Assembly (NCBI GenBank): GCA_041659225.1 | Contig: JBAZYR010000001.1 | Coordinates: 15,266 to 79,265 of the forward strand | Length of the DNA: 64,000 nt | Source of the DNA: Candidatus Staskawiczbacteria bacterium | GTDB taxonomy: Bacteria > Patescibacteriota > Minisyncoccia > Minisyncoccales > Staskawiczbacteraceae | Direction: 5' to 3' | Shown: piece after piece, positions 1 through 64,000 of the stretch | Layout of the letters: every line of letters starts with the position of its first letter | How positions within the stretch are numbered: the first letter of the stretch is position 1 | Made by a program: the position numbers and the translations under genes | The notes under the pieces: model-generated | The model's database searches: none | Told to the model about the DNA's origin: nothing | The model's input: only the letters and a program-made list of their open reading frames with translations

Positions 1-121
1 AAAAACTCTCCCTCCCACAAGATAGAGAACGCTCCTTTAAAACCCTCAGTTTTGAATAATCTCCTACATGGGAAGATATCCAATCTCCCCAACCCCTTAA
101 GGTTCGAAATCCTCCCAGAAA

Positions 122-152
122 TAAAAAACGCCCACTTTCGGGCGTTTTGTTT
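122..152. terminator. Bidirectional intrinsic terminator downstream of the Cys-rich gene. A-run, then a CGCCC/GGGCG hairpin (aaaaaacgcccactttcgggcgttttgtt), then a T-run.
   Basis: GC stem of 5–7 bp, loop actttc, flanked by an A-tract and a T-tract. Sits immediately 3' of the minus-strand CDS ending at 293. Confidence 0.6.
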
Positions 153-292
153 ACTAAGCTCCCCTTGGTGGACACGTTTAGAACCTTGGACTGGAAAATA
201 ATGGAAGAGGAAATGTGTAAACTGGGTTTGCTTAAACAAAAAGACCCTGAATGTATTTCTCAGACAGGGCCCTTATTCGGAGCTTAAAGTGT

Positions 293-1081
293 CTACTGTT
301 TTCTTGTGTGCAATAATCGTGGAGGTGGCACTGTTTGCATCGCCGTCGCAAGCGATACTCTATGACTCTTCATATAATAGCGGACGTAAACCGCATCGGT
401 GTTGCATAACGGTTCGCCGTTGGGCCCCCTGTGTTTGCATTTCCCAATACGGTTGCACCACGGCATTGAACATTGCTCTGGCCCAGGAGCCGGAATGATC
501 CCTTTGATTGCTTCTTGTCCAAGCTCTTGCCAAGTGCGATGTCGATGCATGCCCCGTCGGCTTAAAACCTTAAGATATGTACGACATGTTCCGCAAGCGT
601 GAAGACGTTCGCCGATTTCGCTGTCCCCTGACGGGGTCACCGTATCTTTACACCACGGCATACAGCATTTCACGGGATTGGGCTTTTCTGGCTTCCATCC
701 CTTGGGCTTTAATCGGCTGTAAGCTTCCTGAAGCGAACACTCTTCTTTTTTGCTAAGTTCCCATGCAGCTTCGTAGCAGGTACGACAAACACGTAAAAGT
801 CCGATACGACGTAACAAGTTTGTCGATACGTTCTTCAGCAATATTCTTGTGCAACCTTCACGGGCGCAAATTGTCTTAATCCGTGGCAAAGGACGTCTCG
901 GAGCAGACACATTGTCTGTGAACATTTCCTTCATAGCCTTCCCGGCTTCCTTGGATCTTTGCCAAATATATTGGTAACAAGCTCTGCACAATTGGACATG
1001 GTTAATATGTCGCGGTTCTTTTCCTATCGATTTTGCAGTTGGCTTATTGCACCACGGAGCACCACAAATCTTGCTATCCAT
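293..1081 (-). CDS. Cysteine-rich protein with four tandem Cys4 zinc-ribbon-like repeats (C-x2-3-(W)C ... C-x2-C-Y/R). Function unknown.
   Basis: The ORF 293..1135 is trimmed to an ATG at 1079-1081, preceded by GGAGGT 7 nt upstream. Repeats: CGAPWC...LCRACY, CAREGC...VCRTCY, CCMPWC...ACGTCR, CSMPWC...CKHRG...LCNTD. Local GC is about 50 % against about 38 % around it, and the Arg codons are CGN-biased. Confidence 0.6.
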   Translation of the reverse strand: MDSKICGAPWCNKPTAKSIGKEPRHINHVQLCRACYQYIWQRSKEAGKAMKEMFTDNVSAPRRPLPRIKTICAREGCTRILLKNVSTNLLRRIGLLRVCRTCYEAAWELSKKEECSLQEAYSRLKPKGWKPEKPNPVKCCMPWCKDTVTPSGDSEIGERLHACGTCRTYLKVLSRRGMHRHRTWQELGQEAIKGIIPAPGPEQCSMPWCNRIGKCKHRGPNGEPLCNTDAVYVRYYMKSHRVSLATAMQTVPPPRLLHTRKQ

Positions 1082-1156
1082 TGAGGTTACCTCCTTCGCT
1101 ATTTGAGTGAATGAACTATACATAAGATACAACACAAAATAAATATTGTCAAACCA

Positions 1157-1186
1157 AAAGCCCGAGACTCATATCTCGGGCTTCGT
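1157..1186 (-). terminator. Intrinsic terminator 3' of tRNA-Asn (hairpin GCCCGAGA...TCTCGGGC followed by T-run on the minus strand)
   Basis: Inverted repeat gcccgagactcatatctcgggc; the minus-strand RNA then reads CUUUUGGUUU. Confidence 0.6.
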
Positions 1187-1189
1187 TAG

Positions 1190-1261
1190 CTCCGGTGGTC
1201 CGATTCGAACGGACAACCCACTCCTTAACAGGGAGTTGCGCTACCATTGCGCCACACCGGA
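1190..1261 (-). tRNA. tRNA-Asn (anticodon GTT), CCA not encoded
   Basis: Cloverleaf read on the minus strand. Acceptor TCCGGTG/CACCGGA, D-stem GCGC/GCGC, anticodon stem ACTCC/GGAGT with loop CTGTTAA, T-arm GTCCG-TTCGAAT-CGGAC. Confidence 0.8.
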
Positions 1262-1315
1262 ATGTGTTATGGTAATTTATACTGTAAGCTAATTCTCTCA
1301 ATTTTTCAAGAAATC

Positions 1316-2509
1316 TTAGTAGTCTTTCACCTTTTTCAAATCCTGATGCTTTCGAAGCTTCTCCAAAGCCTTGGCTTGTATTTGACGTATCCTCTCCCTA
1401 GTTACAGCAAATTCCGCTCCTGTTTCTTCAAGAGTGTGCATCACTCCATCGTCCAAGCCAAACCTCATAGCCAATATCTTTAACTCTCGGGCAGTAAGCT
1501 CGCTAGATATTTCTTTTAATCTGCTTTTCAACAGTCTCCTGGCGGCTTCAGTATTCGGAGCTATACTCTTGTCGTCTTTGATAAACTCAGCTAAGACACT
1601 TTCCTGTTTATTCTTATCTTCTCCAACTGGAGTTTCCAAAGAAACTACCTTCTGGGCAATCTTCCTGATGTGATGGACTTTTTCAACTTCTAACTCCATT
1701 TCAGCGGCAATCTCCTCAGGTAAAGGTTCGCGGCCCAATTCTTGCAGAAGATTCTGCCTTACTTTAGTATATTTTGAAATCGTTTCAATCATGTGTACCG
1801 GAATCCTGATTGTCCTTGCCTGGTCAGCTAAAGCGCGGGTGACTGACTGCCTTATCCACCAAGTAGCATAGGTAGAAAACTTATACCCCTTTCTCCAATC
1901 AAATTTCTTTACAGCTTTAAACAAACCTAAATTACCTTCTTGAATCAAATCTAACAAACTAAGGTTGGGGGATCTCCCAACGTATTTTTTAGCGATAGAA
2001 ACCACTAACCTGAGATTCGCTAAAGCTAACTTATTCTTAGCCTCTTCGTCCCCTTTTTCTATCCTCCTAGCCAATTCCTTTTCCTCTTTTGCGCTTAAAA
2101 AACTTACCTTTCCGATTTCCTTCAAATACATCTGGATAGGATCTATTTTCCCGGCGGCTAAGGGTTTTTTCTTTTTCTCTTTTTTCCCCGTCCTAACTTC
2201 AAGAAACTCCCTCGCCTCTTTTATCTCGATACCTCTTTCCTGCAAATTATCATAAATGCTTTCCAGCTGGCTAACATCTTTTTCAATATTAGGGAAGGCG
2301 TAAAGGATCTCTGAGGTAGTGACAAATCCGCGCTCCTGGCCTTTATGCAAAAAAGCCGCCATTTGCTCTGGAGAAATTATTGATCGCTTGCCTCTTTTTT
2401 TTACTTTCTTTGCTTTTTTCTTCCTTACAACTTTCCTAACCTTTTTTGTCTTTTTGCGTTTCTTGGCAACAATCTTTTTCTTTTTTAATATCTTTTTCTT
2501 TTTTTTCAT
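1316..2509 (-). CDS. rpoD: RNA polymerase primary sigma factor (sigma-70 family, RpoD) with a highly basic, lysine-rich N-terminal extension
   Basis: Regions 2–4 are conserved ([27 protein letters not shown], the region 4.2 [18 protein letters not shown]). The N-terminal ~45 aa are almost all K/R. It sits directly downstream of dnaG, the classic dnaG-rpoD arrangement. Confidence 0.9.
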
Positions 2510-2518
2510 AAACTATTG

Positions 2519-4336
2519 TTATAGTTCTTTTGTAAGCTTATCAAACTGCTGGACTAAATTATTAACTTTTTCGAAATCTTTTTCATTCTCTGCCTTCTTC
2601 ATTTCCTCCGACATAGCTTTCAATTTGTCCTTGACCTCAATGGATTTTAACTCCGAGAGACAAAGCTGTATTTCCTCTTCCGCATCTTCATCATATTCAA
2701 CTTCTGCCCTTAATGAAAGGGCTACCAGGAAATTCTTAAAATCCTGATCCGGCTCGCCTGCACTGTATTTGTCAGAAAAGTCAGATAAGGACTTCCTTAA
2801 ATCTTCTTCATTACCTCCATGTTTTCCCTGCTCAATGGCAAATTGCTTAAAATCTTCTAAAAACTTTTTAACCTTACCGGAAAAAAGGGGAAGACAATTA
2901 TCGTTAATTAAATCTAAATTGCTGCAATCTTTCAAAATCAAGGCCATAATCTTTTCTTCAATTATCTTCTTTCGTCCCTGGGGACCGACAAAACAGTTGT
3001 CAGCTTTTACCGGAACCGCGTTTTCTCTCGCAGCAGTAAACGTTGATTCCTTTTTTATCTTCTTTAACTCCTCTGAAAGAATATCTTCTTTCACTGAAAG
3101 CGTTGCAGATAATTTTTGGAGCCAGGAATATTGCTCGATAGCATTAGGTATCCTTTTAATAATCGGCAGTATTACCTTCCCGATAGCTTTCCTGCCCTCA
3201 GGCGCGCTTTTGTCGTAGCTGGCAAGAGCTGAATCAAAATAGTAGTCGAGTATGGAACGCGCGCCGGCTATGGCCTTGCCCCAATTAGCTGGATTTTCTG
3301 CGATAACATCCGCAGGGTCAGATCCGGCTGCCGACTGCTTAATGATTTTAATATTAAACCCTTGCTCCTGAGCCAAATCAATTCCTCTTTTGGTGGCGCT
3401 GTCCCCCGCAATATCCATATCGAAAGATAAAAGAAGGTTTTCAGAGTATCTTTTAAGAATCTCCAGATGCGGCGAAGTCAAAGCGGTTCCCGAAGCAGCT
3501 ACCGTATTCTCAAAGCCGGCCTGATGCGACATTATTACGTCGGTGTATCCTTCGGTTAAAATTGTTTGGTTCTTTTTCCTGATTTCTACCTTGGCGTTAT
3601 TCAAACCATAGAGAACTCTGCTTTTGTCATAAAGCGGAGTTTGGGGCGTGTTAATATATTTAGCTACCTCGTCTTTGCTTTTTTCCTCCGTTACTCTTCC
3701 CCCGAATCCGATAATTTGAGAATTTAAATCAAAAACCGGAAACATGATACGGGAACGAAAGCGGTCGTAATATGTATCGTTCTTTTCTGACTTTATGCAC
3801 AACCCGGCTGTTTCTATTTCTTTTCTTTCATATCCCTTTCCGACCAGGAAGTCTGTTAATCCCTGCCAAGACTCGGGCGCGTATCCGAGCCGCCATTTTT
3901 TAATGCTGTCTTGGTTAATTCCCCTTTTCGATAAATACTCTTTGCTTTTCTGTCCGGTCACGCTCGCTTCTAGTTGCTTTTCAAAAAAAAGCGTCGCTAA
4001 CTCGCATATTTCATAAAGCCGCTGTCTTGCTGTCCTCAGCTCCGGATTTTGATGTTTAAGCTCCACGCCGGCTCGCTGAGCTAAAATTCTCAAAGCGTCT
4101 CCGAACTCCACCCCCTCTATTTTCATTACAAAATCAAACACCGAATGTCCTAAACCGCATCCGAAACAGTGCCAGATTTGCCTGACAGGAGAAACAAAAA
4201 AAGAAGGGCTTTTTTCTGAGTGAAAGGGACAAACTCCCCTATAGTTAGCTCCTGCTTTTTTGAGTTTAATGTAGCTGCCGATAACGTCAACAATGTTGAC
4301 CTTATTTTTGATTTCTTCAATCTGAGAATCAAACAT
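2519..4336 (-). CDS. dnaG: DNA primase DnaG
   Basis: CHC2 zinc finger (CPFHSEKSPSFFVS...HCFGCGLGH) and a Toprim domain (EGYTDVIMSHQAGFENTVAASGTA). The track ORF starts 15 codons upstream with a non-ATG codon (TTG). The ATG at 4334-4336 gives the canonical N-terminus MFDSQIEEIKNKVNIVDVI. Confidence 0.9.
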   Translation of the reverse strand: MFDSQIEEIKNKVNIVDVIGSYIKLKKAGANYRGVCPFHSEKSPSFFVSPVRQIWHCFGCGLGHSVFDFVMKIEGVEFGDALRILAQRAGVELKHQNPELRTARQRLYEICELATLFFEKQLEASVTGQKSKEYLSKRGINQDSIKKWRLGYAPESWQGLTDFLVGKGYERKEIETAGLCIKSEKNDTYYDRFRSRIMFPVFDLNSQIIGFGGRVTEEKSKDEVAKYINTPQTPLYDKSRVLYGLNNAKVEIRKKNQTILTEGYTDVIMSHQAGFENTVAASGTALTSPHLEILKRYSENLLLSFDMDIAGDSATKRGIDLAQEQGFNIKIIKQSAAGSDPADVIAENPANWGKAIAGARSILDYYFDSALASYDKSAPEGRKAIGKVILPIIKRIPNAIEQYSWLQKLSATLSVKEDILSEELKKIKKESTFTAARENAVPVKADNCFVGPQGRKKIIEEKIMALILKDCSNLDLINDNCLPLFSGKVKKFLEDFKQFAIEQGKHGGNEEDLRKSLSDFSDKYSAGEPDQDFKNFLVALSLRAEVEYDEDAEEEIQLCLSELKSIEVKDKLKAMSEEMKKAENEKDFEKVNNLVQQFDKLTKEL

Positions 4337-4547
4337 TTTATACAAGTAATGGTACTTACATTGTATACCACATCTGCGCAAAAAAATCTATGGCATTATG
4401 CGTGGCGACTTGGGCAACGCTAAGATTACATTTTTAGTGATTACGGATAAATGCGCATACTAAGCTTTACGGTTTTATATGGTTTCGAATAAAAAAAGAG
4501 AGCGACCGATGCCGCTCCATGCTAATTGCAATCCATGATGATGGCCG

Positions 4548-5270
4548 TCAGACCTTAGCGAACTTGTTAACGACCAGTATTGTAGATCGTCGTTGCGATA
4601 TGGAAATGAATTTAACAGCTAGAGCTACTCTATTTTCCGCATTTAGCGCTTCCCAGTAAAATCTAGCTACTGAATCTATATCAGCTCTAAGCGGCATAAG
4701 AAGCGGTTCGCCGGTGAAAGCCGGCAGAGGATTACCATCCCCCGAATATGTAGTGACGCAGAAACCGAATCCGTTGCTAATCTCTTCGTAACTGTAGAAG
4801 AGTCTATCACAAGTGTCGCTCCACAGCGACTTTCGGAGAACGGCCAATCGGAATGAAGGCTCATTTTCGATGAAAGAGCATATACCGCTAATTCTTGGCG
4901 TAAAGTTTGGGGCGTCTGGTTCGTATTGACAAATATTCATAGCACCCATGAAGTTCCCAACCGATATAACCAGATCGGTTTGTACACCATTGGTAACCAC
5001 AAAAAGCTGATCGTTTTCTTTCATCGCGTTGTATATAATCAAACGCGGATCTTTCACCTTTGCAGGATCAGCCGCCTCCGTAAACAGCCTACCTCCGTCG
5101 GAACTGAAAACTCGATTGCGACTGTTTTCGCTCCTTCCCATGATCCAGTAAATCTGTACCATATTCTGGCCAGTTTTGTCCATTCCGATTACAATACCAC
5201 GTCCTGGATAAGGATTCCTACTCAAAGCGAACATATTTCTTGCCGCTGTTTCGACATCGCCTACACTCAT
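4548..5270 (-). CDS. PurO-like protein (archaeal-type IMP cyclohydrolase family, NTN-hydrolase fold); assignment tentative
   Basis: Motifs recalled from archaeal PurO: YPGRGIVIG...GRSENSRNR...DPRLIIYNA...VVTNGVQTD. GC is slightly above the local average. No other pur genes lie nearby. Confidence 0.45.
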   Translation of the reverse strand: MSVGDVETAARNMFALSRNPYPGRGIVIGMDKTGQNMVQIYWIMGRSENSRNRVFSSDGGRLFTEAADPAKVKDPRLIIYNAMKENDQLFVVTNGVQTDLVISVGNFMGAMNICQYEPDAPNFTPRISGICSFIENEPSFRLAVLRKSLWSDTCDRLFYSYEEISNGFGFCVTTYSGDGNPLPAFTGEPLLMPLRADIDSVARFYWEALNAENRVALAVKFISISQRRSTILVVNKFAKV

Positions 5271-5404
5271 GTATAGTGCTCCTTTCTTTAGACTACATCC
5301 ACGCTAGCTCTACAAATGAGGCCGCTTAAACTGTAGGTCGAAAAAACCTTTTCATTTCCATCCGTTGCTTCCCTCTACCGCATATGGTGACAGCCGACGG
5401 TAAC

Positions 5405-5432
5405 GAAAAGCTCTTTTTTATAAAAGAGCAAC
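5405..5432 (-). terminator. Intrinsic terminator 3' of the HIT gene (GCTCTTTT/AAAAGAGC hairpin, then a T-run on the minus strand)
   Basis: Inverted repeat aaaagctcttttttataaaagagc; the minus-strand RNA then reads UUUUCG. Confidence 0.5.
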
Positions 5433-5545
5433 TGCACACATTAAATTTACATTAAACTTAAAATATGCTTTGTCAACAAAAAAACGGTGGGGTGCGAAAA
5501 GAGAGAACAACTATTCTGACCCTCTTTCCGGGGCCAAGTATTATA

Positions 5546-5950
5546 TCAAATTGCCTTCTTTATCTTCTCTGCTATCTTTTGCATTTCTTCTGCCGACGGC
5601 TTAGGATCAATAACTTTATTCGGAAAAGCCCCTAACCCGTCGTCTATATACCTTGGTATGACATGGATATGCGCATGGGGAACGTCCAGGCCGGCTATTC
5701 CCTCCACCGCCCACTCAGTATCGAATGCCTTTCTTATGGCTTTGGCAATCATCCTTACGGCTTTCAGCAAAACGCAGTATTCGTCTTCTTCTAAGTCCCA
5801 AACCCATGTAGCGTGTTTCTTAGGAATCACAAGCGTATGCCCCTTGGCAAAAGGATTTATATCCAAAAAAGCCAGTACATCGTTATCTTCGTATATCTTG
5901 TAGCTCGGTATCTCCCCTTTCACAATTTTGCAGAAGATACAATCATCCAT
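5546..5950 (-). CDS. HIT-family (histidine triad) nucleotide hydrolase
   Basis: Histidine triad HAHIHVIP, N-terminal CIFCKI, and the GHTLVIPKKH motif. Confidence 0.85.
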   Translation of the reverse strand: MDDCIFCKIVKGEIPSYKIYEDNDVLAFLDINPFAKGHTLVIPKKHATWVWDLEEDEYCVLLKAVRMIAKAIRKAFDTEWAVEGIAGLDVPHAHIHVIPRYIDDGLGAFPNKVIDPKPSAEEMQKIAEKIKKAI

Positions 5951-5952
5951 AT

Positions 5953-6705
5953 TTAACGGATTCTATAAGTTAAATAAATTGTCATATCCACTTCCTGCTG
6001 GCCGGGTTCGATTGTAGGGGCTGGCGCGGCATCAGGGGTTGCGCCGCCCTTAGCTAGGCTTTCGCCGTAACCATAGTATGGATAATATCCTTCAGAGATA
6101 CTTACTAATTTCCCTAGTCTAAATCCAGCCTGCCTTGCCATGCTCTCGGCTTTTGTTCTTGCCTCTTCTATCGCCTTCCCCCTGGCTTCTTGCTGAACTG
6201 CCGCCGGGTTATCAATGCTAAATTGTAAATCCCCTACTAGGGTTGCCCCATCGTTAGTAGTTTTGTCTAAGATGCTTCCTATCTTAGCAAAATCCCTTAC
6301 CTTAACTTCTATCTGCTGGCTCATAGTGTATCCTCGGAAGAACCTTCGGCCATTCTCATCATATTCATAGCGAGGAGTTAAGCTATACTGAGTAGTTTGG
6401 ATATCCTTTGCGTCAATATTTAAATCCTTTATGTCTTGAATAATCGTATTCATCTTCGCGTTATTCTGTCCAACAATCGTCGGAACGTCGCTTCCCTCGG
6501 TAACTACCCCGAGAGAGATCAAGGCGATATCGGGTTTGATAAATACTTTTCCTTCCCCGGAAACCGTAATTTCTCGAGGATAGTTCCCTGGAATGCTTTG
6601 AAAATCCAAAACTGCCTTGGAAATATATGCACCGGATAAAGCGACGATGATTATGACAGCGAGAATGAATAGACGATTAGAAAATTCAAATTGTTTTGTT
6701 TCCAT
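5953..6705 (-). CDS. SIMPL-domain (DUF541) periplasmic/membrane-anchored protein
   Basis: N-terminal TM helix. Typical SIMPL blocks: ITVSGEG...IKPD, QTTQYSL.P.Y, and a C-terminal EPG.QE...V. Its stop abuts the HIT gene. Confidence 0.7.
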   Translation of the reverse strand: METKQFEFSNRLFILAVIIIVALSGAYISKAVLDFQSIPGNYPREITVSGEGKVFIKPDIALISLGVVTEGSDVPTIVGQNNAKMNTIIQDIKDLNIDAKDIQTTQYSLTPRYEYDENGRRFFRGYTMSQQIEVKVRDFAKIGSILDKTTNDGATLVGDLQFSIDNPAAVQQEARGKAIEEARTKAESMARQAGFRLGKLVSISEGYYPYYGYGESLAKGGATPDAAPAPTIEPGQQEVDMTIYLTYRIR

Positions 6706-6762
6706 ATTTTAAGCTTTAATTATTAATTAGTAGCTGAATTATATTAAATTTTATGTGAAATA

Positions 6763-7098
6763 TCAAACTCCTCGTTTAATTGCGGCTGCATAGTTAAAGG
6801 CGTAAAAATAGTCGTGCATATTTTTGTCGGTAGAGCCGTAGATATTATCAAAACAGAAATAGTCAGCCAGAACTTCCCTCAAGCGGCAGATTTCCTTCAA
6901 TCTTCTCTTATTTTTAGGGTCGATAATCGTCAAATCCAAAAGCTCTAACCCTCGCTCAAAAGCCATTTTGCTGAATTCTGAATTTTTCTCCCGCCAATTT
7001 ATCGTTCGCTCAACCTCGCTCCCGATGTTGGCCATTTGTTCGATAAAAGGCATATTAAACCACCTTCCGCCTGCCAGGTCTTTATGAATATACTTCAT
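6763..7098 (-). CDS. Hypothetical protein (111 aa), second gene of a two-gene module overlapping its upstream partner by 4 nt
   Basis: Intact ORF with no recognisable motifs. ATGA-type overlap with 7095..7436. Confidence 0.45.
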   Translation of the reverse strand: MKYIHKDLAGGRWFNMPFIEQMANIGSEVERTINWREKNSEFSKMAFERGLELLDLTIIDPKNKRRLKEICRLREVLADYFCFDNIYGSTDKNMHDYFYAFNYAAAIKRGV

Positions 7099-7436
7099 TT
7101 ATCAACTACTTTATTTACTATGGAGATTATTTTCTCACGTATTTCTTCCTTATCAATCCCTCGGGTTCTATTACCTAAGCTCGGCTTTAAATTAATCATA
7201 GAATCAAACTCAATAAATTTGTCTTTTCCAACCTCAGGGTAAATATTTATTCCCCAAAGATTATTCGGCTCAGAACCATTTTCGATTAAAAGTTGCTCCA
7301 AATCAACGTGTAATTCAGCATCAACTGCCACGATTTCTTTTTCAATATCAATCACCGCTTTTACAAAATTACCGAACATTCTTTCCGATAACTCTTTTAA
7401 CTCAGCGATTGTTATTTTATCGTTGATAATTTTCAT
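7095..7436 (-). CDS. Hypothetical protein (114 aa, from the internal ATG MKIINDKITIAELKEL...)
   Basis: The track ORF extends 17 codons upstream into the tRNA-Ser, so it is trimmed to the ATG at 7434-7436. Function unknown. Confidence 0.45.
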   Translation of the reverse strand: MKIINDKITIAELKELSERMFGNFVKAVIDIEKEIVAVDAELHVDLEQLLIENGSEPNNLWGINIYPEVGKDKFIEFDSMINLKPSLGNRTRGIDKEEIREKIISIVNKVVDK

Positions 7437-7441
7437 AGAAT

Positions 7442-7529
7442 TGGCGGAAGGGGTGGGATTCGAACCCACGAGACCCGTAAGGGCCACGGCTTTCCAAGCC
7501 GTTCCATTAAACCGCTCTGGTACCCTTCC
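7442..7529 (-). tRNA. tRNA-Ser (anticodon GGA), type II with long variable arm, CCA encoded
   Basis: Acceptor GGAAGGG/CCCTTCC, anticodon stem ACGGC/GCCGT with loop TTGGAAA, variable arm of about 16 nt, T-arm GTGGG-TTCGAAT-CCCAC, 3' GCCA. Confidence 0.8.
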
Positions 7530-7772
7530 TTACTTCACTAATCTTTTGAGTAGTTTTTCTTTTACGCTTTCTAGCTCCCACTGGTCCAAACTATCCTTCT
7601 GGTTATACCGAAGACTATTTATCTTCTCCTTTATTTCAAATTCCGTCAATCCGTCGACGAGTTCGCTCCCAAAAACCTTATCCAAATACTGCCTTTCTTC
7701 AGTTGAAATATTAGGCATAAAACGCAAGATCCGATTAAACTCATCTTTGTATATCCTTTTGGGGTCAACCAT
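7530..7772 (-). CDS. Hypothetical small protein (80 aa), charged and helical
   Basis: Intact ORF lying between htpX and tRNA-Ser. No recognisable domain. Confidence 0.4.
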   Translation of the reverse strand: MVDPKRIYKDEFNRILRFMPNISTEERQYLDKVFGSELVDGLTEFEIKEKINSLRYNQKDSLDQWELESVKEKLLKRLVK

Positions 7773-7775
7773 ATT

Positions 7776-8678
7776 TTACATTTTCATGCCCCGAAGCGCC
7801 CTTATTCTCTCTTCCACTGGCGGATGGGTCATGAACAGTTTTATTATCCAATTGCTTGTTTGTTTGCCCTTGAACGGGGAAGCAATGAAAAGGTGGCTGG
7901 TCGCGTTATTAGCAACGCGCATAGGCGTTGTATCGCTGGATATTTTCTCTAAAGCCCTGGCTAATCCATCGGGATACCGGGTCAAAAGCGCGCCGTCAGC
8001 ATCAGCCAAAAACTCTCTCTTCCTGGAAATTGCCAGCTGGATTAAAGTTGCAGCTATCGGAGCTAAAATTGCAGCAACGATTCCTACAATCGCCAATATC
8101 CCGGCCATTTTACTATCTTCTGAATTACGCCTGCCACCGCCGAAATAGCTGATCCGTAAAAAGAAATCAGAGGACATGGCAATAATGCCTGCCAAAATCG
8201 TGACAACTGTCGCCAAAAGCATATCCCGATTGCCAATGTGAGACAATTCGTGGGCAATGACCCCTTCCAGCTCTATTTTCTCTAATCTATTCAGCAACCC
8301 CCTAGTGACAACAACCACTGCGTGTTTCTTATCTCTGCCCGTAGCAAAAGCATTCGGCTGGTTCTCCTCGATAATATATATCCTGGGCATGGGCAAGCCG
8401 GCTGTGATGCAAAGGTTCTCAACGACCAAATAAAGCTCGGGATTATCCTTCTTTTCAATCGGATTGGCCCTTGTCATTGCCAAAACAATCTTATCTGAAT
8501 ACCAATAGCTGCCAAAACTCATTAAAAAACTGAAGAATACGGCAAAGTACAGAATGCTCGGATTATTCAGCGAATAACTGAAAATCCATCCGATTAGAAT
8601 TACGAAAACCAAAAACCCGGCTATTAATAGCCAAGTTTTGCGGATATTGGAATCAGCTTGAGTATATAGCGTTGCCAT
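7776..8678 (-). CDS. htpX: HtpX-like M48 zinc metalloprotease (membrane)
   Basis: HELSHIGNRD zinc motif, four TM segments, and a downstream glutamate in GALLTRYPDGLARALEKI. Confidence 0.85.
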   Translation of the reverse strand: MATLYTQADSNIRKTWLLIAGFLVFVILIGWIFSYSLNNPSILYFAVFFSFLMSFGSYWYSDKIVLAMTRANPIEKKDNPELYLVVENLCITAGLPMPRIYIIEENQPNAFATGRDKKHAVVVVTRGLLNRLEKIELEGVIAHELSHIGNRDMLLATVVTILAGIIAMSSDFFLRISYFGGGRRNSEDSKMAGILAIVGIVAAILAPIAATLIQLAISRKREFLADADGALLTRYPDGLARALEKISSDTTPMRVANNATSHLFIASPFKGKQTSNWIIKLFMTHPPVEERIRALRGMKM

Positions 8679-8679
8679 T

Positions 8680-9234
8680 TTAGAATTTCACCTTCACAGG
8701 CTCCTTCTCTTTTGCTTCTGCTATTTCAAACAAATCCATTTGTTTGAAAGCAAATATTGAGGCAATGATGTTCGATGGGAAAACTTCTATTTGAGTATTC
8801 AGTTCCATAACGTTTGAGTTATAGAAGCGTCTAGCTGCCTGGATCTTGTCTTCAGTGTCGGACAGCTCTCTTTGAAGTTCTAGAAAATTAACTGATGCCT
8901 TCAAATCCGGATAATTTTCTGATACTGCGAACAGACTCTTTAAAGTGTCTGAAAGAAAGTTTTCGGCTTTAGCTTTTTCCTGGGTTCCTTGCGCTCCCAT
9001 AGCTGTTGCTCTTGCTTGGGTTACTTTTTCCAATAATTCCCTCTCGTGGGTAGCGTAACCTTTGACTGTCTCGACTAAATTAGGTATCAAGTCATACCTT
9101 CTTTTCAACTGGACATCAATGTCAGCCCATGCTTCCTTGGTCCTGTTGCGAAGCCTTATTAGGCCGTTGTAGCCTAGGATTACCCATCCAAGGACAATCA
9201 CTACGATGGCTATAATTATATATGTGATACTCAT
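8680..9234 (-). CDS. lemA: LemA family protein
   Basis: N-terminal TM helix followed by the LemA block GYNGLIRLRNRTKEAWADIDVQLKRRYDLIPNLVETVKGYATHERE. The lemA-htpX pairing is conserved. Confidence 0.85.
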   Translation of the reverse strand: MSITYIIIAIVVIVLGWVILGYNGLIRLRNRTKEAWADIDVQLKRRYDLIPNLVETVKGYATHERELLEKVTQARATAMGAQGTQEKAKAENFLSDTLKSLFAVSENYPDLKASVNFLELQRELSDTEDKIQAARRFYNSNVMELNTQIEVFPSNIIASIFAFKQMDLFEIAEAKEKEPVKVKF

Positions 9235-9259
9235 TTTTTTTATATATATTATCTGTTGT

Positions 9260-9277
9260 TATACTGCAAGCAGTATA
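9260..9277. promoter_or_regulatory. Perfect 8-2-8 palindrome TATACTGC-AA-GCAGTATA in the lemA-htpX upstream region; candidate operator
   Basis: An exact inverted repeat seen directly in the sequence. There is no T-run after it on either strand, so it is unlikely to be a terminator. Confidence 0.35.
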
Positions 9278-9300
9278 GCGAACAAATAATACAATATTTA

Positions 9301-9840
9301 TTAAGGTATCGGCAGCATTCCTTTGATTACTATTGTTAAAAAAGGATGCTGAATAGAAAACTTGTGATGGAACAGTTTAAGAATCGTTGCAAAATCCAAA
9401 AGCTCTTCCCTCAAGCTTTCCGGGCCGGAAAACACTTCCCAAAACTCCTGATTAATATTTTTGGAAAGATTGTATAAAATTTCGTAGTCGGATTTCTCCT
9501 TCAAGTATTTTATTATCCCCTTAAATTCTGCTTTGTCCAGCCAAATTCCTTCGCATAAGTTGCACAGATCAACCGTGACCTGGGAATTATCATATCTCAC
9601 TTCGTAAAGCGGCATCCTGCAGTGCGGACAAAGACGGCCGCTGCGTGAAAGAACAAACTTCTTTTGATCCTTCCATAAATCAATATCCAGCCAATTCAAA
9701 TTCTTATCTCTTTCGTCTTTAGCTTGCCTTAATTCATCCTTATCAAACCAAAGCCCGAGACACTCTTTGCAATGGTCAACTTCGACATTTAACAAAATTA
9801 CTTTTTCTAATGTTTCTTTTTCACAACTAGGACACTTCAT
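9301..9840 (-). CDS. Tandem zinc-ribbon (zf-TFIIB-like) domain protein
   Basis: Two repeats of CPxC-x15-20-C-x2-C-x-G-x-W-F/L-D-K-x-E: MKCPSCEKE...HCKECLGLWFDKDEL and CPHCRMP...CNLCEGIWLDKAEF. Confidence 0.6.
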   Translation of the reverse strand: MKCPSCEKETLEKVILLNVEVDHCKECLGLWFDKDELRQAKDERDKNLNWLDIDLWKDQKKFVLSRSGRLCPHCRMPLYEVRYDNSQVTVDLCNLCEGIWLDKAEFKGIIKYLKEKSDYEILYNLSKNINQEFWEVFSGPESLREELLDFATILKLFHHKFSIQHPFLTIVIKGMLPIP

Positions 9841-9877
9841 AAAACTACCGCTTCTTAATATTTATACCTTATTCTAA

Positions 9878-9916
9878 CCAAAAACCCTTCCCTATACAAT
9901 AGAAAGAAGGGTTTTG
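9878..9916 (-). terminator. Intrinsic terminator 3' of groEL (AACCCTTC...GAAGGGTT hairpin, bidirectional A/T tracts)
   Basis: 8-bp stem and 15-nt loop. The minus-strand RNA is followed by UUUUGGUU. Confidence 0.6.
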
Positions 9917-9927
9917 GTCAAGAATAT

Positions 9928-11852
<1,925 letters not shown>

Positions 11853-11934
11853 ATGTTTTTATCACTTAAGTTATTTAATTGCTAATTTTACATTCTAGAA
11901 AAATATGGGGAAATGTCAATAGATTGGAAATAAA

Positions 11935-11965
11935 AACCACCCGGCAATACAGCATATAGGTGGTT
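11935..11965 (-). terminator. Intrinsic terminator after the small membrane-protein gene and before the groES promoter
   Basis: AACCACC...GGTGGTT hairpin, then UUUUUAUUUCC on the minus-strand RNA. Confidence 0.55.
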
Positions 11966-11975
11966 AAATTATTTC

Positions 11976-12350
11976 TTAGTACCCCACCTTGTTGATAAGC
12001 ATCTCTAGTAAATTCTTTACCTCCGCCTGCGCTTGTTCTTCAGTCGCAGAATCGATAAACCTCTGCCACTGGTCAAGCAACGCCTTATTATTTATTTCCC
12101 GTATAGCATTTTCTAACTGTAATCTATCCTCAAAAGAAACTTCCCCCTGCGCCTTTAAAACCTTTGTTACGAATAATCTTGTGAAGGTTAACACCTTCGC
12201 ATTATACTGATAACTCTTGAGGCTCGCTTTCGCGGCCTGGAAATCGATACAAGACGTATAGTATTGCATCAGAACAAAAACCATGGAAATCACCAGCACA
12301 ATAATGATTGAAAGATATACTTTTTCTTTTGTCGTAGAGCCTTTAAACAT
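11976..12350 (-). CDS. Hypothetical small membrane protein (one TM), probably co-transcribed with the giant surface protein
   Basis: The ORF starts 2 nt after the giant gene's stop. Hydrophobic segment LSIIIVLVISMVFVLM. Confidence 0.45.
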   Translation of the reverse strand: MFKGSTTKEKVYLSIIIVLVISMVFVLMQYYTSCIDFQAAKASLKSYQYNAKVLTFTRLFVTKVLKAQGEVSFEDRLQLENAIREINNKALLDQWQRFIDSATEEQAQAEVKNLLEMLINKVGY

Positions 12351-12351
12351 T

Positions 12352-15300
12352 TTATTTTGTCTTAGCCTGTATCCTTTCTCTTATCGTATCACGATAAAAG
12401 TTCAGGAGCAACAGAACTAAAATTAAGAGTAATAAAAGAACTTTCCAGTCAAAATATTTTGCAAACCAATCATTTCGCAAAAGCTCGATATTCTCGTGCA
12501 TCTCTACGCCGTTTTTAATCTCGAACTCTCCGCTATAGTAGGCGACATATCCGGAAGCTTCAACTTTGATATAATAGCTGCCTTCAGGAACCAGAAAGGC
12601 ATACCTGCCGGTAACGTCTGTTGTTTGCGGATTAGATTGCTGATATTGTTTCGCCGGCCATAGCTCGTACAGTTTCGTTTCAGGATTCAGCCAATACAGG
12701 GTAACCTTAGCGTTGTTAACTCGAATCTGGCCTTCCGAACTCTGAGCGTAAATATAACCTTCGGGGTCAACAACAGTGATAAGGCGGATTTCTTTTGACT
12801 CTACATTTATGTCTTTATAATTAATTGTAGTGACTATCTCATATTCGCCCATTGCCACAGGAGCAAATATTCCCGCGGTCCAAATTCCGTCCCTATCGTT
12901 ATCCTGATAATTGAATTCCTGCAAAAGTAAAATATTATTTATATCTTCCTGCACCTGGCTTGATATTAAAGAGGCGGCTAAATACTGCGGAAACGGGTTA
13001 GAGGAGAATCCCGCTTGTTTTAAAGCAAGATATCCTTTTACTCCCTGAACTGGTTTATCGGGCTTAACAATTAATTGAAGAGATTTTCCAGAAAGCATCT
13101 TTATCTTTTGCTGCAATTCTCCCTGCGCGTTAACATAAAGGCTGACGTTTTGATCTACAAGGCCGTTGCTGGTTCGGGCGAAAATAACTTCGGTTGGTAT
13201 TTTTGCTTTTGCCAATACTGTTAATTTATCCAAGGGAATCCCCTGCGGGAGAGCAAGCTTCCCTGTCCCTATATCAGCTATCGGCAAACTCGTTGTTTCA
13301 GCCAGTCCAGGCAACACTAGGTTCACCCCTACCAACTTACCCATATCTGATATCCTTAAAATATCTATTTCTTTAAAGGTTTTCCCTAATGAAGGTATTT
13401 TCTGAGCGAGGTCGCTGAACTCTTTCGGTATAGGACCTAAAACAAACTTTCCGAAAGACTTTGCAGGGAAGATGTTCCATTTATTTCGCATGGAACTTGG
13501 CGCTTCTTCCATAACGATTTCTTCAGCAGGCGGCAAATCTAATTTTGGTTCTTCTTTCGGCCCGATAATTTCTTCAATTATTGTTCCTACTCCATCAATA
13601 ATCTCCCCGGGTATTTTCACCACCTCTTTAACCGCTTCTACCGGAGCTTCAACTATTTGCTGTACAACTTTTTTCCTCCCTAAATTAATCGTGTCAGAAA
13701 CAACTCCTGACGGCTGGCCCCAAGAATTGAAAAACTTAACATAAACTGTTTTTACGCCTTCTCCGTCAGAAAGCTTCCAGATTTTAGCATCCTGGTAAGA
13801 TTCTTGAACAGAATTTGTAAAGGCAGAATCGTTGGCGATAGCCATCCTCACGGTATCTGATCCAGCATTCAAGATCAGAGTGACTTCTTCATTTTCAGTA
13901 CTGGAATCTCCGTTGTTGATTAAAACTGAGAATCCACCGGTTGGAGCAGACGGCGGGGCATAGGCGCCGCCTGGAAGTCCGCCGCCGCCACAAGAAGAGG
14001 TTGTCGCGCTTACAGTATCTGAAAAATCTGTATCTACCGCATCTCCATTTCTCGCTTTCACTCTGAAACTGTAGCTTGTACCGCAAGAAAGCCCGGAATT
14101 TATCCAGAAACTTGCTGTTGTCCAGCCAGAATTGGTGGAGTTGGTTGTATTCTCGACGTAATATTCCGTACCTGATGCATTGGAGTTTGCGCTCCATGAA
14201 ACAGTAATCTGTGCAGCAGAGTCTACGGCTGCATCCGTGCTTGCCGGTGCATTGGCTAAAGTATATTTAGACGAAGTAGATGAATAGTCGGTAGTAACAT
14301 CGTCTCCGTTTTTCGCATTGATCGATACAGTATATTGCGTATTGGGCACCAAACCACTGACTGTTAAAGGCGAAACCCAAACAGATTTAGTTTGGTAAAC
14401 TGGAGAAACTCCCAGTGTACCATTAGCTTGAACATATTGAGAACCAACTTTAACTGAGAAAGTGGCGGCCGAGGAATTGCTGTTCTCATTGATAACCACA
14501 CCTAGAGTTGTTGAGTTGCTTGCGGTAAGCGTGGGAGTTGAAGGCGTATTAGCCAAAGTATATTTTGAAGATATTGAGGAATAATCAGATACATTGCCGG
14601 CTGCGTCTCTAGCTCTTACCTCGTATGCGTACAGCGTACTCGGATTTAATCCAGTATCAGTAAAAGAGGTTGTAGCCTGCCATCCGCTGGAAGAAGCTCC
14701 GGGATTGCCCGTTGTTTCAGCCACGTAATATGGCGTATCATCCAAACCTGACCCAGTATCAGTAGCGGCAGAGAATACTACTAATTGCGTGCTTGAAGTG
14801 GCCGTGATAGAGGAAATATCTGCGCCGGCCGGGGCAGTGGCATCAACCACGAAAGGAGAATCACCCTGTGAAGAAGAAGAACACATAGACAAGGCGTTAT
14901 AATCGCAAACAAATGCATACCACTCCTTACTCCCTTCATCTCCGGCAACGGTCGTATGATCGCAGAAAGCCACAGAGCCAGAATCAATCGAAGAGGATAC
15001 GCACCAATTTCCACCGCCGCACGTTGGAGCGCCTAAATTATTCGCGGTGATTGAATTTGTTTTACATACCGCCAAATAGTAGTCATCGGATTCTCCGTCA
15101 ATAGCCGTAGCCGTAAAAGATACGTCGTCCCCTACTTTTGTCTGGGAAGCAGCGGATGAACCGCCGTCGGACGGAGCCACAGAAATTGAAGGGGCGCTAT
15201 TAAAACTCCAATTTAAATTATGACCGTCAGCACCAATAGTATTGGTGAAAGTAACCGCGTTCCCGCTGGAAGCATCAGAGTCTGTTACCTGCACATAGTT

Positions 15301-18300
15301 GATGGCAAAAGTGCCGTTGGCTGTCAGTGTCCAATAAGTGCCGGGTTCGTCAGAAACAAGATTAATGCGATCGTTATCATCAATACCGGCTAGAGTAAAT
15401 AGTCCATTAATAGTTTGGGTACCGGTATGGTCGAAAGTTAATGTTAAATCCGTGGAATTATCATCAGCGTCTGTTTTACTGAAATTATGGAAAATGGTGG
15501 AGCCGGAGATTGACTGGTTTCCTCCGGCAAAAGTGACTGTCCCGGTTCTTGGATTGAATGTTCCGCTATTTATCCAGTTACCAGTCAGCGCAATGTTATA
15601 TGAGTTTCCGCTCCCTATATCCAACGTAGCGCCAGTGTTGATTGTTAAATTCCCGTTCACGGCTAAGGCACCGGCAGCAGTATAGGTTGTAGCCCCAGCA
15701 GGCGTCAGAGTCAAATTGTTATACGTAGTTGCCGCAATATTCGCAGTCGTGCCGGTATATATGACAGTAGAGGAAGCAACCGTGAAAGTGTTGTTGTTGG
15801 TTAAAATAGTGCCGATTCCCGTTAAAGTCAATGTATCTCCTGTAATATCAAAAGTATCGTCTGCTCCTATCGTTAAAGCAGTCAGTTTTGTATTGGTAGA
15901 AGTAGAAACCGAAGTAGTGGTGGACGGTCCGATAGTGATGGTTCCTAGGTCCTGTCCCGAGGTGGAATCAGTTATTACCTGGGTAGTTCCGTCAAATGTT
16001 AATGTCCCGCCGGCGGTGAAAGTAGCATTGGAAGTTAATTCAAAATCTCCGGCAACATTTAAATTATTTGCATTTTGAGTGAATAAACCAGATTGCAGGT
16101 AGAACTTACCATCCACTTCTAAGGCGTTACCTAAAGAAAATGCGGCTTTGGTAGCGTTTTCGTCGTCAATAGTAAGATTAAAATAATCAGGAGAACTAAA
16201 ATCCTTAATAGTTATAGGATCAGCAGCATTGTTGCCGTAATAAATAACTGTTCCGGCTGCGGTGCCTAAGTTGTTAACACTAGTCAGTGTTTCTGTGCCT
16301 TTCAGCTTAAAATTGCCGGAATTAGCCACAGCAGCAGCGGAGCTGAAAGTTAAGTTTTTCCCACCAAGATCAAAACTCGTTGAGGCGTCTATTGTCAGAG
16401 AAGTAGCGGTAAGTGCAGAACCTAATGTAACAGCTGTTGACGCAGTTGATATTTGTACTGCACCGAAATCATCTGAGCTTGGAGTGAAGGTTTGGGCAGA
16501 ACCCTTACTGAATTTAATGGTTCCCGTTCCTTTTGTGAATGTGGCGCCAGTGAAATTAGCAGATCCATTGAAAGTAACACTTGCGGCTGACCCACCACCC
16601 GCAGCGCTCAGAAAGCCTTCAACAACCGCGTCTCCAGATACGACAGTGGCAGTGGCATTTGTTGAAGCATAAAATTCTCCGATATAAGAGTCTGCGCCTC
16701 CGGTCGGACCGATGTTAAAAGGGCCGGAGAATATATGCACGCCGCTGGGAATTGAAGAAGAAGCTCCGAACCCACCATTGCAAATAAAGGAACCGCCGAT
16801 AGTAACTGGCCGAGCACCTGGAGAAAAATATGCACCAGAATCTATCGTCAGATTCCCGCTGGTGGCAAAACTACTTAACACAAATAAAGATACGGCGTTA
16901 TAATTTGTTAGGGGCTTCATTATAACGTCATCGAAGACTACGGCCGGCGATGACACGACAAGTCTGCCGGTCTGGTTTATCACAACAGTAGATCCTACCG
17001 CGTCCACTACGCCTGTTGTATAACTAATAACAGCAGTAGTTGGTAGATTGGCGCCAACATTTATAATTTCGCGAAGATGTAAAGTGGTGTCGGCAGTTTT
17101 TGCAATTCTTATATACGGCAACAGACCCTGACCCTCTGTTCCGGCTGCGCCACCGGTAAGAGTTTGCTCACCGCTCCCATTTATATTCAAATAACCAGTT
17201 GGAAATCCAGAACCACCAGGCCACGCGTAAGTATTTGTTACTGTGATATCTCCCTGAGCGTTGAGGCCAGTAGTGGCGCCGACAATCTTTAACCAATTCG
17301 CCCCTCCGCTGAATAATAATAGTCCGCTAACGTTTTGCGTCGTGCCCGTTAGCGTATAGGTGGTAGGATCAGCAGTGGGATTAAACGTCAAATTGTTAAA
17401 AGTAGTATTGCCTGTAAAACTCATGGTTGTGGTCAGCACAACCGTTGAGGTTGCTGCAGTAAAAGTACCGCTGTTAGACCAAACACCATTAACCGTGAGC
17501 GTATGACTAGTTCCGTCTTCTGTCAAAATACCGCCTGAGTCAATGGTTACTGAGGCCACCGTGCTATCAACATCAAGGGTAATCGTATGGCCGTTCATAA
17601 TTTCTACTGTGTCCGCTGTCTGAGGTATCGTACTATTACAGTTCGTCCAGGAACCGGCAGCGCTCCAGTTGCCCGTAACGGCGTTACTCTGGCAGGCGTA
17701 GGAAGGATCAACGATATAGTCGATATCAATATTTCCGATAATCTTTAAATCAAAAACATCTGTAGGCGTTTGCAGATTAGTAAGATATACCGTGTAAGTA
17801 TTTTCTTGGTCGATACTTTCGAAAGTGGTGATAAGTTGGTCACTGTTTTCTGCGTATACTTCTATAATCGCAGCTTGACCCGGGATTGTTGCTTTAGCAT
17901 ACAAAGTGATATCCCTTGTGTTATCTAGTATATTTTCAAAGGTTACTCGTACGTACTGACTGTTCTCTAAAGCTACCCAGCTATTGTCCTGTGTTTGGAC
18001 TTGTTCGTAAATATCTTCAAGAATATTTCTGTCTTGGTCCAGCCTGAAAGCCTTAGAGATGAAAATAATTTCGAATATTTGGTCTGACAGGTGAGGAACT
18101 GTCCACTCTACGTAATCAAGCTTTCCGTCATTATCTAAATCGTATGCATTAAATTGCACGTCTTGATTCCCATTGTTTTGCCATTTTATTTTTATCTTGC
18201 TCTCTTCTCCGACTTTAAATATTTCAGGTATTGTAGTAAAAGCCAAAACATTGGTGTATTGCTGTTCTTGCTCGGGAGACGAAACTGTTACCAACTTCCC

Positions 18301-19218
18301 CTCTTCTGTATCTTGTTCGGTAATTTCCGGCGCTGGAGTTTCATATTCAATTTGTACGTATTCGCTTTGCTCCTCTGGCGGAGTTACCACGGCTTGAGGG
18401 TCGGCAGGCTCTACATCTGGCAGGTCTACGACCTGCTGATCCGATGGAGATGCTGTTTCTAGAATATCGCCTTCTTCTACAATCGGCAGGATATCAGGCA
18501 CATCTTCGATAATTTGTTCAGGAACTTGTTCTTCAACAACCTGCTCTTGAACTGGAACTGGCTGCTCAATAACTTGGTCTGACAAATCAACGAAACTTGC
18601 CTCGTCTGTCCGAATAATGTCCTCCTCTTCTGGCTCAGTCATAATCTCAGTTATCGCATCGGTGATTTGCTCTGCGGAGTCAAGAATATTAGCTAATAAA
18701 TAAGAATAGGGATCATCTGGTAAAAAACTCTCGGCTGACCTAATGCCAACAAATTTCTTCCTCTCGTCATTTGATAAATATTGCACGGGTTTTAAGGATA
18801 ATATCTGACGCACCTGGCTGTCATCAACAGATTTTACCTTTATATTCCCTGCTTCTTTGGGCAATTGAATCAAATACTTACCTTGGTCCAAGGAACTACG
18901 TTTAACCAAAACCACCCATTTGACTGATTGGCCCACAATTGTAGCCGAAACCTTCCTGGCAATCGTATCAGTTACTATCACAGAGTCAGTAATCTGTTTC
19001 GGAAATTTCGGCAAGATGTTTACGGAAAGATTGAAGAAAAAGAAAACAATAATTAATACAATCGCGCCTTGTACAAGGAAATATGGCCTAGCAGAAAAAG
19101 TGAGGTCTTTTCGGGAAAAGGTCAGTTCTTTGCCTGCGCAATTACGCAAAAAACCTTTACAACGCGCAATGTACTTTTTAAATAGCTTATTCCAGGAAAA
19201 CATTTGGTACTCTAGCAA
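12352..19218 (-). CDS. Giant (2288 aa) membrane-anchored surface protein. It has an acidic N-terminal region, T/G/S-rich beta-helix-like repeats, fibronectin type-III (FN3) domains, a carboxypeptidase-regulatory-like domain and a C-terminal TM anchor.
   Basis: Hydrophobic segments at both termini (FLVQGAIVLIIVFFFF; WKVLLLLLILVLLLL). FN3-like units (YYVAETTGNPGASSSGWQATTSFTDTGLNPSTLYAYEVRARD; TEYYVENTT...SYSFRVKARNG). The motif PEGSYYIKVEASGYVAYYSGEFEI is transthyretin/CarbopepD_reg-like. Confidence 0.75.
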   Translation of the reverse strand: MLEYQMFSWNKLFKKYIARCKGFLRNCAGKELTFSRKDLTFSARPYFLVQGAIVLIIVFFFFNLSVNILPKFPKQITDSVIVTDTIARKVSATIVGQSVKWVVLVKRSSLDQGKYLIQLPKEAGNIKVKSVDDSQVRQILSLKPVQYLSNDERKKFVGIRSAESFLPDDPYSYLLANILDSAEQITDAITEIMTEPEEEDIIRTDEASFVDLSDQVIEQPVPVQEQVVEEQVPEQIIEDVPDILPIVEEGDILETASPSDQQVVDLPDVEPADPQAVVTPPEEQSEYVQIEYETPAPEITEQDTEEGKLVTVSSPEQEQQYTNVLAFTTIPEIFKVGEESKIKIKWQNNGNQDVQFNAYDLDNDGKLDYVEWTVPHLSDQIFEIIFISKAFRLDQDRNILEDIYEQVQTQDNSWVALENSQYVRVTFENILDNTRDITLYAKATIPGQAAIIEVYAENSDQLITTFESIDQENTYTVYLTNLQTPTDVFDLKIIGNIDIDYIVDPSYACQSNAVTGNWSAAGSWTNCNSTIPQTADTVEIMNGHTITLDVDSTVASVTIDSGGILTEDGTSHTLTVNGVWSNSGTFTAATSTVVLTTTMSFTGNTTFNNLTFNPTADPTTYTLTGTTQNVSGLLLFSGGANWLKIVGATTGLNAQGDITVTNTYAWPGGSGFPTGYLNINGSGEQTLTGGAAGTEGQGLLPYIRIAKTADTTLHLREIINVGANLPTTAVISYTTGVVDAVGSTVVINQTGRLVVSSPAVVFDDVIMKPLTNYNAVSLFVLSSFATSGNLTIDSGAYFSPGARPVTIGGSFICNGGFGASSSIPSGVHIFSGPFNIGPTGGADSYIGEFYASTNATATVVSGDAVVEGFLSAAGGGSAASVTFNGSANFTGATFTKGTGTIKFSKGSAQTFTPSSDDFGAVQISTASTAVTLGSALTATSLTIDASTSFDLGGKNLTFSSAAAVANSGNFKLKGTETLTSVNNLGTAAGTVIYYGNNAADPITIKDFSSPDYFNLTIDDENATKAAFSLGNALEVDGKFYLQSGLFTQNANNLNVAGDFELTSNATFTAGGTLTFDGTTQVITDSTSGQDLGTITIGPSTTTSVSTSTNTKLTALTIGADDTFDITGDTLTLTGIGTILTNNNTFTVASSTVIYTGTTANIAATTYNNLTLTPAGATTYTAAGALAVNGNLTINTGATLDIGSGNSYNIALTGNWINSGTFNPRTGTVTFAGGNQSISGSTIFHNFSKTDADDNSTDLTLTFDHTGTQTINGLFTLAGIDDNDRINLVSDEPGTYWTLTANGTFAINYVQVTDSDASSGNAVTFTNTIGADGHNLNWSFNSAPSISVAPSDGGSSAASQTKVGDDVSFTATAIDGESDDYYLAVCKTNSITANNLGAPTCGGGNWCVSSSIDSGSVAFCDHTTVAGDEGSKEWYAFVCDYNALSMCSSSSQGDSPFVVDATAPAGADISSITATSSTQLVVFSAATDTGSGLDDTPYYVAETTGNPGASSSGWQATTSFTDTGLNPSTLYAYEVRARDAAGNVSDYSSISSKYTLANTPSTPTLTASNSTTLGVVINENSNSSAATFSVKVGSQYVQANGTLGVSPVYQTKSVWVSPLTVSGLVPNTQYTVSINAKNGDDVTTDYSSTSSKYTLANAPASTDAAVDSAAQITVSWSANSNASGTEYYVENTTNSTNSGWTTASFWINSGLSCGTSYSFRVKARNGDAVDTDFSDTVSATTSSCGGGGLPGGAYAPPSAPTGGFSVLINNGDSSTENEEVTLILNAGSDTVRMAIANDSAFTNSVQESYQDAKIWKLSDGEGVKTVYVKFFNSWGQPSGVVSDTINLGRKKVVQQIVEAPVEAVKEVVKIPGEIIDGVGTIIEEIIGPKEEPKLDLPPAEEIVMEEAPSSMRNKWNIFPAKSFGKFVLGPIPKEFSDLAQKIPSLGKTFKEIDILRISDMGKLVGVNLVLPGLAETTSLPIADIGTGKLALPQGIPLDKLTVLAKAKIPTEVIFARTSNGLVDQNVSLYVNAQGELQQKIKMLSGKSLQLIVKPDKPVQGVKGYLALKQAGFSSNPFPQYLAASLISSQVQEDINNILLLQEFNYQDNDRDGIWTAGIFAPVAMGEYEIVTTINYKDINVESKEIRLITVVDPEGYIYAQSSEGQIRVNNAKVTLYWLNPETKLYELWPAKQYQQSNPQTTDVTGRYAFLVPEGSYYIKVEASGYVAYYSGEFEIKNGVEMHENIELLRNDWFAKYFDWKVLLLLLILVLLLLNFYRDTIRERIQAKTK

Positions 19219-19270
19219 ATAATAATTCTATTATTATATCATGCCAGAGTGAATACATCACTGTGGAAAA

Positions 19271-22105
19271 CTAATTTATCAGATATCTCCCCGTATGGCT
19301 TTTTTTGTTTTTAGCGATATCTGATGGAGTGCCTTCAGCAATGATCCCGCCTCCCTTATCCCCGCCCTCAGGTCCCAAATCAATGATCCAATCAGCATTT
19401 TTGATGAGGTCTAAATTATGCTCGACAACTAAAACTGTATTTCCCTTCGCTACTAGTTCCTTCAAAACAAACAGTAGTTTCTTAATATCATCGGGATGTA
19501 ATCCGGTTGTCGGCTCGTCTAATATATACAGAGTCCTGCCCGTAGCTTTTCTTGCCAGCTCATTGGCTAATTTAATTCTTTGAGCTTCTCCGCCAGACAA
19601 AGATGGGGCGGGCTGGCCTACCTCCATGTATGAAAGGCCTACATCCTTTAAAGTTTTAAATTTGGCAAAAAGGCCGGGGACGTTTCTGAAAAACTCCATT
19701 GCTTCTTCAATGGTCAGGCCCAGAACTTCGGCGATATTCTTTTCTTTGTATTCAATGGACAAAACTTCCTTACTGTATCTTTTCCCCCTGCACTCCTGGC
19801 ATTCAACGTAAATATCAGGCAAGAAATACATTTCAACCTTGATCTGGCCTTGACCTTCACAAGCTTCGCATCTTCCGCCTTTCACATTGAAACTAAACCT
19901 CCCTGGGCCGTATCCTCTGACTCTTGCTTCTTTGGTTTTTGTAAAGATGTCCCGGATGTACGAAAAAGCACCAGTATAGGTTGCTGGGTTAGACCTTGGA
20001 GTCCGGCCTATGGCCGATTGGTCCACCAAAACAACCTTATTCAAATGTTCTATTCCTAAAATCTCCTTGAACTTCCCCGGCTCGTCTTTGGCGCGATAAA
20101 ATCTTTGCAACAAATACCTCGCTAAGATATCTGACACCAAAGAACTCTTTCCCGAGCCGGATACTCCAGTCACGCAAACAAACTTTCCTAGCGGGAAATT
20201 AACATTAATGTTTTTTAAATTATGCTCCTCGGCACCGATTATAGTTAAATATTTTTGCGTTTCCGGTTCTTTAGATTTTTTTGGTTTTCCAGATATCACT
20301 TCTACCTGCTTGCGGCCGGAAAGATAATCTCCCGTAAGGGTGCGTGATTTTAGTAATTGCTGGGGATTGCCCTCAAACACTATTTTCCCACCGTGTTTGC
20401 CTGCCCCCGGGCCCACTTCAACTATCCAATCGGCAGCCATCATTGTTTGAGGATCGTGTTCCACTACTATAATCGTGTTCCCTAAGTCCCTTAATTTCTT
20501 TAAAGTTTCTATAAGCTTATGCTGATCTCGGGGGTGCAGGCCGATTGAAGGTTCGTCGAGGATATATAACACTCCCGACAGCCTTGAGCCGATTTGAGTC
20601 GCCAGCCTTATTCTTTGCTCCTCCCCTCCGGATAAAGTCGATGCTCTCCTATCGAGCGTTAAATATCCTAGTCCAACATCAGTCAAAAACTCTATCCGAT
20701 TAATAATTTCTTTGATTATGGGCTGAGATATTTTTAAATCAGAGCTCTGGATTTTGAGCTTTGGGTCTTTATTCTCTACAATGCTCTCAAAGAATCCTTT
20801 TACTTTCTCAATACTCATCTCAACAATTTTATCAATTGCATATCCGCCGACAGTAACTGCTAATACCTCTGGCTTTAATCTCTTGCCCAGACACTTCGGA
20901 CACTGCTTGATTACCATATACTGCTCAATTTCCTGTCGCGTCCAGTCAGAATCTGTTTCATGATATCTTCTCTCCAGGTTTTGTATCACGCCTTCGAACT
21001 GTCCGTCGCCAAAAAGAATAACGTCTACAATTTTTTTCGGTAAATTTTTGACTTCCTCGTCCAAGGAAAAGTTATACTTGTCAGCTAGCTCAGAAAGCTT
21101 AGCCCAAAAGTATCCCTGTCTTCCGACTTTGTGGGAGGCGCGCATCCAAGGCATGATGGCTCCTTCGCTAATCGTAAGGTTTTTATTAGGAATAACTAAT
21201 TCTGGATCAACTTCTAACTTTTCCCCCAAGCCGGTACACTCGGGACACGCTCCAAAGGGGTTATTGAAAGAAAAAAGCCTCGGCTCTAATTCAGGCAAAG
21301 AGATTCCGCATTCTTCGCAGGCAAAATGCTCAGAAAAGACTAAATCGGTTTTGGATTTAGACGTGCTAATTAGTACCATCCCTTTTCCAAGCTTTAATCC
21401 TGTTTCAACTGAATCTGCCAATCTTGACCTGTCTAAATCTTTATCTAGAACTAATCGGTCAACTACGACTTCAATGTTATGTTTTTTATTCTTATCAATA
21501 GTCTGCCCTAAAACTTCTTCTATCCTATAGACAATCCCGTTTAACCTAACTCGTATAAACCCTCCTCTCTGGATTTCTTCCAAGGTTCCATAATGTTCGC
21601 CCTTCTTGCCGCGTATAACCGGACCCAGAATAGTAATTTCAGAGTTCTTGGGTAACTTTAGTATTTGATCAATAATCTGGTCCACTGTTTGCCGAGAAAT
21701 GGATTTCCCGCATTTCGGACAATGGGGTTTTCCGATTCTTGCAAACAAAAGACGGAGATAGTCATATATCTCTGTGATTGTTCCTACAGTCGATCGGGGG
21801 TTATGCGAACCTTTCCGCTGATCAATGGAGATTGCGGGAGAGATACCCTCAATTTTATCAACGTCTGGTTTGTCCATCACGCCGAGGAACTGCCTGGCAT
21901 AAGCAGACAGGCTTTCTACATATCTTCTTTGACCCTCGGCGTACAAGGTATCAAAAGCTAAGGAGGATTTGCCAGAGCCGGAAAGTCCAGTGATTACAAC
22001 CAGTTTATTCTTAGGTATGTCTAAGTCCACATTTTTTAAGTTGTGGACTCTCGCGCCTCGAATTTTGATAAAATTCTCTGCCATAAAGTATGTTATTATA
22101 CTCAA
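19271..22105 (-). CDS. uvrA: Excinuclease ABC subunit A (UvrA)
   Basis: Two ABC ATPase modules ([25 protein letters not shown]), ABC signature motifs LSGGE, and zinc-finger CxxC pairs. Confidence 0.95.
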
Positions 22106-22172
22106 GATTCAAGAATTGTTCAAGGGTTTGGCATATCGCACTTTTCCTTATCCTGTAGTATTATATATCACT

Positions 22173-23405
22173 ATGGAGAAATTCATTTTCCTGCAAAAAG
22201 AAAAACTGGGAGAGTTGCCGAGAAACACTGGTATATATGCGTTCAAGGGCGCTAATGACTTGATATATATAGGGAAGGCAGCGGATATACGAGAAAGAGT
22301 AAAGAATCATTTCCAGCAACCCACATACCGAGACGACCTATTTATCGACCAAATTAAAAATATCGGCTATATCCGCACAAACTCTGAGATCGAAGCTCTG
22401 CTTTTAGAAGCTCAACTGATTAAAAAATATCAGCCAAAATTCAATGTAATTTGGCGAGACGACAAAAACTATTTTTACATAGCAATCACCAAAGAAGCCC
22501 TCCCTAAAATTTTTATCACTCATCAGCCGAAGGCTGGAGCCGATCACGTCGGTCCTTTTGTCGACGGCAAGGCCGTGAAGGAAACTCTCAGGTTTCTAAG
22601 AAAAATATTCCCCTATTATACGAAGAAACACCCTGCAAAACTCTGCCCATGGTGTCACTTAGGATTATGTCCGGGGCCTGACCCCGATCCTAAGGAATAC
22701 CAAAAAAGTATTCGGAACCTAATGGGCGTGCTGGAAGGTAAAAAAAGGAAGACTATATTATCCTTGCAAAAAGAAATCAAGCTGCTATCTAAAAACCAAA
22801 ATTACGAAAAAGCAGCGAAGGTGCGCGACCAAATTTTTGCTTTGGAGAAAATAATATCAAACGCGAGAATATTTAAAAGATCCCAGCCATTAGAATATAA
22901 CTGGGATGCGACTCAAAAATTGCTTCAAAAGATTATACTCTCTAACAAGAGCATAAAAAGAATCGAAGGATATGATATTTCCAACACCCAAGGCAAGCAA
23001 GCCACTGCCTCGATGGTGGTTTTTACAAACGGCCAGCCGGATAAAAATGAATACAAAAAATTCAAAATACGAATCACAGACGAACCAAATGATGTAGCTA
23101 TGATAAAAGAAGCTTTAAAAAGAAGGCTTAATCATCCCGAGTGGCCGTACCCAGATTTGATATTAATCGACGGTGGAAAGCCACAGCTGAATGCCGCTAA
23201 ATCAGTTGTGGACAAAGCAATTCCAATTATCGCATTAGCTAAACGACGCAATGAGCTATATATTGGAAGCAAGAAAACGCCTGTTTTACTAAAAAAGCTT
23301 CCGCGCGAGATATTCAACTTAATTCTGCAAATTCGGGACGAAAGCCACAGGTTTGCTATTGCTTACCACAAAAAACTGCGGGAAAAACATTTGCTATTTT
23401 CCTAA
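22173..23405 (+). CDS. uvrC: Excinuclease ABC subunit C (UvrC), compact form (410 aa) lacking the C-terminal (HhH)2 domain
   Basis: GIY-YIG domain ([24 protein letters not shown]), a UVR motif ([15 protein letters not shown]) and the UvrC RNase-H-like domain ([11 protein letters not shown]...[14 protein letters not shown]...RDESHRFAI). The track ORF is trimmed to the ATG at 22173 (MEKFIFLQ). It is divergent from uvrA. Confidence 0.8.
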
Positions 23406-23426
23406 ATATTTGCTATTATCAGAAAG

Positions 23427-23822
23427 ATGATACGAAAGGTAATCTCTCATATAGTGGCTGGTATTTTGGGTTTATGGCTGGCTACTTTGTTTATCTCGGG
23501 GGTAAGTATAAAAGTTTTACCGGACTCTACCTTCTTCGGAATTCCCTTATCAACCACTTGGCATGTAATAATCCTGCTTGGCGTTATAATCGGCTTGCTG
23601 AATATATTCTTAAAACCAATTTTAAAAACAATCACTCTGCCCTTAAGAATCATAACGCTCGGTTTATTCAGCCTGGTGATAAATATGGTTCTAATCTGGG
23701 CCGTTGACTTAATATTCCGAGAATTAACCATTGTTTGGTTCCTTCCCCTGCTCTACACAACCTTAATAATCTGGGCCCTAAGTATTTTAATCCCGGCCCC
23801 ATTCAGGAAAAAAGAAAAATAA
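23427..23822 (+). CDS. Four-TM membrane protein of the phage-holin-4_2 / DUF360 (YvlD-like) family
   Basis: Four hydrophobic helices. The N-terminus IVAGILGLWLATLFISGV and the block LPLRIITLGLFSLVINMVLIWA match the family pattern. Confidence 0.5.
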   Translation: MIRKVISHIVAGILGLWLATLFISGVSIKVLPDSTFFGIPLSTTWHVIILLGVIIGLLNIFLKPILKTITLPLRIITLGLFSLVINMVLIWAVDLIFRELTIVWFLPLLYTTLIIWALSILIPAPFRKKEK

Positions 23823-23829
23823 ATAAAAC

Positions 23830-24048
23830 ATGCAACAATATTTACTCATAGCTCAAATCGTAGTTTCCATATTAATAATAATTAGTATCGTTTTGCAGCA
23901 AAAGGGGGCAGCCCTTGGGTCTGCTTTTGGCGGAGGCGGAGCCGAATCTTATTCCAGCAAGCGCGGAATGGAGAAAAAACTTTACTACGCCACAATAATC
24001 CTAGCGGGTATTTTCATACTTCTGGGAATTTTCAATCTTTTAATCTAA
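23830..24048 (+). CDS. secG: Preprotein translocase subunit SecG
   Basis: 72 aa with two TM helices around a Gly-rich loop (LQQKGAALGSAFGGGGAESYSSKRGMEKKL). Confidence 0.7.
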   Translation: MQQYLLIAQIVVSILIIISIVLQQKGAALGSAFGGGGAESYSSKRGMEKKLYYATIILAGIFILLGIFNLLI

Positions 24049-26027
24049 TGAAGCAAATTCGCTTTCCAAAGTTTTCTCAGTGGAAAAGAATTTTTAAGAT
24101 ACTCCACAAAAAAGAAAAAATAGCTTTTTCAACGCTTTTGGCTTTAGCCGGCATATCTTTCATTGTTCTCTTCACCAGCATATATATCAATAACACTATA
24201 GTTGTTCCCAAATCCGGGGGATCTTTTATTGAAGGCGCGGTGGGGCAGCCAAGGTTCCTAAATCCTATATATGGCGAAACGAGCGATATTGACCGTGATT
24301 TGACTGAACTTATCTTCTCGGGCCTAATGACGTACGACAATAATGGTCAGATCATTACCGACTTAGTTGAGGAATACAAAATTTCAGAGGACGGAAGAAC
24401 TTATGAGTTTAAATTGAAGCCGAACATCCTTTGGCACGACGGAGAATCTCTTACATCAGATGATGTAATTTTCACAATCCAAACGATCCAAAATTCTGAC
24501 TATAAAAGCCCTATTAGGGCGAACTGGCTGGATGTTGAAACAGAAAAAATCTCTGGCACATCCTTTAAATTAAGACTTAAAAGTCCTTACAACTCTTTCC
24601 TGGAAAACTGCACTTTGAAAATAATACCGAAGCATGTTTGGGAGAACATTCTACCTGAAAACTTTGCTCTTTCCTTCTATAACCTCCAACCAATCGGCTC
24701 CGGCCCCTATAAATTCAAGGGGTTAAAGCAAACAGACGCCGGATTTATCAAATCCATAGTATTAACATCTAACCAAAACTACTATAAACAGCCTGCTTTT
24801 ATTTCAGAAATTTCTTTTAACTTTTACGAGAAAAAAGAAAATCTATTGAGCGCGGTCAATAGGAGAGAAATCCATAGCTTCTCATCCTCATACCTAAGCG
24901 ACCAATCTTCTGCACCGAAAAGCTTTGTTCTTCATTCTATGGAAACGCCCAGATATTTTTCCGTTTTCTTAAACATTGCGAATTCTGATATTGTCTCCGA
25001 TAAAAAAATCCGGGAGGCCCTGAACTATGCAACCGATAAAAAAGGAATAGTTGACGCTTTAAACGCCTCTTTCTCAAAGAAATACAATGCTGATCCGTTC
25101 CATACCATCGAATCCCCGATCCTCCCCGGATTCTTCGGATACGCAAGCCCCGAAAGCACCTATGCTTTTGACCTAGAAAAAGCTAAGGAAATATTTGATA
25201 AAGCAGGCTTTAAAGAAAACGAACAAGGTTTGAGAGAAAAAAGCATTAATAAAAAACCCGCCTTCCAATTTAAAAGTTCCCTATCCGTTGGATCGAAAGG
25301 AAGCGAAGTAGAGGAACTGCAAAAATGCTTAGCCAAAGATCCTGAAATATATACAGGAGACGCAACCGGCTATTTCGGAAACGCAACCAAGGAGGGAGTA
25401 ACTAAATTCCAAAAAAAATATTTGCCTGACTTAGCAGCTAAGAGCATAGGATCTGTCGGAAAATCTACAATAACGAAATTAAATGAGCTTTGCACTCCTC
25501 CGGCCCAATCAACATTGCCGCTTAAAGTAGTAATAACTACTGTCAACCAACCCTCTTTAACCCAGGTGGCAGATATTTTAAAGTCACAATGGGCAAAGGT
25601 TGGCGTTACTGTCGAAGTGAATGTTTTAAGTATTTCTGATTTGAAATCAGTGATCAAAGATAGAAGCTATGAAAGCTTGCTTTATGGAGAAGCATTAGGA
25701 ATGCTATTTGACCCATACCCATTTTGGCATTCAAGTCAGATAATTGATCCTGGATTGAACTTAACCGGATATGAAAACGCGGCGGCAGACAAACTACTGA
25801 AGGCGGGCAGAGAGACTCTGGACGAAGCTGAGAAAAAAGAAACCTACGAAAGTTTCCAGGAAATACTACTCAGCGACGCGCCAGCCGTGTTCCTGTATAG
25901 CTCTGACTACCTATATCTGGCGAATAAAAAGACAAAAGGAATCGATGCGATAAAAATAGTGGATCCGGCAAAAAGATTCTCTAATGTTGAGGATTGGTAT
26001 ATCAAAACAAAAAGAATATGGAGATAG
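24048..26027 (+). CDS. ABC transporter substrate-binding protein, family 5 (peptide/oligopeptide-type), with an inserted peptidoglycan-binding-like module
   Basis: N-terminal TM/signal anchor. The SBP_bac_5 core (SGGSFIEGAVGQPRFLNP...). A PG_binding_1-like insert (VGSKGSEVEELQKCLAKDPEIYTGDATGYFGNATKEGVTKFQKKY). Confidence 0.7.
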   Translation: MKQIRFPKFSQWKRIFKILHKKEKIAFSTLLALAGISFIVLFTSIYINNTIVVPKSGGSFIEGAVGQPRFLNPIYGETSDIDRDLTELIFSGLMTYDNNGQIITDLVEEYKISEDGRTYEFKLKPNILWHDGESLTSDDVIFTIQTIQNSDYKSPIRANWLDVETEKISGTSFKLRLKSPYNSFLENCTLKIIPKHVWENILPENFALSFYNLQPIGSGPYKFKGLKQTDAGFIKSIVLTSNQNYYKQPAFISEISFNFYEKKENLLSAVNRREIHSFSSSYLSDQSSAPKSFVLHSMETPRYFSVFLNIANSDIVSDKKIREALNYATDKKGIVDALNASFSKKYNADPFHTIESPILPGFFGYASPESTYAFDLEKAKEIFDKAGFKENEQGLREKSINKKPAFQFKSSLSVGSKGSEVEELQKCLAKDPEIYTGDATGYFGNATKEGVTKFQKKYLPDLAAKSIGSVGKSTITKLNELCTPPAQSTLPLKVVITTVNQPSLTQVADILKSQWAKVGVTVEVNVLSISDLKSVIKDRSYESLLYGEALGMLFDPYPFWHSSQIIDPGLNLTGYENAAADKLLKAGRETLDEAEKKETYESFQEILLSDAPAVFLYSSDYLYLANKKTKGIDAIKIVDPAKRFSNVEDWYIKTKRIWR

Positions 26028-26599
26028 ACTTTAGCGACAAAAAACCGGATATCAGATACTTAGACGACATGAGAATGGTTCTTTCCGATAAAGAATGGGC
26101 AAAGACCGCACCGAACCTTGAACTATACAATATGTACCGCTCCTTAGAAACGAAAGACGGGGTAAGGTACGACATCACCGTGATCCCGCCTGCTATGTTG
26201 GGCGATGAATTTGTTAAAACTAAAGGCCACGAGCATCTCAACAACCGCGGAGAAATATATATAGTTCTCGAAGGACAAGCTATTTATCTTATGCAGAGAA
26301 GAACAGAAGACCACGTTGACGATGCTTATGCGGTAAAGGCAAAAAAGGGCGATGTAGTAATCATCCCTCCCCTATACGGACACACTACTATCAATCCTTC
26401 GAACGAAACCTTAAAAATGGGCAACTGGATTGCATCCGAGTGCAAAAATTATTTTGCTTTCTTTGAAAAGATGCAAGGCGCCTGCTACTATTACACAAAA
26501 AATGGCTGGGTCAAAAACGAAGCGTATAAAGATGCTCCTGCGCTTCGATACGAAGAACCCTCAAAATCTCTCCCAGAAGATTTAAACTTCTTAAAATAA
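26018..26599 (+). CDS. Cupin-type (archaeal-type) glucose-6-phosphate isomerase
   Basis: Cupin metal site TKGHEHLNNRGEIYIVLEGQ plus IIPPLYGHTTIN. About 190 aa, from the internal ATG MEIDFSD, which overlaps the end of the SBP gene. Confidence 0.6.
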   Translation: MEIDFSDKKPDIRYLDDMRMVLSDKEWAKTAPNLELYNMYRSLETKDGVRYDITVIPPAMLGDEFVKTKGHEHLNNRGEIYIVLEGQAIYLMQRRTEDHVDDAYAVKAKKGDVVIIPPLYGHTTINPSNETLKMGNWIASECKNYFAFFEKMQGACYYYTKNGWVKNEAYKDAPALRYEEPSKSLPEDLNFLK

Positions 26600-26603
26600 A
26601 CCT

Positions 26604-26688
26604 GCCGCGGTGGTGAAATTGGCAAACACGTACGGTTCAGAGCCGTATCCCGCAAGGGTTGTGGGTTCAACTCCCACCCGCGGCACCA
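26604..26688 (+). tRNA. tRNA-Leu (anticodon CAG), type II, CCA encoded
   Basis: Acceptor GCCGCGG/CCGCGGC, anticodon stem TACGG/CCGTA with loop TTCAGAG, long variable arm, T-arm GTGGG-TTCAACT-CCCAC, 3' ACCA. Confidence 0.8.
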
Positions 26689-26719
26689 AATCACACTCTT
26701 AACAATTAACTAAACAAAT

Positions 26720-28456
26720 ATGAACAGACAAAGAAATCTAGCACCTGCTAGAAAAGAAAACCCTATAGCCAAGCAGGCTTGGTTCGGGACAAACAGCTTA
26801 AAAATTATTCCTCTCGGAGGATGCGAAGAAGTTGGAAGGAACATGACGGTTTTTGAATATGGGAAAGATATTGTAATCATTGATATGGGTATTCAGTTTC
26901 CAGAAGAAGATATGCCTGGAATTGATTATGTAATCCCGAATATCGACTATTTAAAAGGAAAAGAAAAAAACATCCGGGGCGTTCTTTTCTCCCACGGTCA
27001 CTTAGACCATATCGGAGCCGCCCATATACTTTTGGAGAAATTGGGCAATCCTTTAATTATCGGTCGGCCGCTTACAATAGAAATGATAAAAAGGAGATAC
27101 GAGGATGCAAGGCGGGGAAGCTCGAAAAAACTGAATATAACTTACGTTAAAGATATTAACGACAAGATAAGCTTGGGAGTATTTAATATAAGCTTCTTCC
27201 AGGTAGACCATGCCATTATGGATGCTGTTGGAACCATACTGCAGACTCCGCCAGCGACAATAATACACCCCGGCGACTGGACAATTGAGAGACAACCGGT
27301 CGGGAGAAAGGAGATAAAATACTCAGAACTCGCAAAATTGAAAAGGCCAACCATTCTAATGCTCGAAAGCATAGGCGCAGTTAACAAAGAGATGCCGGTT
27401 ACAGAAGAGGAGATGTTAAAAAACCTGCACGGTTTGATCAGTTCAGCGCCAGGCAGAATAATCGTCGCTACTTTTTCTTCACAACTGCAAAGGATAAAAC
27501 AAATCCTTGAATATGCCCAAAAGGTCAACAAGAAGGTTGCTTTTGACGGCTACTCGATGAAGCTGAATGTTGAAATAGCAAAGGAGCTTGGATATATCAA
27601 GCCGATGAAAGACGTAATAATTCCCATTGACAGAATACATGAATATCCAGAGAATAAAATAGTGATAATATGCACTGGGGGTCAAGGGGAAGAAATGTCC
27701 GTGCTCCCAAGAATAACAACCGGGAATCATCGGTACATTAAGATAAAAAAGAGTGATACTGTTATCTTCTCCTCGTCTATAATCCCAGGCAACGAAAGAG
27801 CAATACAACGGTTAAAAGATAATCTTTACAGGCTTTCTGACAATGTAATTCACGGAGAGATAATGGACGTTCACATATCCGGACATAGCAATATATTCGA
27901 TATTGAAAAAATAATCAAAGATATTAAGCCTGACTATTTCATACCTGTTTACGCCAACCACTACATGCTAAAGGAAGCTGCGAAGATAGCATATAACAGC
28001 GGTGTGCCCAAGGATAAAGTATTTATTCCGGATAATGGTTCGGTTATAGAAGTTACAGGCAGCGGAGTAAAAGTATTGAAAGAAAAAGTTCAAACCAGCT
28101 ATGTGTTCGTCGACGGACTAGGCGTTGGGGATGTAGGAGAGATCGTTCTAAGGGACCGCCAGGTTCTTTCAAACGATGGCATGTTTGTTATCGTAGCTAT
28201 CGTAGACAGACAAACAGGTAAAGTAAGAGGATCACCGGATATAATTTCCAGAGGATTTGTCTATCTCAAAGAGTCAAAAGACTTATTGGCGCAGACAAGA
28301 AGGAAAGTAATTGATATAGTAGATAAAGCAGCCGGATCTGGCGGAGCGATAAACTGGGTATATATCAAAGACGAAATAAGAAACAAGGTTGGAGACTTCC
28401 TACACTCCAAAACAGAACGTCGGCCAATGGTTCTGCCCGTAGTTATCGAGGTATAA
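26720..28456 (+). CDS. rnj: Ribonuclease J (metallo-beta-lactamase / beta-CASP RNase)
   Basis: HGHLDHIGA motif, beta-CASP and C-terminal domain, length 578 aa. Confidence 0.85.
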   Translation: MNRQRNLAPARKENPIAKQAWFGTNSLKIIPLGGCEEVGRNMTVFEYGKDIVIIDMGIQFPEEDMPGIDYVIPNIDYLKGKEKNIRGVLFSHGHLDHIGAAHILLEKLGNPLIIGRPLTIEMIKRRYEDARRGSSKKLNITYVKDINDKISLGVFNISFFQVDHAIMDAVGTILQTPPATIIHPGDWTIERQPVGRKEIKYSELAKLKRPTILMLESIGAVNKEMPVTEEEMLKNLHGLISSAPGRIIVATFSSQLQRIKQILEYAQKVNKKVAFDGYSMKLNVEIAKELGYIKPMKDVIIPIDRIHEYPENKIVIICTGGQGEEMSVLPRITTGNHRYIKIKKSDTVIFSSSIIPGNERAIQRLKDNLYRLSDNVIHGEIMDVHISGHSNIFDIEKIIKDIKPDYFIPVYANHYMLKEAAKIAYNSGVPKDKVFIPDNGSVIEVTGSGVKVLKEKVQTSYVFVDGLGVGDVGEIVLRDRQVLSNDGMFVIVAIVDRQTGKVRGSPDIISRGFVYLKESKDLLAQTRRKVIDIVDKAAGSGGAINWVYIKDEIRNKVGDFLHSKTERRPMVLPVVIEV

Positions 28457-28470
28457 TTTAAAAAAACATT

Positions 28471-29448
28471 ATGCGCATATTATCTGGCATACAACCAACC
28501 GGAGACATTCATATCGGAAACTACTTGGGAGCTTTAAAACAGTGGATAGAGCTTCAAAATAAAAACGAGTGTATCTTTTTTGTTGCTGACTTGCATTCTC
28601 TCACTGTTCCCTACGAACAAAAATCTTTACAAAAATCCATTATTGAGAAGGTAATCTCCTACGTCGCCGCCGGCTTAGACCCTGAAAAAAGCATCATCTT
28701 TGTCCAGTCGCAAATCAAAGAACACACAGAGCTTGCTTGGTTTTTAAATACTGTCTGCCCAGTTGGCGAATTGCAGAGAATGACCCAGTATAAAGAGAAA
28801 TCGAAGAAATTCAAAGATAATATCAATGCTGCTCTTTTAGACTATCCTGTCTTGATGGCTGCAGATATTTTACTCTACCGGGCCGACGCAGTGCCAGTTG
28901 GCAAAGATCAGACGCAACACGTTGAGCTGACAAGGACTTTAGTTAGAAAGTTCAACCAGAAGTTTGGAAAAACTTTTACTGAACCCGAGACTATCATACC
29001 GAAATCCGGAGCAAAGATAATGAGCTTAGTCGACCCGAAAAAGAAGATGTCAAAGACTGATAACCCTCAAAGCTATATCTCTCTGTTCGATGAGCCTGAA
29101 GATATACAGAAAAAAATAATGTCAGCCACTACAGATTCAGGAAAACATGTGAAGTACGACCCGATTAAAAAGCCGGGTATTTCTAATCTTTTGACGATTT
29201 ACAGCCTTTTAGATAACAAATCAATAAAGGAATTGGAAAAGAAGTTCAAAGACAAAGGCTACGGTGACTTTAAAAAATCCTTGACGAAACTGGTCATAGA
29301 GTTTCTCGATCCGTTCCGCAAGAAACAAAAAGAACTTTCGCAAAGAGAGGTGTATGTAAAAGAGATATTAAGCAGAGGGAAAAACAGGGCTCAGAGTATC
29401 GCTCAAATCACAATGCAGGAGGTAAAAGAAAAGATGGGATTAATATAA
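28471..29448 (+). CDS. trpS: Tryptophanyl-tRNA synthetase
   Basis: Class I motifs: HIGN (DIHIGNYLGAL) and KMSKT. Confidence 0.9.
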   Translation: MRILSGIQPTGDIHIGNYLGALKQWIELQNKNECIFFVADLHSLTVPYEQKSLQKSIIEKVISYVAAGLDPEKSIIFVQSQIKEHTELAWFLNTVCPVGELQRMTQYKEKSKKFKDNINAALLDYPVLMAADILLYRADAVPVGKDQTQHVELTRTLVRKFNQKFGKTFTEPETIIPKSGAKIMSLVDPKKKMSKTDNPQSYISLFDEPEDIQKKIMSATTDSGKHVKYDPIKKPGISNLLTIYSLLDNKSIKELEKKFKDKGYGDFKKSLTKLVIEFLDPFRKKQKELSQREVYVKEILSRGKNRAQSIAQITMQEVKEKMGLI

Positions 29449-29458
29449 TATGCAACTA

Positions 29459-29500
29459 AAAACCAGTACCATCTATTCTAGATACACTGGTTTTTTGATA
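29459..29500 (+). terminator. Intrinsic terminator after trpS
   Basis: AACCAGT...ACTGGTT hairpin followed by TTTTTTG. Confidence 0.5.
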
Positions 29501-29521
29501 AAATAGCTAATATTTAAAAAT

Positions 29522-30514
29522 ATGAAAAAAATACTTATTATAGTTATAGTTTTAGCTCTGATTATAATCATCGTTGGTATATTTAGCTCCAAGCCCGACA
29601 AACCATATGTAAGGAGCACGGCACGAACATTTCTTATGGGTTTCGTACCAATCCCAGCGCAGCCACTTACCACCGACAACTGGCTGTCGGCTTTCGATTT
29701 ATTTAGCAAAAATTCTGATCTTGTGATGCACCACGTTCACTTTGATTCAGGTAATATCGAAGGCCTGAACTTTATTACCGGGATGGCTACAAAATATAAC
29801 TTAAAAACTTTAATCGTCATCGACCCGCTTTCAGACGATCGAACAAAAATAGATCCGGGATTATTAGCCTTGGGTAAGGACTTCGCCGATCAAAAAGTTA
29901 GGGACTCCTATACTAATTTAGCCGTAAAAGTAGCGACAGAATATTCTCCCGAATTTCTAAGTTTGGGATCTGAAATAAATACTTATTTAGCCAATAACCC
30001 GTCAGACGCAACAGCCTTTATTTCCTTAATCGAGGAAACAAACGTACAAATCAAGCAAGCGGCACCTGGGATAACAACGACTCTCAGCCTCCAATATGAA
30101 GAACTTGCCGGTAAAACCGGCAAAGCCGAGTGGGAAATAGCGAAACAATTAAATGGCACAGTTGATGCTATCGCTTTTACTACCTACCCTAGCGCTTTCT
30201 TCAATAGCCCCGAGGAAATTCCCTCGGATTATTATTCCCAGATAAAGGATAATATAACTGCCCCATTGATAATAGCTGAATCCGGCTGGCCAAGCGCAGG
30301 CTCTCATGGATCTGCAACAAAACAGAAAGCATTCGTTGAAAAACTATCGCAGGTGTCAGACGACCTTAAGGTCAAGGCTTGGATTTGGTGGTTCCCGCAT
30401 GATTGGGACGGCGCCGGCTACGCTGAAGTTTTCAAGACTATGGGATTGAGAAAAGCTAACGGGACGCCTAAGTCTGCTTGGGATAGTTGGGTCGCAATAT
30501 ATAGAGCTAATTAA
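29522..30514 (+). CDS. Secreted/membrane-anchored putative glycoside hydrolase (TIM-barrel, clan GH-A-like)
   Basis: N-terminal signal/TM. Candidate catalytic acid/base in LGSEINTY and nucleophile in IIAESGWPS. Also WIWWFPHDWDG. Confidence 0.5.
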   Translation: MKKILIIVIVLALIIIIVGIFSSKPDKPYVRSTARTFLMGFVPIPAQPLTTDNWLSAFDLFSKNSDLVMHHVHFDSGNIEGLNFITGMATKYNLKTLIVIDPLSDDRTKIDPGLLALGKDFADQKVRDSYTNLAVKVATEYSPEFLSLGSEINTYLANNPSDATAFISLIEETNVQIKQAAPGITTTLSLQYEELAGKTGKAEWEIAKQLNGTVDAIAFTTYPSAFFNSPEEIPSDYYSQIKDNITAPLIIAESGWPSAGSHGSATKQKAFVEKLSQVSDDLKVKAWIWWFPHDWDGAGYAEVFKTMGLRKANGTPKSAWDSWVAIYRAN

Positions 30515-30535
30515 CAAACTACTTATTACAGAAAA

Positions 30536-30564
30536 ATCCCGCTGGCGGCGGGATTTTTTTAAAC
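30536..30564. terminator. Bidirectional terminator between the convergent GH gene and the phosphohexomutase gene
   Basis: aaaaatcccgctggcggcgggattttttt: a GC-rich hairpin with A-tracts and T-tracts on both sides. Confidence 0.65.
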
Positions 30565-30575
30565 TAAAAGTATAA

Positions 30576-31910
30576 TCATTTACTCACTAACTCAGAAAGG
30601 TCCTTTATCTTTTCCTCTAATAGACTTTCGTTATCTGCTTCGATCGTTACTCTCAAAAGCGGCTCGGTGTTTGACGGCCTGACATTAAACCACCAATTCT
30701 CGTACTCAACAGTCACTCCGTCCAAATATTCCTGATTTCCGTCTGAATATTTTTCTTTTACTTTATTCAGAATCGAATCCTTGTCCTCAACTCTAAAGTT
30801 TATTTCCGGAGATTTAAAATATGGGGACAGATTGGCAACCAACTCAGAAACTTTTTTGTTAGACTCGGAAATAATCTGAAGAAGAATCAAAAAAGCTAAA
30901 AAGCCGGAATCGCCGTAATAATTGTCCTTAAAGCAGTAATGGCTAGATAGTTCCCCGCCCATCAATCCATTAGTTTCTATTAATTTATCTTGGACATTAA
31001 CAAACCCAACTGGACATTTAAAGGCTATGCCTCCCAATTTTTTTATTGTTTCTGGAACCGACCTAGAGCATATCGCGTTGTAAACAATGCTCGCGCCGGG
31101 GTTCCGGTCTAAAAAATATTTAGCCAAGAGTAAAAGCGTAACATCTGCTTGCGCAGAATTTCCCCTTTCATCTATCAAGAAAATCCTATCGGCATCGCCA
31201 TCAAAGATAAACCCAAAATCAGCCTTCTCCTTTTTAACTCTTCCCTTAACTTCGTCCATAACACCTTTTTCTAGCGGGTTAGACGGGTGCGCCGGGAAAC
31301 TCCCGTCTAACTCAAAATTTAACGGAATTATTTCAACCGGTAATCGATCAGCTAATAGCGGAACGACTAACCCCGCCATACCGTTACCTGCATCAACCAC
31401 TATTTTTTTAGCCTTCATTTTGCTCAAATCAACCAGAGAAAGAATATAGTCAAGGAAGGCTGGCGTAACATCTACTTTTTCTATCTTACCTTTATCTTTG
31501 CTAGCGAGCAGTCCGACATTCACCACGGTATCGTACAGATCCCTTCCGCGGATCATTCTGAAACCATCGCCTACTTTTTTGATAATCTTAAAGCCATTAT
31601 ATTCTTTCGGATTATGGCTCGCTGTAATCATAACTCCCGCGTCATATCCATATTTACCAATAGTAAAGTACAGGACCTCAGTTGCTATCTTCCCTAGGTC
31701 GCAGACATCGCTTCCAGCCTCAATAACGCCCCTGCAGAGCGCTTCAAATAGCTGGGGCGAGGAAATACGCATATCCCTGCCAATTGCCACCTTTTTAGCA
31801 CCCGTATATTCAACAAGGCCCTGTCCTATGGAATAAGCGGCCTCTTCGTTCATTTCCTCAGGATAAGTCCCGCGGATATCATAAGATTTAAAAATGTTGG
31901 GAGAAATCAT
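30576..31910 (-). CDS. Phosphoglucomutase/phosphomannomutase (alpha-D-phosphohexomutase family)
   Basis: Active-site serine loop TASHNPKEYNGFK, metal-binding loop FDGDADR, sugar-binding GGELSSH. Confidence 0.85.
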   Translation of the reverse strand: MISPNIFKSYDIRGTYPEEMNEEAAYSIGQGLVEYTGAKKVAIGRDMRISSPQLFEALCRGVIEAGSDVCDLGKIATEVLYFTIGKYGYDAGVMITASHNPKEYNGFKIIKKVGDGFRMIRGRDLYDTVVNVGLLASKDKGKIEKVDVTPAFLDYILSLVDLSKMKAKKIVVDAGNGMAGLVVPLLADRLPVEIIPLNFELDGSFPAHPSNPLEKGVMDEVKGRVKKEKADFGFIFDGDADRIFLIDERGNSAQADVTLLLLAKYFLDRNPGASIVYNAICSRSVPETIKKLGGIAFKCPVGFVNVQDKLIETNGLMGGELSSHYCFKDNYYGDSGFLAFLILLQIISESNKKVSELVANLSPYFKSPEINFRVEDKDSILNKVKEKYSDGNQEYLDGVTVEYENWWFNVRPSNTEPLLRVTIEADNESLLEEKIKDLSELVSK

Positions 31911-32000
31911 AATAGTTTATTATATCACTATTGGGCTTGATTATCTAATAGTTTACTGCTATAATACCGATATAAATATTGTTAATATTATATTACCATA

Positions 32001-32432
32001 ATGAAATTATACGAGCTAACTTACCTTGTTTCTACTGAGCTAAAAAACGAGGAAGTAGAAAAAACCGCCTCAGAGATAGATACTTTCTTACAACAAGAGG
32101 GCGCTATTATCATGAAATCGGGCGTAGCTATGCCGAAAACCCTCGGATATCAGATAAAAAGACAGGGATCTGCCTTTATACTAAGCTTAGATTTTAACTC
32201 TGAGCCAGAAACCGCTAAAAAGCTGGAAGAGACGATGAGAAAGAATCCAAGGGTTATACGCTTCTTAGTCATTGCTAAACGACCAGCTAGGGTGAAAAAG
32301 ATAAGGGAGAGGGAAGAAAAAAAGGTGATGAAAGAAGTAGAAATACCAGTAGGAGAAAAATTCAAGAAGAGCGAAAAGAAAGTAGAGTTAAAGGATATCG
32401 AAGAAAAACTCGAGGAAATATTAAGTGAATAA
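32001..32432 (+). CDS. rpsF: 30S ribosomal protein S6 with a K/E-rich C-terminal extension
   Basis: MKLYELTYLVS...; in the rpsF-ssb-rpsR arrangement. Confidence 0.8.
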   Translation: MKLYELTYLVSTELKNEEVEKTASEIDTFLQQEGAIIMKSGVAMPKTLGYQIKRQGSAFILSLDFNSEPETAKKLEETMRKNPRVIRFLVIAKRPARVKKIREREEKKVMKEVEIPVGEKFKKSEKKVELKDIEEKLEEILSE

Positions 32433-32446
32433 ATTAGTAAAAAATT

Positions 32447-32953
32447 ATGAATCTTAATAAAGCTTTCATCCTCGGCAATATAACTCGTAATCCGGAAACC
32501 AGAGCATTGCCATCTGGAAAGCCTGTAGCATCATTCGGTGTAGCAACAAATAGATTCTACACGGATAACACCGGGGTAAAGAAACAGGAAGCTGAGTTTC
32601 ATAATGTAGTAGCCTTCGGAAAATTAGCCGATATTTGCTCCAGATACCTGCAAAAAGGATCCTTAATTCTTGTTGAGGGAAGATTAAAAACAAGCTCGTG
32701 GCAGAATGCCGCCGGTGCCAAACAATTCAAAACAGAAATAATTGCCGACAATATACAAATGGCCCCAAGATCAATGGGCGGAGGCACAGCTAATGCTCCC
32801 CGCGAACCAAGAAGCGAGGAAATCCCAGTGATTGAAGAAAGCTATAATCCACCATTAAGTGAGGAACCAGTTCCCACAGAAGACATATCAGGCCCCATGC
32901 CAGAAATTGGGCAGCAAGAAGATGAAATTGATATAAAAGACATTCCTTTCTAA
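32447..32953 (+). CDS. ssb: Single-stranded DNA-binding protein
   Basis: OB-fold N-terminus MNLNKAFILGNITRNPETRALPSGKPVASFGVATNR...HNVVAFGKLA, and an acidic C-terminal tail ending DIPF. Confidence 0.9.
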   Translation: MNLNKAFILGNITRNPETRALPSGKPVASFGVATNRFYTDNTGVKKQEAEFHNVVAFGKLADICSRYLQKGSLILVEGRLKTSSWQNAAGAKQFKTEIIADNIQMAPRSMGGGTANAPREPRSEEIPVIEESYNPPLSEEPVPTEDISGPMPEIGQQEDEIDIKDIPF

Positions 32954-32972
32954 AAATTAAAACACTATTACT

Positions 32973-33170
32973 ATGTCATGTTATTTCTGCCAAAAAAATA
33001 CTGATGAGATTGACTTCAAAAATACAGGCGTTCTGTCTAAGTTCATCTCCAGTTCATATAAGATAAAAAGCCGCACAAGAAACGGGCTTTGCGCCCGCCA
33101 CCAAAGAGGGGTAAGCAATGCTATAAAAAGAGCGCGCCAGCTTGGGATCATGCCCTACACCCCGAAATAG
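32973..33170 (+). CDS. rpsR: 30S ribosomal protein S18
   Basis: CYFC...IDFKN...LSKFIS...GLCARHQRGVSNAIKRARQLGIMPYT. Confidence 0.85.
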   Translation: MSCYFCQKNTDEIDFKNTGVLSKFISSSYKIKSRTRNGLCARHQRGVSNAIKRARQLGIMPYTPK

Positions 33171-33179
33171 CAAACAAAA

Positions 33180-33205
33180 ACAGCCTCAGCGGGCTGTTTT
33201 TTAGT
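33180..33205. terminator. Bidirectional terminator between rpsR and recA
   Basis: aaaaacagcctcagcgggctgtttttt. Confidence 0.6.
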
Positions 33206-33211
33206 ACATTA

Positions 33212-34213
33212 TTAACCCTTCGGTTTCAGTATCTCCCCTTTTATTTCCTTTATTAACGCTTTATCTTCTTTCAGAGCGTTTTTTGCAGCTTCAAATCCAA
33301 CTCCAATTTTCCTATTTCCAAACTGATAGGTATTGCCGACTTGCTTAATCACGTTGGCCGTTAGGCCGGCTCTCAACACATCAGCTGCCTGAGAAATACC
33401 TTCGTTATAGTAAATATCAAACTCGCAAACTTTAAAGGGGGCTGCAACTTTGTTCTTAACAATCTTAGCCCTGACTCTGTTGCCGATAATCTCATCCCCG
33501 CTTTTAATCTGCGCGGTTCTTGTTAGATTAATCCTTACTGAAGTGTAAAACTTTAAGGCTAATCCTCCCGGAGTAGTTTCTGGATTGCCAAAGACCATGC
33601 CGATTTTCATCCTTGTTTGGTTTATAAATATAACTATCGTATTAGTTTTCGAAACAATACTAGCAAGCTTACGACACGCTTGACTCATGAGACGCGCTTG
33701 AAGCCCCATATGCTGGTCTCCTATCTCCCCTTCGATTTCAACCTTGGGAGTTAAAGCAGCTACAGAATCAATAACAATTACGTCGACATTTCCAGAACGC
33801 ACCAAGGCTTCTACTATCTGTAAAGCCTGTTCACCGGAATCCGGCTGGGATATTAGGAGATCGTCCACTTTTACTCCTATTCTCTGCGCATAATCAGGGT
33901 CTAGAGCATGTTCTGCGTCAACAAAAGCAACCGCTCCTCCCTTCTTTTGAGCTTCAGCTAAGATATGCAGAGACAGGGTTGTCTTGCCAGAACTTTCCGG
34001 CCCAAATATTTCGATAACCCTTCCGCGCGGTATTCCTCCCACGCCCAACGCTAGATCCAAAGAAAAGGAACCACTTGGGATGACGTCAACATCAACAGAC
34101 CGTATCTCTTTTAAGGTCATGATGGTACCCTCCCCGAACCGTTCCTTTATTTCTTCTAAGGCTTCTACCAAGCCCTTTTTTTCTATTTTTTTATCTTGTG
34201 CTTTTTTTACCAT
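33212..34213 (-). CDS. recA: Recombinase RecA
   Basis: Walker [11 protein letters not shown], plus the L1/L2 loops. Confidence 0.95.
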
Positions 34214-34222
34214 ATATATATT

Positions 34223-36424
34223 TTAAATTTTCTCCCATTCATTATCTCCTTCGCTTTCGTCAGGTCCGCTTACATCTTCTGACGGACCTGATTGAATAAT
34301 GGGTGACTCTGCTCCGCCATAAACCTCCCTTGGCTTTGCTCCGTCAGCAGGACCTACGACTCCTCTTTGCTCTAATATATCAATCAACCGAGCTGCTCTG
34401 GCATAACCAACCTTTAATCTCCTCTGCAAATATGAAGCTGATGCCTTTTTGGTTTCTAAAACTATCTTTTTGCTTTCCTCATATAGCGAATCATTTTGGT
34501 CAGAAGAGAAGGTTTCTCCGCCGCCTTCTTTCTGGTCAGTAGAATCTAACTGTTCTTGCAAACTTTGGGTAAGGAAGGCGGAGGATCCGTCCATTCTGCC
34601 ATTTTGTTTTCCTATAAAACTAGCTACTTTTCTAACGTCCTCTTCAGGAACATATGGAGCCTGTATTCTTCTTGGCCGTATGGATTTTGCGGAGATAAAA
34701 AGCATGTCCCCAGCGCCTAATAGTTTCTCAGCTCCGGCTGCATCTAAAACAGTTCTCGAATCAACCTGGGAAGCAACTTGGAATGTTGCCCTAGAGGTAA
34801 CATTAGCTTTGATCAAACCGGTGATGACCTCTACTGACGGCCGTTGCGTCGCTAAAACCAAATGTATGCCGGTTGCTCTTGCCATTTGAGCTAATCTTAC
34901 AACTCCTGCTTCTATATCTCTTCCACGAGCTGCCATTAGGTCGGCCAACTCATCAATGATTAAAACAATATATGGCAAGGTGGCACCGGCGGCAATAACT
35001 GATTTTGTTTTGTTGTAAGTATTAAGATTACGGGTTGGTATCTCAGAGAAAACCTCAAATCGCCTGCCCATCTCTTTGACCAACCAATTTAAGGCATTAA
35101 TCGTTTTCTGCGGGTCGTAAATAACCGGGCAGAGAAGATGCGGGAGGGCGTTATAGTGTTGGAATTCTACCCGCTTCGGATCAATCAAGATTAATTTCAT
35201 CGCGCTTGGAGAATTTCGATATAACAGGCTCAACACCAAATTGTTCAAGAATATAGTTTTCCCTGTTCCAGTAGATCCCGCTACCAAAAGATGAGGCATC
35301 TCTGCCATGTCAGCATATACCGGCTCTCCTGCGACATTGCGACCCAAAACGAACAGAAGTGAGGCGGGTGAGTTTTGATAAAGAGGACTAGCAACTAAAT
35401 TACGCAAGGAAACAATACTTCTAGTCTGATTCGGAATTTCAATACCAACCAACGACTTTCCCGGTATAGGAGCCTCTATCCTGATTGGATGAGCGGCTAA
35501 AGCTAAAGAAAGATTATTAGAAAGAGTAGTAATTTTTGACAGCTTCACTCCTTCGGCTGGCTTAAATGCATACTGTGTGACAGTAGGACCTACATTAGCC
35601 TCTGCCATTTCGACAGGAATGCCAAAATTCTCCAAGGTCTTTTTTATTATTATAGAGTTCTGTTTAATATTTCCGCTAGTCGGGCTTCCCTCGTTGGCTG
35701 ATAATAAATCAAGCGGCGGAAAGATATATTGTTCTTTCCCGCCAGACGTCTTCTTTCCGTTAACTTTAACTTCTTCTGCTCTGTTGTTTTTAAATAAAGA
35801 TATCTTCGGCTGTATAGCCCGGCTGGGCTCATTCTTTGTTTCGGGTTCTTTTATTTTCAAAATTAAGGGTTTGTCCGGATGCATCATTTTCTGGAACAAA
35901 GACTTCTTTTCCTCTTCCTGCGGTTTGTGCTGCCAAATCGACTGCAGGAATATTATGAAACCGATTACAACAATTGCCCCGAATATTATATCTGCCACCT
36001 GAACCTCAAATAGATTGACAACCAAGTTAGCCATTAAATACCCGAGCCAACCACCCGCTTTCTGAGTCAAATCCTGAGCACCCAAAAGGCCAGCAAAGCC
36101 GAAAATTAAAATAAAAATACCCAAAAATATGGGCAAAAACTTTCCTCTCTGTTTTGGTTTCAAAAATATTAAGCCGCCGAGGATGAAAAGGAAGGGAACG
36201 CTAAAAACTGTCTGTCCAATCAAAAATTTTGCAACTTCTAAAAATAACTGCCCTCCTTTCCCGGATTTATTAAGAAAGCTCAAACTAACAATAACTGCCA
36301 CTAAAAACATTAAGGTGGCTTTAATCCACCTTTTAGTCCTATTGGTTAGAAGGGGCGGTGTTTTATTTTCTTCTTTCCCGCTTTTCTGATTAACCTTCTT
36401 TTTTGGATTTTCGTCTTTAGCCAT
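34223..36424 (-). CDS. ftsK: DNA translocase FtsK/SpoIIIE
   Basis: N-terminal TM helices, Walker A GSTGTGKT, C-terminal gamma (winged-helix) domain, and a basic low-complexity N-terminal tail. Confidence 0.9.
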   Translation of the reverse strand: MAKDENPKKKVNQKSGKEENKTPPLLTNRTKRWIKATLMFLVAVIVSLSFLNKSGKGGQLFLEVAKFLIGQTVFSVPFLFILGGLIFLKPKQRGKFLPIFLGIFILIFGFAGLLGAQDLTQKAGGWLGYLMANLVVNLFEVQVADIIFGAIVVIGFIIFLQSIWQHKPQEEEKKSLFQKMMHPDKPLILKIKEPETKNEPSRAIQPKISLFKNNRAEEVKVNGKKTSGGKEQYIFPPLDLLSANEGSPTSGNIKQNSIIIKKTLENFGIPVEMAEANVGPTVTQYAFKPAEGVKLSKITTLSNNLSLALAAHPIRIEAPIPGKSLVGIEIPNQTRSIVSLRNLVASPLYQNSPASLLFVLGRNVAGEPVYADMAEMPHLLVAGSTGTGKTIFLNNLVLSLLYRNSPSAMKLILIDPKRVEFQHYNALPHLLCPVIYDPQKTINALNWLVKEMGRRFEVFSEIPTRNLNTYNKTKSVIAAGATLPYIVLIIDELADLMAARGRDIEAGVVRLAQMARATGIHLVLATQRPSVEVITGLIKANVTSRATFQVASQVDSRTVLDAAGAEKLLGAGDMLFISAKSIRPRRIQAPYVPEEDVRKVASFIGKQNGRMDGSSAFLTQSLQEQLDSTDQKEGGGETFSSDQNDSLYEESKKIVLETKKASASYLQRRLKVGYARAARLIDILEQRGVVGPADGAKPREVYGGAESPIIQSGPSEDVSGPDESEGDNEWEKI

Positions 36425-36491
36425 TGTTAGGTAAGTAAACTTTAAGAGAGGAACTGTATTCCTGCACCTTAATCTATTATACCCTAACTTT

Positions 36492-39400
36492 CTATTTCTT
36501 AAAACCAGTACCGACTGGAATTAACCTTCCGATAATTACGTTTTCTTTTAATCCCAAGAGAGGATCCTCCTTGCCCTCCAAAGATGCCTTTATCAGAACT
36601 CGAGAAGTCTGTTGGAAGGAAGCAGAAGATAAGAAGCTTTCTGAAGCTAATGCTACCTCGGAAATGCCGAATAATATTTGCTGTCCAATTGGTAATTTTT
36701 TGCCTTGCTTCTTAAGGCGCGCCATTGCTTCATGGTAGACTGTACTGTCGATTACTTCTCCTTTCATCCATTCTCCGTCCCCTTCATCTTTTATCTTTAC
36801 TCTCGAAAACATTTTCTTGACTATTATTTCAATATGCTTGTCGTGTATATCCACGCCCTGTGAGGAATATATTTTCTGAACTTCTTTTATAACATATCGT
36901 TGAGTTTCATCTAAGCCGAGAGTTTTATACATTTTCTTTAAATCCAAACTGCCTCCGCATAAGGGCTGGCTTTCCTTAATCTCATCTCCCAGTTTTACTA
37001 AAATCGCAACCCTTCCAGGTATTTTATACTCAATAGGATCTCTTTTCGGAGAAGACTTCGTAACGCTAGGTTCAATTTTTACAATCCGCTCTTTTTCATC
37101 AAATTTAATAACCTTACCGTCAGTTAACGAAACCACTGCTTCTCCTTTTGGAGCCCTTGCTTCAAATATTTCTTCTACCCGAGGCAAACCCTGCGTAATA
37201 TCCCCTGCACCGGCGACACCACCCAAATGATGAGTTCTTAATGTCAACTGAGTGCCTGGTTCACCAATTGCTTGGGCCGCCACTACTCCGACTGCTTGCC
37301 CTAAATCCACCGCTCTATTTCTTCCAAGGTCCCAACCATAACATTTTTGGCAGGTTCCTCTCAATGTTTTGCAGCTTAACGGAGTATGAGCAACAACTTT
37401 CTCAATTTTCTCTTTCGTAATTAAATCCGCTATCTTCCATGTTATCACCTCCCCTTTCTTAACCAATGTCTTCTTATCTTTAACCACGTCTTCGGCGCAG
37501 ACTCTGCCGACTATTTTGAAGACAAAATCCTGTTCAATATCATCAGCGTCTTTCCGGGAAATTACAGAGCCGGCTTTATCCCCACAATCTTCTTCGGAAA
37601 TTATGACGTCATGAGCGACATCAACAAGGCGTCGGGTAAGATATCCGGCTGAAGATGTTCTTAAGGCCGTATCAGCTGTTCCTTTTCTGGCTCCATGGGT
37701 GGAAATAAAATATTCCAAAACATTAAACCCTTCTGCAAACGAAGACTTAACTGGCAGTTCGATAATATCACCTGCCGGGTTATTCACTAAACCTTTCATA
37801 CCTGCCATTTGTACGGGCTGTGCCCATGTACCCCTAGCCCCTGCGTTGATTATAGAAAATACGGAACCGCCTTTCGGTAGAATTTCCTTCAATAAAACTT
37901 CAAGCTTTGACTTGACAGTTTGCCAAACTAAAACTATTTGTGCGGTCTTTTCGTCTTTTGAAAGCAATCCTTTCTTGTAGTAGCTATTAATCTTATCGAC
38001 TTCCTTTTCAGCTTCCTCTAATAACTTCTCTTTTTCCGGCGGGACAATTAAATCATCCATGCCCCAGCTTACTCCCGATAAAGTCGAATACTCAAATCCA
38101 AGGCTCTTTACTTTATCTAATATCGCAACAGCCTCTTCATTGGAGTATCGGCCGACTAAATCTCTGACTAGTGATTTCAATCCTTTAGCATCGACTATTT
38201 TATCCAAATACGGATAGTCAGCTGGCAAGCTGTTATTTAAGATTACCCTGCCGACAGTTGTTTCAATAATTTCATGCTCCGTTGTCTTGGGGTTAGGAAC
38301 TTTTATTTTCTCCTGTAAATTAAGAAATCCAAGATCAAAGGCTGTGATTGCCTCAGCTTTGCTGGAAAACAATTTAGCTTCCTTTTTCTCTGCCCCAACG
38401 ATTTCTTCATCTATTCGGGTAAGGTAGTAGCAACCGAGTGCTATGTCCCTGAAAGGACCGATAACAGGCATTCCCGTAGCTGGCCTTAAAAGGTTAAGGG
38501 TAGAAGCCATAATTTCTCTTGCTTCTTTCTGCGCCTCTTCTGATAAAGGCAGATAAACAGCCATTTGGTCGCCGTCAAAATCTGAGTTGAATGATTCGCA
38601 AACCAAAGGATGGACCCTTATTGTATCGCCTTCAATTAATACAGTTTGGAATGCTTGTATGCCTAATCTGTGAAGAGTTGGGGCTCTGTTAAGCAAAACC
38701 AATTTTCCCTGGACCACTTCTTCAAGAATTGCCCATACTTCCGGAGTCCTGTCTTCAATTAGTCTTGTTGCTCCACGGATGTTGTAAGACAACTCTTTGT
38801 CTAGAATTCTCTTGATGACAAACGGTTTGAAGATCTCAAGGGCCATATTCTTGGGCAAGCCACACTGACTGTATTTCAAGTCCGGACCAACAGTAATGAC
38901 AGATCTTCCGGAATAATCTACTCTTTTCCCCAAAAGGTTCTGACGGAATCTTCCTTGCTTACCTGCTAATATGGCGGCCAAAGATTTTAAAAGCCGTTTG
39001 CCTCCGGTGGTGGCGGTTGTGGTCACTCCTTTACGCATTTCATTGTCGATCAAAGAGTCGACTGCTTCCTGCAACATTCGCTTTTCGTTTCTAACGATGA
39101 CGGCCGGAGCTGAAATATCTAATAAATATTTCAAGCGGTTATTTCTATTTATTACCCTTCTGTAAAGATCGTTTAAATCAGAAGATGCATATCTTCCACC
39201 CTCCAGCTGAACCATAGGCCTCAAGTCTGGTGGCAAAATTGGTAAGATTGTCATAAACATCCATTCCGGACGAACGCCTGCTTTCAGCATGCCTTGGAAA
39301 AGCTTTAATCTTCTTAACACTCTTTTCCTATTAACTGGCAAGACTTCTTTGCTCTCCTTTTCCAATTCTGAAACAGTTTTTTTCAAATCAATCTTCTCGA

Positions 39401-40055
39401 AAATAGAGCGGATTGCTTCAGCCCCTGTCCCTGCCTCAAAAACCTCGCCGTATTTCAAGGATAGGTTATGGTACACGGCTTCAGATAACACCCTGAGGGT
39501 CTCTATCTCCAATACTTCCTCTCTCGCTCTATCTCTTGCTTGTTTTAACTCTAACTTTAAAGCGTTGGTTTTCTCCTTCCTGACCTTTCTTTTGTACTCT
39601 TGTTCAATATCTTCTAGAATCTTTTTCTTGGCGTCTAAATTTACGCTTGTAACTATGTATGAGGAGAAGTATATGACTTTTTCTAACTGCTGGGACGATT
39701 TGTTCAAAACAAGACCCATTCTGGATGGAACCCCTCTTAAAAACCAAATATGCGAAACCGGGGCATATAGCTTGATATGTCCCATTCTTTCTCTTCTCAC
39801 TTGAGACTTAGTAACCTCAACACCGCAACGGTCGCACACCACTCCTTTGTATCTGATTCTTTTATATTTACCACACGCGCACTCATAGTCTTTTTCAGGA
39901 CCGAATATTTGCTCGCCAAAAAGACCATCTTTCTCTGGTTTTTGAGTCCTATAGTTAATCGTTTCAGGCCTGGTGACCTCGCCATGTGACCAGGACAAAA
40001 TCTCCTCAGGTGAAGCGACTTTTATTCTAATTGCCTCAATATCTATTACACGCAT
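36492..40055 (-). CDS. rpoC: DNA-directed RNA polymerase subunit beta'
   Basis: Zinc-binding CxCGKYKRIRYKGVVCDRCGVEV near the N-terminus, the NADFDGDQM catalytic motif, 1187 aa. Confidence 0.95.
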   Translation of the reverse strand: MRVIDIEAIRIKVASPEEILSWSHGEVTRPETINYRTQKPEKDGLFGEQIFGPEKDYECACGKYKRIRYKGVVCDRCGVEVTKSQVRRERMGHIKLYAPVSHIWFLRGVPSRMGLVLNKSSQQLEKVIYFSSYIVTSVNLDAKKKILEDIEQEYKRKVRKEKTNALKLELKQARDRAREEVLEIETLRVLSEAVYHNLSLKYGEVFEAGTGAEAIRSIFEKIDLKKTVSELEKESKEVLPVNRKRVLRRLKLFQGMLKAGVRPEWMFMTILPILPPDLRPMVQLEGGRYASSDLNDLYRRVINRNNRLKYLLDISAPAVIVRNEKRMLQEAVDSLIDNEMRKGVTTTATTGGKRLLKSLAAILAGKQGRFRQNLLGKRVDYSGRSVITVGPDLKYSQCGLPKNMALEIFKPFVIKRILDKELSYNIRGATRLIEDRTPEVWAILEEVVQGKLVLLNRAPTLHRLGIQAFQTVLIEGDTIRVHPLVCESFNSDFDGDQMAVYLPLSEEAQKEAREIMASTLNLLRPATGMPVIGPFRDIALGCYYLTRIDEEIVGAEKKEAKLFSSKAEAITAFDLGFLNLQEKIKVPNPKTTEHEIIETTVGRVILNNSLPADYPYLDKIVDAKGLKSLVRDLVGRYSNEEAVAILDKVKSLGFEYSTLSGVSWGMDDLIVPPEKEKLLEEAEKEVDKINSYYKKGLLSKDEKTAQIVLVWQTVKSKLEVLLKEILPKGGSVFSIINAGARGTWAQPVQMAGMKGLVNNPAGDIIELPVKSSFAEGFNVLEYFISTHGARKGTADTALRTSSAGYLTRRLVDVAHDVIISEEDCGDKAGSVISRKDADDIEQDFVFKIVGRVCAEDVVKDKKTLVKKGEVITWKIADLITKEKIEKVVAHTPLSCKTLRGTCQKCYGWDLGRNRAVDLGQAVGVVAAQAIGEPGTQLTLRTHHLGGVAGAGDITQGLPRVEEIFEARAPKGEAVVSLTDGKVIKFDEKERIVKIEPSVTKSSPKRDPIEYKIPGRVAILVKLGDEIKESQPLCGGSLDLKKMYKTLGLDETQRYVIKEVQKIYSSQGVDIHDKHIEIIVKKMFSRVKIKDEGDGEWMKGEVIDSTVYHEAMARLKKQGKKLPIGQQILFGISEVALASESFLSSASFQQTSRVLIKASLEGKEDPLLGLKENVIIGRLIPVGTGFKK

Positions 40056-40071
40056 GGTTAATAGTTTTTAA

Positions 40072-43000
40072 TTATCTAGATTTTACCTCTCTCTGAATTT
40101 TTTCTTTGACTTCGACAGCCAAGCCCAATGATTTCAATTCTGCAACTAATAAATTAAATGAAGCTGGTATGCTCGGACTTTTAATTGGCTCGCCCTTTAA
40201 AATTGCTTCATAGGTCGCTGCTCTTCCGACAACATCATCTGATTTTATCGTTAACATTTCCTGCAGGGTATGAGCAGAACCATAACCTTCCAAAGCCCAT
40301 ACTTCCATCTCACCAAATCTTTGTCCGCCGAATTGAGCCTTTCCGCCTAACGGCTGTTGGGTGATTAATGAATACGGACCGATCGAACGGGCATGAACTT
40401 TGTCGTCTACCATGTGGATTAATTTCATCGCATACATATATCCGACAGTCGTCGGCTTAGGAAACGCCAAGCCGGTTCTTCCGTCATACAGAATAGTTTG
40501 CCCAGACTCAGGCAGCCCGGCTGCCCTTAATTCACCTTTTATATCCTCTTTATCGGCGCCAAGTAAGGACGGAGAGATTACAATGTATCCCAGTTTCTTC
40601 GCTGCCCAGCCGAGATGGGTCTCTAAAATTTGTCCTAAATTCATCCTTGATGGAACCGAAAGAGGACTTAAGATAAGATCAATCGGCGTGCCGTCCGGTA
40701 AAAATGGCATTTCTTCCTCCGGTAATATTTTGGAAACCACACCTTTGTTACCGTGACGACCGACTAATTTGTCACCGACCTTGTTTTTCCTGGTTTCAGC
40801 AATTTCAACCTGAATTCGTTTAATAACTCCGGGCTCTAATTTGTGGCCCAAATCACGGGAGAAAATCTTAACATTAATTACTTTTCCCCTCTTGCCGTGT
40901 TCTGCCCGTAAAGACGTGTCTTTAACATCCTTTGCTTTATCACCGAAAATCGCCCTCAGTAATCTTTCTTCAGGGGTTAATTCTGCTTCTCCCTTTGGAG
41001 AAATCTTACCGACCAAAATATCATTCGGGCCAACTTCAGCTCCTACTCTGATTATTCCCTCTTCATCGAGGTCCTTTAATCGTTCTTCTCCGACATTAGG
41101 GATATCGCAGGTAGTGATTTCAGGTCCCAGTTTTGTGTCACGAACGTCGCACGTAAATTCTTCTATATGAATGGACGTAAAGGCGTCCTCTCGAACTAAT
41201 TTTTCTGAAATAATAATCGAATCTTCGAATCCTCCTCCTCTCCAGCACATAAAGGCTACCAGAATATTTTTTCCTAAAGACAGTCTTCCTTTAGAAATAG
41301 CGGCGCCATCAACCAGAGGGTCTCCTTTCTTGAAAGTATCTCCTTTAACAACTGCTGGTTTTTGATGGAAACAGGTATATTGGTTGGTTCTGACAAAAGT
41401 CCTAAGTTCGTACGTTTCTTCAACCTTCTTGTTTTTCCCCCCCGAGGTAATATCAAATTCAACTTTAATATGGTCAGCATCTGCTTCCTTCACCCGACCC
41501 GCGGCTCTAGCGATTATTGCTTGAGCAGAATCTCGAGCTACGTTCCTTTCAACTCCTGTACCGACTAAAGGCGGCTCAGGATTGAGCAAAGGAACGGCCT
41601 GCCTTTGCATGTTCGAACCCATAAGAGCCCTTGAAGCATCATCGTTCTGCAAAAATGGGATGCAAGAAGCAGCAATACTGATAAATTGTTTCGAAGAAAC
41701 GTCGATATAGTCTATTTTTGAAACTTCAACCTCATCTGGTTCCCCCTTTACTCTGGCTTCCACCTTGTTTGGAGGAATCTCAGGGAGTATTTTATTATTC
41801 TCGTCAATCGGGACAGAAGCAGGGGCGATATTAAATCTTTCTTCTTCTTGAGCTGCAAGATAATGGACTTCATCTGTAACGCGTCCGTTCTTTACCTTAA
41901 AATATGGGGTTTCAATAAATCCATAAGGATTTACTCGCGCAAAAGAAGCCAAGTGTCCAACCAACCCTACGTTTGGTCCTTCCGGTGTTTGTATAGGACA
42001 AATTCTGCCATAGTGGGATGGTTGTACATCGCGAACTTCAAAGCCGGCCCGCTCTCTTGTCAACCCGCCAGGACCGGTAGTGGTAAGACGTCTCTTGTGT
42101 TCGAGTTCGGCGAGCGGGTTTTCATTATCCATGAATTGGGAAAACTGCGAAGAGGTATAGAATTCCTTGATAATGGCCATGAATGGCCTTGGATTGATAA
42201 GCTGATTAGGGGTAATCGTAGAAGGATCTAACGTAGACATTTTATCCTTAATTATTCTTTCCATTCTCATTAAACCAACCCTCAACCGGTTTTGGAGAAG
42301 CTCGGCCATTGTTCTTACCCTTCTGTTACCTAAATGGTCAACCTGGTCAGGATGAGAATCAGGGTCGTTATTCAGTCGTATCACTTCCTTCATTACTTCA
42401 ATTAAATCACCTATGCTTAAAACTCTTTCTTCTTTTGTAATTTCCTTGTCTCGGTTGCTCGGAGCAAGCTGAGGAAGCCTTTGCCAGGTCTTCCAGCGTC
42501 CCACTTTCGAAAGGTCATACCTTCCAAAGTTAAAGAACATATTGAAAATTAAATCCTGGGCAGTATCCGGGGCAACTAAGTCCCCTGGCCTTAGCCTTCT
42601 ATATATCTCTACCAATGCTTCCTTTTGGTCAGTGGTTGTATCTCTTTTAAGTGTTTCTTTGATATATTTAATCGGCCCGTTATCAATATCCTTAAACGTT
42701 TTTTCTATCTTCTCAATCGTGTCTAACCCCAAAGCCAGAAGCAAGGTTGTGGCAGGAACCTTTCTTTTCCTATTTATCTTTACTCCGATAAACCCGGACT
42801 CTTCTGTTTCAAACTCAAGCCAAGCTCCGCGGTTAGGAATAATTTTTGCACCAAAATGGTTCTTTCCATGTATTGACCTTGCAGTGAAGAACGCACCAGG
42901 TGAACGTATAAGCTGGGAGACGACTACTCTTTCTACTCCGTTCAATACAAAAGTTCCGCCTTCTGTCATAAGGGGAAAATCAGCAAGGAAAACTTCCTGT

Positions 43001-43311
43001 TCTTTTATCTCTTTTGTTTTTAGGTTTACTAACTTAGCTTTTACCTTGAGCGGAGCTTCAAAAGAATCATTATTCTTTTTTGCAAGCAAACTATTTTTAT
43101 GATTTGGTTTGTCAAGTTTGTAGTCCTCAAACCAGAGCTGAAATTCTTTTCCAGTGTAATCGGTGATAGGAGAAATTTCGTCAAAAAGTTCTTTGACTCT
43201 TACTTTCCAAAAATCTTCCCATGCCTGTTTTTGCAAATTAAGCAAATTAGGTAGAGGGAAAGAAATTTTAGATTTAGAGAAATTTTTTATTTTGAAAAAT
43301 TCTTCTGGCAT
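40072..43311 (-). CDS. rpoB: DNA-directed RNA polymerase subunit beta
   Basis: 1079 aa with conserved beta-subunit blocks (e.g. GRHGNKGVVSKILP, PFMNIEQGD-like, Rif-cluster region), immediately upstream of rpoC. Confidence 0.95.
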   Translation of the reverse strand: MPEEFFKIKNFSKSKISFPLPNLLNLQKQAWEDFWKVRVKELFDEISPITDYTGKEFQLWFEDYKLDKPNHKNSLLAKKNNDSFEAPLKVKAKLVNLKTKEIKEQEVFLADFPLMTEGGTFVLNGVERVVVSQLIRSPGAFFTARSIHGKNHFGAKIIPNRGAWLEFETEESGFIGVKINRKRKVPATTLLLALGLDTIEKIEKTFKDIDNGPIKYIKETLKRDTTTDQKEALVEIYRRLRPGDLVAPDTAQDLIFNMFFNFGRYDLSKVGRWKTWQRLPQLAPSNRDKEITKEERVLSIGDLIEVMKEVIRLNNDPDSHPDQVDHLGNRRVRTMAELLQNRLRVGLMRMERIIKDKMSTLDPSTITPNQLINPRPFMAIIKEFYTSSQFSQFMDNENPLAELEHKRRLTTTGPGGLTRERAGFEVRDVQPSHYGRICPIQTPEGPNVGLVGHLASFARVNPYGFIETPYFKVKNGRVTDEVHYLAAQEEERFNIAPASVPIDENNKILPEIPPNKVEARVKGEPDEVEVSKIDYIDVSSKQFISIAASCIPFLQNDDASRALMGSNMQRQAVPLLNPEPPLVGTGVERNVARDSAQAIIARAAGRVKEADADHIKVEFDITSGGKNKKVEETYELRTFVRTNQYTCFHQKPAVVKGDTFKKGDPLVDGAAISKGRLSLGKNILVAFMCWRGGGFEDSIIISEKLVREDAFTSIHIEEFTCDVRDTKLGPEITTCDIPNVGEERLKDLDEEGIIRVGAEVGPNDILVGKISPKGEAELTPEERLLRAIFGDKAKDVKDTSLRAEHGKRGKVINVKIFSRDLGHKLEPGVIKRIQVEIAETRKNKVGDKLVGRHGNKGVVSKILPEEEMPFLPDGTPIDLILSPLSVPSRMNLGQILETHLGWAAKKLGYIVISPSLLGADKEDIKGELRAAGLPESGQTILYDGRTGLAFPKPTTVGYMYAMKLIHMVDDKVHARSIGPYSLITQQPLGGKAQFGGQRFGEMEVWALEGYGSAHTLQEMLTIKSDDVVGRAATYEAILKGEPIKSPSIPASFNLLVAELKSLGLAVEVKEKIQREVKSR

Positions 43312-43583
43312 ATTCCAAAAATATGATTATATGTGAGGAAAGCAGCTAAGCAACAAACTAATGGCACGAACTTTATTCGCGTCCATCGACTAACCTTTGC
43401 CCCTTGGCAAAGTATATTTTCCTATAGTAATCGTAAAAAACCCTAAATAGGTTAGGGGTAGATGCTCGGTCCTGTCTCCTGGGATAAATAGATAGAGTTT
43501 CAAAAATTCAGAAACAGGCACGAGTTAAGATAGGTTATAGTATTAAAAAAATAAAAACCACTTTTTTGATAGTATCTCCTCTT

Positions 43584-43611
43584 ATTATATTCATATAACA
43601 AATAATGTCAA
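43584..43611 (-). promoter_or_regulatory. Near-consensus sigma70-type promoter for rpoBC (TTGACA, 16-nt spacer, TATAAT on the minus strand), overlapping the 3' end of rodA, followed by a structured leader of about 260 nt
   Basis: Minus-strand reading cccTTGACAttatttgttatatgaaTATAATaagagg. The leader region 43312-43575 contains several hairpins (ctttgcc-cctt-ggcaaag; ccctaa-atagg-ttaggg; gtttc-aaaaattca-gaaac). Confidence 0.5.
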
Positions 43612-43618
43612 GGGCTAG

Positions 43619-44731
43619 TTAGCTTTTAGCCTTTATACTCTGCAAAATACCAAGGCCGACAAAGGTTCCTACGAGACCTGAGCCACCATAACTAATAAGC
43701 GGCAGATAAATTCCGATAACCGGCATAACCCCGACATTCATGCCGACATTAATAAAGAACTGAGCAATCAAAACTATTGTAAAGCCTGAGGCAAATAATC
43801 TGGGGAAATTAGAGCGAGAATGGATTGCGATTTTGATTATACGCCAGATTAATATGAAGTAACAGGCAAATACAGCAGAGACTCCGACCAAACCGAATTC
43901 TTCAGCGATGACTGAAAAAGCAAAATCTGTATGCGGCTCAGGCAAGAATCCATATTGGGTTTGCGACCCATTAGTGAATCCTCGACCGAATATTTCACCC
44001 GAGCCTATTGCTATAGCAGCCTGACTTTGGCTCCAAGATCCTCCAAAAGGATCACGAGGAAAAGCAAAATCAAGAACTCTCTGCCTTTGGTAATCTTTCA
44101 ACAGAAATTGCCAAGAAAACATTAAAAGTAAAATAGCGCAAAGTGAGAGAATCAAAAGGTGCCTCATTTTTATCCCGGATATGAATAATATAGACACCCA
44201 GACAATTAATAAAATTAGGACTGCTCCTGCATCAGGTTGAAAAAAAATTAACAAAGCCGGGAGAAAAACATAAATGCCTGAAAAGATAATGTGCCGGGGT
44301 TTGTACATTTCAGCGTGGCGCATTGAAAAATATTTAGCCAATAAAATAATGAGAATTATTTTTAAGGGCTCGATAGGATCAAAAGAAAAAGCGCCAATTT
44401 TATACCACCCTCTTTTTCCCCTTATTTCTGGCGCCAGGATAAAAACTCCAGCTAACAACAGAAGGGCAAAAAAATAGAGGACAAGTATTAGATATGAGTT
44501 ATTTTTCAAAATGCGGTAATCGAAAAAACTTATAAAAAGCATGAGTGCAAACCCAATCACAAAAAATATTATTTGTTTTTGAAAATTGAATAAATCTCCA
44601 CCCCGCAAAGACGCACTGTAGACAGCAAGTAAGCCAAAGACAGTCAGCACTATTGCACTGCCTATTAGCCACCAATCCAATCTCTTCAAATGATTATTTA
44701 TCGGCCCGACAGATAAACCCAAAAGCATCAT
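43619..44731 (-). CDS. SEDS-family cell-cycle protein (FtsW/RodA)
   Basis: About 10 TM helices, with loops typical of the FtsW/RodA/SpoVE family (e.g. GSGLVGTF near the C-terminus). Confidence 0.8.
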   Translation of the reverse strand: MMLLGLSVGPINNHLKRLDWWLIGSAIVLTVFGLLAVYSASLRGGDLFNFQKQIIFFVIGFALMLFISFFDYRILKNNSYLILVLYFFALLLLAGVFILAPEIRGKRGWYKIGAFSFDPIEPLKIILIILLAKYFSMRHAEMYKPRHIIFSGIYVFLPALLIFFQPDAGAVLILLIVWVSILFISGIKMRHLLILSLCAILLLMFSWQFLLKDYQRQRVLDFAFPRDPFGGSWSQSQAAIAIGSGEIFGRGFTNGSQTQYGFLPEPHTDFAFSVIAEEFGLVGVSAVFACYFILIWRIIKIAIHSRSNFPRLFASGFTIVLIAQFFINVGMNVGVMPVIGIYLPLISYGGSGLVGTFVGLGILQSIKAKS

Positions 44732-44734
44732 AAT

Positions 44735-47253
<2,519 letters not shown>

Positions 47254-47264
47254 TTTTTAAAGAT

Positions 47265-48002
47265 TTATGACACGACGAAAACAAAATCAAAATTTAAACT
47301 ATTAAACTTGCAGGGGCAAACAACAGCATAATCTCCCCTTTCCCAACCGGTATTATATGTAGCATGATTTGTCTCGCATCGCCAACATTTACCCGCGTTA
47401 CTGACTACGGGAAAGTCTCCACCTCCACCACCAAAATTCAGACAGCTAGCGACATTATTAGTGCCGCTGCAAGTAGTCCCTGTCTGGTTTTTTAATGCAT
47501 CGGCATTCTCGTCCGAATGGTTAACCCCATAATCTTCGGGTATCAAACCGTGGGCCGAGCAAGCATCGGAGCAACTTTCTCCTAGCCCTTTAATCGCTCC
47601 TGGAGTGTGCCCTCCGCACCAGCATTGGTTAGCTCCACTCACGCTATTATAGCGTAAATAGCAAGGGCAAAGCGAGGCTTCTAACCTCACTTTATATTCA
47701 TTCCCGATGGTAAGGCTAACTAAATTAGAAAAAATCTTGTGTTCGTCAAGGTCACCGTCGCCATCATTTTCGCAAACAGTCGAAGTAAGGGTAACACTGT
47801 TTAAAGGAACAGAACCTTCCATCACATACATTATAGTCCCGACAGGAAGACAAAAACTTGAACCATCAGAAATCTTTCGGGCGGTATCAAGCTGCAGACC
47901 GACAAAAACTGAAGTTGCCTCAACTTTCGTGATAGGGATAATAACCAAGACAGTAAAAAAGATAATGAAAGCGGATAAAGAATAAATGTTTTTTGACATC
48001 AC
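47265..48002 (-). CDS. Secreted Cys-rich protein (245 aa), paralogous to the C-terminal approx. 200 aa of the PA14-repeat giant protein
   Basis: Signal peptide. Shared blocks with 48432..52205: (S/P)(F/Y)CLPVGT; C-x-C ... (N/Q)CW ... G(E/Q)SC(S/A)xxCSxxG; C-terminal C(P/A)C...(L/P)NF(D/P)F(V/G)FVV. Confidence 0.6.
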   Translation of the reverse strand: MMSKNIYSLSAFIIFFTVLVIIPITKVEATSVFVGLQLDTARKISDGSSFCLPVGTIMYVMEGSVPLNSVTLTSTVCENDGDGDLDEHKIFSNLVSLTIGNEYKVRLEASLCPCYLRYNSVSGANQCWCGGHTPGAIKGLGESCSDACSAHGLIPEDYGVNHSDENADALKNQTGTTCSGTNNVASCLNFGGGGGDFPVVSNAGKCWRCETNHATYNTGWERGDYAVVCPCKFNSLNFDFVFVVS

Positions 48003-48020
48003 AATTTTGGATTTAAAAAA

Positions 48021-48386
48021 TTAAGGGTTCAATGGCTTAATAATAATTCTGTCTTCAGTAACAGCGTTGTTTTTATATAATATTTTCCCTTTTACCTCGA
48101 CTGTTTGACCGTCCTTCCATCCGACGCTTAAATAATATTCTTTAGACATAACCGGCCAAACCCAATAAACTTTCCCTTCTTCTGTCCTGATGGTTACTTT
48201 AGTACCGGACATATCAACTATTCCCCTGACAACGTCGGGATATTTATCGTCCTCCACATTATTTACTGGTTCTTGAGGGTATTGGTTATTAAAAACCGGG
48301 GAAAAATAATAATATCCTAGTGCTCCTGATAAAATACCTATCGCCAATAACAGGACACAAATAATAATTACATTTTTTTTCGCCAT
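48021..48386 (-). CDS. Hypothetical membrane-anchored small protein (121 aa)
   Basis: N-terminal TM helix (VIIICVLLLAIGILSGALGYYYF) and a beta-rich C-terminal part. Confidence 0.4.
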   Translation of the reverse strand: MAKKNVIIICVLLLAIGILSGALGYYYFSPVFNNQYPQEPVNNVEDDKYPDVVRGIVDMSGTKVTIRTEEGKVYWVWPVMSKEYYLSVGWKDGQTVEVKGKILYKNNAVTEDRIIIKPLNP

Positions 48387-48431
48387 ATTTATTGATTTTA
48401 ATTATACCAGACAACTTTTCCTGTTAAAATC

Positions 48432-51400
48432 CTATAGCCCGACGACAAACCCGAAGGGAAAATTAGGAATAATCCCATTGCAGGCACATATCGGGACGAA
48501 ATAGAAATCATCGGCATCGTAACCAATGGAACAATCACGCCACATTGGAGACACAGCAGATGCGCACGCGTACCAGCCATAACCATACCAATACCCGGCA
48601 ACAGGAGAACCATATTCCCCGGAGTCAAAGATGCACTCGTCACAAGCTATTCCGAAGTGCGCAATTGCACTGCAATTTAAATCTTCTTCACTGCAATCGG
48701 CTGTTTTATTTCCACCCTTATCAGAGCATACACCTGCACATGACTGTCCCCTGTTTCCCAAATACCAGCAATTGCCCCCAGAAGAGAATCCAGTACATTC
48801 AGTTGCAGTTGATATTTCCACAGTGTACAGATGGCCATAAGTTATCACCAACGAAGGCAAAAGACTTATCGTGCTGCTGGGAGCGCAAGTTGCAGCTGTT
48901 AAAGTTTTTTCCCTCAAGACCGTTGTTCCTTCTTTAAGAGTAATTTTTGTTCCGACTGGAAGACAATAGGGCGATCCGTTATCAGTTGCGCTGTCTACCT
49001 TTATCCGGAAAATGCTGTCAATACTCGCCCCAGGCGCTGGCGTGTTAGATATAGTGACAGTCGAACAAATAGTTTTTTGTCCCTGAGTTGCGCACTTGGA
49101 AGGTTTGGCTTTTATTGTCCCCGTTACTTCTGACGGAGCTATCCTTTGAGCGGGTTCCCCAGCAAAAACTGCTTTTAGCACAAGGTTGCCGAAGCTGGTA
49201 TTAGTCAAACCATTTTCAATAAAACTACGGGTTTTCATGGTGTTGATATCGCTAGGAAGTTCAGCATATGTTGCAGCCATTGCTGAAGGCAGATTAGAAA
49301 GACGGAAAGTATTCCAGCCACCCCCCGGAGGCTGGAACCAAAGAAGTGCAACCGCATTACCGGCATCATGCTCGTGCCTTACTATTAATCTATGCGGGCC
49401 TTTGGCTAAATAAACGGTTCCGCTATGGCTGTAGCAAGAGCAATAAGTATTTTCCCCATAAATTCCTGCTAATACAGATCCGTCTATTTCGACCTCCATG
49501 GCATCTTCTCCATCAACCGCAAAACCCCATGTGCCTTGCCCTGCATCGGTAATGTCCAGGATAGTGGAGAAATATAAATTGGAGTTGGCTGGGAAAGTAC
49601 CGAAGCTATTTTCGCCTATGTCGGTAATCAAACTCCTAGATATTAAATTTGAAGGGACATAATCATTAATCAATCCTGCGTGATCAGTGGGATGGCCAAC
49701 CGTCCCGCCATACTCTGCAAAAAGCACCTTGTTGATATTATCTATCGCGAGATAATTCTTGGGAACGTATGTTACGTGGGCTTCACCTGCAGAGCTCGTA
49801 GTTGAGGAGCCGATATTAAAGATATCGCTTTGGTTAACGAAAGTCACGATTTTATTAACCATTGCAGCTCCTGCGCCGTCTTTGAGAACAGCCGAAAGTA
49901 TGGATGATACCACACCATCTATATTAAGTGTGCTGGGAGTAACAGTGAACTGCTCGAGTATTGTCGGGGTCCCGCCTGATACCGCCACTGTTGCGGTCGA
50001 ACTTTCGGCAGGTAGAAGCGGAATTGCAAAGCCTTCATCTCCCGCATAGGTTGCCTTTAATGAAACGTTCCCGATACTAGTATTCTCGATTCCCTTTTTT
50101 ATAAAATTAAGATTCTTGATAACTGAATCGCCTAATAACTCTGCATATATTGAAGCCGCCCCGCTTCCCAAGCTAATACCACCAAAAACCTTCCACGAAC
50201 CATCTGCCGGAGACTTATAATAAAGAACAGCTGCCTCGTTCCCCGTTACATTTTGATGGCGTACAGTCACCCGATGAATTCCCGCTGACAATGTAATGGT
50301 GTTCGAGTGACTAGTACACGAACAAGTGGAATGTTGATACCAGCCGACTACGATATTGTCATCTATCTGAAGCTCTACCGCATCGTCGCCATCAACTGCA
50401 AACTGCCAGGACCCGGGTATGTGAACATCCATGATAGTAGTGAAGAAATAATTAGTATTATCTTGTGGGGGCACTACGCCTTCAAAAAGATCTATGGCAT
50501 CCCTCGTACCTTTATCCAATACAGTGGTATATGTATAGTCATTTATCAATGCGTTATGATCTGCAGGGTTCCCTGTATCGCCTGCATATTTCACATAGAG
50601 TATTTTCCCTCGGTTGGCATCTGATATGTAATGCTTGACTAAATAACTCAGACTGGCAACACCCGAGCCGTTAGTGACTGCCGAACCCATGTCGTTATTA
50701 TCGGTAACATTAAAAAAAGACACAGGTTGGCCGCTTATCAGGTTCCCATTTTGATACTTAAGGGTAGCTGAAAGATTTATTGGGTCGTCGATATAGGTTT
50801 CAATCGGAACAGTAAATGGATTTATTAGCGGACGCTGTCCTATAATAATTTCTAAGGGGGCTGTTGTTTCAGAGGGTGATATCCGAAGACTACTATTTCC
50901 GGCATAACTTGCCTTCAAGGTATGCGCCCCGAGATTCAAGATTGAAGAGTCCAAACCAGAAGCTATAAAACCAGGGGCTGTCAATTCAGAATCCGGTAAT
51001 AGTTTTGCATAGAGTTTCGCCTTTGTTCCTAGATTGGTACTAAAAAAATAAAATGAGGCATCTGTCGGGGATTTATAATAAAGGATCACGTCATTACCAC
51101 CAGTATCATTTTCGTGCCTCACAACCAGTCTATGCAGGCCTGCTGTCAGGTTTACCGATCCTGTATGTGTAAAACATGCGCAGCGACCATGATAACCATA
51201 CCAACCGACTACTACTGCCCCATCTATTTCTAACTCTACGCCATCATCGCCATCAATCGCGAAACTCCAAACACCAGCCTCCTTAACATCCATAATAGTC
51301 GTAAAATAATAGTTCTGATAGTTATTAGCTGTTGGACTTTCTATCCTTATTTCTGTCCTCAGCGCTTTTTCTATAAGAGAGGAATATTGATAATCTGCCA

Positions 51401-52205
51401 ACAATCCGCTATGATTTGTGGGATTTCCGCTTGTACCGCCATACTTTACATAAAGTATTGAATCCCCTAGGGCGCCGCTAGGCACAAAACTTGCCGTGGC
51501 GACACCATCAGTAGTAGTAGCTGATGCGATATCGACTCCATCCGTTTCATTTCTAAAATTTACCGTATCGCCAGTTGTTGGAATTAAATTTCCATCACCA
51601 TCCCTAATAGTAGCCGAAATAGTCATAACCTCTCTGAAATCGGCTTCAGCTTGAACATAAAATGGATTAATCTGAGATACTTGTCCCCCGCCAGAATTAA
51701 TCGTAGCGCAAATCCTATAATCAGAAATCGTAACACATCCTCCGCCTCCGGTTATTAAAAACTCTCCAGCGTTTCCTAGGTCAGCCTCAGCCCGGCCATC
51801 ATTGGTGTTGCCTAAATTATCGGAGGCAAAAACAAAAATCTTATACGCAGCCGGGGTAAAAGAGCTGACATCAACTCGGGCATTATATATACCGTCTCCT
51901 GCAACGTCATCATAGTTTCCTATTTGCCCGTCGTCATAAAGTATTGCACGCGCCATCTGGGCGCCGGTGCTCTTCCTTCTTATTACATAGCCGGCAGATG
52001 AAACGCCAGAAACATCGGTAATATTGGCAGTAACCTTTATTGTGCTATTTTGTGTTATAACCGTATTGGATGCAGCCGTGATGGTTGGCCAAGCATGTCC
52101 AGTGAGCCAGGGATATATTTCAAAACTGGGCTGTACGGCATATATCAAACCAGCTAAAGAAAGAGGGGCTAAAGGAATTAAAAAATATATATATTTATTC
52201 ATCAC
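48432..52205 (-). CDS. Large secreted protein (1257 aa) with three repeats, each a bacterial Ig-like domain followed by a PA14/GLEYA-like domain, plus a Cys-rich C-terminal domain; candidate adhesin
   Basis: Signal peptide MMNKYIYFLIPLAPLSLAGLIYA. Three copies of YFTTIMDV...GxWxFAVDGDDxVELxIDG.VVVGWY......C.C..H......L.AG.HRL.VRH.N..G...V.LYYKSP. An Ig-like unit precedes each copy (…ILYVKYGGTSGNPTNHSGLLADY…). The C-terminus is paralogous to 47265..48002. Confidence 0.7.
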   Translation of the reverse strand: MMNKYIYFLIPLAPLSLAGLIYAVQPSFEIYPWLTGHAWPTITAASNTVITQNSTIKVTANITDVSGVSSAGYVIRRKSTGAQMARAILYDDGQIGNYDDVAGDGIYNARVDVSSFTPAAYKIFVFASDNLGNTNDGRAEADLGNAGEFLITGGGGCVTISDYRICATINSGGGQVSQINPFYVQAEADFREVMTISATIRDGDGNLIPTTGDTVNFRNETDGVDIASATTTDGVATASFVPSGALGDSILYVKYGGTSGNPTNHSGLLADYQYSSLIEKALRTEIRIESPTANNYQNYYFTTIMDVKEAGVWSFAIDGDDGVELEIDGAVVVGWYGYHGRCACFTHTGSVNLTAGLHRLVVRHENDTGGNDVILYYKSPTDASFYFFSTNLGTKAKLYAKLLPDSELTAPGFIASGLDSSILNLGAHTLKASYAGNSSLRISPSETTAPLEIIIGQRPLINPFTVPIETYIDDPINLSATLKYQNGNLISGQPVSFFNVTDNNDMGSAVTNGSGVASLSYLVKHYISDANRGKILYVKYAGDTGNPADHNALINDYTYTTVLDKGTRDAIDLFEGVVPPQDNTNYFFTTIMDVHIPGSWQFAVDGDDAVELQIDDNIVVGWYQHSTCSCTSHSNTITLSAGIHRVTVRHQNVTGNEAAVLYYKSPADGSWKVFGGISLGSGAASIYAELLGDSVIKNLNFIKKGIENTSIGNVSLKATYAGDEGFAIPLLPAESSTATVAVSGGTPTILEQFTVTPSTLNIDGVVSSILSAVLKDGAGAAMVNKIVTFVNQSDIFNIGSSTTSSAGEAHVTYVPKNYLAIDNINKVLFAEYGGTVGHPTDHAGLINDYVPSNLISRSLITDIGENSFGTFPANSNLYFSTILDITDAGQGTWGFAVDGEDAMEVEIDGSVLAGIYGENTYCSCYSHSGTVYLAKGPHRLIVRHEHDAGNAVALLWFQPPGGGWNTFRLSNLPSAMAATYAELPSDINTMKTRSFIENGLTNTSFGNLVLKAVFAGEPAQRIAPSEVTGTIKAKPSKCATQGQKTICSTVTISNTPAPGASIDSIFRIKVDSATDNGSPYCLPVGTKITLKEGTTVLREKTLTAATCAPSSTISLLPSLVITYGHLYTVEISTATECTGFSSGGNCWYLGNRGQSCAGVCSDKGGNKTADCSEEDLNCSAIAHFGIACDECIFDSGEYGSPVAGYWYGYGWYACASAVSPMWRDCSIGYDADDFYFVPICACNGIIPNFPFGFVVGL

Positions 52206-52225
52206 CCTATTTTACGTCTATTTTA

Positions 52226-53068
52226 TCATATTTTCAGCGCTTCGCTACATTTCCCAGCTAAATCGCAAGCCTTTATATCAACATCGTAAGCTCCTTCGGG
52301 GCCCTGCCAAAAATACTTGTATGTTATTGCATTAGGATCACCGGGGATTTCTTTGACCATGGTAAATGTCTGATCGAAAATTGCGCCGTTAGTAGCTGCG
52401 TCATATATCCTAGCCTGAGGATACCCGCCCACAATATCAATGTCATCCCTCGCATCAGAAATTTCAGCCCTAATTTCAATATCTACCCCAGAACTAGAAC
52501 TTATAGGAATAACCTCAGGCCATTCAATTAAAGGCGGGTGATTGTCTGGTGAAACCGCAGAAGCAGCGAAATTTAACTCAATGGCTCTAGTTATCTTTTT
52601 ATGCGCCCCATAGGACTTAATAGTCCCCGTTCCATCTTCATTAATATCAGTTACTACCCTGTATTGGTTATTGTTCACCACAAGGGAAGAATATGTAATT
52701 GTACAATCATTGCAGTCATCGTTCGCACAACGCGGGCCGACTTGTCCGCATACACCAGGGGTGGGATCGCAATCGAAATCCGTACAACTCGTGCAAATAT
52801 CGCAAAGACCGCGCGTTATACCCGCACCCGCCGGTATAACCTTTCTATCAAGAAAAAGCGCTTGCTCGATACCGATATCAGCGACGTATAAAGCTTTAAC
52901 TGATTCTCCCATTTCCCTCACCAATACAATTTCGCCCATTAGTATCACGCCGATCCCAAGAACCACAGCCAAGGATATGCCCATTATGAAAAAAGTAACC
53001 AGCATGGCAACGCCTTTTTCTCCGAATCCGTATGTTAAATTTAATTTTTGATTATTTCTTTTTTTCAT
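52226..53068 (-). CDS. Membrane-anchored protein with a PilX-like N-terminal helix and a Cys-rich knot; putative pilus-associated protein
   Basis: N-terminus EKGVAMLVTFFIMGISLAVVLGIGVILMGE resembles the PilX_N hydrophobic segment. Cys cluster CDICTSCTDFDCDPTPGVCGQVGPRCANDDCNDCT. First gene after the minor pilins, 18 nt upstream of the PA14 protein. Confidence 0.45.
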   Translation of the reverse strand: MKKRNNQKLNLTYGFGEKGVAMLVTFFIMGISLAVVLGIGVILMGEIVLVREMGESVKALYVADIGIEQALFLDRKVIPAGAGITRGLCDICTSCTDFDCDPTPGVCGQVGPRCANDDCNDCTITYSSLVVNNNQYRVVTDINEDGTGTIKSYGAHKKITRAIELNFAASAVSPDNHPPLIEWPEVIPISSSSGVDIEIRAEISDARDDIDIVGGYPQARIYDAATNGAIFDQTFTMVKEIPGDPNAITYKYFWQGPEGAYDVDIKACDLAGKCSEALKI

Positions 53069-53623
53069 CTATGAGCCGTCTAAGTTTCTTTGAGAAACTG
53101 TCGTCTGGATCTTTTTCTTTATTGAGTCTTCTGTGCCTATAGTGTAGAGTTCGGCGGAAATAACAACTCGGGGCTGAAGAAAATCAAGACTGCTTGCTCC
53201 GAAGGCCTTAAATTCAAAATAGGTTATTCCGATAGCGTTAGACATAAGCGGAATGGCTGAACCGCCATTCTTTATTTCCTTTAATTTTCCGTCTATATCT
53301 TTAAAAAACTCCTGGCAGGAATCGTTGTCTGAGTGATTGATAAACTTTACTCCCTTACCGTCGTGGGTAATTTCATAGTTGTCCCCTGCCGTAATGCAGT
53401 TGCCGCCATCGTCAACTTTGGCCATTCTTAAAGCTCTCCCCATATATTCAAAAACATAACTGGCCTGATTTAACAGTTCCTGCTGTTTTAATGTTCTTCT
53501 TTGTTGTTTTATTATGGAAACAAAAATATCGGTAGCGGTCATAAGAACTATCGAAAAGATAGCCGTAACTGCTATAAGCTCAATTAATGTAAATCCTTTT
53601 GATTCCATTGTTATTAACGCCAA
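53069..53623 (-). CDS. Minor pilin / pseudopilin (prepilin-type N-terminal cleavage/methylation domain)
   Basis: Prepilin-type N-terminal cleavage/methylation motif KGFTLIELIAVTAIFSIVL. Confidence 0.75.
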   Translation of the reverse strand: MALITMESKGFTLIELIAVTAIFSIVLMTATDIFVSIIKQQRRTLKQQELLNQASYVFEYMGRALRMAKVDDGGNCITAGDNYEITHDGKGVKFINHSDNDSCQEFFKDIDGKLKEIKNGGSAIPLMSNAIGITYFEFKAFGASSLDFLQPRVVISAELYTIGTEDSIKKKIQTTVSQRNLDGS

Positions 53624-54147
53624 TTATATAAATCAGTTTCTGCGACAAAACTATACCCAGTACCTCTGTCGTCCCAAGATACCTCTACCTCTACATTCAA
53701 AACTTCATCTTCATGACCAGGAACTTCTGTAACAGTAATTTTTCTCGTGAACCCTGTCGGAGTGATGCCGTTATACCGATAAAAACCATCTTCATCGATA
53801 TACAAAAATTCCCCAGGAATGATCCACGACTTTAGCGGGGTTGCCCCTCCCACGCCACTATTGGTGGTATAATCAGCTTCGCAACCAGAAGCACAGTTAA
53901 TAATTCCATTATCCCATGCGACCGAACCGTCCAGCCAGTTTGTATCCCGGATGTTCCTTACTATTTCAATGCCCTCCTGAGCTAGATAAGCGGCAGTTAA
54001 CTTTGCTGACGCAGTTGAAGTTACCATAGCCATTCGCGAGAAAATAGAATAGGTTCCAAGGATAGCAACGACTAAGATAAAAATGGCAACCACCATTTCC
54101 AGTATTGTAAATCCTTTGTTTTGTTCTTTTAAAAAAGATTTGCTCAT
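53614..54147 (-). CDS. Minor pilin / pseudopilin
   Basis: NKGFTILEMVVAIFILVVAILG; overlaps the downstream gene by 10 nt. Confidence 0.75.
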   Translation of the reverse strand: MSKSFLKEQNKGFTILEMVVAIFILVVAILGTYSIFSRMAMVTSTASAKLTAAYLAQEGIEIVRNIRDTNWLDGSVAWDNGIINCASGCEADYTTNSGVGGATPLKSWIIPGEFLYIDEDGFYRYNGITPTGFTRKITVTEVPGHEDEVLNVEVEVSWDDRGTGYSFVAETDLYNWR

Positions 54148-54150
54148 CCT

Positions 54151-55122
54151 TTACCTTACCTCTATCATGCCCACCTTATTAACTGCGATGGTCATGGTTT
54201 TATTAAGATTTCTCTCCAAAGCTAGAACTATCTCGATCTCGGTGCTGCCAGGATCCATCCATTTTATCGTTGTATCTGGATTTGGCGGGGCAAAATTAAT
54301 ACTTACCTTCTGCGGAACCGAATTATTAATTTGCTTTATAACCACGCCTTTTTCTCCGATAGATATATTTTCAACAATACAATCGGCTGCTGTGTAATAC
54401 CCATAACATAAGTCCGGCAGGGTCGTGCAGTCAGGCGATCCGTCACTCTCTGTATCGGCATATAAGATATAATTTTTATTGGTAAGCGTTGCAGGGTTGA
54501 TATATATGCCGTAGCCATAAGCCAGTATAGCTGGCGGCTCAAGCTGCATTGGCTCGTACAGCGGATGTCCTCCTTGTGGCCCGCTAGGACCGCCGCTAAC
54601 CACAACAGAACATTGTTTGGTTGCAATAATTGTTCCGCTTGATCTGCTTACGGTTAAAGTCGTCGAATAATTCCCGGCGCTTGCAAAAGAGGTCGAGCAT
54701 GTAAGGCCGGTGCCGACGCAATCGCCTGACCAGGTGTATAAATAGTTTCCTTGTCCTCCTTCTGTTACAAAAGAAAATGTTGTTGACTCGTTGATTTGTA
54801 CCGGATTAGGCGAAGACGTGCACGAAACAATAACAATCTGCGGAGGTGGAGGATCATCTTTTGCTATATGCCCCCCAAGCGCGAGATTACTCAAAGATGC
54901 AAAATGCAAAGGCGCATAAGACAGACAACTGTCCACTTGAGTTGAGGACATTGCCATTGCCTGCGCCTTCCTTATATCCAGCACCAACTTATGCCCCGCT
55001 CTTCTTAGGGCGAGCTGGTCCCTTATCTCGCTGAAGTTATTAATCACCATACTCGCAAATAGCGTGATGATGAAAATAACGGCCACCATTTCGAGCAGAG
55101 TGAAACCTTTGTTGTTATTCAT
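54151..55122 (-). CDS. Minor pilin with a large C-terminal domain including a PKD/Ig-like module
   Basis: The true start is the ATG at 55120-55122 (MNNNKGFTLLEMVAVIFIITLFAS), which overlaps the pilD stop (ATGA). PKD-like segment NESTTFSFVTEGGQGNYLYTWSGDCVGTGLTCSTSFASAGNYSTTLTV. Confidence 0.7.
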   Translation of the reverse strand: MNNNKGFTLLEMVAVIFIITLFASMVINNFSEIRDQLALRRAGHKLVLDIRKAQAMAMSSTQVDSCLSYAPLHFASLSNLALGGHIAKDDPPPPQIVIVSCTSSPNPVQINESTTFSFVTEGGQGNYLYTWSGDCVGTGLTCSTSFASAGNYSTTLTVSRSSGTIIATKQCSVVVSGGPSGPQGGHPLYEPMQLEPPAILAYGYGIYINPATLTNKNYILYADTESDGSPDCTTLPDLCYGYYTAADCIVENISIGEKGVVIKQINNSVPQKVSINFAPPNPDTTIKWMDPGSTEIEIVLALERNLNKTMTIAVNKVGMIEVR

Positions 55123-55877
55123 GTTAATAAATTTAAATACCAGTTTATTAAATTTTGTCCAAAAAATATCGCTAAAAATGTTCCGGTAATTAAAAATGGA
55201 CCGAAAGGTATTTCGCTTTTCATTCCTTTCTTTCCTGCGATAATTAATCCTATCCCTATTATACCACCAATAAAGAAGGCTAAGAATAAAGCAGCCAGTA
55301 TGTTCGGGAAGCCGAGAATCAAACCCATCAAAAAAACGAGCTTTACGTCGCCAAAACCCAGCCATTTTCCTTTAGACACGAGAAAAATCAATAGGAACAA
55401 TCCAGAAGCTATAATGGCGCTAGATAAAGTTGAAAACTGTCCAAGAACGAAAAACTGTAAATCAAAAATCAAGGCTAAAAAAATAGCCGGAAAAACGACC
55501 CTGTCCGGAATAATATAGTGCTTGAGGTCATAGACGAAAATAATAATGGAGAGGGTGGAAATTAGAATTAAAAATTCAAACTCTAAATCCACCTGAAAAC
55601 CCGAATGCCAAAAAACTAATAAAAATAATGCTGCAGTGGCGAGCTCTACAATCGGATATTGTATTGATATCCCTTTCTTACAATAACGACACTTACCCGA
55701 TAAAGAGATATAACTTAAAACCGGCACTAAATCGCGCCAGCTTAGCTGGTGATGGCACGCGGGGCAATAGGATCTGCCCCTTAAAAAGCTTTCCTTCTTT
55801 TCGAGGCGAAAAATAACACAGTTTAAAAAACTACCTACGATTAAGCCGAGAAGGAGAAGATAAATAAGAGTAAGCAT
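55119..55877 (-). CDS. pilD: Prepilin peptidase (A24 family, PilD)
   Basis: N-terminal Cys4 box (FLNCVIFRL...YCPACHHQL...CRYCKK), polytopic membrane domain with catalytic Asp regions. Confidence 0.85.
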   Translation of the reverse strand: MLTLIYLLLLGLIVGSFLNCVIFRLEKKESFLRGRSYCPACHHQLSWRDLVPVLSYISLSGKCRYCKKGISIQYPIVELATAALFLLVFWHSGFQVDLEFEFLILISTLSIIIFVYDLKHYIIPDRVVFPAIFLALIFDLQFFVLGQFSTLSSAIIASGLFLLIFLVSKGKWLGFGDVKLVFLMGLILGFPNILAALFLAFFIGGIIGIGLIIAGKKGMKSEIPFGPFLITGTFLAIFFGQNLINWYLNLLT

Positions 55878-55938
55878 TGACTAATTCTACCAGAAATTTA
55901 TCTATTGGAGAATATATAACAAATGAATTAAAGACAAC

Positions 55939-56346
55939 TCAAGGGGGGCATACACTGCCTAAAGTCATCCACTGCTGCCACGTTATCTGTTTTCTAACGC
56001 CGGTACTATCCAAACACCACGACCCTGCAGTAGGATAGACATACTGCACAGCAACAACGTACGTGTTCTCTGCGCTAGAACATTTACCGTTTTTCCCCGT
56101 AGCGGCTTTAGCTGCATTATATGCTTTTAGAACTTCTGTATCACCACAAACCCCAACGTAGGTAGAACCGCTGCTATAAAATATTTCGGCGGCAGCGGGG
56201 ATTGCATTCATATTCCCTTTGGCAGCGGCGTTTTTAGCTTTATCACGAGCCGAACTTACGCTAGTGAATATAATGGAAGCCAAAATACCGATAATAGCGA
56301 TTACGACCAATAACTCAATTAATGTAAAACCTTTGGACCTGTTCAT
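55939..56346 (-). CDS. Type IV major pilin (PilA-like) copy 1
   Basis: MNRSKGFTLIELLVVIAIIGILASIIF followed by a small globular domain of about 100 aa with a C-terminal Cys pair. Confidence 0.85.
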   Translation of the reverse strand: MNRSKGFTLIELLVVIAIIGILASIIFTSVSSARDKAKNAAAKGNMNAIPAAAEIFYSSGSTYVGVCGDTEVLKAYNAAKAATGKNGKCSSAENTYVVAVQYVYPTAGSWCLDSTGVRKQITWQQWMTLGSVCPP

Positions 56347-56382
56347 TGTTTTTATTTTATCCCATTATCCCTTTGACGTAAA

Positions 56383-56417
56383 CAAAAACCACCCACATCA
56401 ATCGCGGGTGGTTTTTT
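56383..56417 (-). terminator. Intrinsic (bidirectional) terminator after pilin copy 2, preceding copy 1
   Basis: aaaaaCCACCCacatcaatcgcGGGTGGtttttt. Confidence 0.65.
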
Positions 56418-56431
56418 AGCTTGAGAAGACG

Positions 56432-56884
56432 TTACGGCGCGACATTACCATCACAATCATAGTCTCCCGTTGTACAATCCGAACCGCAAGCTGTAGTTAG
56501 AGAAGTTTTGTGTGCCGCCGAATCAACGCAATAATATTGAGCAGGATTCGGGCCCATTAATTTCACACAAGCACACCATTTATCGGTTGTAGCAGCATTA
56601 CTGTAGTCGGTACCGGCAGTACCAGAAGACTGTGCCCAGGCTGCGTTATACGCTTTTAGGGGATCTGTCCCAGCTGCGAAAATAGCGGCATAACTAAGGG
56701 GAGAGGCGCTGTCGTATATATTTTCTGCTGCAGCAGGAATCATGGAGAGGTTCGCCTTTATATTAGCGTCCCTTGCTTTAGCTCTAGCTGCATTAACATT
56801 TACAAACACGATGGAAGCTAAAATACCTATGATAGCGATTACGACTAATAACTCAATTAATGTAAAACCTCTTGATTTATTCAT
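56432..56884 (-). CDS. Type IV major pilin (PilA-like) copy 2
   Basis: MNKSRGFTLIELLVVIAIIGILASIVF; the N-terminal 30 aa are nearly identical to copy 1, and the C-terminal domain has diverged. Confidence 0.85.
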   Translation of the reverse strand: MNKSRGFTLIELLVVIAIIGILASIVFVNVNAARAKARDANIKANLSMIPAAAENIYDSASPLSYAAIFAAGTDPLKAYNAAWAQSSGTAGTDYSNAATTDKWCACVKLMGPNPAQYYCVDSAAHKTSLTTACGSDCTTGDYDCDGNVAP

Positions 56885-57010
56885 AATATTAAAATTTAAA
56901 ATACTTTTTACCTTTTACTAAATAGGTTCGACCTTTAAGGTCAAGTTAAGACCATTGATTACTTAATTTTAAACTATTAAGGAACGCCGTCAAGTGGAAA
57001 AGTATTATTA

Positions 57011-58219
57011 CTACACAGTATTCAACATTCCGTACATTGGAGACAACACCGAAATAGCTAATATGGCTACGCCTACTCCCAAGAAAACTATCAGAACCGG
57101 CTCAATCAAAGTCATAAAGTTATCTACTATCGCTTCAATCTCTTTTTTGTAAAAACCAACAATCTCCGCTAATGTTTTATCAAGCTTTCCTGTCTCCTCC
57201 CCAACTTTTATCATTTGAATGATAAACGGGGGAACCTGGTTCGGATATCTGACTAAAACAGAACTTATCTTCTCTCCCTCAGAAACCTCTTTTTCGGTTT
57301 CAGCAATAATTCCCTTGTACACATAATTATTGATGGTGTCCTTCGTTATCTCCAAAGCACGAACGATAGGCAGGCCGGCCATGATTAAAGTTGAAAGATT
57401 CTCGGCAAAGTTAACAATGTAGTTCTTCTGTAAAAATCCTCCGACAAGCGGAAGCTTGATTAATGTTACATCAAGAACCTTTTTACCTTCTTTGGTTTTG
57501 AAGTAGTAAATTAAGAAAACTATAAACCCTGCGGCGGCTATCAAGAGGAACAACCCGTAATGAGCAAACAGGTTGTAAAAACCTATAAGCATTTTTGTGG
57601 AAAAGGGAATATCACCGCCGGCATCCTCCAAAATTGTGATTAACTTGGGCATTACCATGGTCATAACCACAGCAATAACTATTACCAACGCAGATAAAAC
57701 TACTGCCGGGTAAATCATCGCACCTTTTATCTTAGACTTAATATCGTGCTGTCTTTCCAAATACGTACTAAGATGGTAAAGGGATTCAGATATCTTTCCC
57801 GAAGCTTCCCCGGATTTAATCAGGCTGATATAGAAAAAGCCAAAGGTCTCGGGACAGGCAGCAAGCGCGTCAGAAAGTGTATTTCCCTCTTCAATGAGCT
57901 TTGAAACAATCATAATTTTCTCCCGAAAAACCTTTTTACTGGTTTGGGAAGCCAGACTGGATAAGCTTTCAATAATCGGCACCCGCGAATCAATCATAAC
58001 CGCAAGTTGGCGGGAAAAGATAGAGAGATCTTTTTGAGATACCTTTTTCTTGAAAATTCCGCCCTTGAAAACATCAAACGGTGTTTTTTCCTCTTTTAAC
58101 GAGGTGACGAAAATATTGTATTTCTGCAAAAGAGCAGCAGCTGCTTCTTGGGAAGATGCTTCAATGGTACCGGTTTCAATTTCACCTCTTTGGCTTCTGG
58201 CTTGATAAATAAACTTCAT
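57011..58219 (-). CDS. pilC: Type IV pilus platform protein PilC (GspF family)
   Basis: Two GspF repeats, three TM segments, 402 aa. Confidence 0.85.
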   Translation of the reverse strand: MKFIYQARSQRGEIETGTIEASSQEAAAALLQKYNIFVTSLKEEKTPFDVFKGGIFKKKVSQKDLSIFSRQLAVMIDSRVPIIESLSSLASQTSKKVFREKIMIVSKLIEEGNTLSDALAACPETFGFFYISLIKSGEASGKISESLYHLSTYLERQHDIKSKIKGAMIYPAVVLSALVIVIAVVMTMVMPKLITILEDAGGDIPFSTKMLIGFYNLFAHYGLFLLIAAAGFIVFLIYYFKTKEGKKVLDVTLIKLPLVGGFLQKNYIVNFAENLSTLIMAGLPIVRALEITKDTINNYVYKGIIAETEKEVSEGEKISSVLVRYPNQVPPFIIQMIKVGEETGKLDKTLAEIVGFYKKEIEAIVDNFMTLIEPVLIVFLGVGVAILAISVLSPMYGMLNTV

Positions 58220-58224
58220 ATGGG

Positions 58225-59289
58225 TTACCTCAGGAGATTCTTTATCTCAAACGGGTTCAAGGAATAATCAATGGCGTTTTTAAGGGTAATCTCTTTCTTT
58301 CTCACTAAATCAGCTAAATATCTATCCGAAGAAACCATCCCTTCGCGAGAAGAAGTATCAATAATTGCCGGTATTTCATGGGTCTTGTTTTCACGGATAA
58401 GGTTAGCGGTTGCTGTGTTGCTAACCATAACCTCACAGGCAGGAATAAAACCGCCTCTTATCCTGGGTATTAATCTTTGACTGACTATGCCCAAAAGCGA
58501 ACCTGATAATTGATACCTTATCTGATTCTGCTGCTCAGCAGGGAAAACGTCGACAATACGGTGGATCGTCTGGGCGGCAGAATTAGTATGCAAGGTGGCG
58601 AAGATTAAATGGCCCGTTTCTGCCGCAGTAATAGCAGTAGAAATAGTTTCAAGGTCCCTCATCTCTCCCACCATGATTACGTCGAGATTTTGACGGAAAG
58701 CTGCCCGAAGCGCTGATGAAAAACTTATAGTATCTCGATAGACCTCCCTCTGATCAATAATTGCCCGGTCATCCTCGTAAACATATTCGATAGGATCTTC
58801 AATCGTGATTATGTGCACCGGCCTCGTATGGTTTATCTCGTCAACTAGAGCAGCTAAAGTAGTGGTCTTGCCTTGGCTTGAAGCGCCTGTAATCAAGACT
58901 AAACCCTGGGTTTTGGAGGTGAACTCGTGCAAAACAGGAGGAAGGATCAGCTCTTCAATCGTTTTAATCCTGGCAGGAATCATACGCAAATCCAAGCTTA
59001 TGGTCTCCTGCTGAAAAAAACAGTTAATTCTGAACCGCGCCTTACCCTCGAAGTTATACGAAAAATCTATTTCTTTCTCTTCAAAGAATTTCTTGTATTG
59101 CATGGTGTTCATCAGCAGGCGGGCCAAGGCCTCTGAGTCAGCAGGTTCAACTACTTTTTCTTTAGCTAAGGGTATCAATTGCCCGGTTAGCCTAAGGGTG
59201 GGCTTGTGACCGACGGAAAGATGCAAATCAGAGGCTTCTTCCTCGACAATTGTGACCAATAGCTTCTTTAGATATGCGGGATAATCCAT
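58225..59289 (-). CDS. pilT: Twitching-motility/retraction ATPase PilT
   Basis: Walker A GASSQGKTTTLAA, Asp box, His box, 354 aa. Confidence 0.85.
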   Translation of the reverse strand: MDYPAYLKKLLVTIVEEEASDLHLSVGHKPTLRLTGQLIPLAKEKVVEPADSEALARLLMNTMQYKKFFEEKEIDFSYNFEGKARFRINCFFQQETISLDLRMIPARIKTIEELILPPVLHEFTSKTQGLVLITGASSQGKTTTLAALVDEINHTRPVHIITIEDPIEYVYEDDRAIIDQREVYRDTISFSSALRAAFRQNLDVIMVGEMRDLETISTAITAAETGHLIFATLHTNSAAQTIHRIVDVFPAEQQNQIRYQLSGSLLGIVSQRLIPRIRGGFIPACEVMVSNTATANLIRENKTHEIPAIIDTSSREGMVSSDRYLADLVRKKEITLKNAIDYSLNPFEIKNLLR

Positions 59290-59307
59290 AATATTTTAAT
59301 TAATAGT

Positions 59308-61032
59308 TTATTGCTCCTCAGTCGCTCGGGTAATTTCCTCCACAGTAGTTTCTCCTGCTAAAATCTTCAAAATTCCCTCCTGCTCCATTGTGAGCATACC
59401 TTGTTTCTTGGCTAGCTTAGAAATCGCATCTTCGGTAGCATCTTTTAATATGATCTTAGCTAGCTCATCAGTCATCGGCAATACCTCGAAGAGACCGATT
59501 CTTCCGGCATATCCTTTAAAGTTGCACTTATCGCATCCTTTCGGTTCGTATATAGAGAAGCCCTGTCCTATTTTCACCTCATTCTGGATGTTCAAAGGCA
59601 TACTTTTTACTCTTTCTACAATATATTTTCTAATCGGTTCTGGCGGAGTAATCTTCTTTCTGCAGCTCGTACAAAGAGTCCTGACTAGCCTTTGAGAAAT
59701 CGCTACGCCTAAAGTATATGGTATTAGGAACGGCCTTACGCCCATATCAATCAATCTCGGCACCACTCCGATGGCAGAATTGGTATGCAATGTTGAAAGA
59801 ACGATATGTCCGGTAAGTGCAGCGTGCGTTACGAGGTTAGCTGTTTCTTCGTCACGGACCTCACCAACCATGATAACATTCGGATCTTGTCTAAGAATTT
59901 GTCTCAAGCCTTGGGCAAAAGTATAACCAATGTCCGGTTTTACCTGAGATTGGTTTACTCCGGGGATAGAATACTCGATAGGGTCTTCAATCGTTACGAT
60001 ATTAACGCTTTCGTTATTCATAAATCGCAGAAGCGCATAAAGCGTTGTAGACTTACCTGACCCGGTAGGGCCTGTGGCCAAAATCATTCCATACGGTTTT
60101 TTAATGGCGGCTTTTATCATTTCAAAGTTCCTTCCCCGCAGACCCATAGCCTCGTAATCTTTCAGCCCCTCGCCTGAATCAAGAACTCTGATTTCAATTT
60201 TTTCTCCGTTAAGACAAGGATAAGTAGCAACTCTAAAGTCGACGTTGTCTTCCCCTACTTTTGTTGAAAACCTCCCGTCTTGAGGAACGCGGTTCTCGTC
60301 AATCTTCAAATTAGCAAGAATTTTTATTCTTGTAACAATCGATTGATGAACACTGATGGGTAAAAACAAGGTGGGGTATAAAATACCGTCGATACGGAAG
60401 CGAATCTTTAATTTATCTTTTATTGGTTCAATATGTATATCTGAAGCGTTAGATTCTAAGGCGTGCCGGAGAATAGAAAAAACCATTTTGATGATAGGAG
60501 CTTCGTCGCCTATTGCCTTCTCTACCTCGGATTTTTCTTCTGCAAATTCCCTGATTTCTTTTTTAGATTTTTCAAACTCAACCAGCACTTTGCCTGCCTC
60601 GCTTTTTAAATTCCTATGTTGCTTTAAAAGTTTATTAAAATCACTGATGGTTATTAAAGAAATTAAATACTCAAATTTTCCCTGCCTGCTTGAAAATCTC
60701 AAAGCGTCCTGGGCTGAGGTATTCTCAGGATAGACCATTCCGATTTCCACAACATCTCCCTTTTTAGACAAAGGAATCATTTTATACGTCGCCGTTGACT
60801 CTTCCGGGATTAGCTCTAATACCTCTTTCGGTACGTCATCAATAGAAACCTTTTTAAATGGTATTTTAAAAATCTCAGCCTTTGCCTTGAATAAAACATC
60901 TTCTGGAATAATTCCCTTCTCGGTGATTATTTCCTCGGCGGTTTTACCCGTCTTCTTAACATCGTATTCTATCTCGGCCTGCTTTTTCTCTTCCAATACG
61001 CCTCTTTCAATTAACTTTTGAATAAAATTCAT
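59308..61032 (-). CDS. pilB: Type IV pilus assembly ATPase PilB (GspE family)
   Basis: GSPII N-domain, Walker A GPTGSGKSTTL, and a tetracysteine motif (CTSC...CDKC). Confidence 0.9.
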   Translation of the reverse strand: MNFIQKLIERGVLEEKKQAEIEYDVKKTGKTAEEIITEKGIIPEDVLFKAKAEIFKIPFKKVSIDDVPKEVLELIPEESTATYKMIPLSKKGDVVEIGMVYPENTSAQDALRFSSRQGKFEYLISLITISDFNKLLKQHRNLKSEAGKVLVEFEKSKKEIREFAEEKSEVEKAIGDEAPIIKMVFSILRHALESNASDIHIEPIKDKLKIRFRIDGILYPTLFLPISVHQSIVTRIKILANLKIDENRVPQDGRFSTKVGEDNVDFRVATYPCLNGEKIEIRVLDSGEGLKDYEAMGLRGRNFEMIKAAIKKPYGMILATGPTGSGKSTTLYALLRFMNNESVNIVTIEDPIEYSIPGVNQSQVKPDIGYTFAQGLRQILRQDPNVIMVGEVRDEETANLVTHAALTGHIVLSTLHTNSAIGVVPRLIDMGVRPFLIPYTLGVAISQRLVRTLCTSCRKKITPPEPIRKYIVERVKSMPLNIQNEVKIGQGFSIYEPKGCDKCNFKGYAGRIGLFEVLPMTDELAKIILKDATEDAISKLAKKQGMLTMEQEGILKILAGETTVEEITRATEEQ

Positions 61033-61061
61033 CGTAGAATATTATATTAATAATTTATCTC

Positions 61062-61499
61062 TTAGGGTCTTCTGGGAGGAGTAACCGGCGGAGGCGGTGC
61101 TGTTTCGTAATACGGGGTAAACGGATTGATCCTTCCTCCTGTTATTTCCTCCAGGGTAATCGACGACAATCCAAGCTCCGTTAATGTTTTCATAGCTTCT
61201 TCTTCTGAAATAGAAGATATCTTGCCAGCCTTTGCTTCCCCTTTTGAATTTTTACCGGTATAGCTGAATTCTTTTCTCAACTCCGGGAGGAAATCTAATT
61301 TTGTTATCTTATCTGATTTCAAAACATCAAAATTAATTCTTATTTCCGGCGCCTGAAAAACCTGCTCTATCGGAGTTTCTTTTGATTTTGACAGAAAAAC
61401 ACTAAGACTTATTAAGGTCAGGATAATGACAAAAAACCCGACTATGCTAACAATTAGCGTCTTCTGCCTTTCTTTTGGTGATATGAAAACTATTGCCAT
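61062..61499 (-). CDS. Hypothetical pilus-operon protein (N-terminal TM, Pro-rich C-terminus), possible PilP-like component
   Basis: Its position between pilO and pilB, one TM helix, and a C-terminal PPPPVTPPRRP. Confidence 0.4.
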   Translation of the reverse strand: MAIVFISPKERQKTLIVSIVGFFVIILTLISLSVFLSKSKETPIEQVFQAPEIRINFDVLKSDKITKLDFLPELRKEFSYTGKNSKGEAKAGKISSISEEEAMKTLTELGLSSITLEEITGGRINPFTPYYETAPPPPVTPPRRP

Positions 61500-61513
61500 T
61501 TTCTTACCGGTTG

Positions 61514-62065
61514 CTAATAGGAATAAACTTTAATGCTTAATGAAATTGGATAAGTTAACTCCGTCATAAAAGATGTTGAAGACGGAGGAGTCACGCTAAA
61601 GGAAAAATTGTCTCCCTCGATTATACGTGAAGACTTCTCTAAAGATGCAAGGAACCGAACAAGCGCAGGGTATGATCCGAACAGTTCAATGTTCAAGCTA
61701 GCTTCTTTCACATTCGTATCAACTCCGACCGACGAAGATTTGCTTACACTTATTCTCCTCACGATTATCCCGCTTTCCAATCCTTTTTGGTATAGGAAAT
61801 CGACTAAAGGGGCGATGGAAAGTTTATCGGGCAAGGCAGTATCAATTTTCTTTAAAGCATCCTGGTATAGCATCAACTCTCTGTAAGCACTAGTTACCTC
61901 TATAAAATACGCATTCTTGCCCTGAAACTCTGCCTCTTTTTTACCAATTTCCGTCAAAAGGCCCTGAAATTGTTGATACTTCGGCAAGACTACATAAAAA
62001 GCCAATACCAAAACAACAATTAGCAGAACTGCGGTAGAAATTGGTTTATTTATCCTTAAATTCAT
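61514..62065 (-). CDS. pilO: Type IV pilus assembly protein PilO-like
   Basis: N-terminal TM, a coiled-coil and a C-terminal alpha/beta domain. Its position in the operon follows the pilN-like gene. Confidence 0.55.
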   Translation of the reverse strand: MNLRINKPISTAVLLIVVLVLAFYVVLPKYQQFQGLLTEIGKKEAEFQGKNAYFIEVTSAYRELMLYQDALKKIDTALPDKLSIAPLVDFLYQKGLESGIIVRRISVSKSSSVGVDTNVKEASLNIELFGSYPALVRFLASLEKSSRIIEGDNFSFSVTPPSSTSFMTELTYPISLSIKVYSY

Positions 62066-62075
62066 TCTAATTATC

Positions 62076-62687
62076 CTAGAAGATATAGTTATTAAAAGCA
62101 GCGCTGGTTGACGGACTAGTTGTGTCTATAATGCCGCCCGGCAGCACCTCCGGCGTAGCTTGGAAAAATATATCGGGATTGATTGCTAAGGTTAAACTAA
62201 ATTTTATTCTGCCTGTCTCGGCTGTTTCAGAACTTAACCCTATAATTTCTTTAATAAATACGCTTCCATCGAATATTGAAACCTGTCGAGTAAGGGCTGT
62301 CGTGCTTTCAGCCTCTCCTGCAAGCTGAATCGACGCCGCCTGAGACGATAAAGAAAATGTATTGAACCAAACATTGGGCAAAGTTATTTCTTCAAAAAGT
62401 CTGAGTACGTTTGTGGGAATTTTATGGTTTGTTAAAAGGGTGGCGAAATTGTCAATTTTTCTTTGGTATACAGCCACCTGCTTCTCTAGCTCTTTTTGTT
62501 GCGCAGTTCCGATGCTGGCGATTTTTTCGTCCAGGTCCTTCATGGTTTTTTCTTGGAGAGAAATTTTAAAATAAAAAATAAGGAAACAAAAAATAGTCGC
62601 CAGCAAAAGAGCAATGAAAAAATAGAACACAGTATCTAACCACCAGACCTTTTTGTTTTTTAGTTGGTAAAGGATGCTTAAATCCAT
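62076..62687 (-). CDS. pilN: Type IV pilus assembly protein PilN-like
   Basis: Short cytoplasmic N-terminus, one TM helix and a periplasmic coiled-coil; follows pilM. Confidence 0.55.
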   Translation of the reverse strand: MDLSILYQLKNKKVWWLDTVFYFFIALLLATIFCFLIFYFKISLQEKTMKDLDEKIASIGTAQQKELEKQVAVYQRKIDNFATLLTNHKIPTNVLRLFEEITLPNVWFNTFSLSSQAASIQLAGEAESTTALTRQVSIFDGSVFIKEIIGLSSETAETGRIKFSLTLAINPDIFFQATPEVLPGGIIDTTSPSTSAAFNNYIF

Positions 62688-62744
62688 ACCTTTAAATATA
62701 TGATTTGATTACTTCATTATACAATATACAGCTTCCAATCAAAA

Positions 62745-63812
62745 CTACTCTAATCCACCTAAGGCCACTCCAACAGCTGCAGAGTATCTTGGAGCCATTT
62801 CTTTTATGGTTTCGTTTAAAATTGGCGGATAAAGGAAATCTGAGAAACAGTTTGGAATCTCTACTTTTTTCTTAAGCACCTCCCCGAAATACTCCCTTAG
62901 TCCCGGAAGGTTAGCGGTTCCGCCCGTTAGATAAACCTCATCTATCTCTCTTTCTTCTTTCATAAAGAAATCATTAGATATCTTTTTTATCTCAGCCAGT
63001 AACGGATCAATCAAAAGATAGAGGATTTCGCTAATTCTTTTATCCTGAGCAATCAATCCTTCTTTGGACTTTATCTCTTCCGCCTCCGTGTATCCTTTAT
63101 TAAAAGCAGACGCAACAGCGTGCGTAAGCTGGGTGCCGGCGAAGTCAAAACTAAAGCTTGTTTTTAAAATACCTTTATCAATAATATTAACAGTCGTACT
63201 TTGGACGCCAATATCAATCAAACAAATCACCTTCTTATTATCCTTTATTATCGACCGGACAACTGAAAACGCTTCAGCCTCAATCGCATACAGCTCCAAA
63301 CCGGCTGCCTGAGCAATCCCCTGATATTCCTGAACAACTTGGTTGGCAACCGCAGCCACTAATACCTTGAGCCCGGAACGATTGTCGCCTGGCGTTCCGC
63401 TTATTAACCGCCAATCCAGAGTAGTTTCAGAAACAGGCAAAGGAATGTATTGAGGCGCGTTAAAACGTATAGCCTCGGGAATTTCTCCTTTCCCCATAGG
63501 CGGCAAATCAAAAGAAACAAAAAAAGTTGAAAAGTCAGGAATAGAGAACATCGCTGCTTTGGTTCTGATTCTGCCTTCGTCAATTATCGCCTTGATCGCT
63601 TTTAAAACGAAAGACCGGGAAAGCAAATAGTTTCCTTTTTTAGATTCTTTGTATGGTTCGCGAATAACTGAGGTGGTTTTAATCTCCCCGTAATTTTCTA
63701 AAGTCCTTCCTCCTCCCCATTTGGAAAGCTCAACTATTTTAACAGACGAGGTCCCTATATCCACCCCCAACATTTTTTTAGGGAAAATTAAACCAAAAGG
63801 ATTGAACACCAT
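62745..63812 (-). CDS. pilM: Type IV pilus assembly ATPase-like protein PilM (actin fold)
   Basis: LGVDIGTSSVKIVEL phosphate-1 motif, DIGVQSTTVNI, and FtsA/PilM-like architecture. Confidence 0.8.
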   Translation of the reverse strand: MVFNPFGLIFPKKMLGVDIGTSSVKIVELSKWGGGRTLENYGEIKTTSVIREPYKESKKGNYLLSRSFVLKAIKAIIDEGRIRTKAAMFSIPDFSTFFVSFDLPPMGKGEIPEAIRFNAPQYIPLPVSETTLDWRLISGTPGDNRSGLKVLVAAVANQVVQEYQGIAQAAGLELYAIEAEAFSVVRSIIKDNKKVICLIDIGVQSTTVNIIDKGILKTSFSFDFAGTQLTHAVASAFNKGYTEAEEIKSKEGLIAQDKRISEILYLLIDPLLAEIKKISNDFFMKEEREIDEVYLTGGTANLPGLREYFGEVLKKKVEIPNCFSDFLYPPILNETIKEMAPRYSAAVGVALGGLE

Positions 63813-63860
63813 ATTAATATATTATACTCCAAACTTTTCAACTATGCTAACATTAATTCA

Positions 63861-64000
63861 ATGCCAAAAGTGAAAAACTTCTTGCTGGATATTTTCTTCC
63901 CCCGTTTTTGTTTAGGTTGTGGCCGAGAAGCCACTTATTTATGCGAAGATTGCATGGCAACGTTGGAAATATCCGAGCATAGATACTGTCTTTGCGATAA
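63861..64000 (+). CDS. ComF-family protein (double zinc-ribbon N-terminus), partial; it runs off the window
   Basis: MPKVKNFLLDIFFPRFCLGCGREATYLCEDCMATLEISEHRYCLC: the ComFC-type FP.xCxxC...C..C N-terminus. Divergent from pilM. Confidence 0.5.
   Translation, partial: MPKVKNFLLDIFFPRFCLGCGREATYLCEDCMATLEISEHRYCLCD

Follow-up and report, generated by a model that had tools for sequence, protein, structure and literature searches.

What does the short gene beside tRNA-Asn at the start of a 64,000-nucleotide stretch of Candidatus Staskawiczbacteria DNA (hereafter the window) encode, and is it a recent arrival in this genome? The original prediction saw here a GC-rich islet with a repeated Cys4 protein, acquired recently and possibly derived from a phage or plasmid. 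The reading we favour, tentatively and at somewhat less than an even chance, is that of an accessory, strongly basic, modular zinc-finger protein that binds nucleic acid and serves either to regulate transcription or as part of the nucleoid. The open reading frame at 293-1081 is a real, stand-alone gene. Its 262-aa product is identical to P0001, which a Candidatus Staskawiczbacteria MAG lists as a hypothetical protein, and aligns over its full length with orthologues at 41-59% identity. The gene and the signals around it are as follows:

293 to 1081, minus strand: coding sequence of the 262-aa four-module zinc-finger protein, with the stop codon at 293-295 and the ATG at 1081.
1090 to 1094, minus strand: Shine-Dalgarno sequence (GGAGG), identified by direct reading, 8 nt upstream of the ATG.
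1124 to 1152, minus strand: promoter-like site (TTGACA, 17-nt spacer, TATCTT; 10 of 12 matches).
1151 to 1192, minus strand: hairpin terminator of tRNA-Asn, with UUUUGGUUUG after it (-23.9 kcal/mol, z -4.4).
1189 to 1261, minus strand: tRNA-Asn (GTT), found by ARAGORN and Rfam (67 bits).
230 to 283, minus strand: hairpin and U-run directly after the stop codon, the first terminator-like element (-18.2 kcal/mol, z -1.95).
125 to 148, minus strand: canonical intrinsic terminator with a 10-bp stem, GAAA loop and U-run; the sequence folds on either strand.

With its own promoter-like site and terminators, the zinc-finger gene may well be transcribed independently. The strong terminators that had been noticed on both sides were recovered as U-run hairpins. 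The neighbouring tRNA gene was confirmed as well and lies 107 nt upstream of the open reading frame on the same strand; a search of the flanks for non-coding RNAs returned this tRNA only, plus an insignificant match to Phe_leader. Upstream of the homologues at 10 loci, no shared operator-like motif was found, and the only recurring element was a -35-like TTGACAA, present within 200 nt of the family gene at six of them, the window locus included.

The protein is built from four tandem modules of about 66 aa and a conserved C-terminal peptide:

908 to 1075, minus strand: module R1, residues 3-58 (C6-x4-C11 … C32-x2-C35-Y-x3-W).
704 to 877, minus strand: module R2, residues 69-126 (C72-x4-C77 … RRIG … C99-x2-C102-Y-x3-W).
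506 to 676, minus strand: module R3, residues 136-192 (C139-x4-C144 … C163-x2-C166), the most divergent.
323 to 481, minus strand: module R4, residues 201-253 (C204-x4-C209 … C226-x2-D229), its fourth ligand position being occupied by Asp.
296 to 331, minus strand: conserved C-terminal peptide VPPPRLLHTRKQ (PPPRLLHTR), modelled with low pLDDT.

By profile-profile comparison, the four modules are homologous. Four of the six pairs score 94-98% in hhalign (R1-R2 98%, E 4e-14; R1-R4 96%; R3-R4 95%; R2-R4 94%), and R3 is linked weakly to R1 (44%) and R2 (2%). The tandem repeats of the original prediction are thus real, and its Cys4 pattern stands for R1 to R3; in R4 the fourth position in register is Asp, and C-x2-C is retained there in a few orthologues. 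Ligand spacing follows C-x4-C-x18-21-C-x2-C/D in all four modules, the distance from the first Cys of one module to the first Cys of the next is a constant 65-67 residues, and among the orthologues the Cys ligands vary little or not at all. The residues P252, P254, R255 and R260 of the C-terminal peptide are likewise invariant in an alignment of 11 sequences. The module is absent from every other open reading frame in the window and in the fetched loci.

Scans of the whole protein against Pfam, NCBIfam, PHROGs, PADLOC and PDB sequences gave nothing at curated thresholds, and no PADLOC model of anti-phage defence matched at E <= 0.01; the claim of a Cys-rich, presumably zinc-binding multi-module protein outside any named family holds. 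A match to NCBIfam adh_fam_2 was discarded as noise (21.6 bits against a cutoff of 283.5). Relatives number about 44-50 among 1.84 billion representatives, carry 2-5 repeats each (130 aa in the two-module forms), are all named hypothetical and come mostly from ultra-small Paceibacterota; three further candidates from an exhaustive HMM search (P0054-P0056) were rejected, two being highly repetitive and one carrying repeats of WRKYGQK, a motif typical of plant WRKY proteins. The distribution is extremely patchy (2 of 185,579 species representatives) and never syntenic, with no conserved neighbour across nine independent contexts. This is a tiny, rare and undescribed bacterial family without a name.

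AlphaFold models the full-length protein with a pLDDT of 85 and R2 as a single domain with a pLDDT of 83 and a pTM of 0.66. In the full model, R1 has strands at 24-26 and 29-31 and helices at 33-46 and 50-55; in the single-module model, DSSP assigns strands to 23-25 and 28-30 and a helix to 32-45, with C4 and C9 forming the knuckle and C31 and C34 lying at the start of the helix (residue 32). The predicted order is thus a knuckle, a β-hairpin, a helix starting at the CxxC and a short second helix. DSSP gives this order for both R1 and R2 of the full-length model; for R3 and R4 it assigns the helices but just a portion of the hairpin. The treble clef is defined as a knuckle, a loop, a primary β-hairpin and an α-helix, with ligands contributed by the knuckle and the first helix turn (PMC4999995), and the modules are predicted to share this topology, the order of their elements matching that definition. 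Foldseek comparison of the full model and the single domain with the PDB gave no significant superposition on a solved treble clef (E > 2 for the single domain). As a fold group (Grishin; Kaur & Subramanian, 2016, PMC4999995), treble clefs agree with the modules in predicted element order and in the sources of the ligands; the group is not a family, however, and the knuckle here is longer than the CPXCG consensus. Since His-Me fingers are themselves treble clefs (PMC4999995), an active or degenerate array of HNH-like nucleases can be envisaged, and phage HNH endonucleases do appear in the weak BFVD list (E 0.04-1), with HNH_5 matched by one of 85 repeat units (E 0.05). Yet the alignment of 11 sequences contains no invariant His, Asn, Asp or Glu fit for a nuclease site, the His that precedes the CxxC of R2 is Arg in the window protein, the helix lacks a conserved Asn or metal-binding acidic residue, and no HNH family of Pfam is reached at threshold, which makes a nuclease array extremely improbable.

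Among known zinc fingers, the nearest relatives, by sequence and by fold alike, are GATA fingers, all below threshold. The repeat profile finds the fingers of GATA-3, GATA-1, GATA-2 and AreA among PDB sequences at E 0.007-0.07, the HMMER alignment pairing the second knuckle Cys, the 'RR', the 'G-x-P-V-C-x-x-C' stretch and the helix, and the best Foldseek match of the full model in the PDB is the tandem GATA3 DNA-binding domain (E 0.26, not significant). R3 of the orthologue P0011 reaches 25.5 bits on Pfam GATA (PF00320), against a cutoff of 26.8; such sub-threshold matches occur in one of 53 proteins and two of 85 modules, and the window protein itself has no match at E <= 10. Both kinds of finger have a four-ligand Cys site made of a knuckle pair and a C-x2-C at the helix start, a basic 'RR' on the hairpin, the 'G-x-P-V-C-x-x-C' stretch, a basic segment after the finger and tandem occurrence. 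They differ in the knuckle (C-x2-C in GATA, C-x4-C here), in overall spacing (C-x2-C-x17-18-C-x2-C in GATA, with 18-21 residues between the pairs here), in the extra C-terminal helix of our family and in module size (about 55-66 aa against about 36); moreover, the window family is bacterial, has 2-5 modules and has no known WGATAR-type site. That the family is a true bacterial homologue of GATA-type fingers rather than an analogue, made up of poly-zinc-finger, sequence-specific DNA-binding regulators whose 2-5 modules read long sites, is a bold proposal to which we give little credence.

Other likenesses are more limited. The eukaryotic tandem C2H2 arrays (YY1, ZIC3, WT1, ZNF410) share with the window protein a beads-on-a-string arrangement with conserved linkers, and the 'C-x-x-x-G-C-g-k' knuckle of R2 resembles their C-x4-C knuckle, a resemblance confined to the knuckle. 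Their second ligand pair is His-x3-His at the C-terminus of the helix, whereas here it is Cys-Cys at the helix N-terminus about 20 residues later, and the E-value of 1e-5 for YY1 adds up several short matches to the knuckle, with no single domain better than 0.13. Two short Cys-rich families align weakly over the hairpin, CxxC and helix, namely phrog_20235 (E 3e-5, 24.8 bits, PHROGs having no curated cutoff), whose function is unassigned, and Pfam DUF4428, which 9 of 53 members match with a best E of 1.8e-5; the one DUF4428-matching member examined scores 13.8 bits against a cutoff of 27.8, and the window protein does not match DUF4428 at all. Because neither has an assigned function, both are uninformative on mechanism.

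The properties of the protein as a whole point to a polyanionic ligand. With a pI of 9.7 and a net charge of +27, it probably binds DNA or RNA. In the mechanism we propose, each module would hold one Zn2+ through two pairs of ligands, one in the C-x4-C knuckle and the other a C-x2-C (or C-x2-D) where the main helix begins, and the binding surface would combine the exposed face of that helix (Y/Q/W/K/R) with the 'RR-x-IG' motif, a set of conserved basic residues in the hairpin before it. The linkers, rich in Pro, Lys and Arg, would keep the spacing of the modules constant, and since they fix it at 65-67 residues, the array would read a long piece of nucleic acid, double-stranded DNA being the most likely, in a manner like that of tandem GATA or C2H2 fingers. 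Zinc binding, nucleic-acid binding, the preference for DNA over RNA and the regulatory role are what we infer for the protein; against the DNA-binding reading, no match in structure or sequence to a DNA-binding family is significant, there is no conserved operon partner and the upstream regions share no operator-like motif.

Treble-clef modules also bind proteins, RNA and lipids (PMC4999995), and two other functions have to be weighed. The very high positive charge would suit an RNA-binding or ribosome-associated zinc protein whose basic modules sit on structured RNA (rRNA, tRNA), and several hints lie in that direction: a weak, sub-threshold match to the zinc-binding ribosomal protein S14 type Z (E 0.04), L40e matched by 3 of 53 members, archaeal ribosomal chains among the weak Foldseek matches and a 2-repeat homologue located near nusG/secE/rpmG. 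Every match to a ribosomal protein is insignificant, though, a core role in translation is at odds with the great rarity of the family, and its members are not regularly linked to genes for ribosomal proteins or RNA processing; we regard this function as unlikely, if far from negligible. A protein-protein scaffold, redox or zinc-buffering protein, comparable to LIM/RING-like adaptors, thiol switches or zinc stores, could account for the 18 Cys and for the conserved C-terminal peptide, which resembles a docking motif, and LIM, RING, IBR and FYVE are among the weak matches. These matches are all insignificant, no conserved partner gene lies nearby, and the charge of the protein, the conserved basic residues of the hairpin and the basic linkers better suit a polyanion, so that a scaffold or zinc store appears quite unlikely.

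The zinc-finger gene is indeed richer in GC than its surroundings, as first noticed, but the figures of about 50% and 38% given then become 48.4% for the gene, against 41.5% for the window and 41.3 ± 2.3% for 46 other open reading frames. The excess resides at codon position 2 (0.50 against about 0.36), whereas GC3 is no outlier (0.46 against 0.41 ± 0.04, z = 1.3), and at six loci whose flanks have a GC content of 39-52% the homologues all lie 2-9 points above these flanks, with GC2 of 0.48-0.54. Located at the second codon position and shared by all homologues, the GC excess is an effect of amino-acid composition (Cys, Arg, Pro, Gly, Ala, Trp), and hence the islet is not evidence of foreign origin. 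More generally, when a Cys/Arg/Pro-rich gene stands out as a local peak in GC, this reflects composition and should not be taken as evidence of horizontal transfer. The use of CGN codons for Arg does depart from that of the neighbours, as had been claimed (18 of 25 against 278 of 791; Fisher p = 4e-4), but the overall synonymous-codon atypicality of the gene (z = -3.3) is common to two other open reading frames of the 47 scored, including the gene for IMP cyclohydrolase.

In the four closest relatives, which are distant (RpoD 85-89% identical, DnaG 57-71%) and too diverged to reveal an empty site, synteny is kept through dnaG-rpoD and then lost. The zinc-finger gene and the 13 genes following it are absent from all four, and other, unrelated cargo stands in their place: a large serine recombinase in two of them (L010 and L012) and methyltransferase/helicase modules in two of the four, the recombinase gene of L010 overlapping the tRNA 3' end. 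These comparisons support the original suggestion of an integration hotspot at tRNA-Asn, the region after rpoD-tRNA-Asn behaving as a variable region or hotspot. Beyond the window start, a search of 10 kb revealed no integrase, excisionase, transposase or recombinase domain; a direct repeat of about 50 nt has one copy in the window and the other beyond its start:

1140 to 1191, minus strand: proximal copy of the direct repeat, which takes in the 3' end of the tRNA together with its terminator and the TTGACA box.
15570 to 15620 of locus L003, 5.68 kb beyond the window start: second copy of the repeat.

The two copies are identical at about 44 of 50 nt, the repeat beginning with the final 3 nt of the tRNA. 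No further copy of the hairpin motif occurs in the window, a DNA pattern scan of JGI metagenomes for the repeat motif, as an empty site, gave no match, and the gene flanking the distal copy is an ORFan.

A recently acquired gene of phage or plasmid origin, integrated at tRNA-Asn, would agree with the variability of this region, with the serine recombinases of the relatives, the repeat, the atypical Arg codons, the patchiness of the family and the match to the Pfam-less phrog_20235. Several observations speak against it: the copies of the repeat disagree at roughly 6 of 50 positions, the remnant of the tRNA body at the distal copy is weak (12 of 14 nt, a score reached by 22 of 2000 shuffles), and the remainder of the DNA that the repeats enclose is AT-rich (35% GC), unlike the zinc-finger gene. 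In addition, no relative was found among INPHARED phages and PLSDB plasmids (tblastn, E <= 1) or by a pattern scan of IMG/VR, and BFVD holds no significant fold match. Together with the missing integrase and the ordinary GC3, the lack of phage, plasmid and viral relatives leaves both 'recent' and 'phage- or plasmid-derived' unsupported, and we consider such an origin improbable. The variable position after tRNA-Asn and the patchy distribution indicate instead an accessory gene that moved between genomes over evolutionary time, a recent acquisition not being demonstrable.

Tandem zinc-finger arrays are the dominant DNA-reading device of eukaryotes and are unusual in bacteria, and the Paceibacterota (CPR) have few recognisable regulators. 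Against this background, the locus brings to light a very rare family of proteins with 2-5 modules of predicted treble-clef topology, found mainly in Paceibacterota, and marks the rpoD-tRNA-Asn junction as a variable region, with serine recombinases in two Staskawiczbacteria-like relatives. In these reduced genomes the family could be a regulator or nucleoid protein of a new type, and it may possibly be related to GATA fingers; if that homology were true, a kind of finger considered eukaryotic would gain either a root in bacteria or a lateral link to them, and DNA recognition a new modular scaffold.

The 262-aa protein is encoded by a gene that, as read from the sequence, is a self-contained transcription unit bounded by terminators, since it has its own ribosome-binding site, a promoter-like site and terminators on either side. 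Hairpins with U-runs lie at both ends and tRNA-Asn is 107 nt away, so the strong bracketing terminators originally proposed beside a tRNA gene are borne out. The elements are as follows:

ATG at 1081, stop at 293-295, minus strand: ORF of 262 aa (sequence reading)
8 nt ahead of the ATG, minus strand: ribosome-binding GGAGG (sequence)
1152-1124, minus strand: promoter-like site, TTGACA, 17-nt spacer, TATCTT (10/12 positions match)
1189-1261, minus strand, as the ORF: tRNA-Asn(GTT) (ARAGORN; Rfam 67 bits)
~1151-1192, minus strand: strong hairpin and U-run after tRNA-Asn (-23.9 kcal/mol, z -4.4)
~230-283, minus strand: hairpin and U-run past the ORF stop (folding)
125-148, minus strand: canonical terminator past the ORF stop (folding)

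TTGACAA recurs within 200 nt upstream of the family gene at 6 of the 10 loci examined.

The protein (pI 9.7, net charge +27) contains four Cys-rich modules, spaced 65-67 residues from first Cys to first Cys, with the following ligands:

R1: C6-x4-C11…C32-x2-C35
R2: C72-x4-C77…C99-x2-C102
R3: C139-x4-C144…C163-x2-C166
R4: C204-x4-C209…C226-x2-D229

Judged by profile-profile comparison of orthologue sub-alignments, the four modules are mutually homologous (R1-R2 98%, E 4e-14; R1-R4 96%; R3-R4 95%; R2-R4 94%), with R3 tied weakly to R1 (44%) and R2 (2%). The ligand Cys are invariant or almost so among orthologues 41-59% identical, which also keep 'RR-x-IG' ahead of the R2 hairpin, the Y and W of the main helix and the Pro-rich linkers PPKRPLPRI and LKPKGW. 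The fourth ligand of R4 is Asp in most family members and Cys in a few, and the protein is therefore described as three Cys4 modules plus one Cys3Asp, instead of the four Cys4 repeats of the original prediction, whose description was largely accurate except for this fourth site and its GC figures. Outside the zinc modules, a C-terminal peptide of low pLDDT, PPPRLLHTR(G/K)(R/Q) (residues 251-262; window 296-331, minus strand), matched no recognisable motif; it is kept in most sequences of an 11-orthologue alignment of four-module forms, with P252, P254, R255 and R260 invariant.

AlphaFold modelled the whole protein with pLDDT 85 and pTM 0.44, values indicating confidently predicted modules in a flexible mutual arrangement, and a single module, built from an 85-module alignment, with pLDDT 83 and pTM 0.66. 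The single-module model, as well as R1 and R2 of the full model, displays a knuckle, a β-hairpin, a long helix starting at C-x2-C and a short second helix, while R3 and R4 of the full model have the helices and a partial hairpin. In the published definition of the treble-clef zinc finger (PMC4999995), the elements come in this order, and the knuckle and the helix N-terminus supply two ligands each. The predicted order of elements and ligands in the module fits this definition, with a presumed zinc geometry.

The repeat had not been recognised as a named family, and indeed the whole protein gave no meaningful match to Pfam, NCBIfam or PADLOC models or to PDB sequences; PHROGs returned one match, to a 51-position family without function (E 3e-5). 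Against PDB sequences, the 85-module profile reached the fingers of GATA-3, GATA-1, GATA-2 and AreA (E 0.007-0.07; best domain E-value 0.014) through a sensible alignment, 'C…RR…G-x-P-V-C-x-x-C-helix', whereas the likeness of YY1, ZIC3 and WT1 is limited to the C-x4-C knuckle. Foldseek found nothing significant for the full model in PDB, where the top match was the tandem GATA3 DNA-binding domain (E 0.26), or in BFVD (best E 0.02, probability 0.12), nor for the single module in PDB (E > 2). GATA-type fingers are the closest known counterpart of the module. Pfam GATA was touched by 1/53 family proteins and 2/85 modules, and the orthologue P0011 scored 25.5 bits vs a cutoff of 26.8; with this score under threshold and a different knuckle spacing, membership of the GATA family was rejected. 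DUF4428 was touched by 9/53 family proteins, the one member examined scoring well under the cutoff. The protein thus belongs to a known fold class, as a very rare and uncharacterised variant, and to no named family.

When 1.84 billion representatives were searched exhaustively with HMMER, 47 proteins came up, of which three were discarded as false positives and 44 remained at E ≤ 1e-10; together with word-index matches, about 50 sequences are known. The number of modules ranges from two (in proteins of ~130 aa) through three and four (~260 aa) to five. All members are named 'hypothetical protein', and their sources are MAGs of Staskawiczbacteria, Pacebacteria and Paceibacterota, plus a Bdellovibrionota MAG for the five-module form. 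Only 2/185,579 species-representative genomes and 3 JGI metagenome loci hold the family. Nine independent genomic contexts shared no common neighbour, and the gene is solitary in all of them. At one locus (L013), a four-module homologue adjoins two ORFs (301-963, 2016-2696) that by eye resemble LAGLIDADG proteins (…LAVWYMDDG / LAVWFMDDG…). Orthologue P0006 lies on contig CAYXJO010000002.1, whose title reads 'uncultured Gammaproteobacteria bacterium' although it encodes a faint match to DUF5671, a domain associated with CPR bacteria; the called P0006 start appears truncated, with an in-frame ATGGATAAAATCTGCGGAGCG (MDKICGA…) further upstream.

The gene had also been presented as a GC-rich islet (about 50% against ~38%) pointing to horizontal transfer. 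It is indeed richer, at 48.4%, but against 41.5% for the window and a mean of 41.3 ± 2.3% over the 46 other long ORFs (z = 3.1). The surplus is located at codon position 2 (0.50 vs ~0.36), GC3 being 0.46 vs 0.41 ± 0.04 (z = 1.3), and homologues at six loci with flank GC of 39%-52% are all 2-9 points richer than their flanks (GC2 0.48-0.54). The islet therefore follows from the protein's high content of Cys, Arg, Pro, Gly, Ala and Trp; it is not a signature of foreign DNA and was the wrong evidence for transfer. The unusual Arg codons are real, with CGN at 18/25 vs 278/791 elsewhere (p = 4e-4) and CGT at 9 observed vs 2.0 expected, but the overall synonymous-codon atypicality (z = -3.3) is also reached by two other of the 47 ORFs scored, one being the IMP cyclohydrolase gene. 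Two very large minus-strand ORFs, 12352-19218 (2288 aa) and 48432-52205 (1257 aa), have raised GC2 (0.45-0.46).

Recent mobile-element cargo, of possible phage or plasmid source, is a rival reading of the gene, and the tRNA-Asn locus does prove variable. The four closest relatives, with RpoD 85-89% identical, keep the upstream synteny, which is most complete in L010 (GroEL…LemA-M48…SIMPL-HIT…DnaG-RpoD), and past rpoD all gene content differs:

L009: Xre, DUF5655, N6/N4 methyltransferase, helicase; no recombinase
L010: large serine recombinase (11410-13071), HTH_17 protein, N6/N4 methyltransferase, ResIII helicase
L011: SWIB, glycosyltransferase
L012: large serine recombinase (11874-13370)

Both recombinases (Resolvase + Recombinase domains) lie directly past rpoD, at the site equivalent to window ~1-1260, and that of L010 overlaps the 3' half of tRNA-Asn; by tblastn, 0/14 downstream genes of the window genome were found in these relatives. 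Synteny therefore breaks at this position, which in relatives serves for integration; in this lineage the rpoD-tRNA-Asn junction has the look of an integration hotspot, and the break supports an accessory gene in a variable region. The hotspot part of the original prediction thus stands, whereas neither recent acquisition nor a phage or plasmid origin is shown: no integrase occurs in the 10 kb past the window start covered by L003, a locus on the public 785-kb contig that encodes an identical protein, and the family is absent from IMG/VR, INPHARED phages and PLSDB plasmids. A window position equals 11082 minus the L003 position. L003 carries four AT-rich genes at 11141-14304 (35% GC, GC3 0.28-0.34, vs 41% in the core). 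One encodes a small membrane protein of 83 aa, another a sulfatase-like membrane protein of 511 aa, and the other two are unknowns. After these four come genes for a free-standing ThrRS editing domain of archaeal type (137 aa; PF08915, E 6e-23) and for a methyltransferase. A candidate for the attachment-site repeats that were to be looked for is a ~50-nt direct repeat (about 44/50) at window 1140-1191 and, outside the window, L003 15570-15620; the two copies are separated by 5.68 kb that hold no integrase. The repeat spans the last 3 nt of tRNA-Asn, the terminator hairpin and the TTGACA box, has no further copy of its hairpin motif within the window, and might represent either an att scar or the duplication of a terminator-promoter cassette; a candidate anticodon-arm remnant ahead of the distal copy is marginal (12/14 nt, equalled by 22/2000 shuffles).

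Among neighbouring genes, RpoD (1316-2509, minus strand) begins with a ~45-residue, almost entirely Lys/Arg tail (2380-2509) before region 1.1. The 1000-aa DnaG of L010 (6996-9998) has weak Hint_2 and Intein_splicing matches, suggesting from sequence an intein-containing primase; the window DnaG ORF is 620 aa long, and its call on the public contig is 605 aa.

The proposed function is based on the four homologous modules with their Cys ligands and predicted treble-clef order, the strong positive charge and the solitary transcription unit. Each module would hold one Zn, helix and hairpin faces would contact a polyanion, and the array as a whole would, like tandem GATA or C2H2 fingers, engage an extended site on DNA, or possibly RNA; the basic residues of hairpin and helix are conserved in the family, as are the linkers, whose length is constant. 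The C-terminal peptide may dock a partner. Rival readings of the same protein are RNA or ribosome binding and a protein scaffold or redox/zinc buffer, and a nuclease is unlikely because catalytic residues are not conserved. On the DNA-binding reading, the protein would act as a regulator or nucleoid-associated protein, and GATA kinship together with sequence-specific DNA binding, if demonstrated, would make it of greater interest.

What the first reader, a model, noticed from the sequence alone, without database searches (positions are those of the whole stretch)
47265..48650. Shared novel Cys-rich C-terminal domain ending in a hydrophobic F-x-F-x-FVV tail
The last ~200 aa of the PA14 protein and the whole mature 245-aa protein align block by block: CLPVGT, C-x-C, (N/Q)CW…G(E/Q)SC(S/A)xxCS, and terminal NFPFGFVVGL / LNFDFVFVVS. 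The conserved aromatic/hydrophobic extreme C-terminus resembles a sorting or anchoring signal, or a beta-strand complementation tag, but matches none I know (not LPXTG, not a Por/T9SS CTD, not PEP-CTERM). It could be a lineage-specific surface-attachment or pilus-docking domain.
Basis: seen in the sequence. Interest (0 to 1): 0.7.

Follow-up and report, generated by a model that had tools for sequence, protein, structure and literature searches.

The report
Pilus-locus Cys-rich module with β-strand tail
Two neighbouring secreted proteins of an ultrasmall (CPR) bacterium share a real, conserved, about 200-residue module encoded at the end of a type IV pilus gene cluster, and its hydrophobic tail is most likely the module's last β-strand, not a sorting signal.

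Summary
The last 203 aa of the 1257-aa PA14 protein and the mature 245-aa protein are homologous (BLASTP E=1e-7; 0/1000 shuffles reach the score). An exhaustive HMMER search found 16 more homologues among 1.84 billion representatives. All named ones are Patescibacteria or Parcubacteria. Every full-length (complete-ORF) homologue that has the N-terminal half also keeps the tail, G-T-[FY]-x-[FY]-x-F-[TV].

The module has three parts:
- an Ig-like β-sandwich;
- a disulfide-rich domain with CxxxC on a helix and CxC on the last strand;
- the tail, 12-17 aa after the CxC.

The tail occurs only together with the sandwich. AlphaFold2 models it as a confident in-sheet strand. It lacks every feature of a sorting signal.

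The genes sit just downstream of the minor-pilin genes in five genomes. In other genomes the Cys-rich domain is fused to pilins. So this is probably a pilus-associated binding module. Trans docking of the tail into the PilX-like pilin, as PilY1 does, remains a live alternative (about 0.25).

The parts
48432..52205 (-). 1257-aa secreted 'big' protein. It has a signal peptide, a conserved N-terminal domain, three Big/PA14 repeat units and the C-terminal shared module. It sits directly after the PilX-like gene, separated by 20 nt.
   Evidence: PA14 26.1 bits against a cutoff of 24; Big_1, Big_3_5; N- and C-terminal blocks conserved with P0003
48798..49043 (-). Big protein, module part 1: Ig-like β-sandwich (aa 1055-1136). 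Contains CLPVGT and the probable C27-C53 disulfide.
48480..48797 (-). Big protein, module part 2: disulfide-rich domain (aa 1137-1242), running C..G…CWYLG..GQSC..VC…ICAC.
   Evidence: (MGAT5 C-domain E=0.0035)
48435..48479 (-). Big protein tail, NGIIPNFPFGFVVGL (aa 1243-1257).
   Evidence: AF2 strand E194-200, pLDDT about 86
47265..48002 (-). 245-aa 'small' protein: signal peptide (…KVEA|TS) plus the module only.
   Evidence: (P0001, NCBI 'Candidatus Staskawiczbacteria' hypothetical protein)
47670..47912 (-). Small protein, Ig-like sandwich part.
   Evidence: alignments A1 and A3
47310..47669 (-). Small protein, disulfide-rich domain (CPC…QCWCGG…GESCSDAC…VVCPC). It lacks the C117-C124 pair.
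47268..47309 (-). Small protein tail, KFNSLNFDFVFVVS.
48021..48386 (-). 121-aa protein with an N-terminal TM segment. It is a conserved cassette partner upstream of the small protein.
46834..47253 (-). 139-aa protein with an N-terminal TM segment. It is a conserved cassette partner downstream of the small protein.
52226..53068 (-). PilX/PilK-like apical minor pilin. It has no Glu at +5 ('EKG|VAMLV'). It is homologous to the pilin part of the L087 fusion protein.
   Evidence: (E=5e-28); PilX_N hit on the L087 homologue
53069..55131 (-). Three minor pilins with prepilin N-methylation motifs (184 aa, 177 aa, and about 325 aa with a PKD domain).
55119..63812 (-). Rest of the type IV pilus cluster: PilD, two major pilins, PilC, PilT, PilB, PilO, PilN-like and PilM.

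Best explanation
The shared region is a self-contained extracellular module of about 200 aa. It is restricted to a small group of Patescibacteria (Staskawiczbacteria/Parcubacteria-like).

Anatomy. An Ig-like β-sandwich is followed by a disulfide-knotted domain. In that domain a CxxxC helix is probably stapled to a CxC strand, in the style of the CSαβ motif. The chain then finishes with one more β-strand, G-T-[FY]-x-[FY]-x-F-[TV].

The tail. I read it as the last structural strand of the module. It carries three aromatic side chains on one face and folds back in cis. It most probably closes the sandwich, or glues sandwich and Cys-rich domain together, so that the Cys-rich domain behaves like an insertion. 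It is not a sorting signal.

Function. The module is secreted by Sec and is encoded at the distal end of the type IV pilus operon. It follows the PilV/W/X-like minor pilins, either free (small protein) or grafted onto a PA14 adhesin (big protein). The Cys-rich domain is the likely ligand-binding head. It would be displayed by or near the pilus for attachment to other cells.

Shown: homology, family, tail conservation, domain boundaries, synteny, pilin fusions, and absence of sorting-signal features.

Inferred: the cis pairing of the tail (AF2 model only), the disulfide connectivity (from Cys co-variation), the binding function, and the pilus association of the protein itself.
For: Homology and family.

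Tail and sandwich go together:
- All 18 complete sandwich-bearing members have the tail. These are the window big and small proteins, P0003-P0016, P0018 and P0019. P0014 has a divergent version.
- P0017 (two Cys-rich domains, no sandwich) lacks the tail. So does the L087 pilin fusion.
- Most wide-family ORFs also lack it: 78 of 95 complete ORFs stop 1-3 aa after the CxC.

Structure model:
- The AF2 model has mean pLDDT 78.9. The tail is DSSP strand E194-200, in a block with pLDDT about 86, so it is hydrogen-bonded in cis.
- Helix 102-106 carries the CxxxC. Strand 181-188 carries the CxC.

Cysteine patterns:
- Cys co-loss or co-gain pairs are 27-53, 83-92, 117-124 and 146-163.
- The invariant Cys are 102, 106, 186 and 188.

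Other features of the tail:
- One face of the tail is aromatic. The other face is polar or variable.
- The conserved neighbouring 139-aa proteins also end in a conserved hydrophobic strand. Such ends are therefore generic.

Cys-rich domain relatives:
- hhalign to the wide family: 98.4%.
- BLASTP to L087: E=2e-9.
- PDB profile hit to the GnT-V C-domain: E=0.0035.
- Foldseek probability up to 0.99.

Pilus link:
- The operon layout is conserved in the window and in L119, L121 and L123. L116 and L122 preserve only the small-protein cassette next to LigA.
- L087 fuses the PilX-like pilin to the Cys-rich domain.
- L048, L055 and L076 are pilin fusions.
- In L117 a modular pilin lies next to P0014.
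Against: - The partner strand of the tail could not be read, because no model coordinates were available. AF2 is also known to self-complement donor strands.
- The five syntenic genomes are related (LigA-RodA-RpoB follow in all of them). Part of the synteny may therefore be inheritance rather than functional coupling.
- Only 8 of 93 wide-family loci have pilin genes nearby.
- No binding function has been shown for any member, including the GnT-V C-domain (PMC6107550).
- After signal-peptide cleavage the small protein has no visible anchor. A purely structural tail leaves its retention unexplained.
Confidence: 0.5

Rival explanations
1. PilY1-type docking strand. The last ~10 residues are donated in trans to complete the β-sheet of the PilX/PilK-like apical minor pilin (52226-53068). 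This would mount the small protein, and in this genome also the PA14 adhesin, on the pilus tip and license pilus assembly. PilC/PilY1, MshQ and CpaL work this way.
For: - Ellison et al. (PMC13533445) show that the extreme C-terminal ~10 aa of PilC/PilY1 add a β-strand to PilK-family pilins and are necessary for tip retention. They predict the same for non-homologous large proteins encoded right after pilIJK.
- The big gene starts 20 nt after the PilX-like gene in the window, and 2 nt after it in L119.
- The PilX-like protein lacks Glu5.
- The tail is always at the extreme C-terminus.
- Both window paralogues share an unusual F-V-V ending, whereas their orthologues have F-T-A/T. This hints at co-adaptation to one partner.
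- The secreted small protein otherwise has no anchor.
- The L087 pilin::Cys-domain fusion acts as a Rosetta stone.
Against: - AF2 places the tail confidently in a sheet in cis.
- The big proteins at the PilY1 position in L121 and L123 share the N-terminal domain but end differently (…PPPPPYISP, …EEPFLNPLFW). The C-terminal strand is therefore not a conserved property of the PilY1-position protein.
- There is no Pfam PilC/PilY1 β-propeller.
- No complex prediction could be run.
Confidence: 0.25
2. The tail docks the secreted module onto one of the two conserved co-encoded membrane-anchored small proteins (121 aa and 139 aa) by β-strand augmentation. This would tether it to the cell surface independently of the pilus.
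For: The three-gene cassette (TM protein, small protein, TM protein) is conserved in six loci: the window, L116, L119, L121, L122 and L123. L122 lacks the downstream TM gene. The small protein lacks an anchor of its own.
Against: There is no direct evidence of interaction. The cassette proteins have no recognisable domains. The synteny may be inherited.
Confidence: 0.1
3. C-terminal sorting or anchoring signal: a sortase, exosortase or rhombosortase substrate, a T9SS CTD, or an OMP β-signal.
For: It has an extreme C-terminal position and aromatic, hydrophobic character. Four wide-family proteins do carry a real TM plus Arg-rich anchor after the CxC. This shows that this position can host sorting signals.
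Against: - The tail is 12-17 aa, with at most about 8 hydrophobic residues. It has no basic cluster and no LPXTG, PEP or GG motif.
- In most members it reads G-T-F-N-F-T-F-T-A-S, which is too polar for a membrane span.
- There are no sorting-domain HMM hits.
- It is predicted as a β-strand inside the fold.
- From general knowledge, CPR cells are not known to have an outer membrane or a T9SS.
Confidence: 0.04
4. Chance similarity of two Cys-rich, low-complexity tails, with no real domain.
For: The second half alone is only modestly significant: 8/1000 shuffles reach its score.
Against: The whole-module score was never reached in 1000 shuffles. Sixteen independent homologues share conserved non-Cys positions: T32, S60, G70, Y73, W93, F199.
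Confidence: 0.01

Closest known systems
C-terminal domain of animal N-acetylglucosaminyltransferase V (GnT-V/MGAT5, residues G628-L741; PDB 5ZIB, 6YJQ and others)
   Same: - It shares the 'GQSC..VC' CxxxC motif, an equivalent central Cys, and a terminal 'R-V-C-P-C' CxC strand.
- It is about 100 aa, disulfide-rich (5 disulfides) and lies at the extreme C-terminus.
- It is the only significant PDB profile hit (E=0.0035).
   Different: - It is a eukaryotic Golgi enzyme accessory domain. In Pfam it is buried inside PF15024.
- No 'CWY.G' strand aligned.
- No Ig-like sandwich precedes it and no FxFxF tail follows it.
- Its function is unassigned (PMC6107550).
PilC/PilY1 tip adhesins (and MshQ, CpaL) with a C-terminal β-strand that adds to PilK/PilX/GspK (PMC13533445)
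   Same: - It is a large Sec-secreted non-pilin protein encoded immediately after pilV-W-X-like genes.
- Its ends are conserved and its middle is variable.
- It has a ~10-aa β-strand at the extreme C-terminus.
- The PilX-like partner lacks Glu5.
   Different: - There is no PilY1 β-propeller domain and no sequence homology.
- The tail is predicted to pair in cis.
- Big proteins in sister genomes lack the tail.
- The interaction is untested.
Modular type IV pilins: pilins with a functional module grafted at the C-terminus, such as Streptococcus sanguinis PilB/PilC (from general knowledge)
   Same: In L087, L048, L055 and L076 the same Cys-rich domain is grafted onto the C-terminus of pilin-like proteins.
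   Different: In the window the module is not fused to a pilin. It is carried by separate secreted proteins.
Cysteine-stabilised αβ (CSαβ) motif of defensins and scorpion toxins
   Same: CxxxC lies on a helix and CxC on a β-strand, and all four Cys are invariant. Weak PDB profile hits to scorpion α-like toxins (E=3.5).
   Different: The domain is much larger, about 105 aa with up to 6-7 disulfides. The connectivity has not been determined, and the E-values are not significant.
Tāpirins of Caldicellulosiruptor (adhesins encoded downstream of a type IV pilus locus)
   Same: They have the same genomic logic. The L087 N-terminus gives a weak hit to NF051896 tapirin (E=4.3e-5, far below the cutoff).
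   Different: There is no homology to the module. Tāpirins are β-helix cellulose binders (from general knowledge).

Membership tests
C-terminal sorting signals (LPXTG, PEP-CTERM, MYXO-CTERM, GlyGly-CTERM, PGF-CTERM) | Signature motif followed by a TM helix of about 20 aa and a basic cluster at the C-terminus | tested here: not met
   The tails are 12-17 aa with no basic residues and at most about 8 hydrophobic residues. No HMM hits in Pfam or NCBIfam.
T9SS C-terminal domain | An uninterrupted Ig-like CTD of about 80 aa at the C-terminus, in organisms that have a T9SS | tested here: not met
PilC/PilY1 | C-terminal β-propeller domain (Pfam Neisseria_PilC) | tested here: not met
   No such Pfam hit at E<=1.
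PilC/PilY1 | Gene immediately downstream of pilV-pilW-pilX homologues | tested here: met
PilC/PilY1 | Extreme C-terminal ~10 aa add a β-strand to the PilK/PilX sheet | not testable with these tools
   This needs a multimer prediction or an experiment. The monomer model pairs the tail in cis.
GnT-V C-terminal-like Cys-rich domain (unnamed) | G-Q-S-C-x-x-V-C helix motif … R-x-C-x-C terminal strand, about 100 aa, with significant profile similarity | tested here: met
Widespread prokaryotic 'CWY.G..GQSC..VC…R.C.C' domain | Same motif, same boundaries (C.G upstream, stop 1-3 aa after the CxC), and profile similarity | tested here: inconclusive
   hhalign gives 98.4%, E=4e-15, but the wide set was selected by the motif. 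With the motif and CxC masked, E=0.022 for all sequences and 0.0017 for the CPR/DPANN-like subset. BLASTP to L087 gives E=2e-9 and extends past the motif.
CSαβ motif | CxxxC on an α-helix disulfide-bonded to CxC on a β-strand | tested here: inconclusive
   The pattern and the predicted secondary structure fit. The disulfide connectivity has not been determined.
Ig-like β-sandwich | Two-sheet sandwich with structural similarity to solved Ig-like domains | tested here: met
PA14 domain (big protein only) | Pfam PF07691 above its gathering score | tested here: met
   26.1 bits against a cutoff of 24, E=8.3e-6.
Chaperone-usher donor-strand complementation | Incomplete Ig-fold pilin plus a periplasmic chaperone and an outer-membrane usher | not tested
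   No chaperone or usher was seen among the annotated neighbours. The whole window was not scanned.

The most novel reading that the evidence does not exclude
The FxFxF tail is a functional analogue of the PilC/PilY1 Cβ peptide in a completely non-homologous protein. A minimal 200-aa tip protein of CPR bacteria (and, in this genome, a PA14 adhesin carrying a copy of it) would plug its last strand into the Glu5-less PilX-like pilin. Its GnT-V-C-like disulfide-rich head would then be the part of the pilus tip that recognises the host cell. That same head domain probably recurs in predatory and episymbiotic lineages such as Myxococcota, Bdellovibrionota, Micavibrio and DPANN.
Probability: 0.25. 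Interest if true: 0.75.

Novelty: new variant of a known kind. Interest (0 to 1): 0.45.

Why it matters
Type IV pili are the best-supported host-attachment device of CPR/Patescibacteria episymbionts. What sits on their tips and binds the host is unknown. This family gives a concrete, conserved candidate encoded at the PilY1 position of the pilus operon, with a simple experiment attached (tail deletion, PilX binding).

The work also exposes a probably widespread disulfide-rich extracellular domain that no library names. It seems to be present in predatory bacteria, some archaea and CPR. Its only solved relative is the functionally unassigned C-terminal domain of the cancer-relevant glycosyltransferase GnT-V. 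A function found on either side would inform the other.

Tried and rejected
- Word-seeded homologue searches with either protein found nothing beyond self. With the family profile they found only 3 proteins.
I replaced it with a degenerate DNA pattern.
- The AFDB50 fold library was unavailable.
- The AF2 run with only two sequences was useless (pLDDT 42.8).
- Foldseek against the PDB gave no hit below E=0.07.
- The Myxo-type wide profile A5 finds nothing in the PDB.
- Pfam scans of all family members at E<=10 gave only scattered noise. My recollection that the sandwich looks like a CarboxypepD_reg/Cna-B domain was therefore not confirmed.
- The PilX-like C-terminal domain is not detectably similar to the big protein's N-terminal domain.
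- An OMP β-signal was rejected: the protein is not a β-barrel and the lineage is not known to have an outer membrane.
- Sorting signals were rejected from the sequence itself.
- I could not obtain model coordinates. The strand that pairs with the tail is therefore unknown.
Full report
**What is there.** The window comes from a CPR bacterium. The small protein is identical to an NCBI 'Candidatus Staskawiczbacteria' hypothetical protein. All relevant genes lie on the minus strand in a tight array:
- the PilM, PilN-like, PilO, PilB, PilT, PilC genes, two major pilins and PilD;
- three minor pilins with N-methylation motifs;
- a PilX-like protein;
- 20 nt later, the 1257-aa PA14 protein (48432-52205);
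- a 121-aa TM protein, the 245-aa protein (47265-48002) and a 139-aa TM protein;
- LigA, RodA and RpoB.

**Check of the observation.**
- BLASTP of small versus big gives E=1e-7 over the first half of the module.
- A Smith-Waterman score of 126 for the whole module was never reached by 1000 shuffles (mean 37.6, sd 6.5).
- The C-terminal half alone scores 45 against 27.9±5.1, reached by 8/1000 shuffles.
- The stated coordinates are partly off. The module in the big protein is 48435-49043, and the span given also includes the unrelated 121-aa ORF.

**The family.**
- Word-seeded searches failed.
- An exhaustive HMMER search of 1.84 billion representatives with the two-sequence profile found 16 further proteins, with E from 8.5e-21 to 3.6e-5.
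- Most are 190-280-aa proteins made of a signal peptide plus the module. One (P0003, 477 aa) is the orthologue of the big protein: it shares both the N-terminal domain (E=4e-14) and the C-terminal module (E=2e-33), with a different middle.
- Named members are Parcubacteria or Patescibacteria.
- Invariant positions include T32, S60, G70, Y73, C102, C106, C186, C188 and F199. Near-invariant positions include W93 and F197.
- The tail starts about 6 residues after the CxC, reads G-T-[FY]-x-[FY]-x-F-[TV]-A and ends 0-4 residues later.

**Anatomy.**
- With the 15-sequence alignment, AF2 gives mean pLDDT 78.9.
- Residues 83-188 form a mixed α/β disulfide-rich domain. The CxxxC lies on helix 102-106 and the CxC on strand 181-188.
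- The tail is strand 194-200, in a block with pLDDT about 86.
- Cys presence and absence co-vary for 27-53, 83-92, 117-124 and 146-163. The four invariant Cys form a CxxxC/CxC pair reminiscent of the CSαβ staple.

**The Cys-rich domain is probably not lineage-specific.**
- A degenerate DNA pattern for CW[YFW]xGxxx[QE]xCxx[VIA]CxxxG matched 113 stretches of GTDB genomes. My own calculation puts chance at roughly 9 matches.
- In 93 loci the match lies in an ORF with the same architecture.
- These loci are mostly Myxococcota, Bdellovibrionota, Micavibrio and Binatia. They also include Gammaproteobacteria, Auribacterota and archaea.
- In 78 of 95 complete ORFs the protein stops 1-3 residues after the CxC.
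- Neither Pfam nor NCBIfam names the domain.
- hhalign between the CPR subdomain and this set gives 98.4%. The set was selected by the motif, though. With the motif and CxC masked, the signal is weak: E=0.022 for all sequences and 0.0017 for the CPR/DPANN-like subset. I therefore call this link probable, not proven.
- An unbiased PDB profile search with a domain-only alignment finds one significant target, the C-terminal domain of GnT-V/MGAT5 (E=0.0035). GQSC..VC and RVCPC are aligned.
- That domain (G628-L741, five disulfides) has no assigned function (PMC6107550). In Pfam it is buried in PF15024.

**What the tail is.**
- It lacks everything that defines a sorting signal.
- It occurs in all 18 complete members that have the sandwich. 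It is absent from every Cys-rich domain without a sandwich. These are P0017, the L087 pilin fusion and the wide family.
- One face of the tail is aromatic. The other face is polar or variable.
- The model puts the tail in a sheet in cis.
- The simplest reading is that it is the final structural strand of the module, running back from the Cys-rich domain to the sandwich.

**Pilus link.**
- The order 'minor pilins, PilX-like, big protein, ~120-150-aa TM protein, small family member, ~118-168-aa TM protein, LigA' recurs in L119, L121 and L123. It recurs partly in L116 and L122.
- These genomes are related, so this alone is moderate evidence.
- Independent evidence comes from fusions. In L087 a homologue of the window's PilX-like protein (E=5e-28) carries the Cys-rich domain (E=2e-9) as its C-terminus, directly before LigA.
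- L048, L055 and L076 are pilin::Cys-domain fusions.
- In L117 a 625-aa modular pilin precedes P0014.

**The docking alternative.**
- Ellison et al. (PMC13533445) show that the last ~10 residues of PilC/PilY1 add a β-strand in trans to the Glu5-less PilK/PilX pilin. They predict the same for non-homologous proteins encoded after pilIJK.
- The window fits this picture: the PilX-like protein lacks Glu5, the big gene is adjacent, and the strand is at the extreme C-terminus.
- Both window paralogues also share an unusual F-V-V ending, which their orthologues lack.
- Against it: the model pairs the tail in cis. The big proteins in L121 and L123 keep the N-terminal domain but end quite differently. 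I could not run a complex prediction.
- I give this alternative 0.25.

**Verdict.** The module is real, conserved and unannotated. The tail is a β-strand, not a sorting signal. The module is probably a pilus-associated binding head. Its Cys-rich half links CPR, predators and the GnT-V C-domain.

Noticed in passing
L002-L114 (GTDB loci), e.g. L022:7420-7998, L097:1419-1802, L011:653-1234: A widespread unannotated Cys-rich domain, almost always at the extreme C-terminus. It reads C.G…CW[YF].G..G[QE]SC..VC…G…R.C.C followed by stop. It is concentrated in Myxococcota, Bdellovibrionota, Micavibrio and Binatia, often after Asp/Thr- or Pro/Thr-rich linkers. There is no Pfam or NCBIfam hit.
   Followed up: partly
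window 48021-48386 and 46834-47253; L119, L121, L122, L123, L116: Two small proteins with N-terminal TM segments always flank the small family member. The downstream one ends in a conserved 'K[AV][FY]GL[MI]L..AG'. No domain is recognised and the function is unknown.
   Followed up: partly
window 48432-52205 N-terminus; L119:10001-11434; L123:3507-5177: The large proteins that follow the PilX-like gene share a conserved N-terminal domain ('G.GPSFE[IV]…', weak choice-of-anchor-X hit). Their middles and C-termini vary: PA14 repeats, Cys-rich repeats, or DUF2341.
   Followed up: partly
L002, L024, L054, L085: In four wide-family proteins the CxC is followed by a hydrophobic TM segment and an Arg-rich end. 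This looks like a PEP-CTERM-type anchor. It shows that this position can host a true sorting signal.
   Followed up: no
L005:771-2309 (uncultured archaeon): The Cys-rich domain sits at the N-terminus of a long protein. It is followed by repeated Cys-rich units and TTTLPFNATT tandem repeats.
   Followed up: no
window 54151-55365: The first minor pilin carries a PKD domain. It is a modular minor pilin, and the listed ORF start is probably too far upstream.
   Followed up: no
L116:71-796: A large upstream protein has repeated 'GYAWSENGGW[LI]NF' units and ends '…GENIGWISLTF'. No Pfam hit.
   Followed up: no
L087:2920-3741: The N-terminus of the PilX-like::Cys-domain fusion gives weak hits to tapirin (NF051896) and GspK (NF037980).
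   Followed up: no

Follow-up and report, generated by a model that had tools for sequence, protein, structure and literature searches.

A predicted secretin-less type IV pilus locus in a Candidatus Staskawiczbacteria genome

Results

A complete gene cluster, predicted to encode a retractable type IV pilus that works without a secretin, occupies positions 52226-63812 of the 64-kb stretch of DNA analysed here (the window), which lies within a 785-kb contig of a metagenome-assembled genome of Candidatus Staskawiczbacteria, a group of ultra-small bacteria in the Patescibacteria/CPR. Judged from its sequence, the locus is very probably a chromosomal type IVa-like pilus (T4aP) operon built for an envelope that has no outer membrane. 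Type IV pilus (T4P) genes of CPR bacteria co-localise and are without PilQ (PMC6744442), and CPR type IV pili with no secretin, with modular minor pilins and with competence genes nearby are already published; the locus is a further example of this well-documented cluster type and of modest interest, and its sole unusual part is a small accessory gene (61062-61499).

The block lies on the minus strand, and every gene that a first-pass annotation had called in it is present at its position in the ORF list: PilM, PilN, PilO, a 145-aa membrane protein, PilB, PilT, PilC, two pilins, PilD, three prepilin-motif minor pilins and a PilX/GspK-like protein (Table 1). The annotation's proposal that all core pilus parts, including both an extension and a retraction ATPase, stand in this one block is upheld by the ORFs and by Pfam and NCBIfam profiles, PilN being weak alone and backed by five orthologs. 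The locus was compared with its counterparts in four relatives (L001, L002, L006 and L008), and all five loci, the one on this genome's contig included, have the gene order in common, with the divergent ComF-PilM pair and the small gene upstream of pilB. Spacing between the pil genes is tight (-4 to 61 bp) everywhere but around the pilins. The divergent intergenic region between ComF and pilM (63813..63860, 48 bp) contains a promoter-like site for the operon. At the other end, 20 bp downstream of the PilX-like gene, begins a gene for an adhesin-like protein with three repeats of ~290 aa each that are 38-44% identical; it may be co-transcribed with the pil locus, and it is absent at the corresponding position in L002 and L006 and is not a conserved part of the pilus locus.

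Table 1. Features of the pilus locus and its flanks, by position in the window.
Feature	Position	Strand	Support
Adhesin-like protein, 1257 aa	48432..52205	-	Big_1, Big_3_5, PA14 matches
PilX/GspK-like fourth minor pilin, 280 aa	52226..53068	-	prepilin-like N-terminus, gene position
Minor pilin 3 (MP3), GspJ/PilW-like, 179 aa from ATG	53069..53608	-	N_methyl E 2.5e-6; gspJ E 8e-5, below cutoff
Minor pilin 2 (MP2), PilV/GspI-like, 177 aa	53614..54147	-	N_methyl E 4e-6; TIGR02523 PilV E 2e-6, below cutoff
Minor pilin 1 (MP1), GspH/FimU-like N-terminus, 323 aa	54151..55122	-	TIGR01708 E 8e-7, below cutoff; N-methyl domain
PilD prepilin peptidase	55119..55877	-	A24_N_bact (PF06750) E 1e-33; Peptidase_A24 (PF01478) E 6e-16
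Pilin B, paralog between terminator and pilD, 135 aa	55939..56346	-	N_methyl E 1e-10
Intrinsic-terminator-like hairpin and U tract after pilin A	56379..56416	-	13 bp, 7-nt loop
Pilin A, probable major pilin, 150 aa	56432..56884	-	N_methyl E 7e-11
PilC platform protein	57011..58219	-	two T2SSF stretches, E 1.5e-52
PilT retraction ATPase	58225..59289	-	TIGR01420 426 bits, cutoff 319
PilB extension ATPase	59308..61032	-	T2SSE E 5e-126; MshEN domain; TIGR02538 537 bits
Bitopic protein, not PilP, 145 aa	61062..61499	-	T2SSF_N-like domain by hhalign, AF2
PilO	61514..62065	-	PF04350 E 2e-8, above cutoff
PilN, bitopic alignment protein	62076..62687	-	PF05137 E 0.006 alone
PilM, actin-like cytoplasmic assembly protein	62745..63812	-	TIGR01175 155 bits, cutoff 133; PF11104 E 2e-36
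Promoter-like site for pil operon, TTAGCA-18-TATAAT	63850-63821	-	10/12 consensus matches; pattern match only
ComF-family (ComFC/GntX-like) gene, first 46 codons, cut by window end	63861..64000	+	translation MPKVKNFLLDIFFPRFCLGCGREATYLCEDC...

The components that mark a type IVa pilus system are present. PilM and PilO stand beside a PilN whose single-sequence score is below the cutoff, yet whose profile is matched by five of five orthologs (best E 4e-6); the top PDB sequence match of PilN is M. xanthus PilN, a match that is not significant. PilB carries a Walker A motif (GPTGSGKS, residue 321) and has CxxC at two places, 454 and 500, and PilC has precomputed T2SSF_N and T2SSF domains; the equivalog models for these two, TIGR02538 and PilC, score high yet under their strict cutoffs. 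The dedicated retraction ATPase, PilT, is above its curated cutoff, with Walker A at residue 135 and ATANLIRE in place of the canonical AIRNLIRE. The family A24 prepilin peptidase, PilD, has CxxC motifs at residues 38 and 63 and GFGDVK at 174, and is probably also an N-methyltransferase. Class III leaders with G-1, F+1 and E+5 are found in five proteins (KG↓FT(L/I)(I/L)E, leaders of 4-11 residues), with N_methyl matches.

A scan of window ORFs of 110 aa or longer, together with the genes called over the next 10 kb past the window's end, found no secretin and no match to the PilP family. The pair that distinguishes the diderm type IVa form, PilQ secretin and PilP lipoprotein, is thus missing from the searched region, which fits the monoderm form; the first-pass annotation had likewise seen no secretin, in agreement with the CPR surveys that find no PilQ (PMC6744442).

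The two tandem pilins are 45% identical (E 8e-30), with near-identical N-termini and diverged globular domains, as the first-pass annotation described. Pilin A (leader MNKSRG↓FTLIE) is preceded by a 126-bp gap that holds a promoter-like TTGACG-16-TAAAAT at 56993-56966, and it is followed by the terminator that the annotation had placed between the two genes. This hairpin (56384-56416 proper) is real, with a centroid energy of -20 kcal/mol and a z-score of -3.4, and it is not among the terminators listed by a simple terminator scan. L006 has a single pilin, to which pilin A is 49% identical, and the hairpin after that pilin has a 3' tail, UUUUUGUUUACGUCAAAG, identical to that of the pilin A hairpin; 56432-56884 is therefore the ancestral and probably the major pilin, so that comparison with the relatives favours the gene singled out earlier as the principal one. 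In L001, L002 and L008 a strong hairpin follows the last pilin before pilD, and no hairpin is found in the interval between pilin B and pilD (z +0.25). Pilin B (55939-56346) is a later copy within the pilD/minor-pilin unit. A promoter-like site of its own and a strong terminator make pilin A the probable abundant subunit; since pilin B comes after the terminator and in the pilD/minor-pilin unit, its expression is probably lower.

The 145-aa protein begins with an invariant MAIVF peptide and has a transmembrane helix (residues 8-36); residues 76-118 form a T2SSF_N-like beta-beta-alpha-beta domain, and the C-terminus carries a GRxNPFxPY motif. Its AF2 model has a mean pLDDT of 82.7. Searches of local Pfam and NCBIfam gave zero matches. 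The folded domain aligns to PilC N-termini over 44 columns (hhalign probability 96.9%, E 1.4e-10), a weak precomputed match assigns it to PF28597 (T2SSF_N), the ~45-residue N-terminal domain of PilC/GspF, and the best PDB sequence match is residues 4-59 of M. xanthus PilC (E 0.35). On these alignments the globular domain is homologous to the PilC N-terminal domain, and by the positive-inside rule it is predicted to face outward. At E<=1e-3 the family counts 376 representatives, and the gene stands directly upstream of pilB in five of five loci compared.

Two earlier readings of these genes fare poorly. The 145-aa protein had been labelled PilP-like, and a degenerate PilP could be argued from the position of the gene after pilO, from the membrane anchor of its product and from the C-terminal R-x-N-P-F, which we take to recall motifs in some PilP N-terminal regions. 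The protein has no PF04351 match at E<=0.1, however, and a transmembrane helix replaces the lipobox; the AF2 model has the beta-beta-alpha-beta fold in place of the PilP beta-sandwich, the sole folded domain is a homolog of the PilC N-terminus, and the secretin, which is the partner of PilP, is absent from the searched region. We therefore drop the label and regard a degenerate PilP as very improbable. It is scarcely less improbable that the tandem pilins form a switchable pair for phase or antigenic variation, the alternation suggested in the first-pass annotation. Paralogs with near-identical N-termini and diverged globular parts would suit such a switch, as would a third pilin paralog that lies 2 kb outside the window, but no inverted repeats flank either pilin gene and no recombinase is nearby. 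The sole repeat is a 119-nt similarity of the 5' coding sequences (76% identity), as expected between paralogs, and one to three tandem pilins are a stable feature in the relatives too.

Among the minor pilins, the first-pass annotation had credited all three with extra domains; this does not hold for MP2 and MP3, which are close to the length of their orthologs (168-188 and 181-207 aa, respectively) and are without an extra domain, so that expansion is confined to MP1 and the PilX-like protein. The ORF of MP1 opens at 55365, but the true start is at 55122, where the ATG shares the sequence ATGA with the stop codon of pilD. Ortholog alignment places an insertion of ~125 aa after helix alpha1 (about 54538-54927), and the orthologs without it measure 189-221 aa. 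The PKD-like module noted earlier in one minor pilin is recovered within this insertion: PKD and PKD_4 are matched in three of three insertion carriers, at E 2e-5 to 7e-4 and below gathering score (20-23 bits versus cutoffs of 23.5 and 27). This PKD-like Ig module has the motifs WSGDC and GxYxxTxTV; the best PDB profile match, at E 1.6e-4, is to an Ig-like decoration protein from a phage, and the AF2 model is unusable (pLDDT 35). The PilX-like gene is the last of the core minor-pilin set. Its product has no Pfam or NCBIfam match. Alignment with three expanded homologs and with an L002 ortholog of 129 aa that has just the core divides the protein into three parts: the conserved core, an insertion rich in Cys and, at the C-terminal end, a domain of ~110 aa. 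The N-terminus of the protein, KG↓VAMLV, is prepilin-like without Glu5.

The ComF gene starts at 63861, beyond the 52226-63812 range first given for the locus, and its divergent pairing with pilM, as annotated, recurs in five of five loci. The full 236-aa protein, taken from the source contig, has CxxC...CxxC motifs and a Pribosyltran domain; it scores 94 bits against TIGR00201 (E 1e-26, cutoff 234) and is below the cutoff for GntX (E 4e-29), and is therefore a divergent member of the family. Neither ComEC nor ComEA was found in the window or over the 10 kb that follow it. A role of the locus in DNA uptake is possible because the ComF neighbour is conserved, gene neighbourhood being the one thing that points to it; the link is weak because Saccharibacteria mutants of the one testable pilus system (T4P-2) kept normal competence (PMC11623550).

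These findings also bear on what kind of system the locus encodes. Were it mainly a competence pilus, it would import DNA with ComF, ComEC and DprA for a nucleotide-auxotrophic cell, and adhesion would be secondary; the ComF gene paired with pilM and the presence of recA and ssb in the same window are in keeping with this, and DNA scavenging by CPR bacteria through T4P and ComEC has been proposed in print (PMC6744442). We nevertheless think it unlikely, since PilM/N/O, PilT and four minor pilins with adhesin-like modules make up the layout of a twitching/adhesion T4aP, unlike the minimal layout of ComG systems (241 bits for ComGA versus 537 for PilB), since the window has no ComEC/ComEA, and since Saccharibacteria need their T4P yet can do without comEC, with T4P-2 mutants still competent (PMC10633639, PMC11623550). 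The GspE, GspF, GspG, GspH and GspJ models score nearly as well as the pilus models, and the public name of MP1 is 'type II secretion system protein', which would point to a type II secretion system with pseudopilins and no surface pilus. That this is such a system is hardly credible: PilT and PilM are above their own curated cutoffs, PilB outscores GspE, the searched region has no GspC, GspD or GspL, and without a secretin or an outer membrane there is nothing for such a system to cross.

Discussion

We favour a retractable T4aP, with which nothing in the sequence conflicts, and propose a mechanism by reference to well-studied T4aP families, with all functions assigned by homology. Prepilins would be cleaved, and probably methylated, by PilD, and pilin A would polymerise on the PilC platform, powered by PilB. 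The platform would be held by the PilM-PilN-PilO complex together with the clade-specific bitopic T2SSF_N protein. Four core minor pilins, in GspH-, PilV-, GspJ-, GspK-like order, would prime assembly and occupy the pilus tip, where the extra modules on two of them (the PKD-like Ig insertion, and the Cys-rich insertion with the C-terminal domain) probably act in adhesion. PilT would retract the fibre, and a secretin would not be needed. The pilus is likely to serve in twitching motility and in attaching the cell to a host or surface. In Saccharibacteria, T4P are essential, are responsible for twitching and for binding to the host, and have minor pilins with lectin-like modules (PMC9894109, PMC10633639, PMC11623550).

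For the 145-aa T2SSF_N protein we offer a more tentative idea, one that we hold to be possible though doubtful: that it serves as the fourth member of the pilus alignment complex, one specific to Patescibacteria, which replaces PilP and links the motor to the envelope in a machine without a secretin. Its near-invariant cytoplasmic MAIVF(I/V)SPK-RQK peptide might then dock PilM or the motor, comparable to the INLLP peptide of PilN, and the outward PilC-like domain and GRxNPFxPY tail might touch PilN/PilO or the cell wall. PilC itself is polytopic and has T2SSF_N as its cytoplasmic N-terminus, whereas the domain of the 145-aa protein that aligns to PF28597 stands alone behind a single transmembrane helix.

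The T4P-1 of Saccharibacteria (Nanosynbacter lyticus TM7x, Southlakia epibionticum; PMC11623550, PMC10633639), likewise Patescibacteria, resembles the present locus in having PilB, PilT, PilC, PilM/N/O, PilD and several pilins in a single locus with no secretin, and a small major pilin alongside minor pilins with large accessory modules. The present locus comes from another class, Staskawiczbacteria, and the modules differ: those of T4P-1 are L-type lectins or beta-propellers, and here they are a PKD-like insertion behind alpha1 and a Cys-rich plus C-terminal domain. The small T2SSF_N gene has no mention in the T4P-1 papers (PMC11623550, PMC10633639).

Monoderm T4aP (Clostridium, Streptococcus sanguinis; PMC3244431; Melville & Craig 2013) likewise have PilB, PilT, PilC, PilD and PilM/N/O, are missing PilP and PilQ, and have several pilins, of which modular ones carry grafted domains. 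To this set the present locus adds the ComF neighbour and the T2SSF_N protein. In S. sanguinis the pilin modules are appended at the C-terminus, whereas one module here is inserted right behind the N-terminal helix. With diderm T4aP (Pseudomonas, Myxococcus, Thermus) the locus shares the motor, platform and alignment proteins, retraction by PilT and the four core minor pilins in fimU-pilVWX-like order; unlike them, it is without a PilQ secretin, PilP, TsaP or a PilY1 homolog, and has a bitopic T2SSF_N protein at the pilP position.

Results

Organization of the pilus locus

The type IV pilus (T4P) locus consists of 14 densely packed genes, with intergenic gaps of -4 to 61 bp except for gaps of 126 bp and 85 bp around the pilins. 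Profile searches recover PilM (TIGR01175, 155 bits, above cutoff), PilO (PF04350, E 2e-8), PilB (T2SSE, E 5e-126, also an MshEN domain, Walker A and two CxxC motifs), PilT (TIGR01420, 426 bits, above cutoff; ATANLIRE motif present), PilC (two T2SSF stretches) and PilD (A24_N_bact and Peptidase_A24); the PilN model gives a weak match to the window protein alone (E 0.006), and is matched by all five of the collected orthologs, with a best E of 4e-6. These searches confirm the claim of the first-pass annotation that all core T4P parts lie in one minus-strand block, and its interpretation proves largely right, with three corrections. This set of parts matches a retractile type IVa pilus of the monoderm type. 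The statement that no secretin is encoded is also borne out: no match to the secretin, ComEC or ComEA families was found among the scanned window ORFs of at least 110 aa, nor was a secretin found among the genes in the 10 kb beyond the window end, which hold the full ComF gene, a DUF3298 protein, a third pilin paralog, a LAGLIDADG protein, an HD protein, RecG and TsaD.

Coordinates of the pilus locus and of other features discussed (window positions unless a locus is named)
Feature	Sequence	Coordinates	Strand
Pilus locus	Window	52226-63812	-
ComF-family gene	Window	63861 onward	+
Small T2SSF_N gene (145 aa)	Window	61062-61499	-
Pilin A (150 aa)	Window	56432-56884	-
Pilin B (135 aa)	Window	55939-56346	-
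Minor pilin 1	Window	54151-55122	-
Minor pilin 2	Window	53614-54147	-
Minor pilin 3	Window	53069-53608	-
PilX-like gene	Window	52226-53068	-
Inserted block next to pilus operon	Window	46834-52205	
1257-aa protein	Window	48432-52205	-
245-aa Cys-rich protein	Window	47265-48002	-
131-aa Phage_holin_4_2 protein	Window	23427-23822	+
2288-aa ORF	Window	12352-19218	-
Third PilA-type pilin paralog	L004	7867-8322	-
Response-regulator receiver gene	L002	8568-8924	+
PemK toxin and acetyltransferase genes	L008	8885-9952	+

A common gene order is evident from the comparison of the source genome's own contig (L004) with the loci of four relatives (L001, L002, L006 and L008): ComF is divergent from PilM-PilN-PilO, which are followed by the small gene, PilB, PilT, PilC, one to three pilins and PilD, and then, where the contig is long enough, by three minor pilins and the PilX-like gene. 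A stand-alone response-regulator receiver gene is inserted between pilB and pilT in L002; L008 has PemK toxin and acetyltransferase genes between pilO and the small T2SSF_N gene, and a DUF5018 domain together with a further TM segment lengthens its PilN to 350 aa.

Elsewhere, the window encodes housekeeping genes (rpoD, dnaG, groEL, uvrA, uvrC, RNase J, recA, ftsK, rpoB, rpoC, ftsW and ligA), and an Rfam scan of it returned only three tRNAs, none in the pilus region. The GC content is 39-46%; GC skew is negative almost throughout (1-64000) and the majority of genes are on the minus strand, consistent with a single replichore. The Phage_holin_4_2 protein (E 6e-15) is encoded between uvrC and a gene for an SBP_bac_5 solute-binding protein with a peptidoglycan-binding domain.

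Two pilins and the hairpin between them

Both pilins carry the leader MN(K/R)S(R/K)G↓FTLIE, and they are 45% identical. The first-pass annotation placed a terminator between them, and a 13-bp hairpin followed by a U tract is indeed present 3' of pilin A (z -3.4); a simple terminator scan missed this hairpin, which was revealed by folding. After the only pilin of L006 comes a hairpin whose 3' tail, UUUUUGUUUACGUCAAAG, matches that of the window hairpin, and L001, L002 and L008 each have a strong hairpin (z -5.1 to -5.5) 3' of the pilin that directly precedes pilD; the window has none between pilin B and pilD (z +0.25). Together, these results argue that pilin A sits in the ancestral position, preceded by a promoter-like site and followed by the putative terminator, and that pilin B would be an added copy inside the pilD/minor-pilin unit. 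Position, promoter-like site and terminator also support the earlier proposal that pilin A is probably the highly expressed copy. The accompanying suggestion of pilus phase or antigenic alternation finds no such support, since neither inverted repeats nor recombinase genes suggesting a switch were seen near the pilins.

The third paralog, about 2 kb past the window end, is 51% identical to pilin A, begins MERKG↓FTLIELLVVIAIIGILASIVFVNV..., and lies beyond ComF, next to a DUF3298/RsiV-like gene.

Minor pilins and the PilX-like protein

Besides the two pilins, three further proteins have an N-methylation motif by profile search. The three genes before the PilX-like gene have as their best sub-threshold matches, in order, GspH, PilV and GspJ, which would be the classical core minor-pilin order. 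Minor pilin 1 starts downstream of its ORF start, at an ATG that overlaps the pilD stop codon as ATGA. At 323 aa versus 189-221 aa in its orthologs, it owes its excess to a single insertion of ~125 aa directly after the N-terminal helix; two metagenomic homologs share this insertion, another homolog bears a different one, rich in Cys, in that place, and three lack any. All three carriers match PKD models just below the gathering score (best E 2e-5), and the PDB match of the insertion is a phage Ig-like decoration protein (E 1.6e-4); AF2, given an alignment of 7 sequences, yielded no usable model of minor pilin 1 (mean pLDDT 35).

At 280 aa, the PilX-like protein exceeds its L002, L006 and L008 counterparts (129-191 aa) through the gain of a Cys-rich insertion and of a ~110-aa domain at the C-terminus. 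It has no family match in Pfam/NCBIfam-type profile searches. Its N-terminus, KG↓VAMLV, is prepilin-like without Glu5, and a short ortholog occupies this position in one relative; these features would suit a fourth core minor pilin of PilX/GspK type. Minor pilins 2 and 3 are without an extra domain, and thus the earlier description of three minor pilins with extra domains narrows to minor pilin 1, plus the PilX-like protein.

The adjacent 1257-aa protein

Beginning 20 bp downstream of the pilX-like gene is a gene for a 1257-aa protein, probably a surface adhesin, which is built from an Ig-like domain at the N-terminus, three ~290-aa repeats that share 38-44% identity (Big plus PA14-like) and a Cys-rich C-terminal domain of ~215 aa that recurs in the nearby 245-aa protein (31% identity, E 1e-7). 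We considered this PA14/Ig protein as a PilY1-like tip adhesin of the locus, and discounted that reading, as the gene directly after the pilX-like gene in L002 and L006 is ftsW or ligA. The block that contains it is absent from the corresponding position in both, and is thus an insertion specific to this lineage that separates the pilus operon from ligA. No domain common to the PilX-like and 1257-aa proteins is detectable. The 2288-aa ORF, with weak fn3 and G8 domain matches only, is another giant, probably extracellular, protein in a very small genome.

The small T2SSF_N gene

The small gene upstream of pilB had been called tentatively PilP-like, yet profile search gives its product no PilP match and a lipobox is also absent. 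Its exact database match is a hypothetical protein on a 785-kb contig of a Candidatus Staskawiczbacteria MAG, and its family counts 24 close homologs and, once clustered at 50%, 376 representatives, almost always 95-180 aa in length. Members share a near-invariant N-terminus, which reads MAIVF in 79 of 173 and a conservative variant in most of the rest, with SPK-RQK next; it precedes a single TM helix, and the C-terminus carries a GRxNPFxPY motif. A small beta-beta-alpha-beta domain, also a family feature, is predicted in the 145-aa protein (AF2 mean pLDDT 82.7). This domain aligns with PilC residues 1-45 by profile-profile comparison (probability 96.9%, E 1.4e-10), which was needed to see the relationship, as BLASTP against PilC gave only E 0.12; the precomputed Pfam label, PF28597 T2SSF_N, is a domain also at the PilC N-terminus, and the best PDB sequence match is the M. 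xanthus PilC N-terminus. The L002 ortholog is without the folded domain and keeps the N-terminal peptide, the helix and an RGNPF tail.

The lack of a PilP match and lipobox, the PilC-like domain and the family conservation show that the small gene is a conserved accessory of this clade's pilus locus, and not PilP. Charge counts in 109 family members come to a net +3.1 before the helix and +0.3 after it, so that the N-terminus is predicted to lie inside and the C-terminus outside; this would turn the PilC-like domain outward, whereas in PilC itself it does not face that way. The MAIVF N-terminus with its SPK-RQK may resemble the PilM-binding INLLP peptide of PilN, and our guess is that the product is a membrane adaptor of the alignment complex.

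Discussion

T4P are believed to play a central part when ultra-small CPR bacteria locate their hosts and stay attached to them, and are essential in the few cultivated species; this locus is a clean, complete example from an uncultivated class. By analogy, its roles are most likely host or surface attachment and motility, and the conserved ComF neighbour hints that it may also contribute to DNA uptake. Of all its elements, only the T2SSF_N small protein might merit closer study; it is widespread and encoded upstream of pilB in the compared loci, and no mention of T2SSF_N or PF28597 was found in our literature search.

The locus, its small gene included, leaves the current picture of CPR pili unchanged. 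Patescibacteria T4P genes are co-localised, enriched in the group and without PilQ (PMC6744442), and twitching and host association require T4P (PMC9894109). S. epibionticum cannot do without T4P but can without comEC (PMC10633639); there are two pilus systems whose minor pilins are lectin-like, and mutants of the non-essential system stay competent (PMC11623550). In the locus described here the motor is conserved, and the variable, module-accepting parts are the presumed tip-associated proteins.
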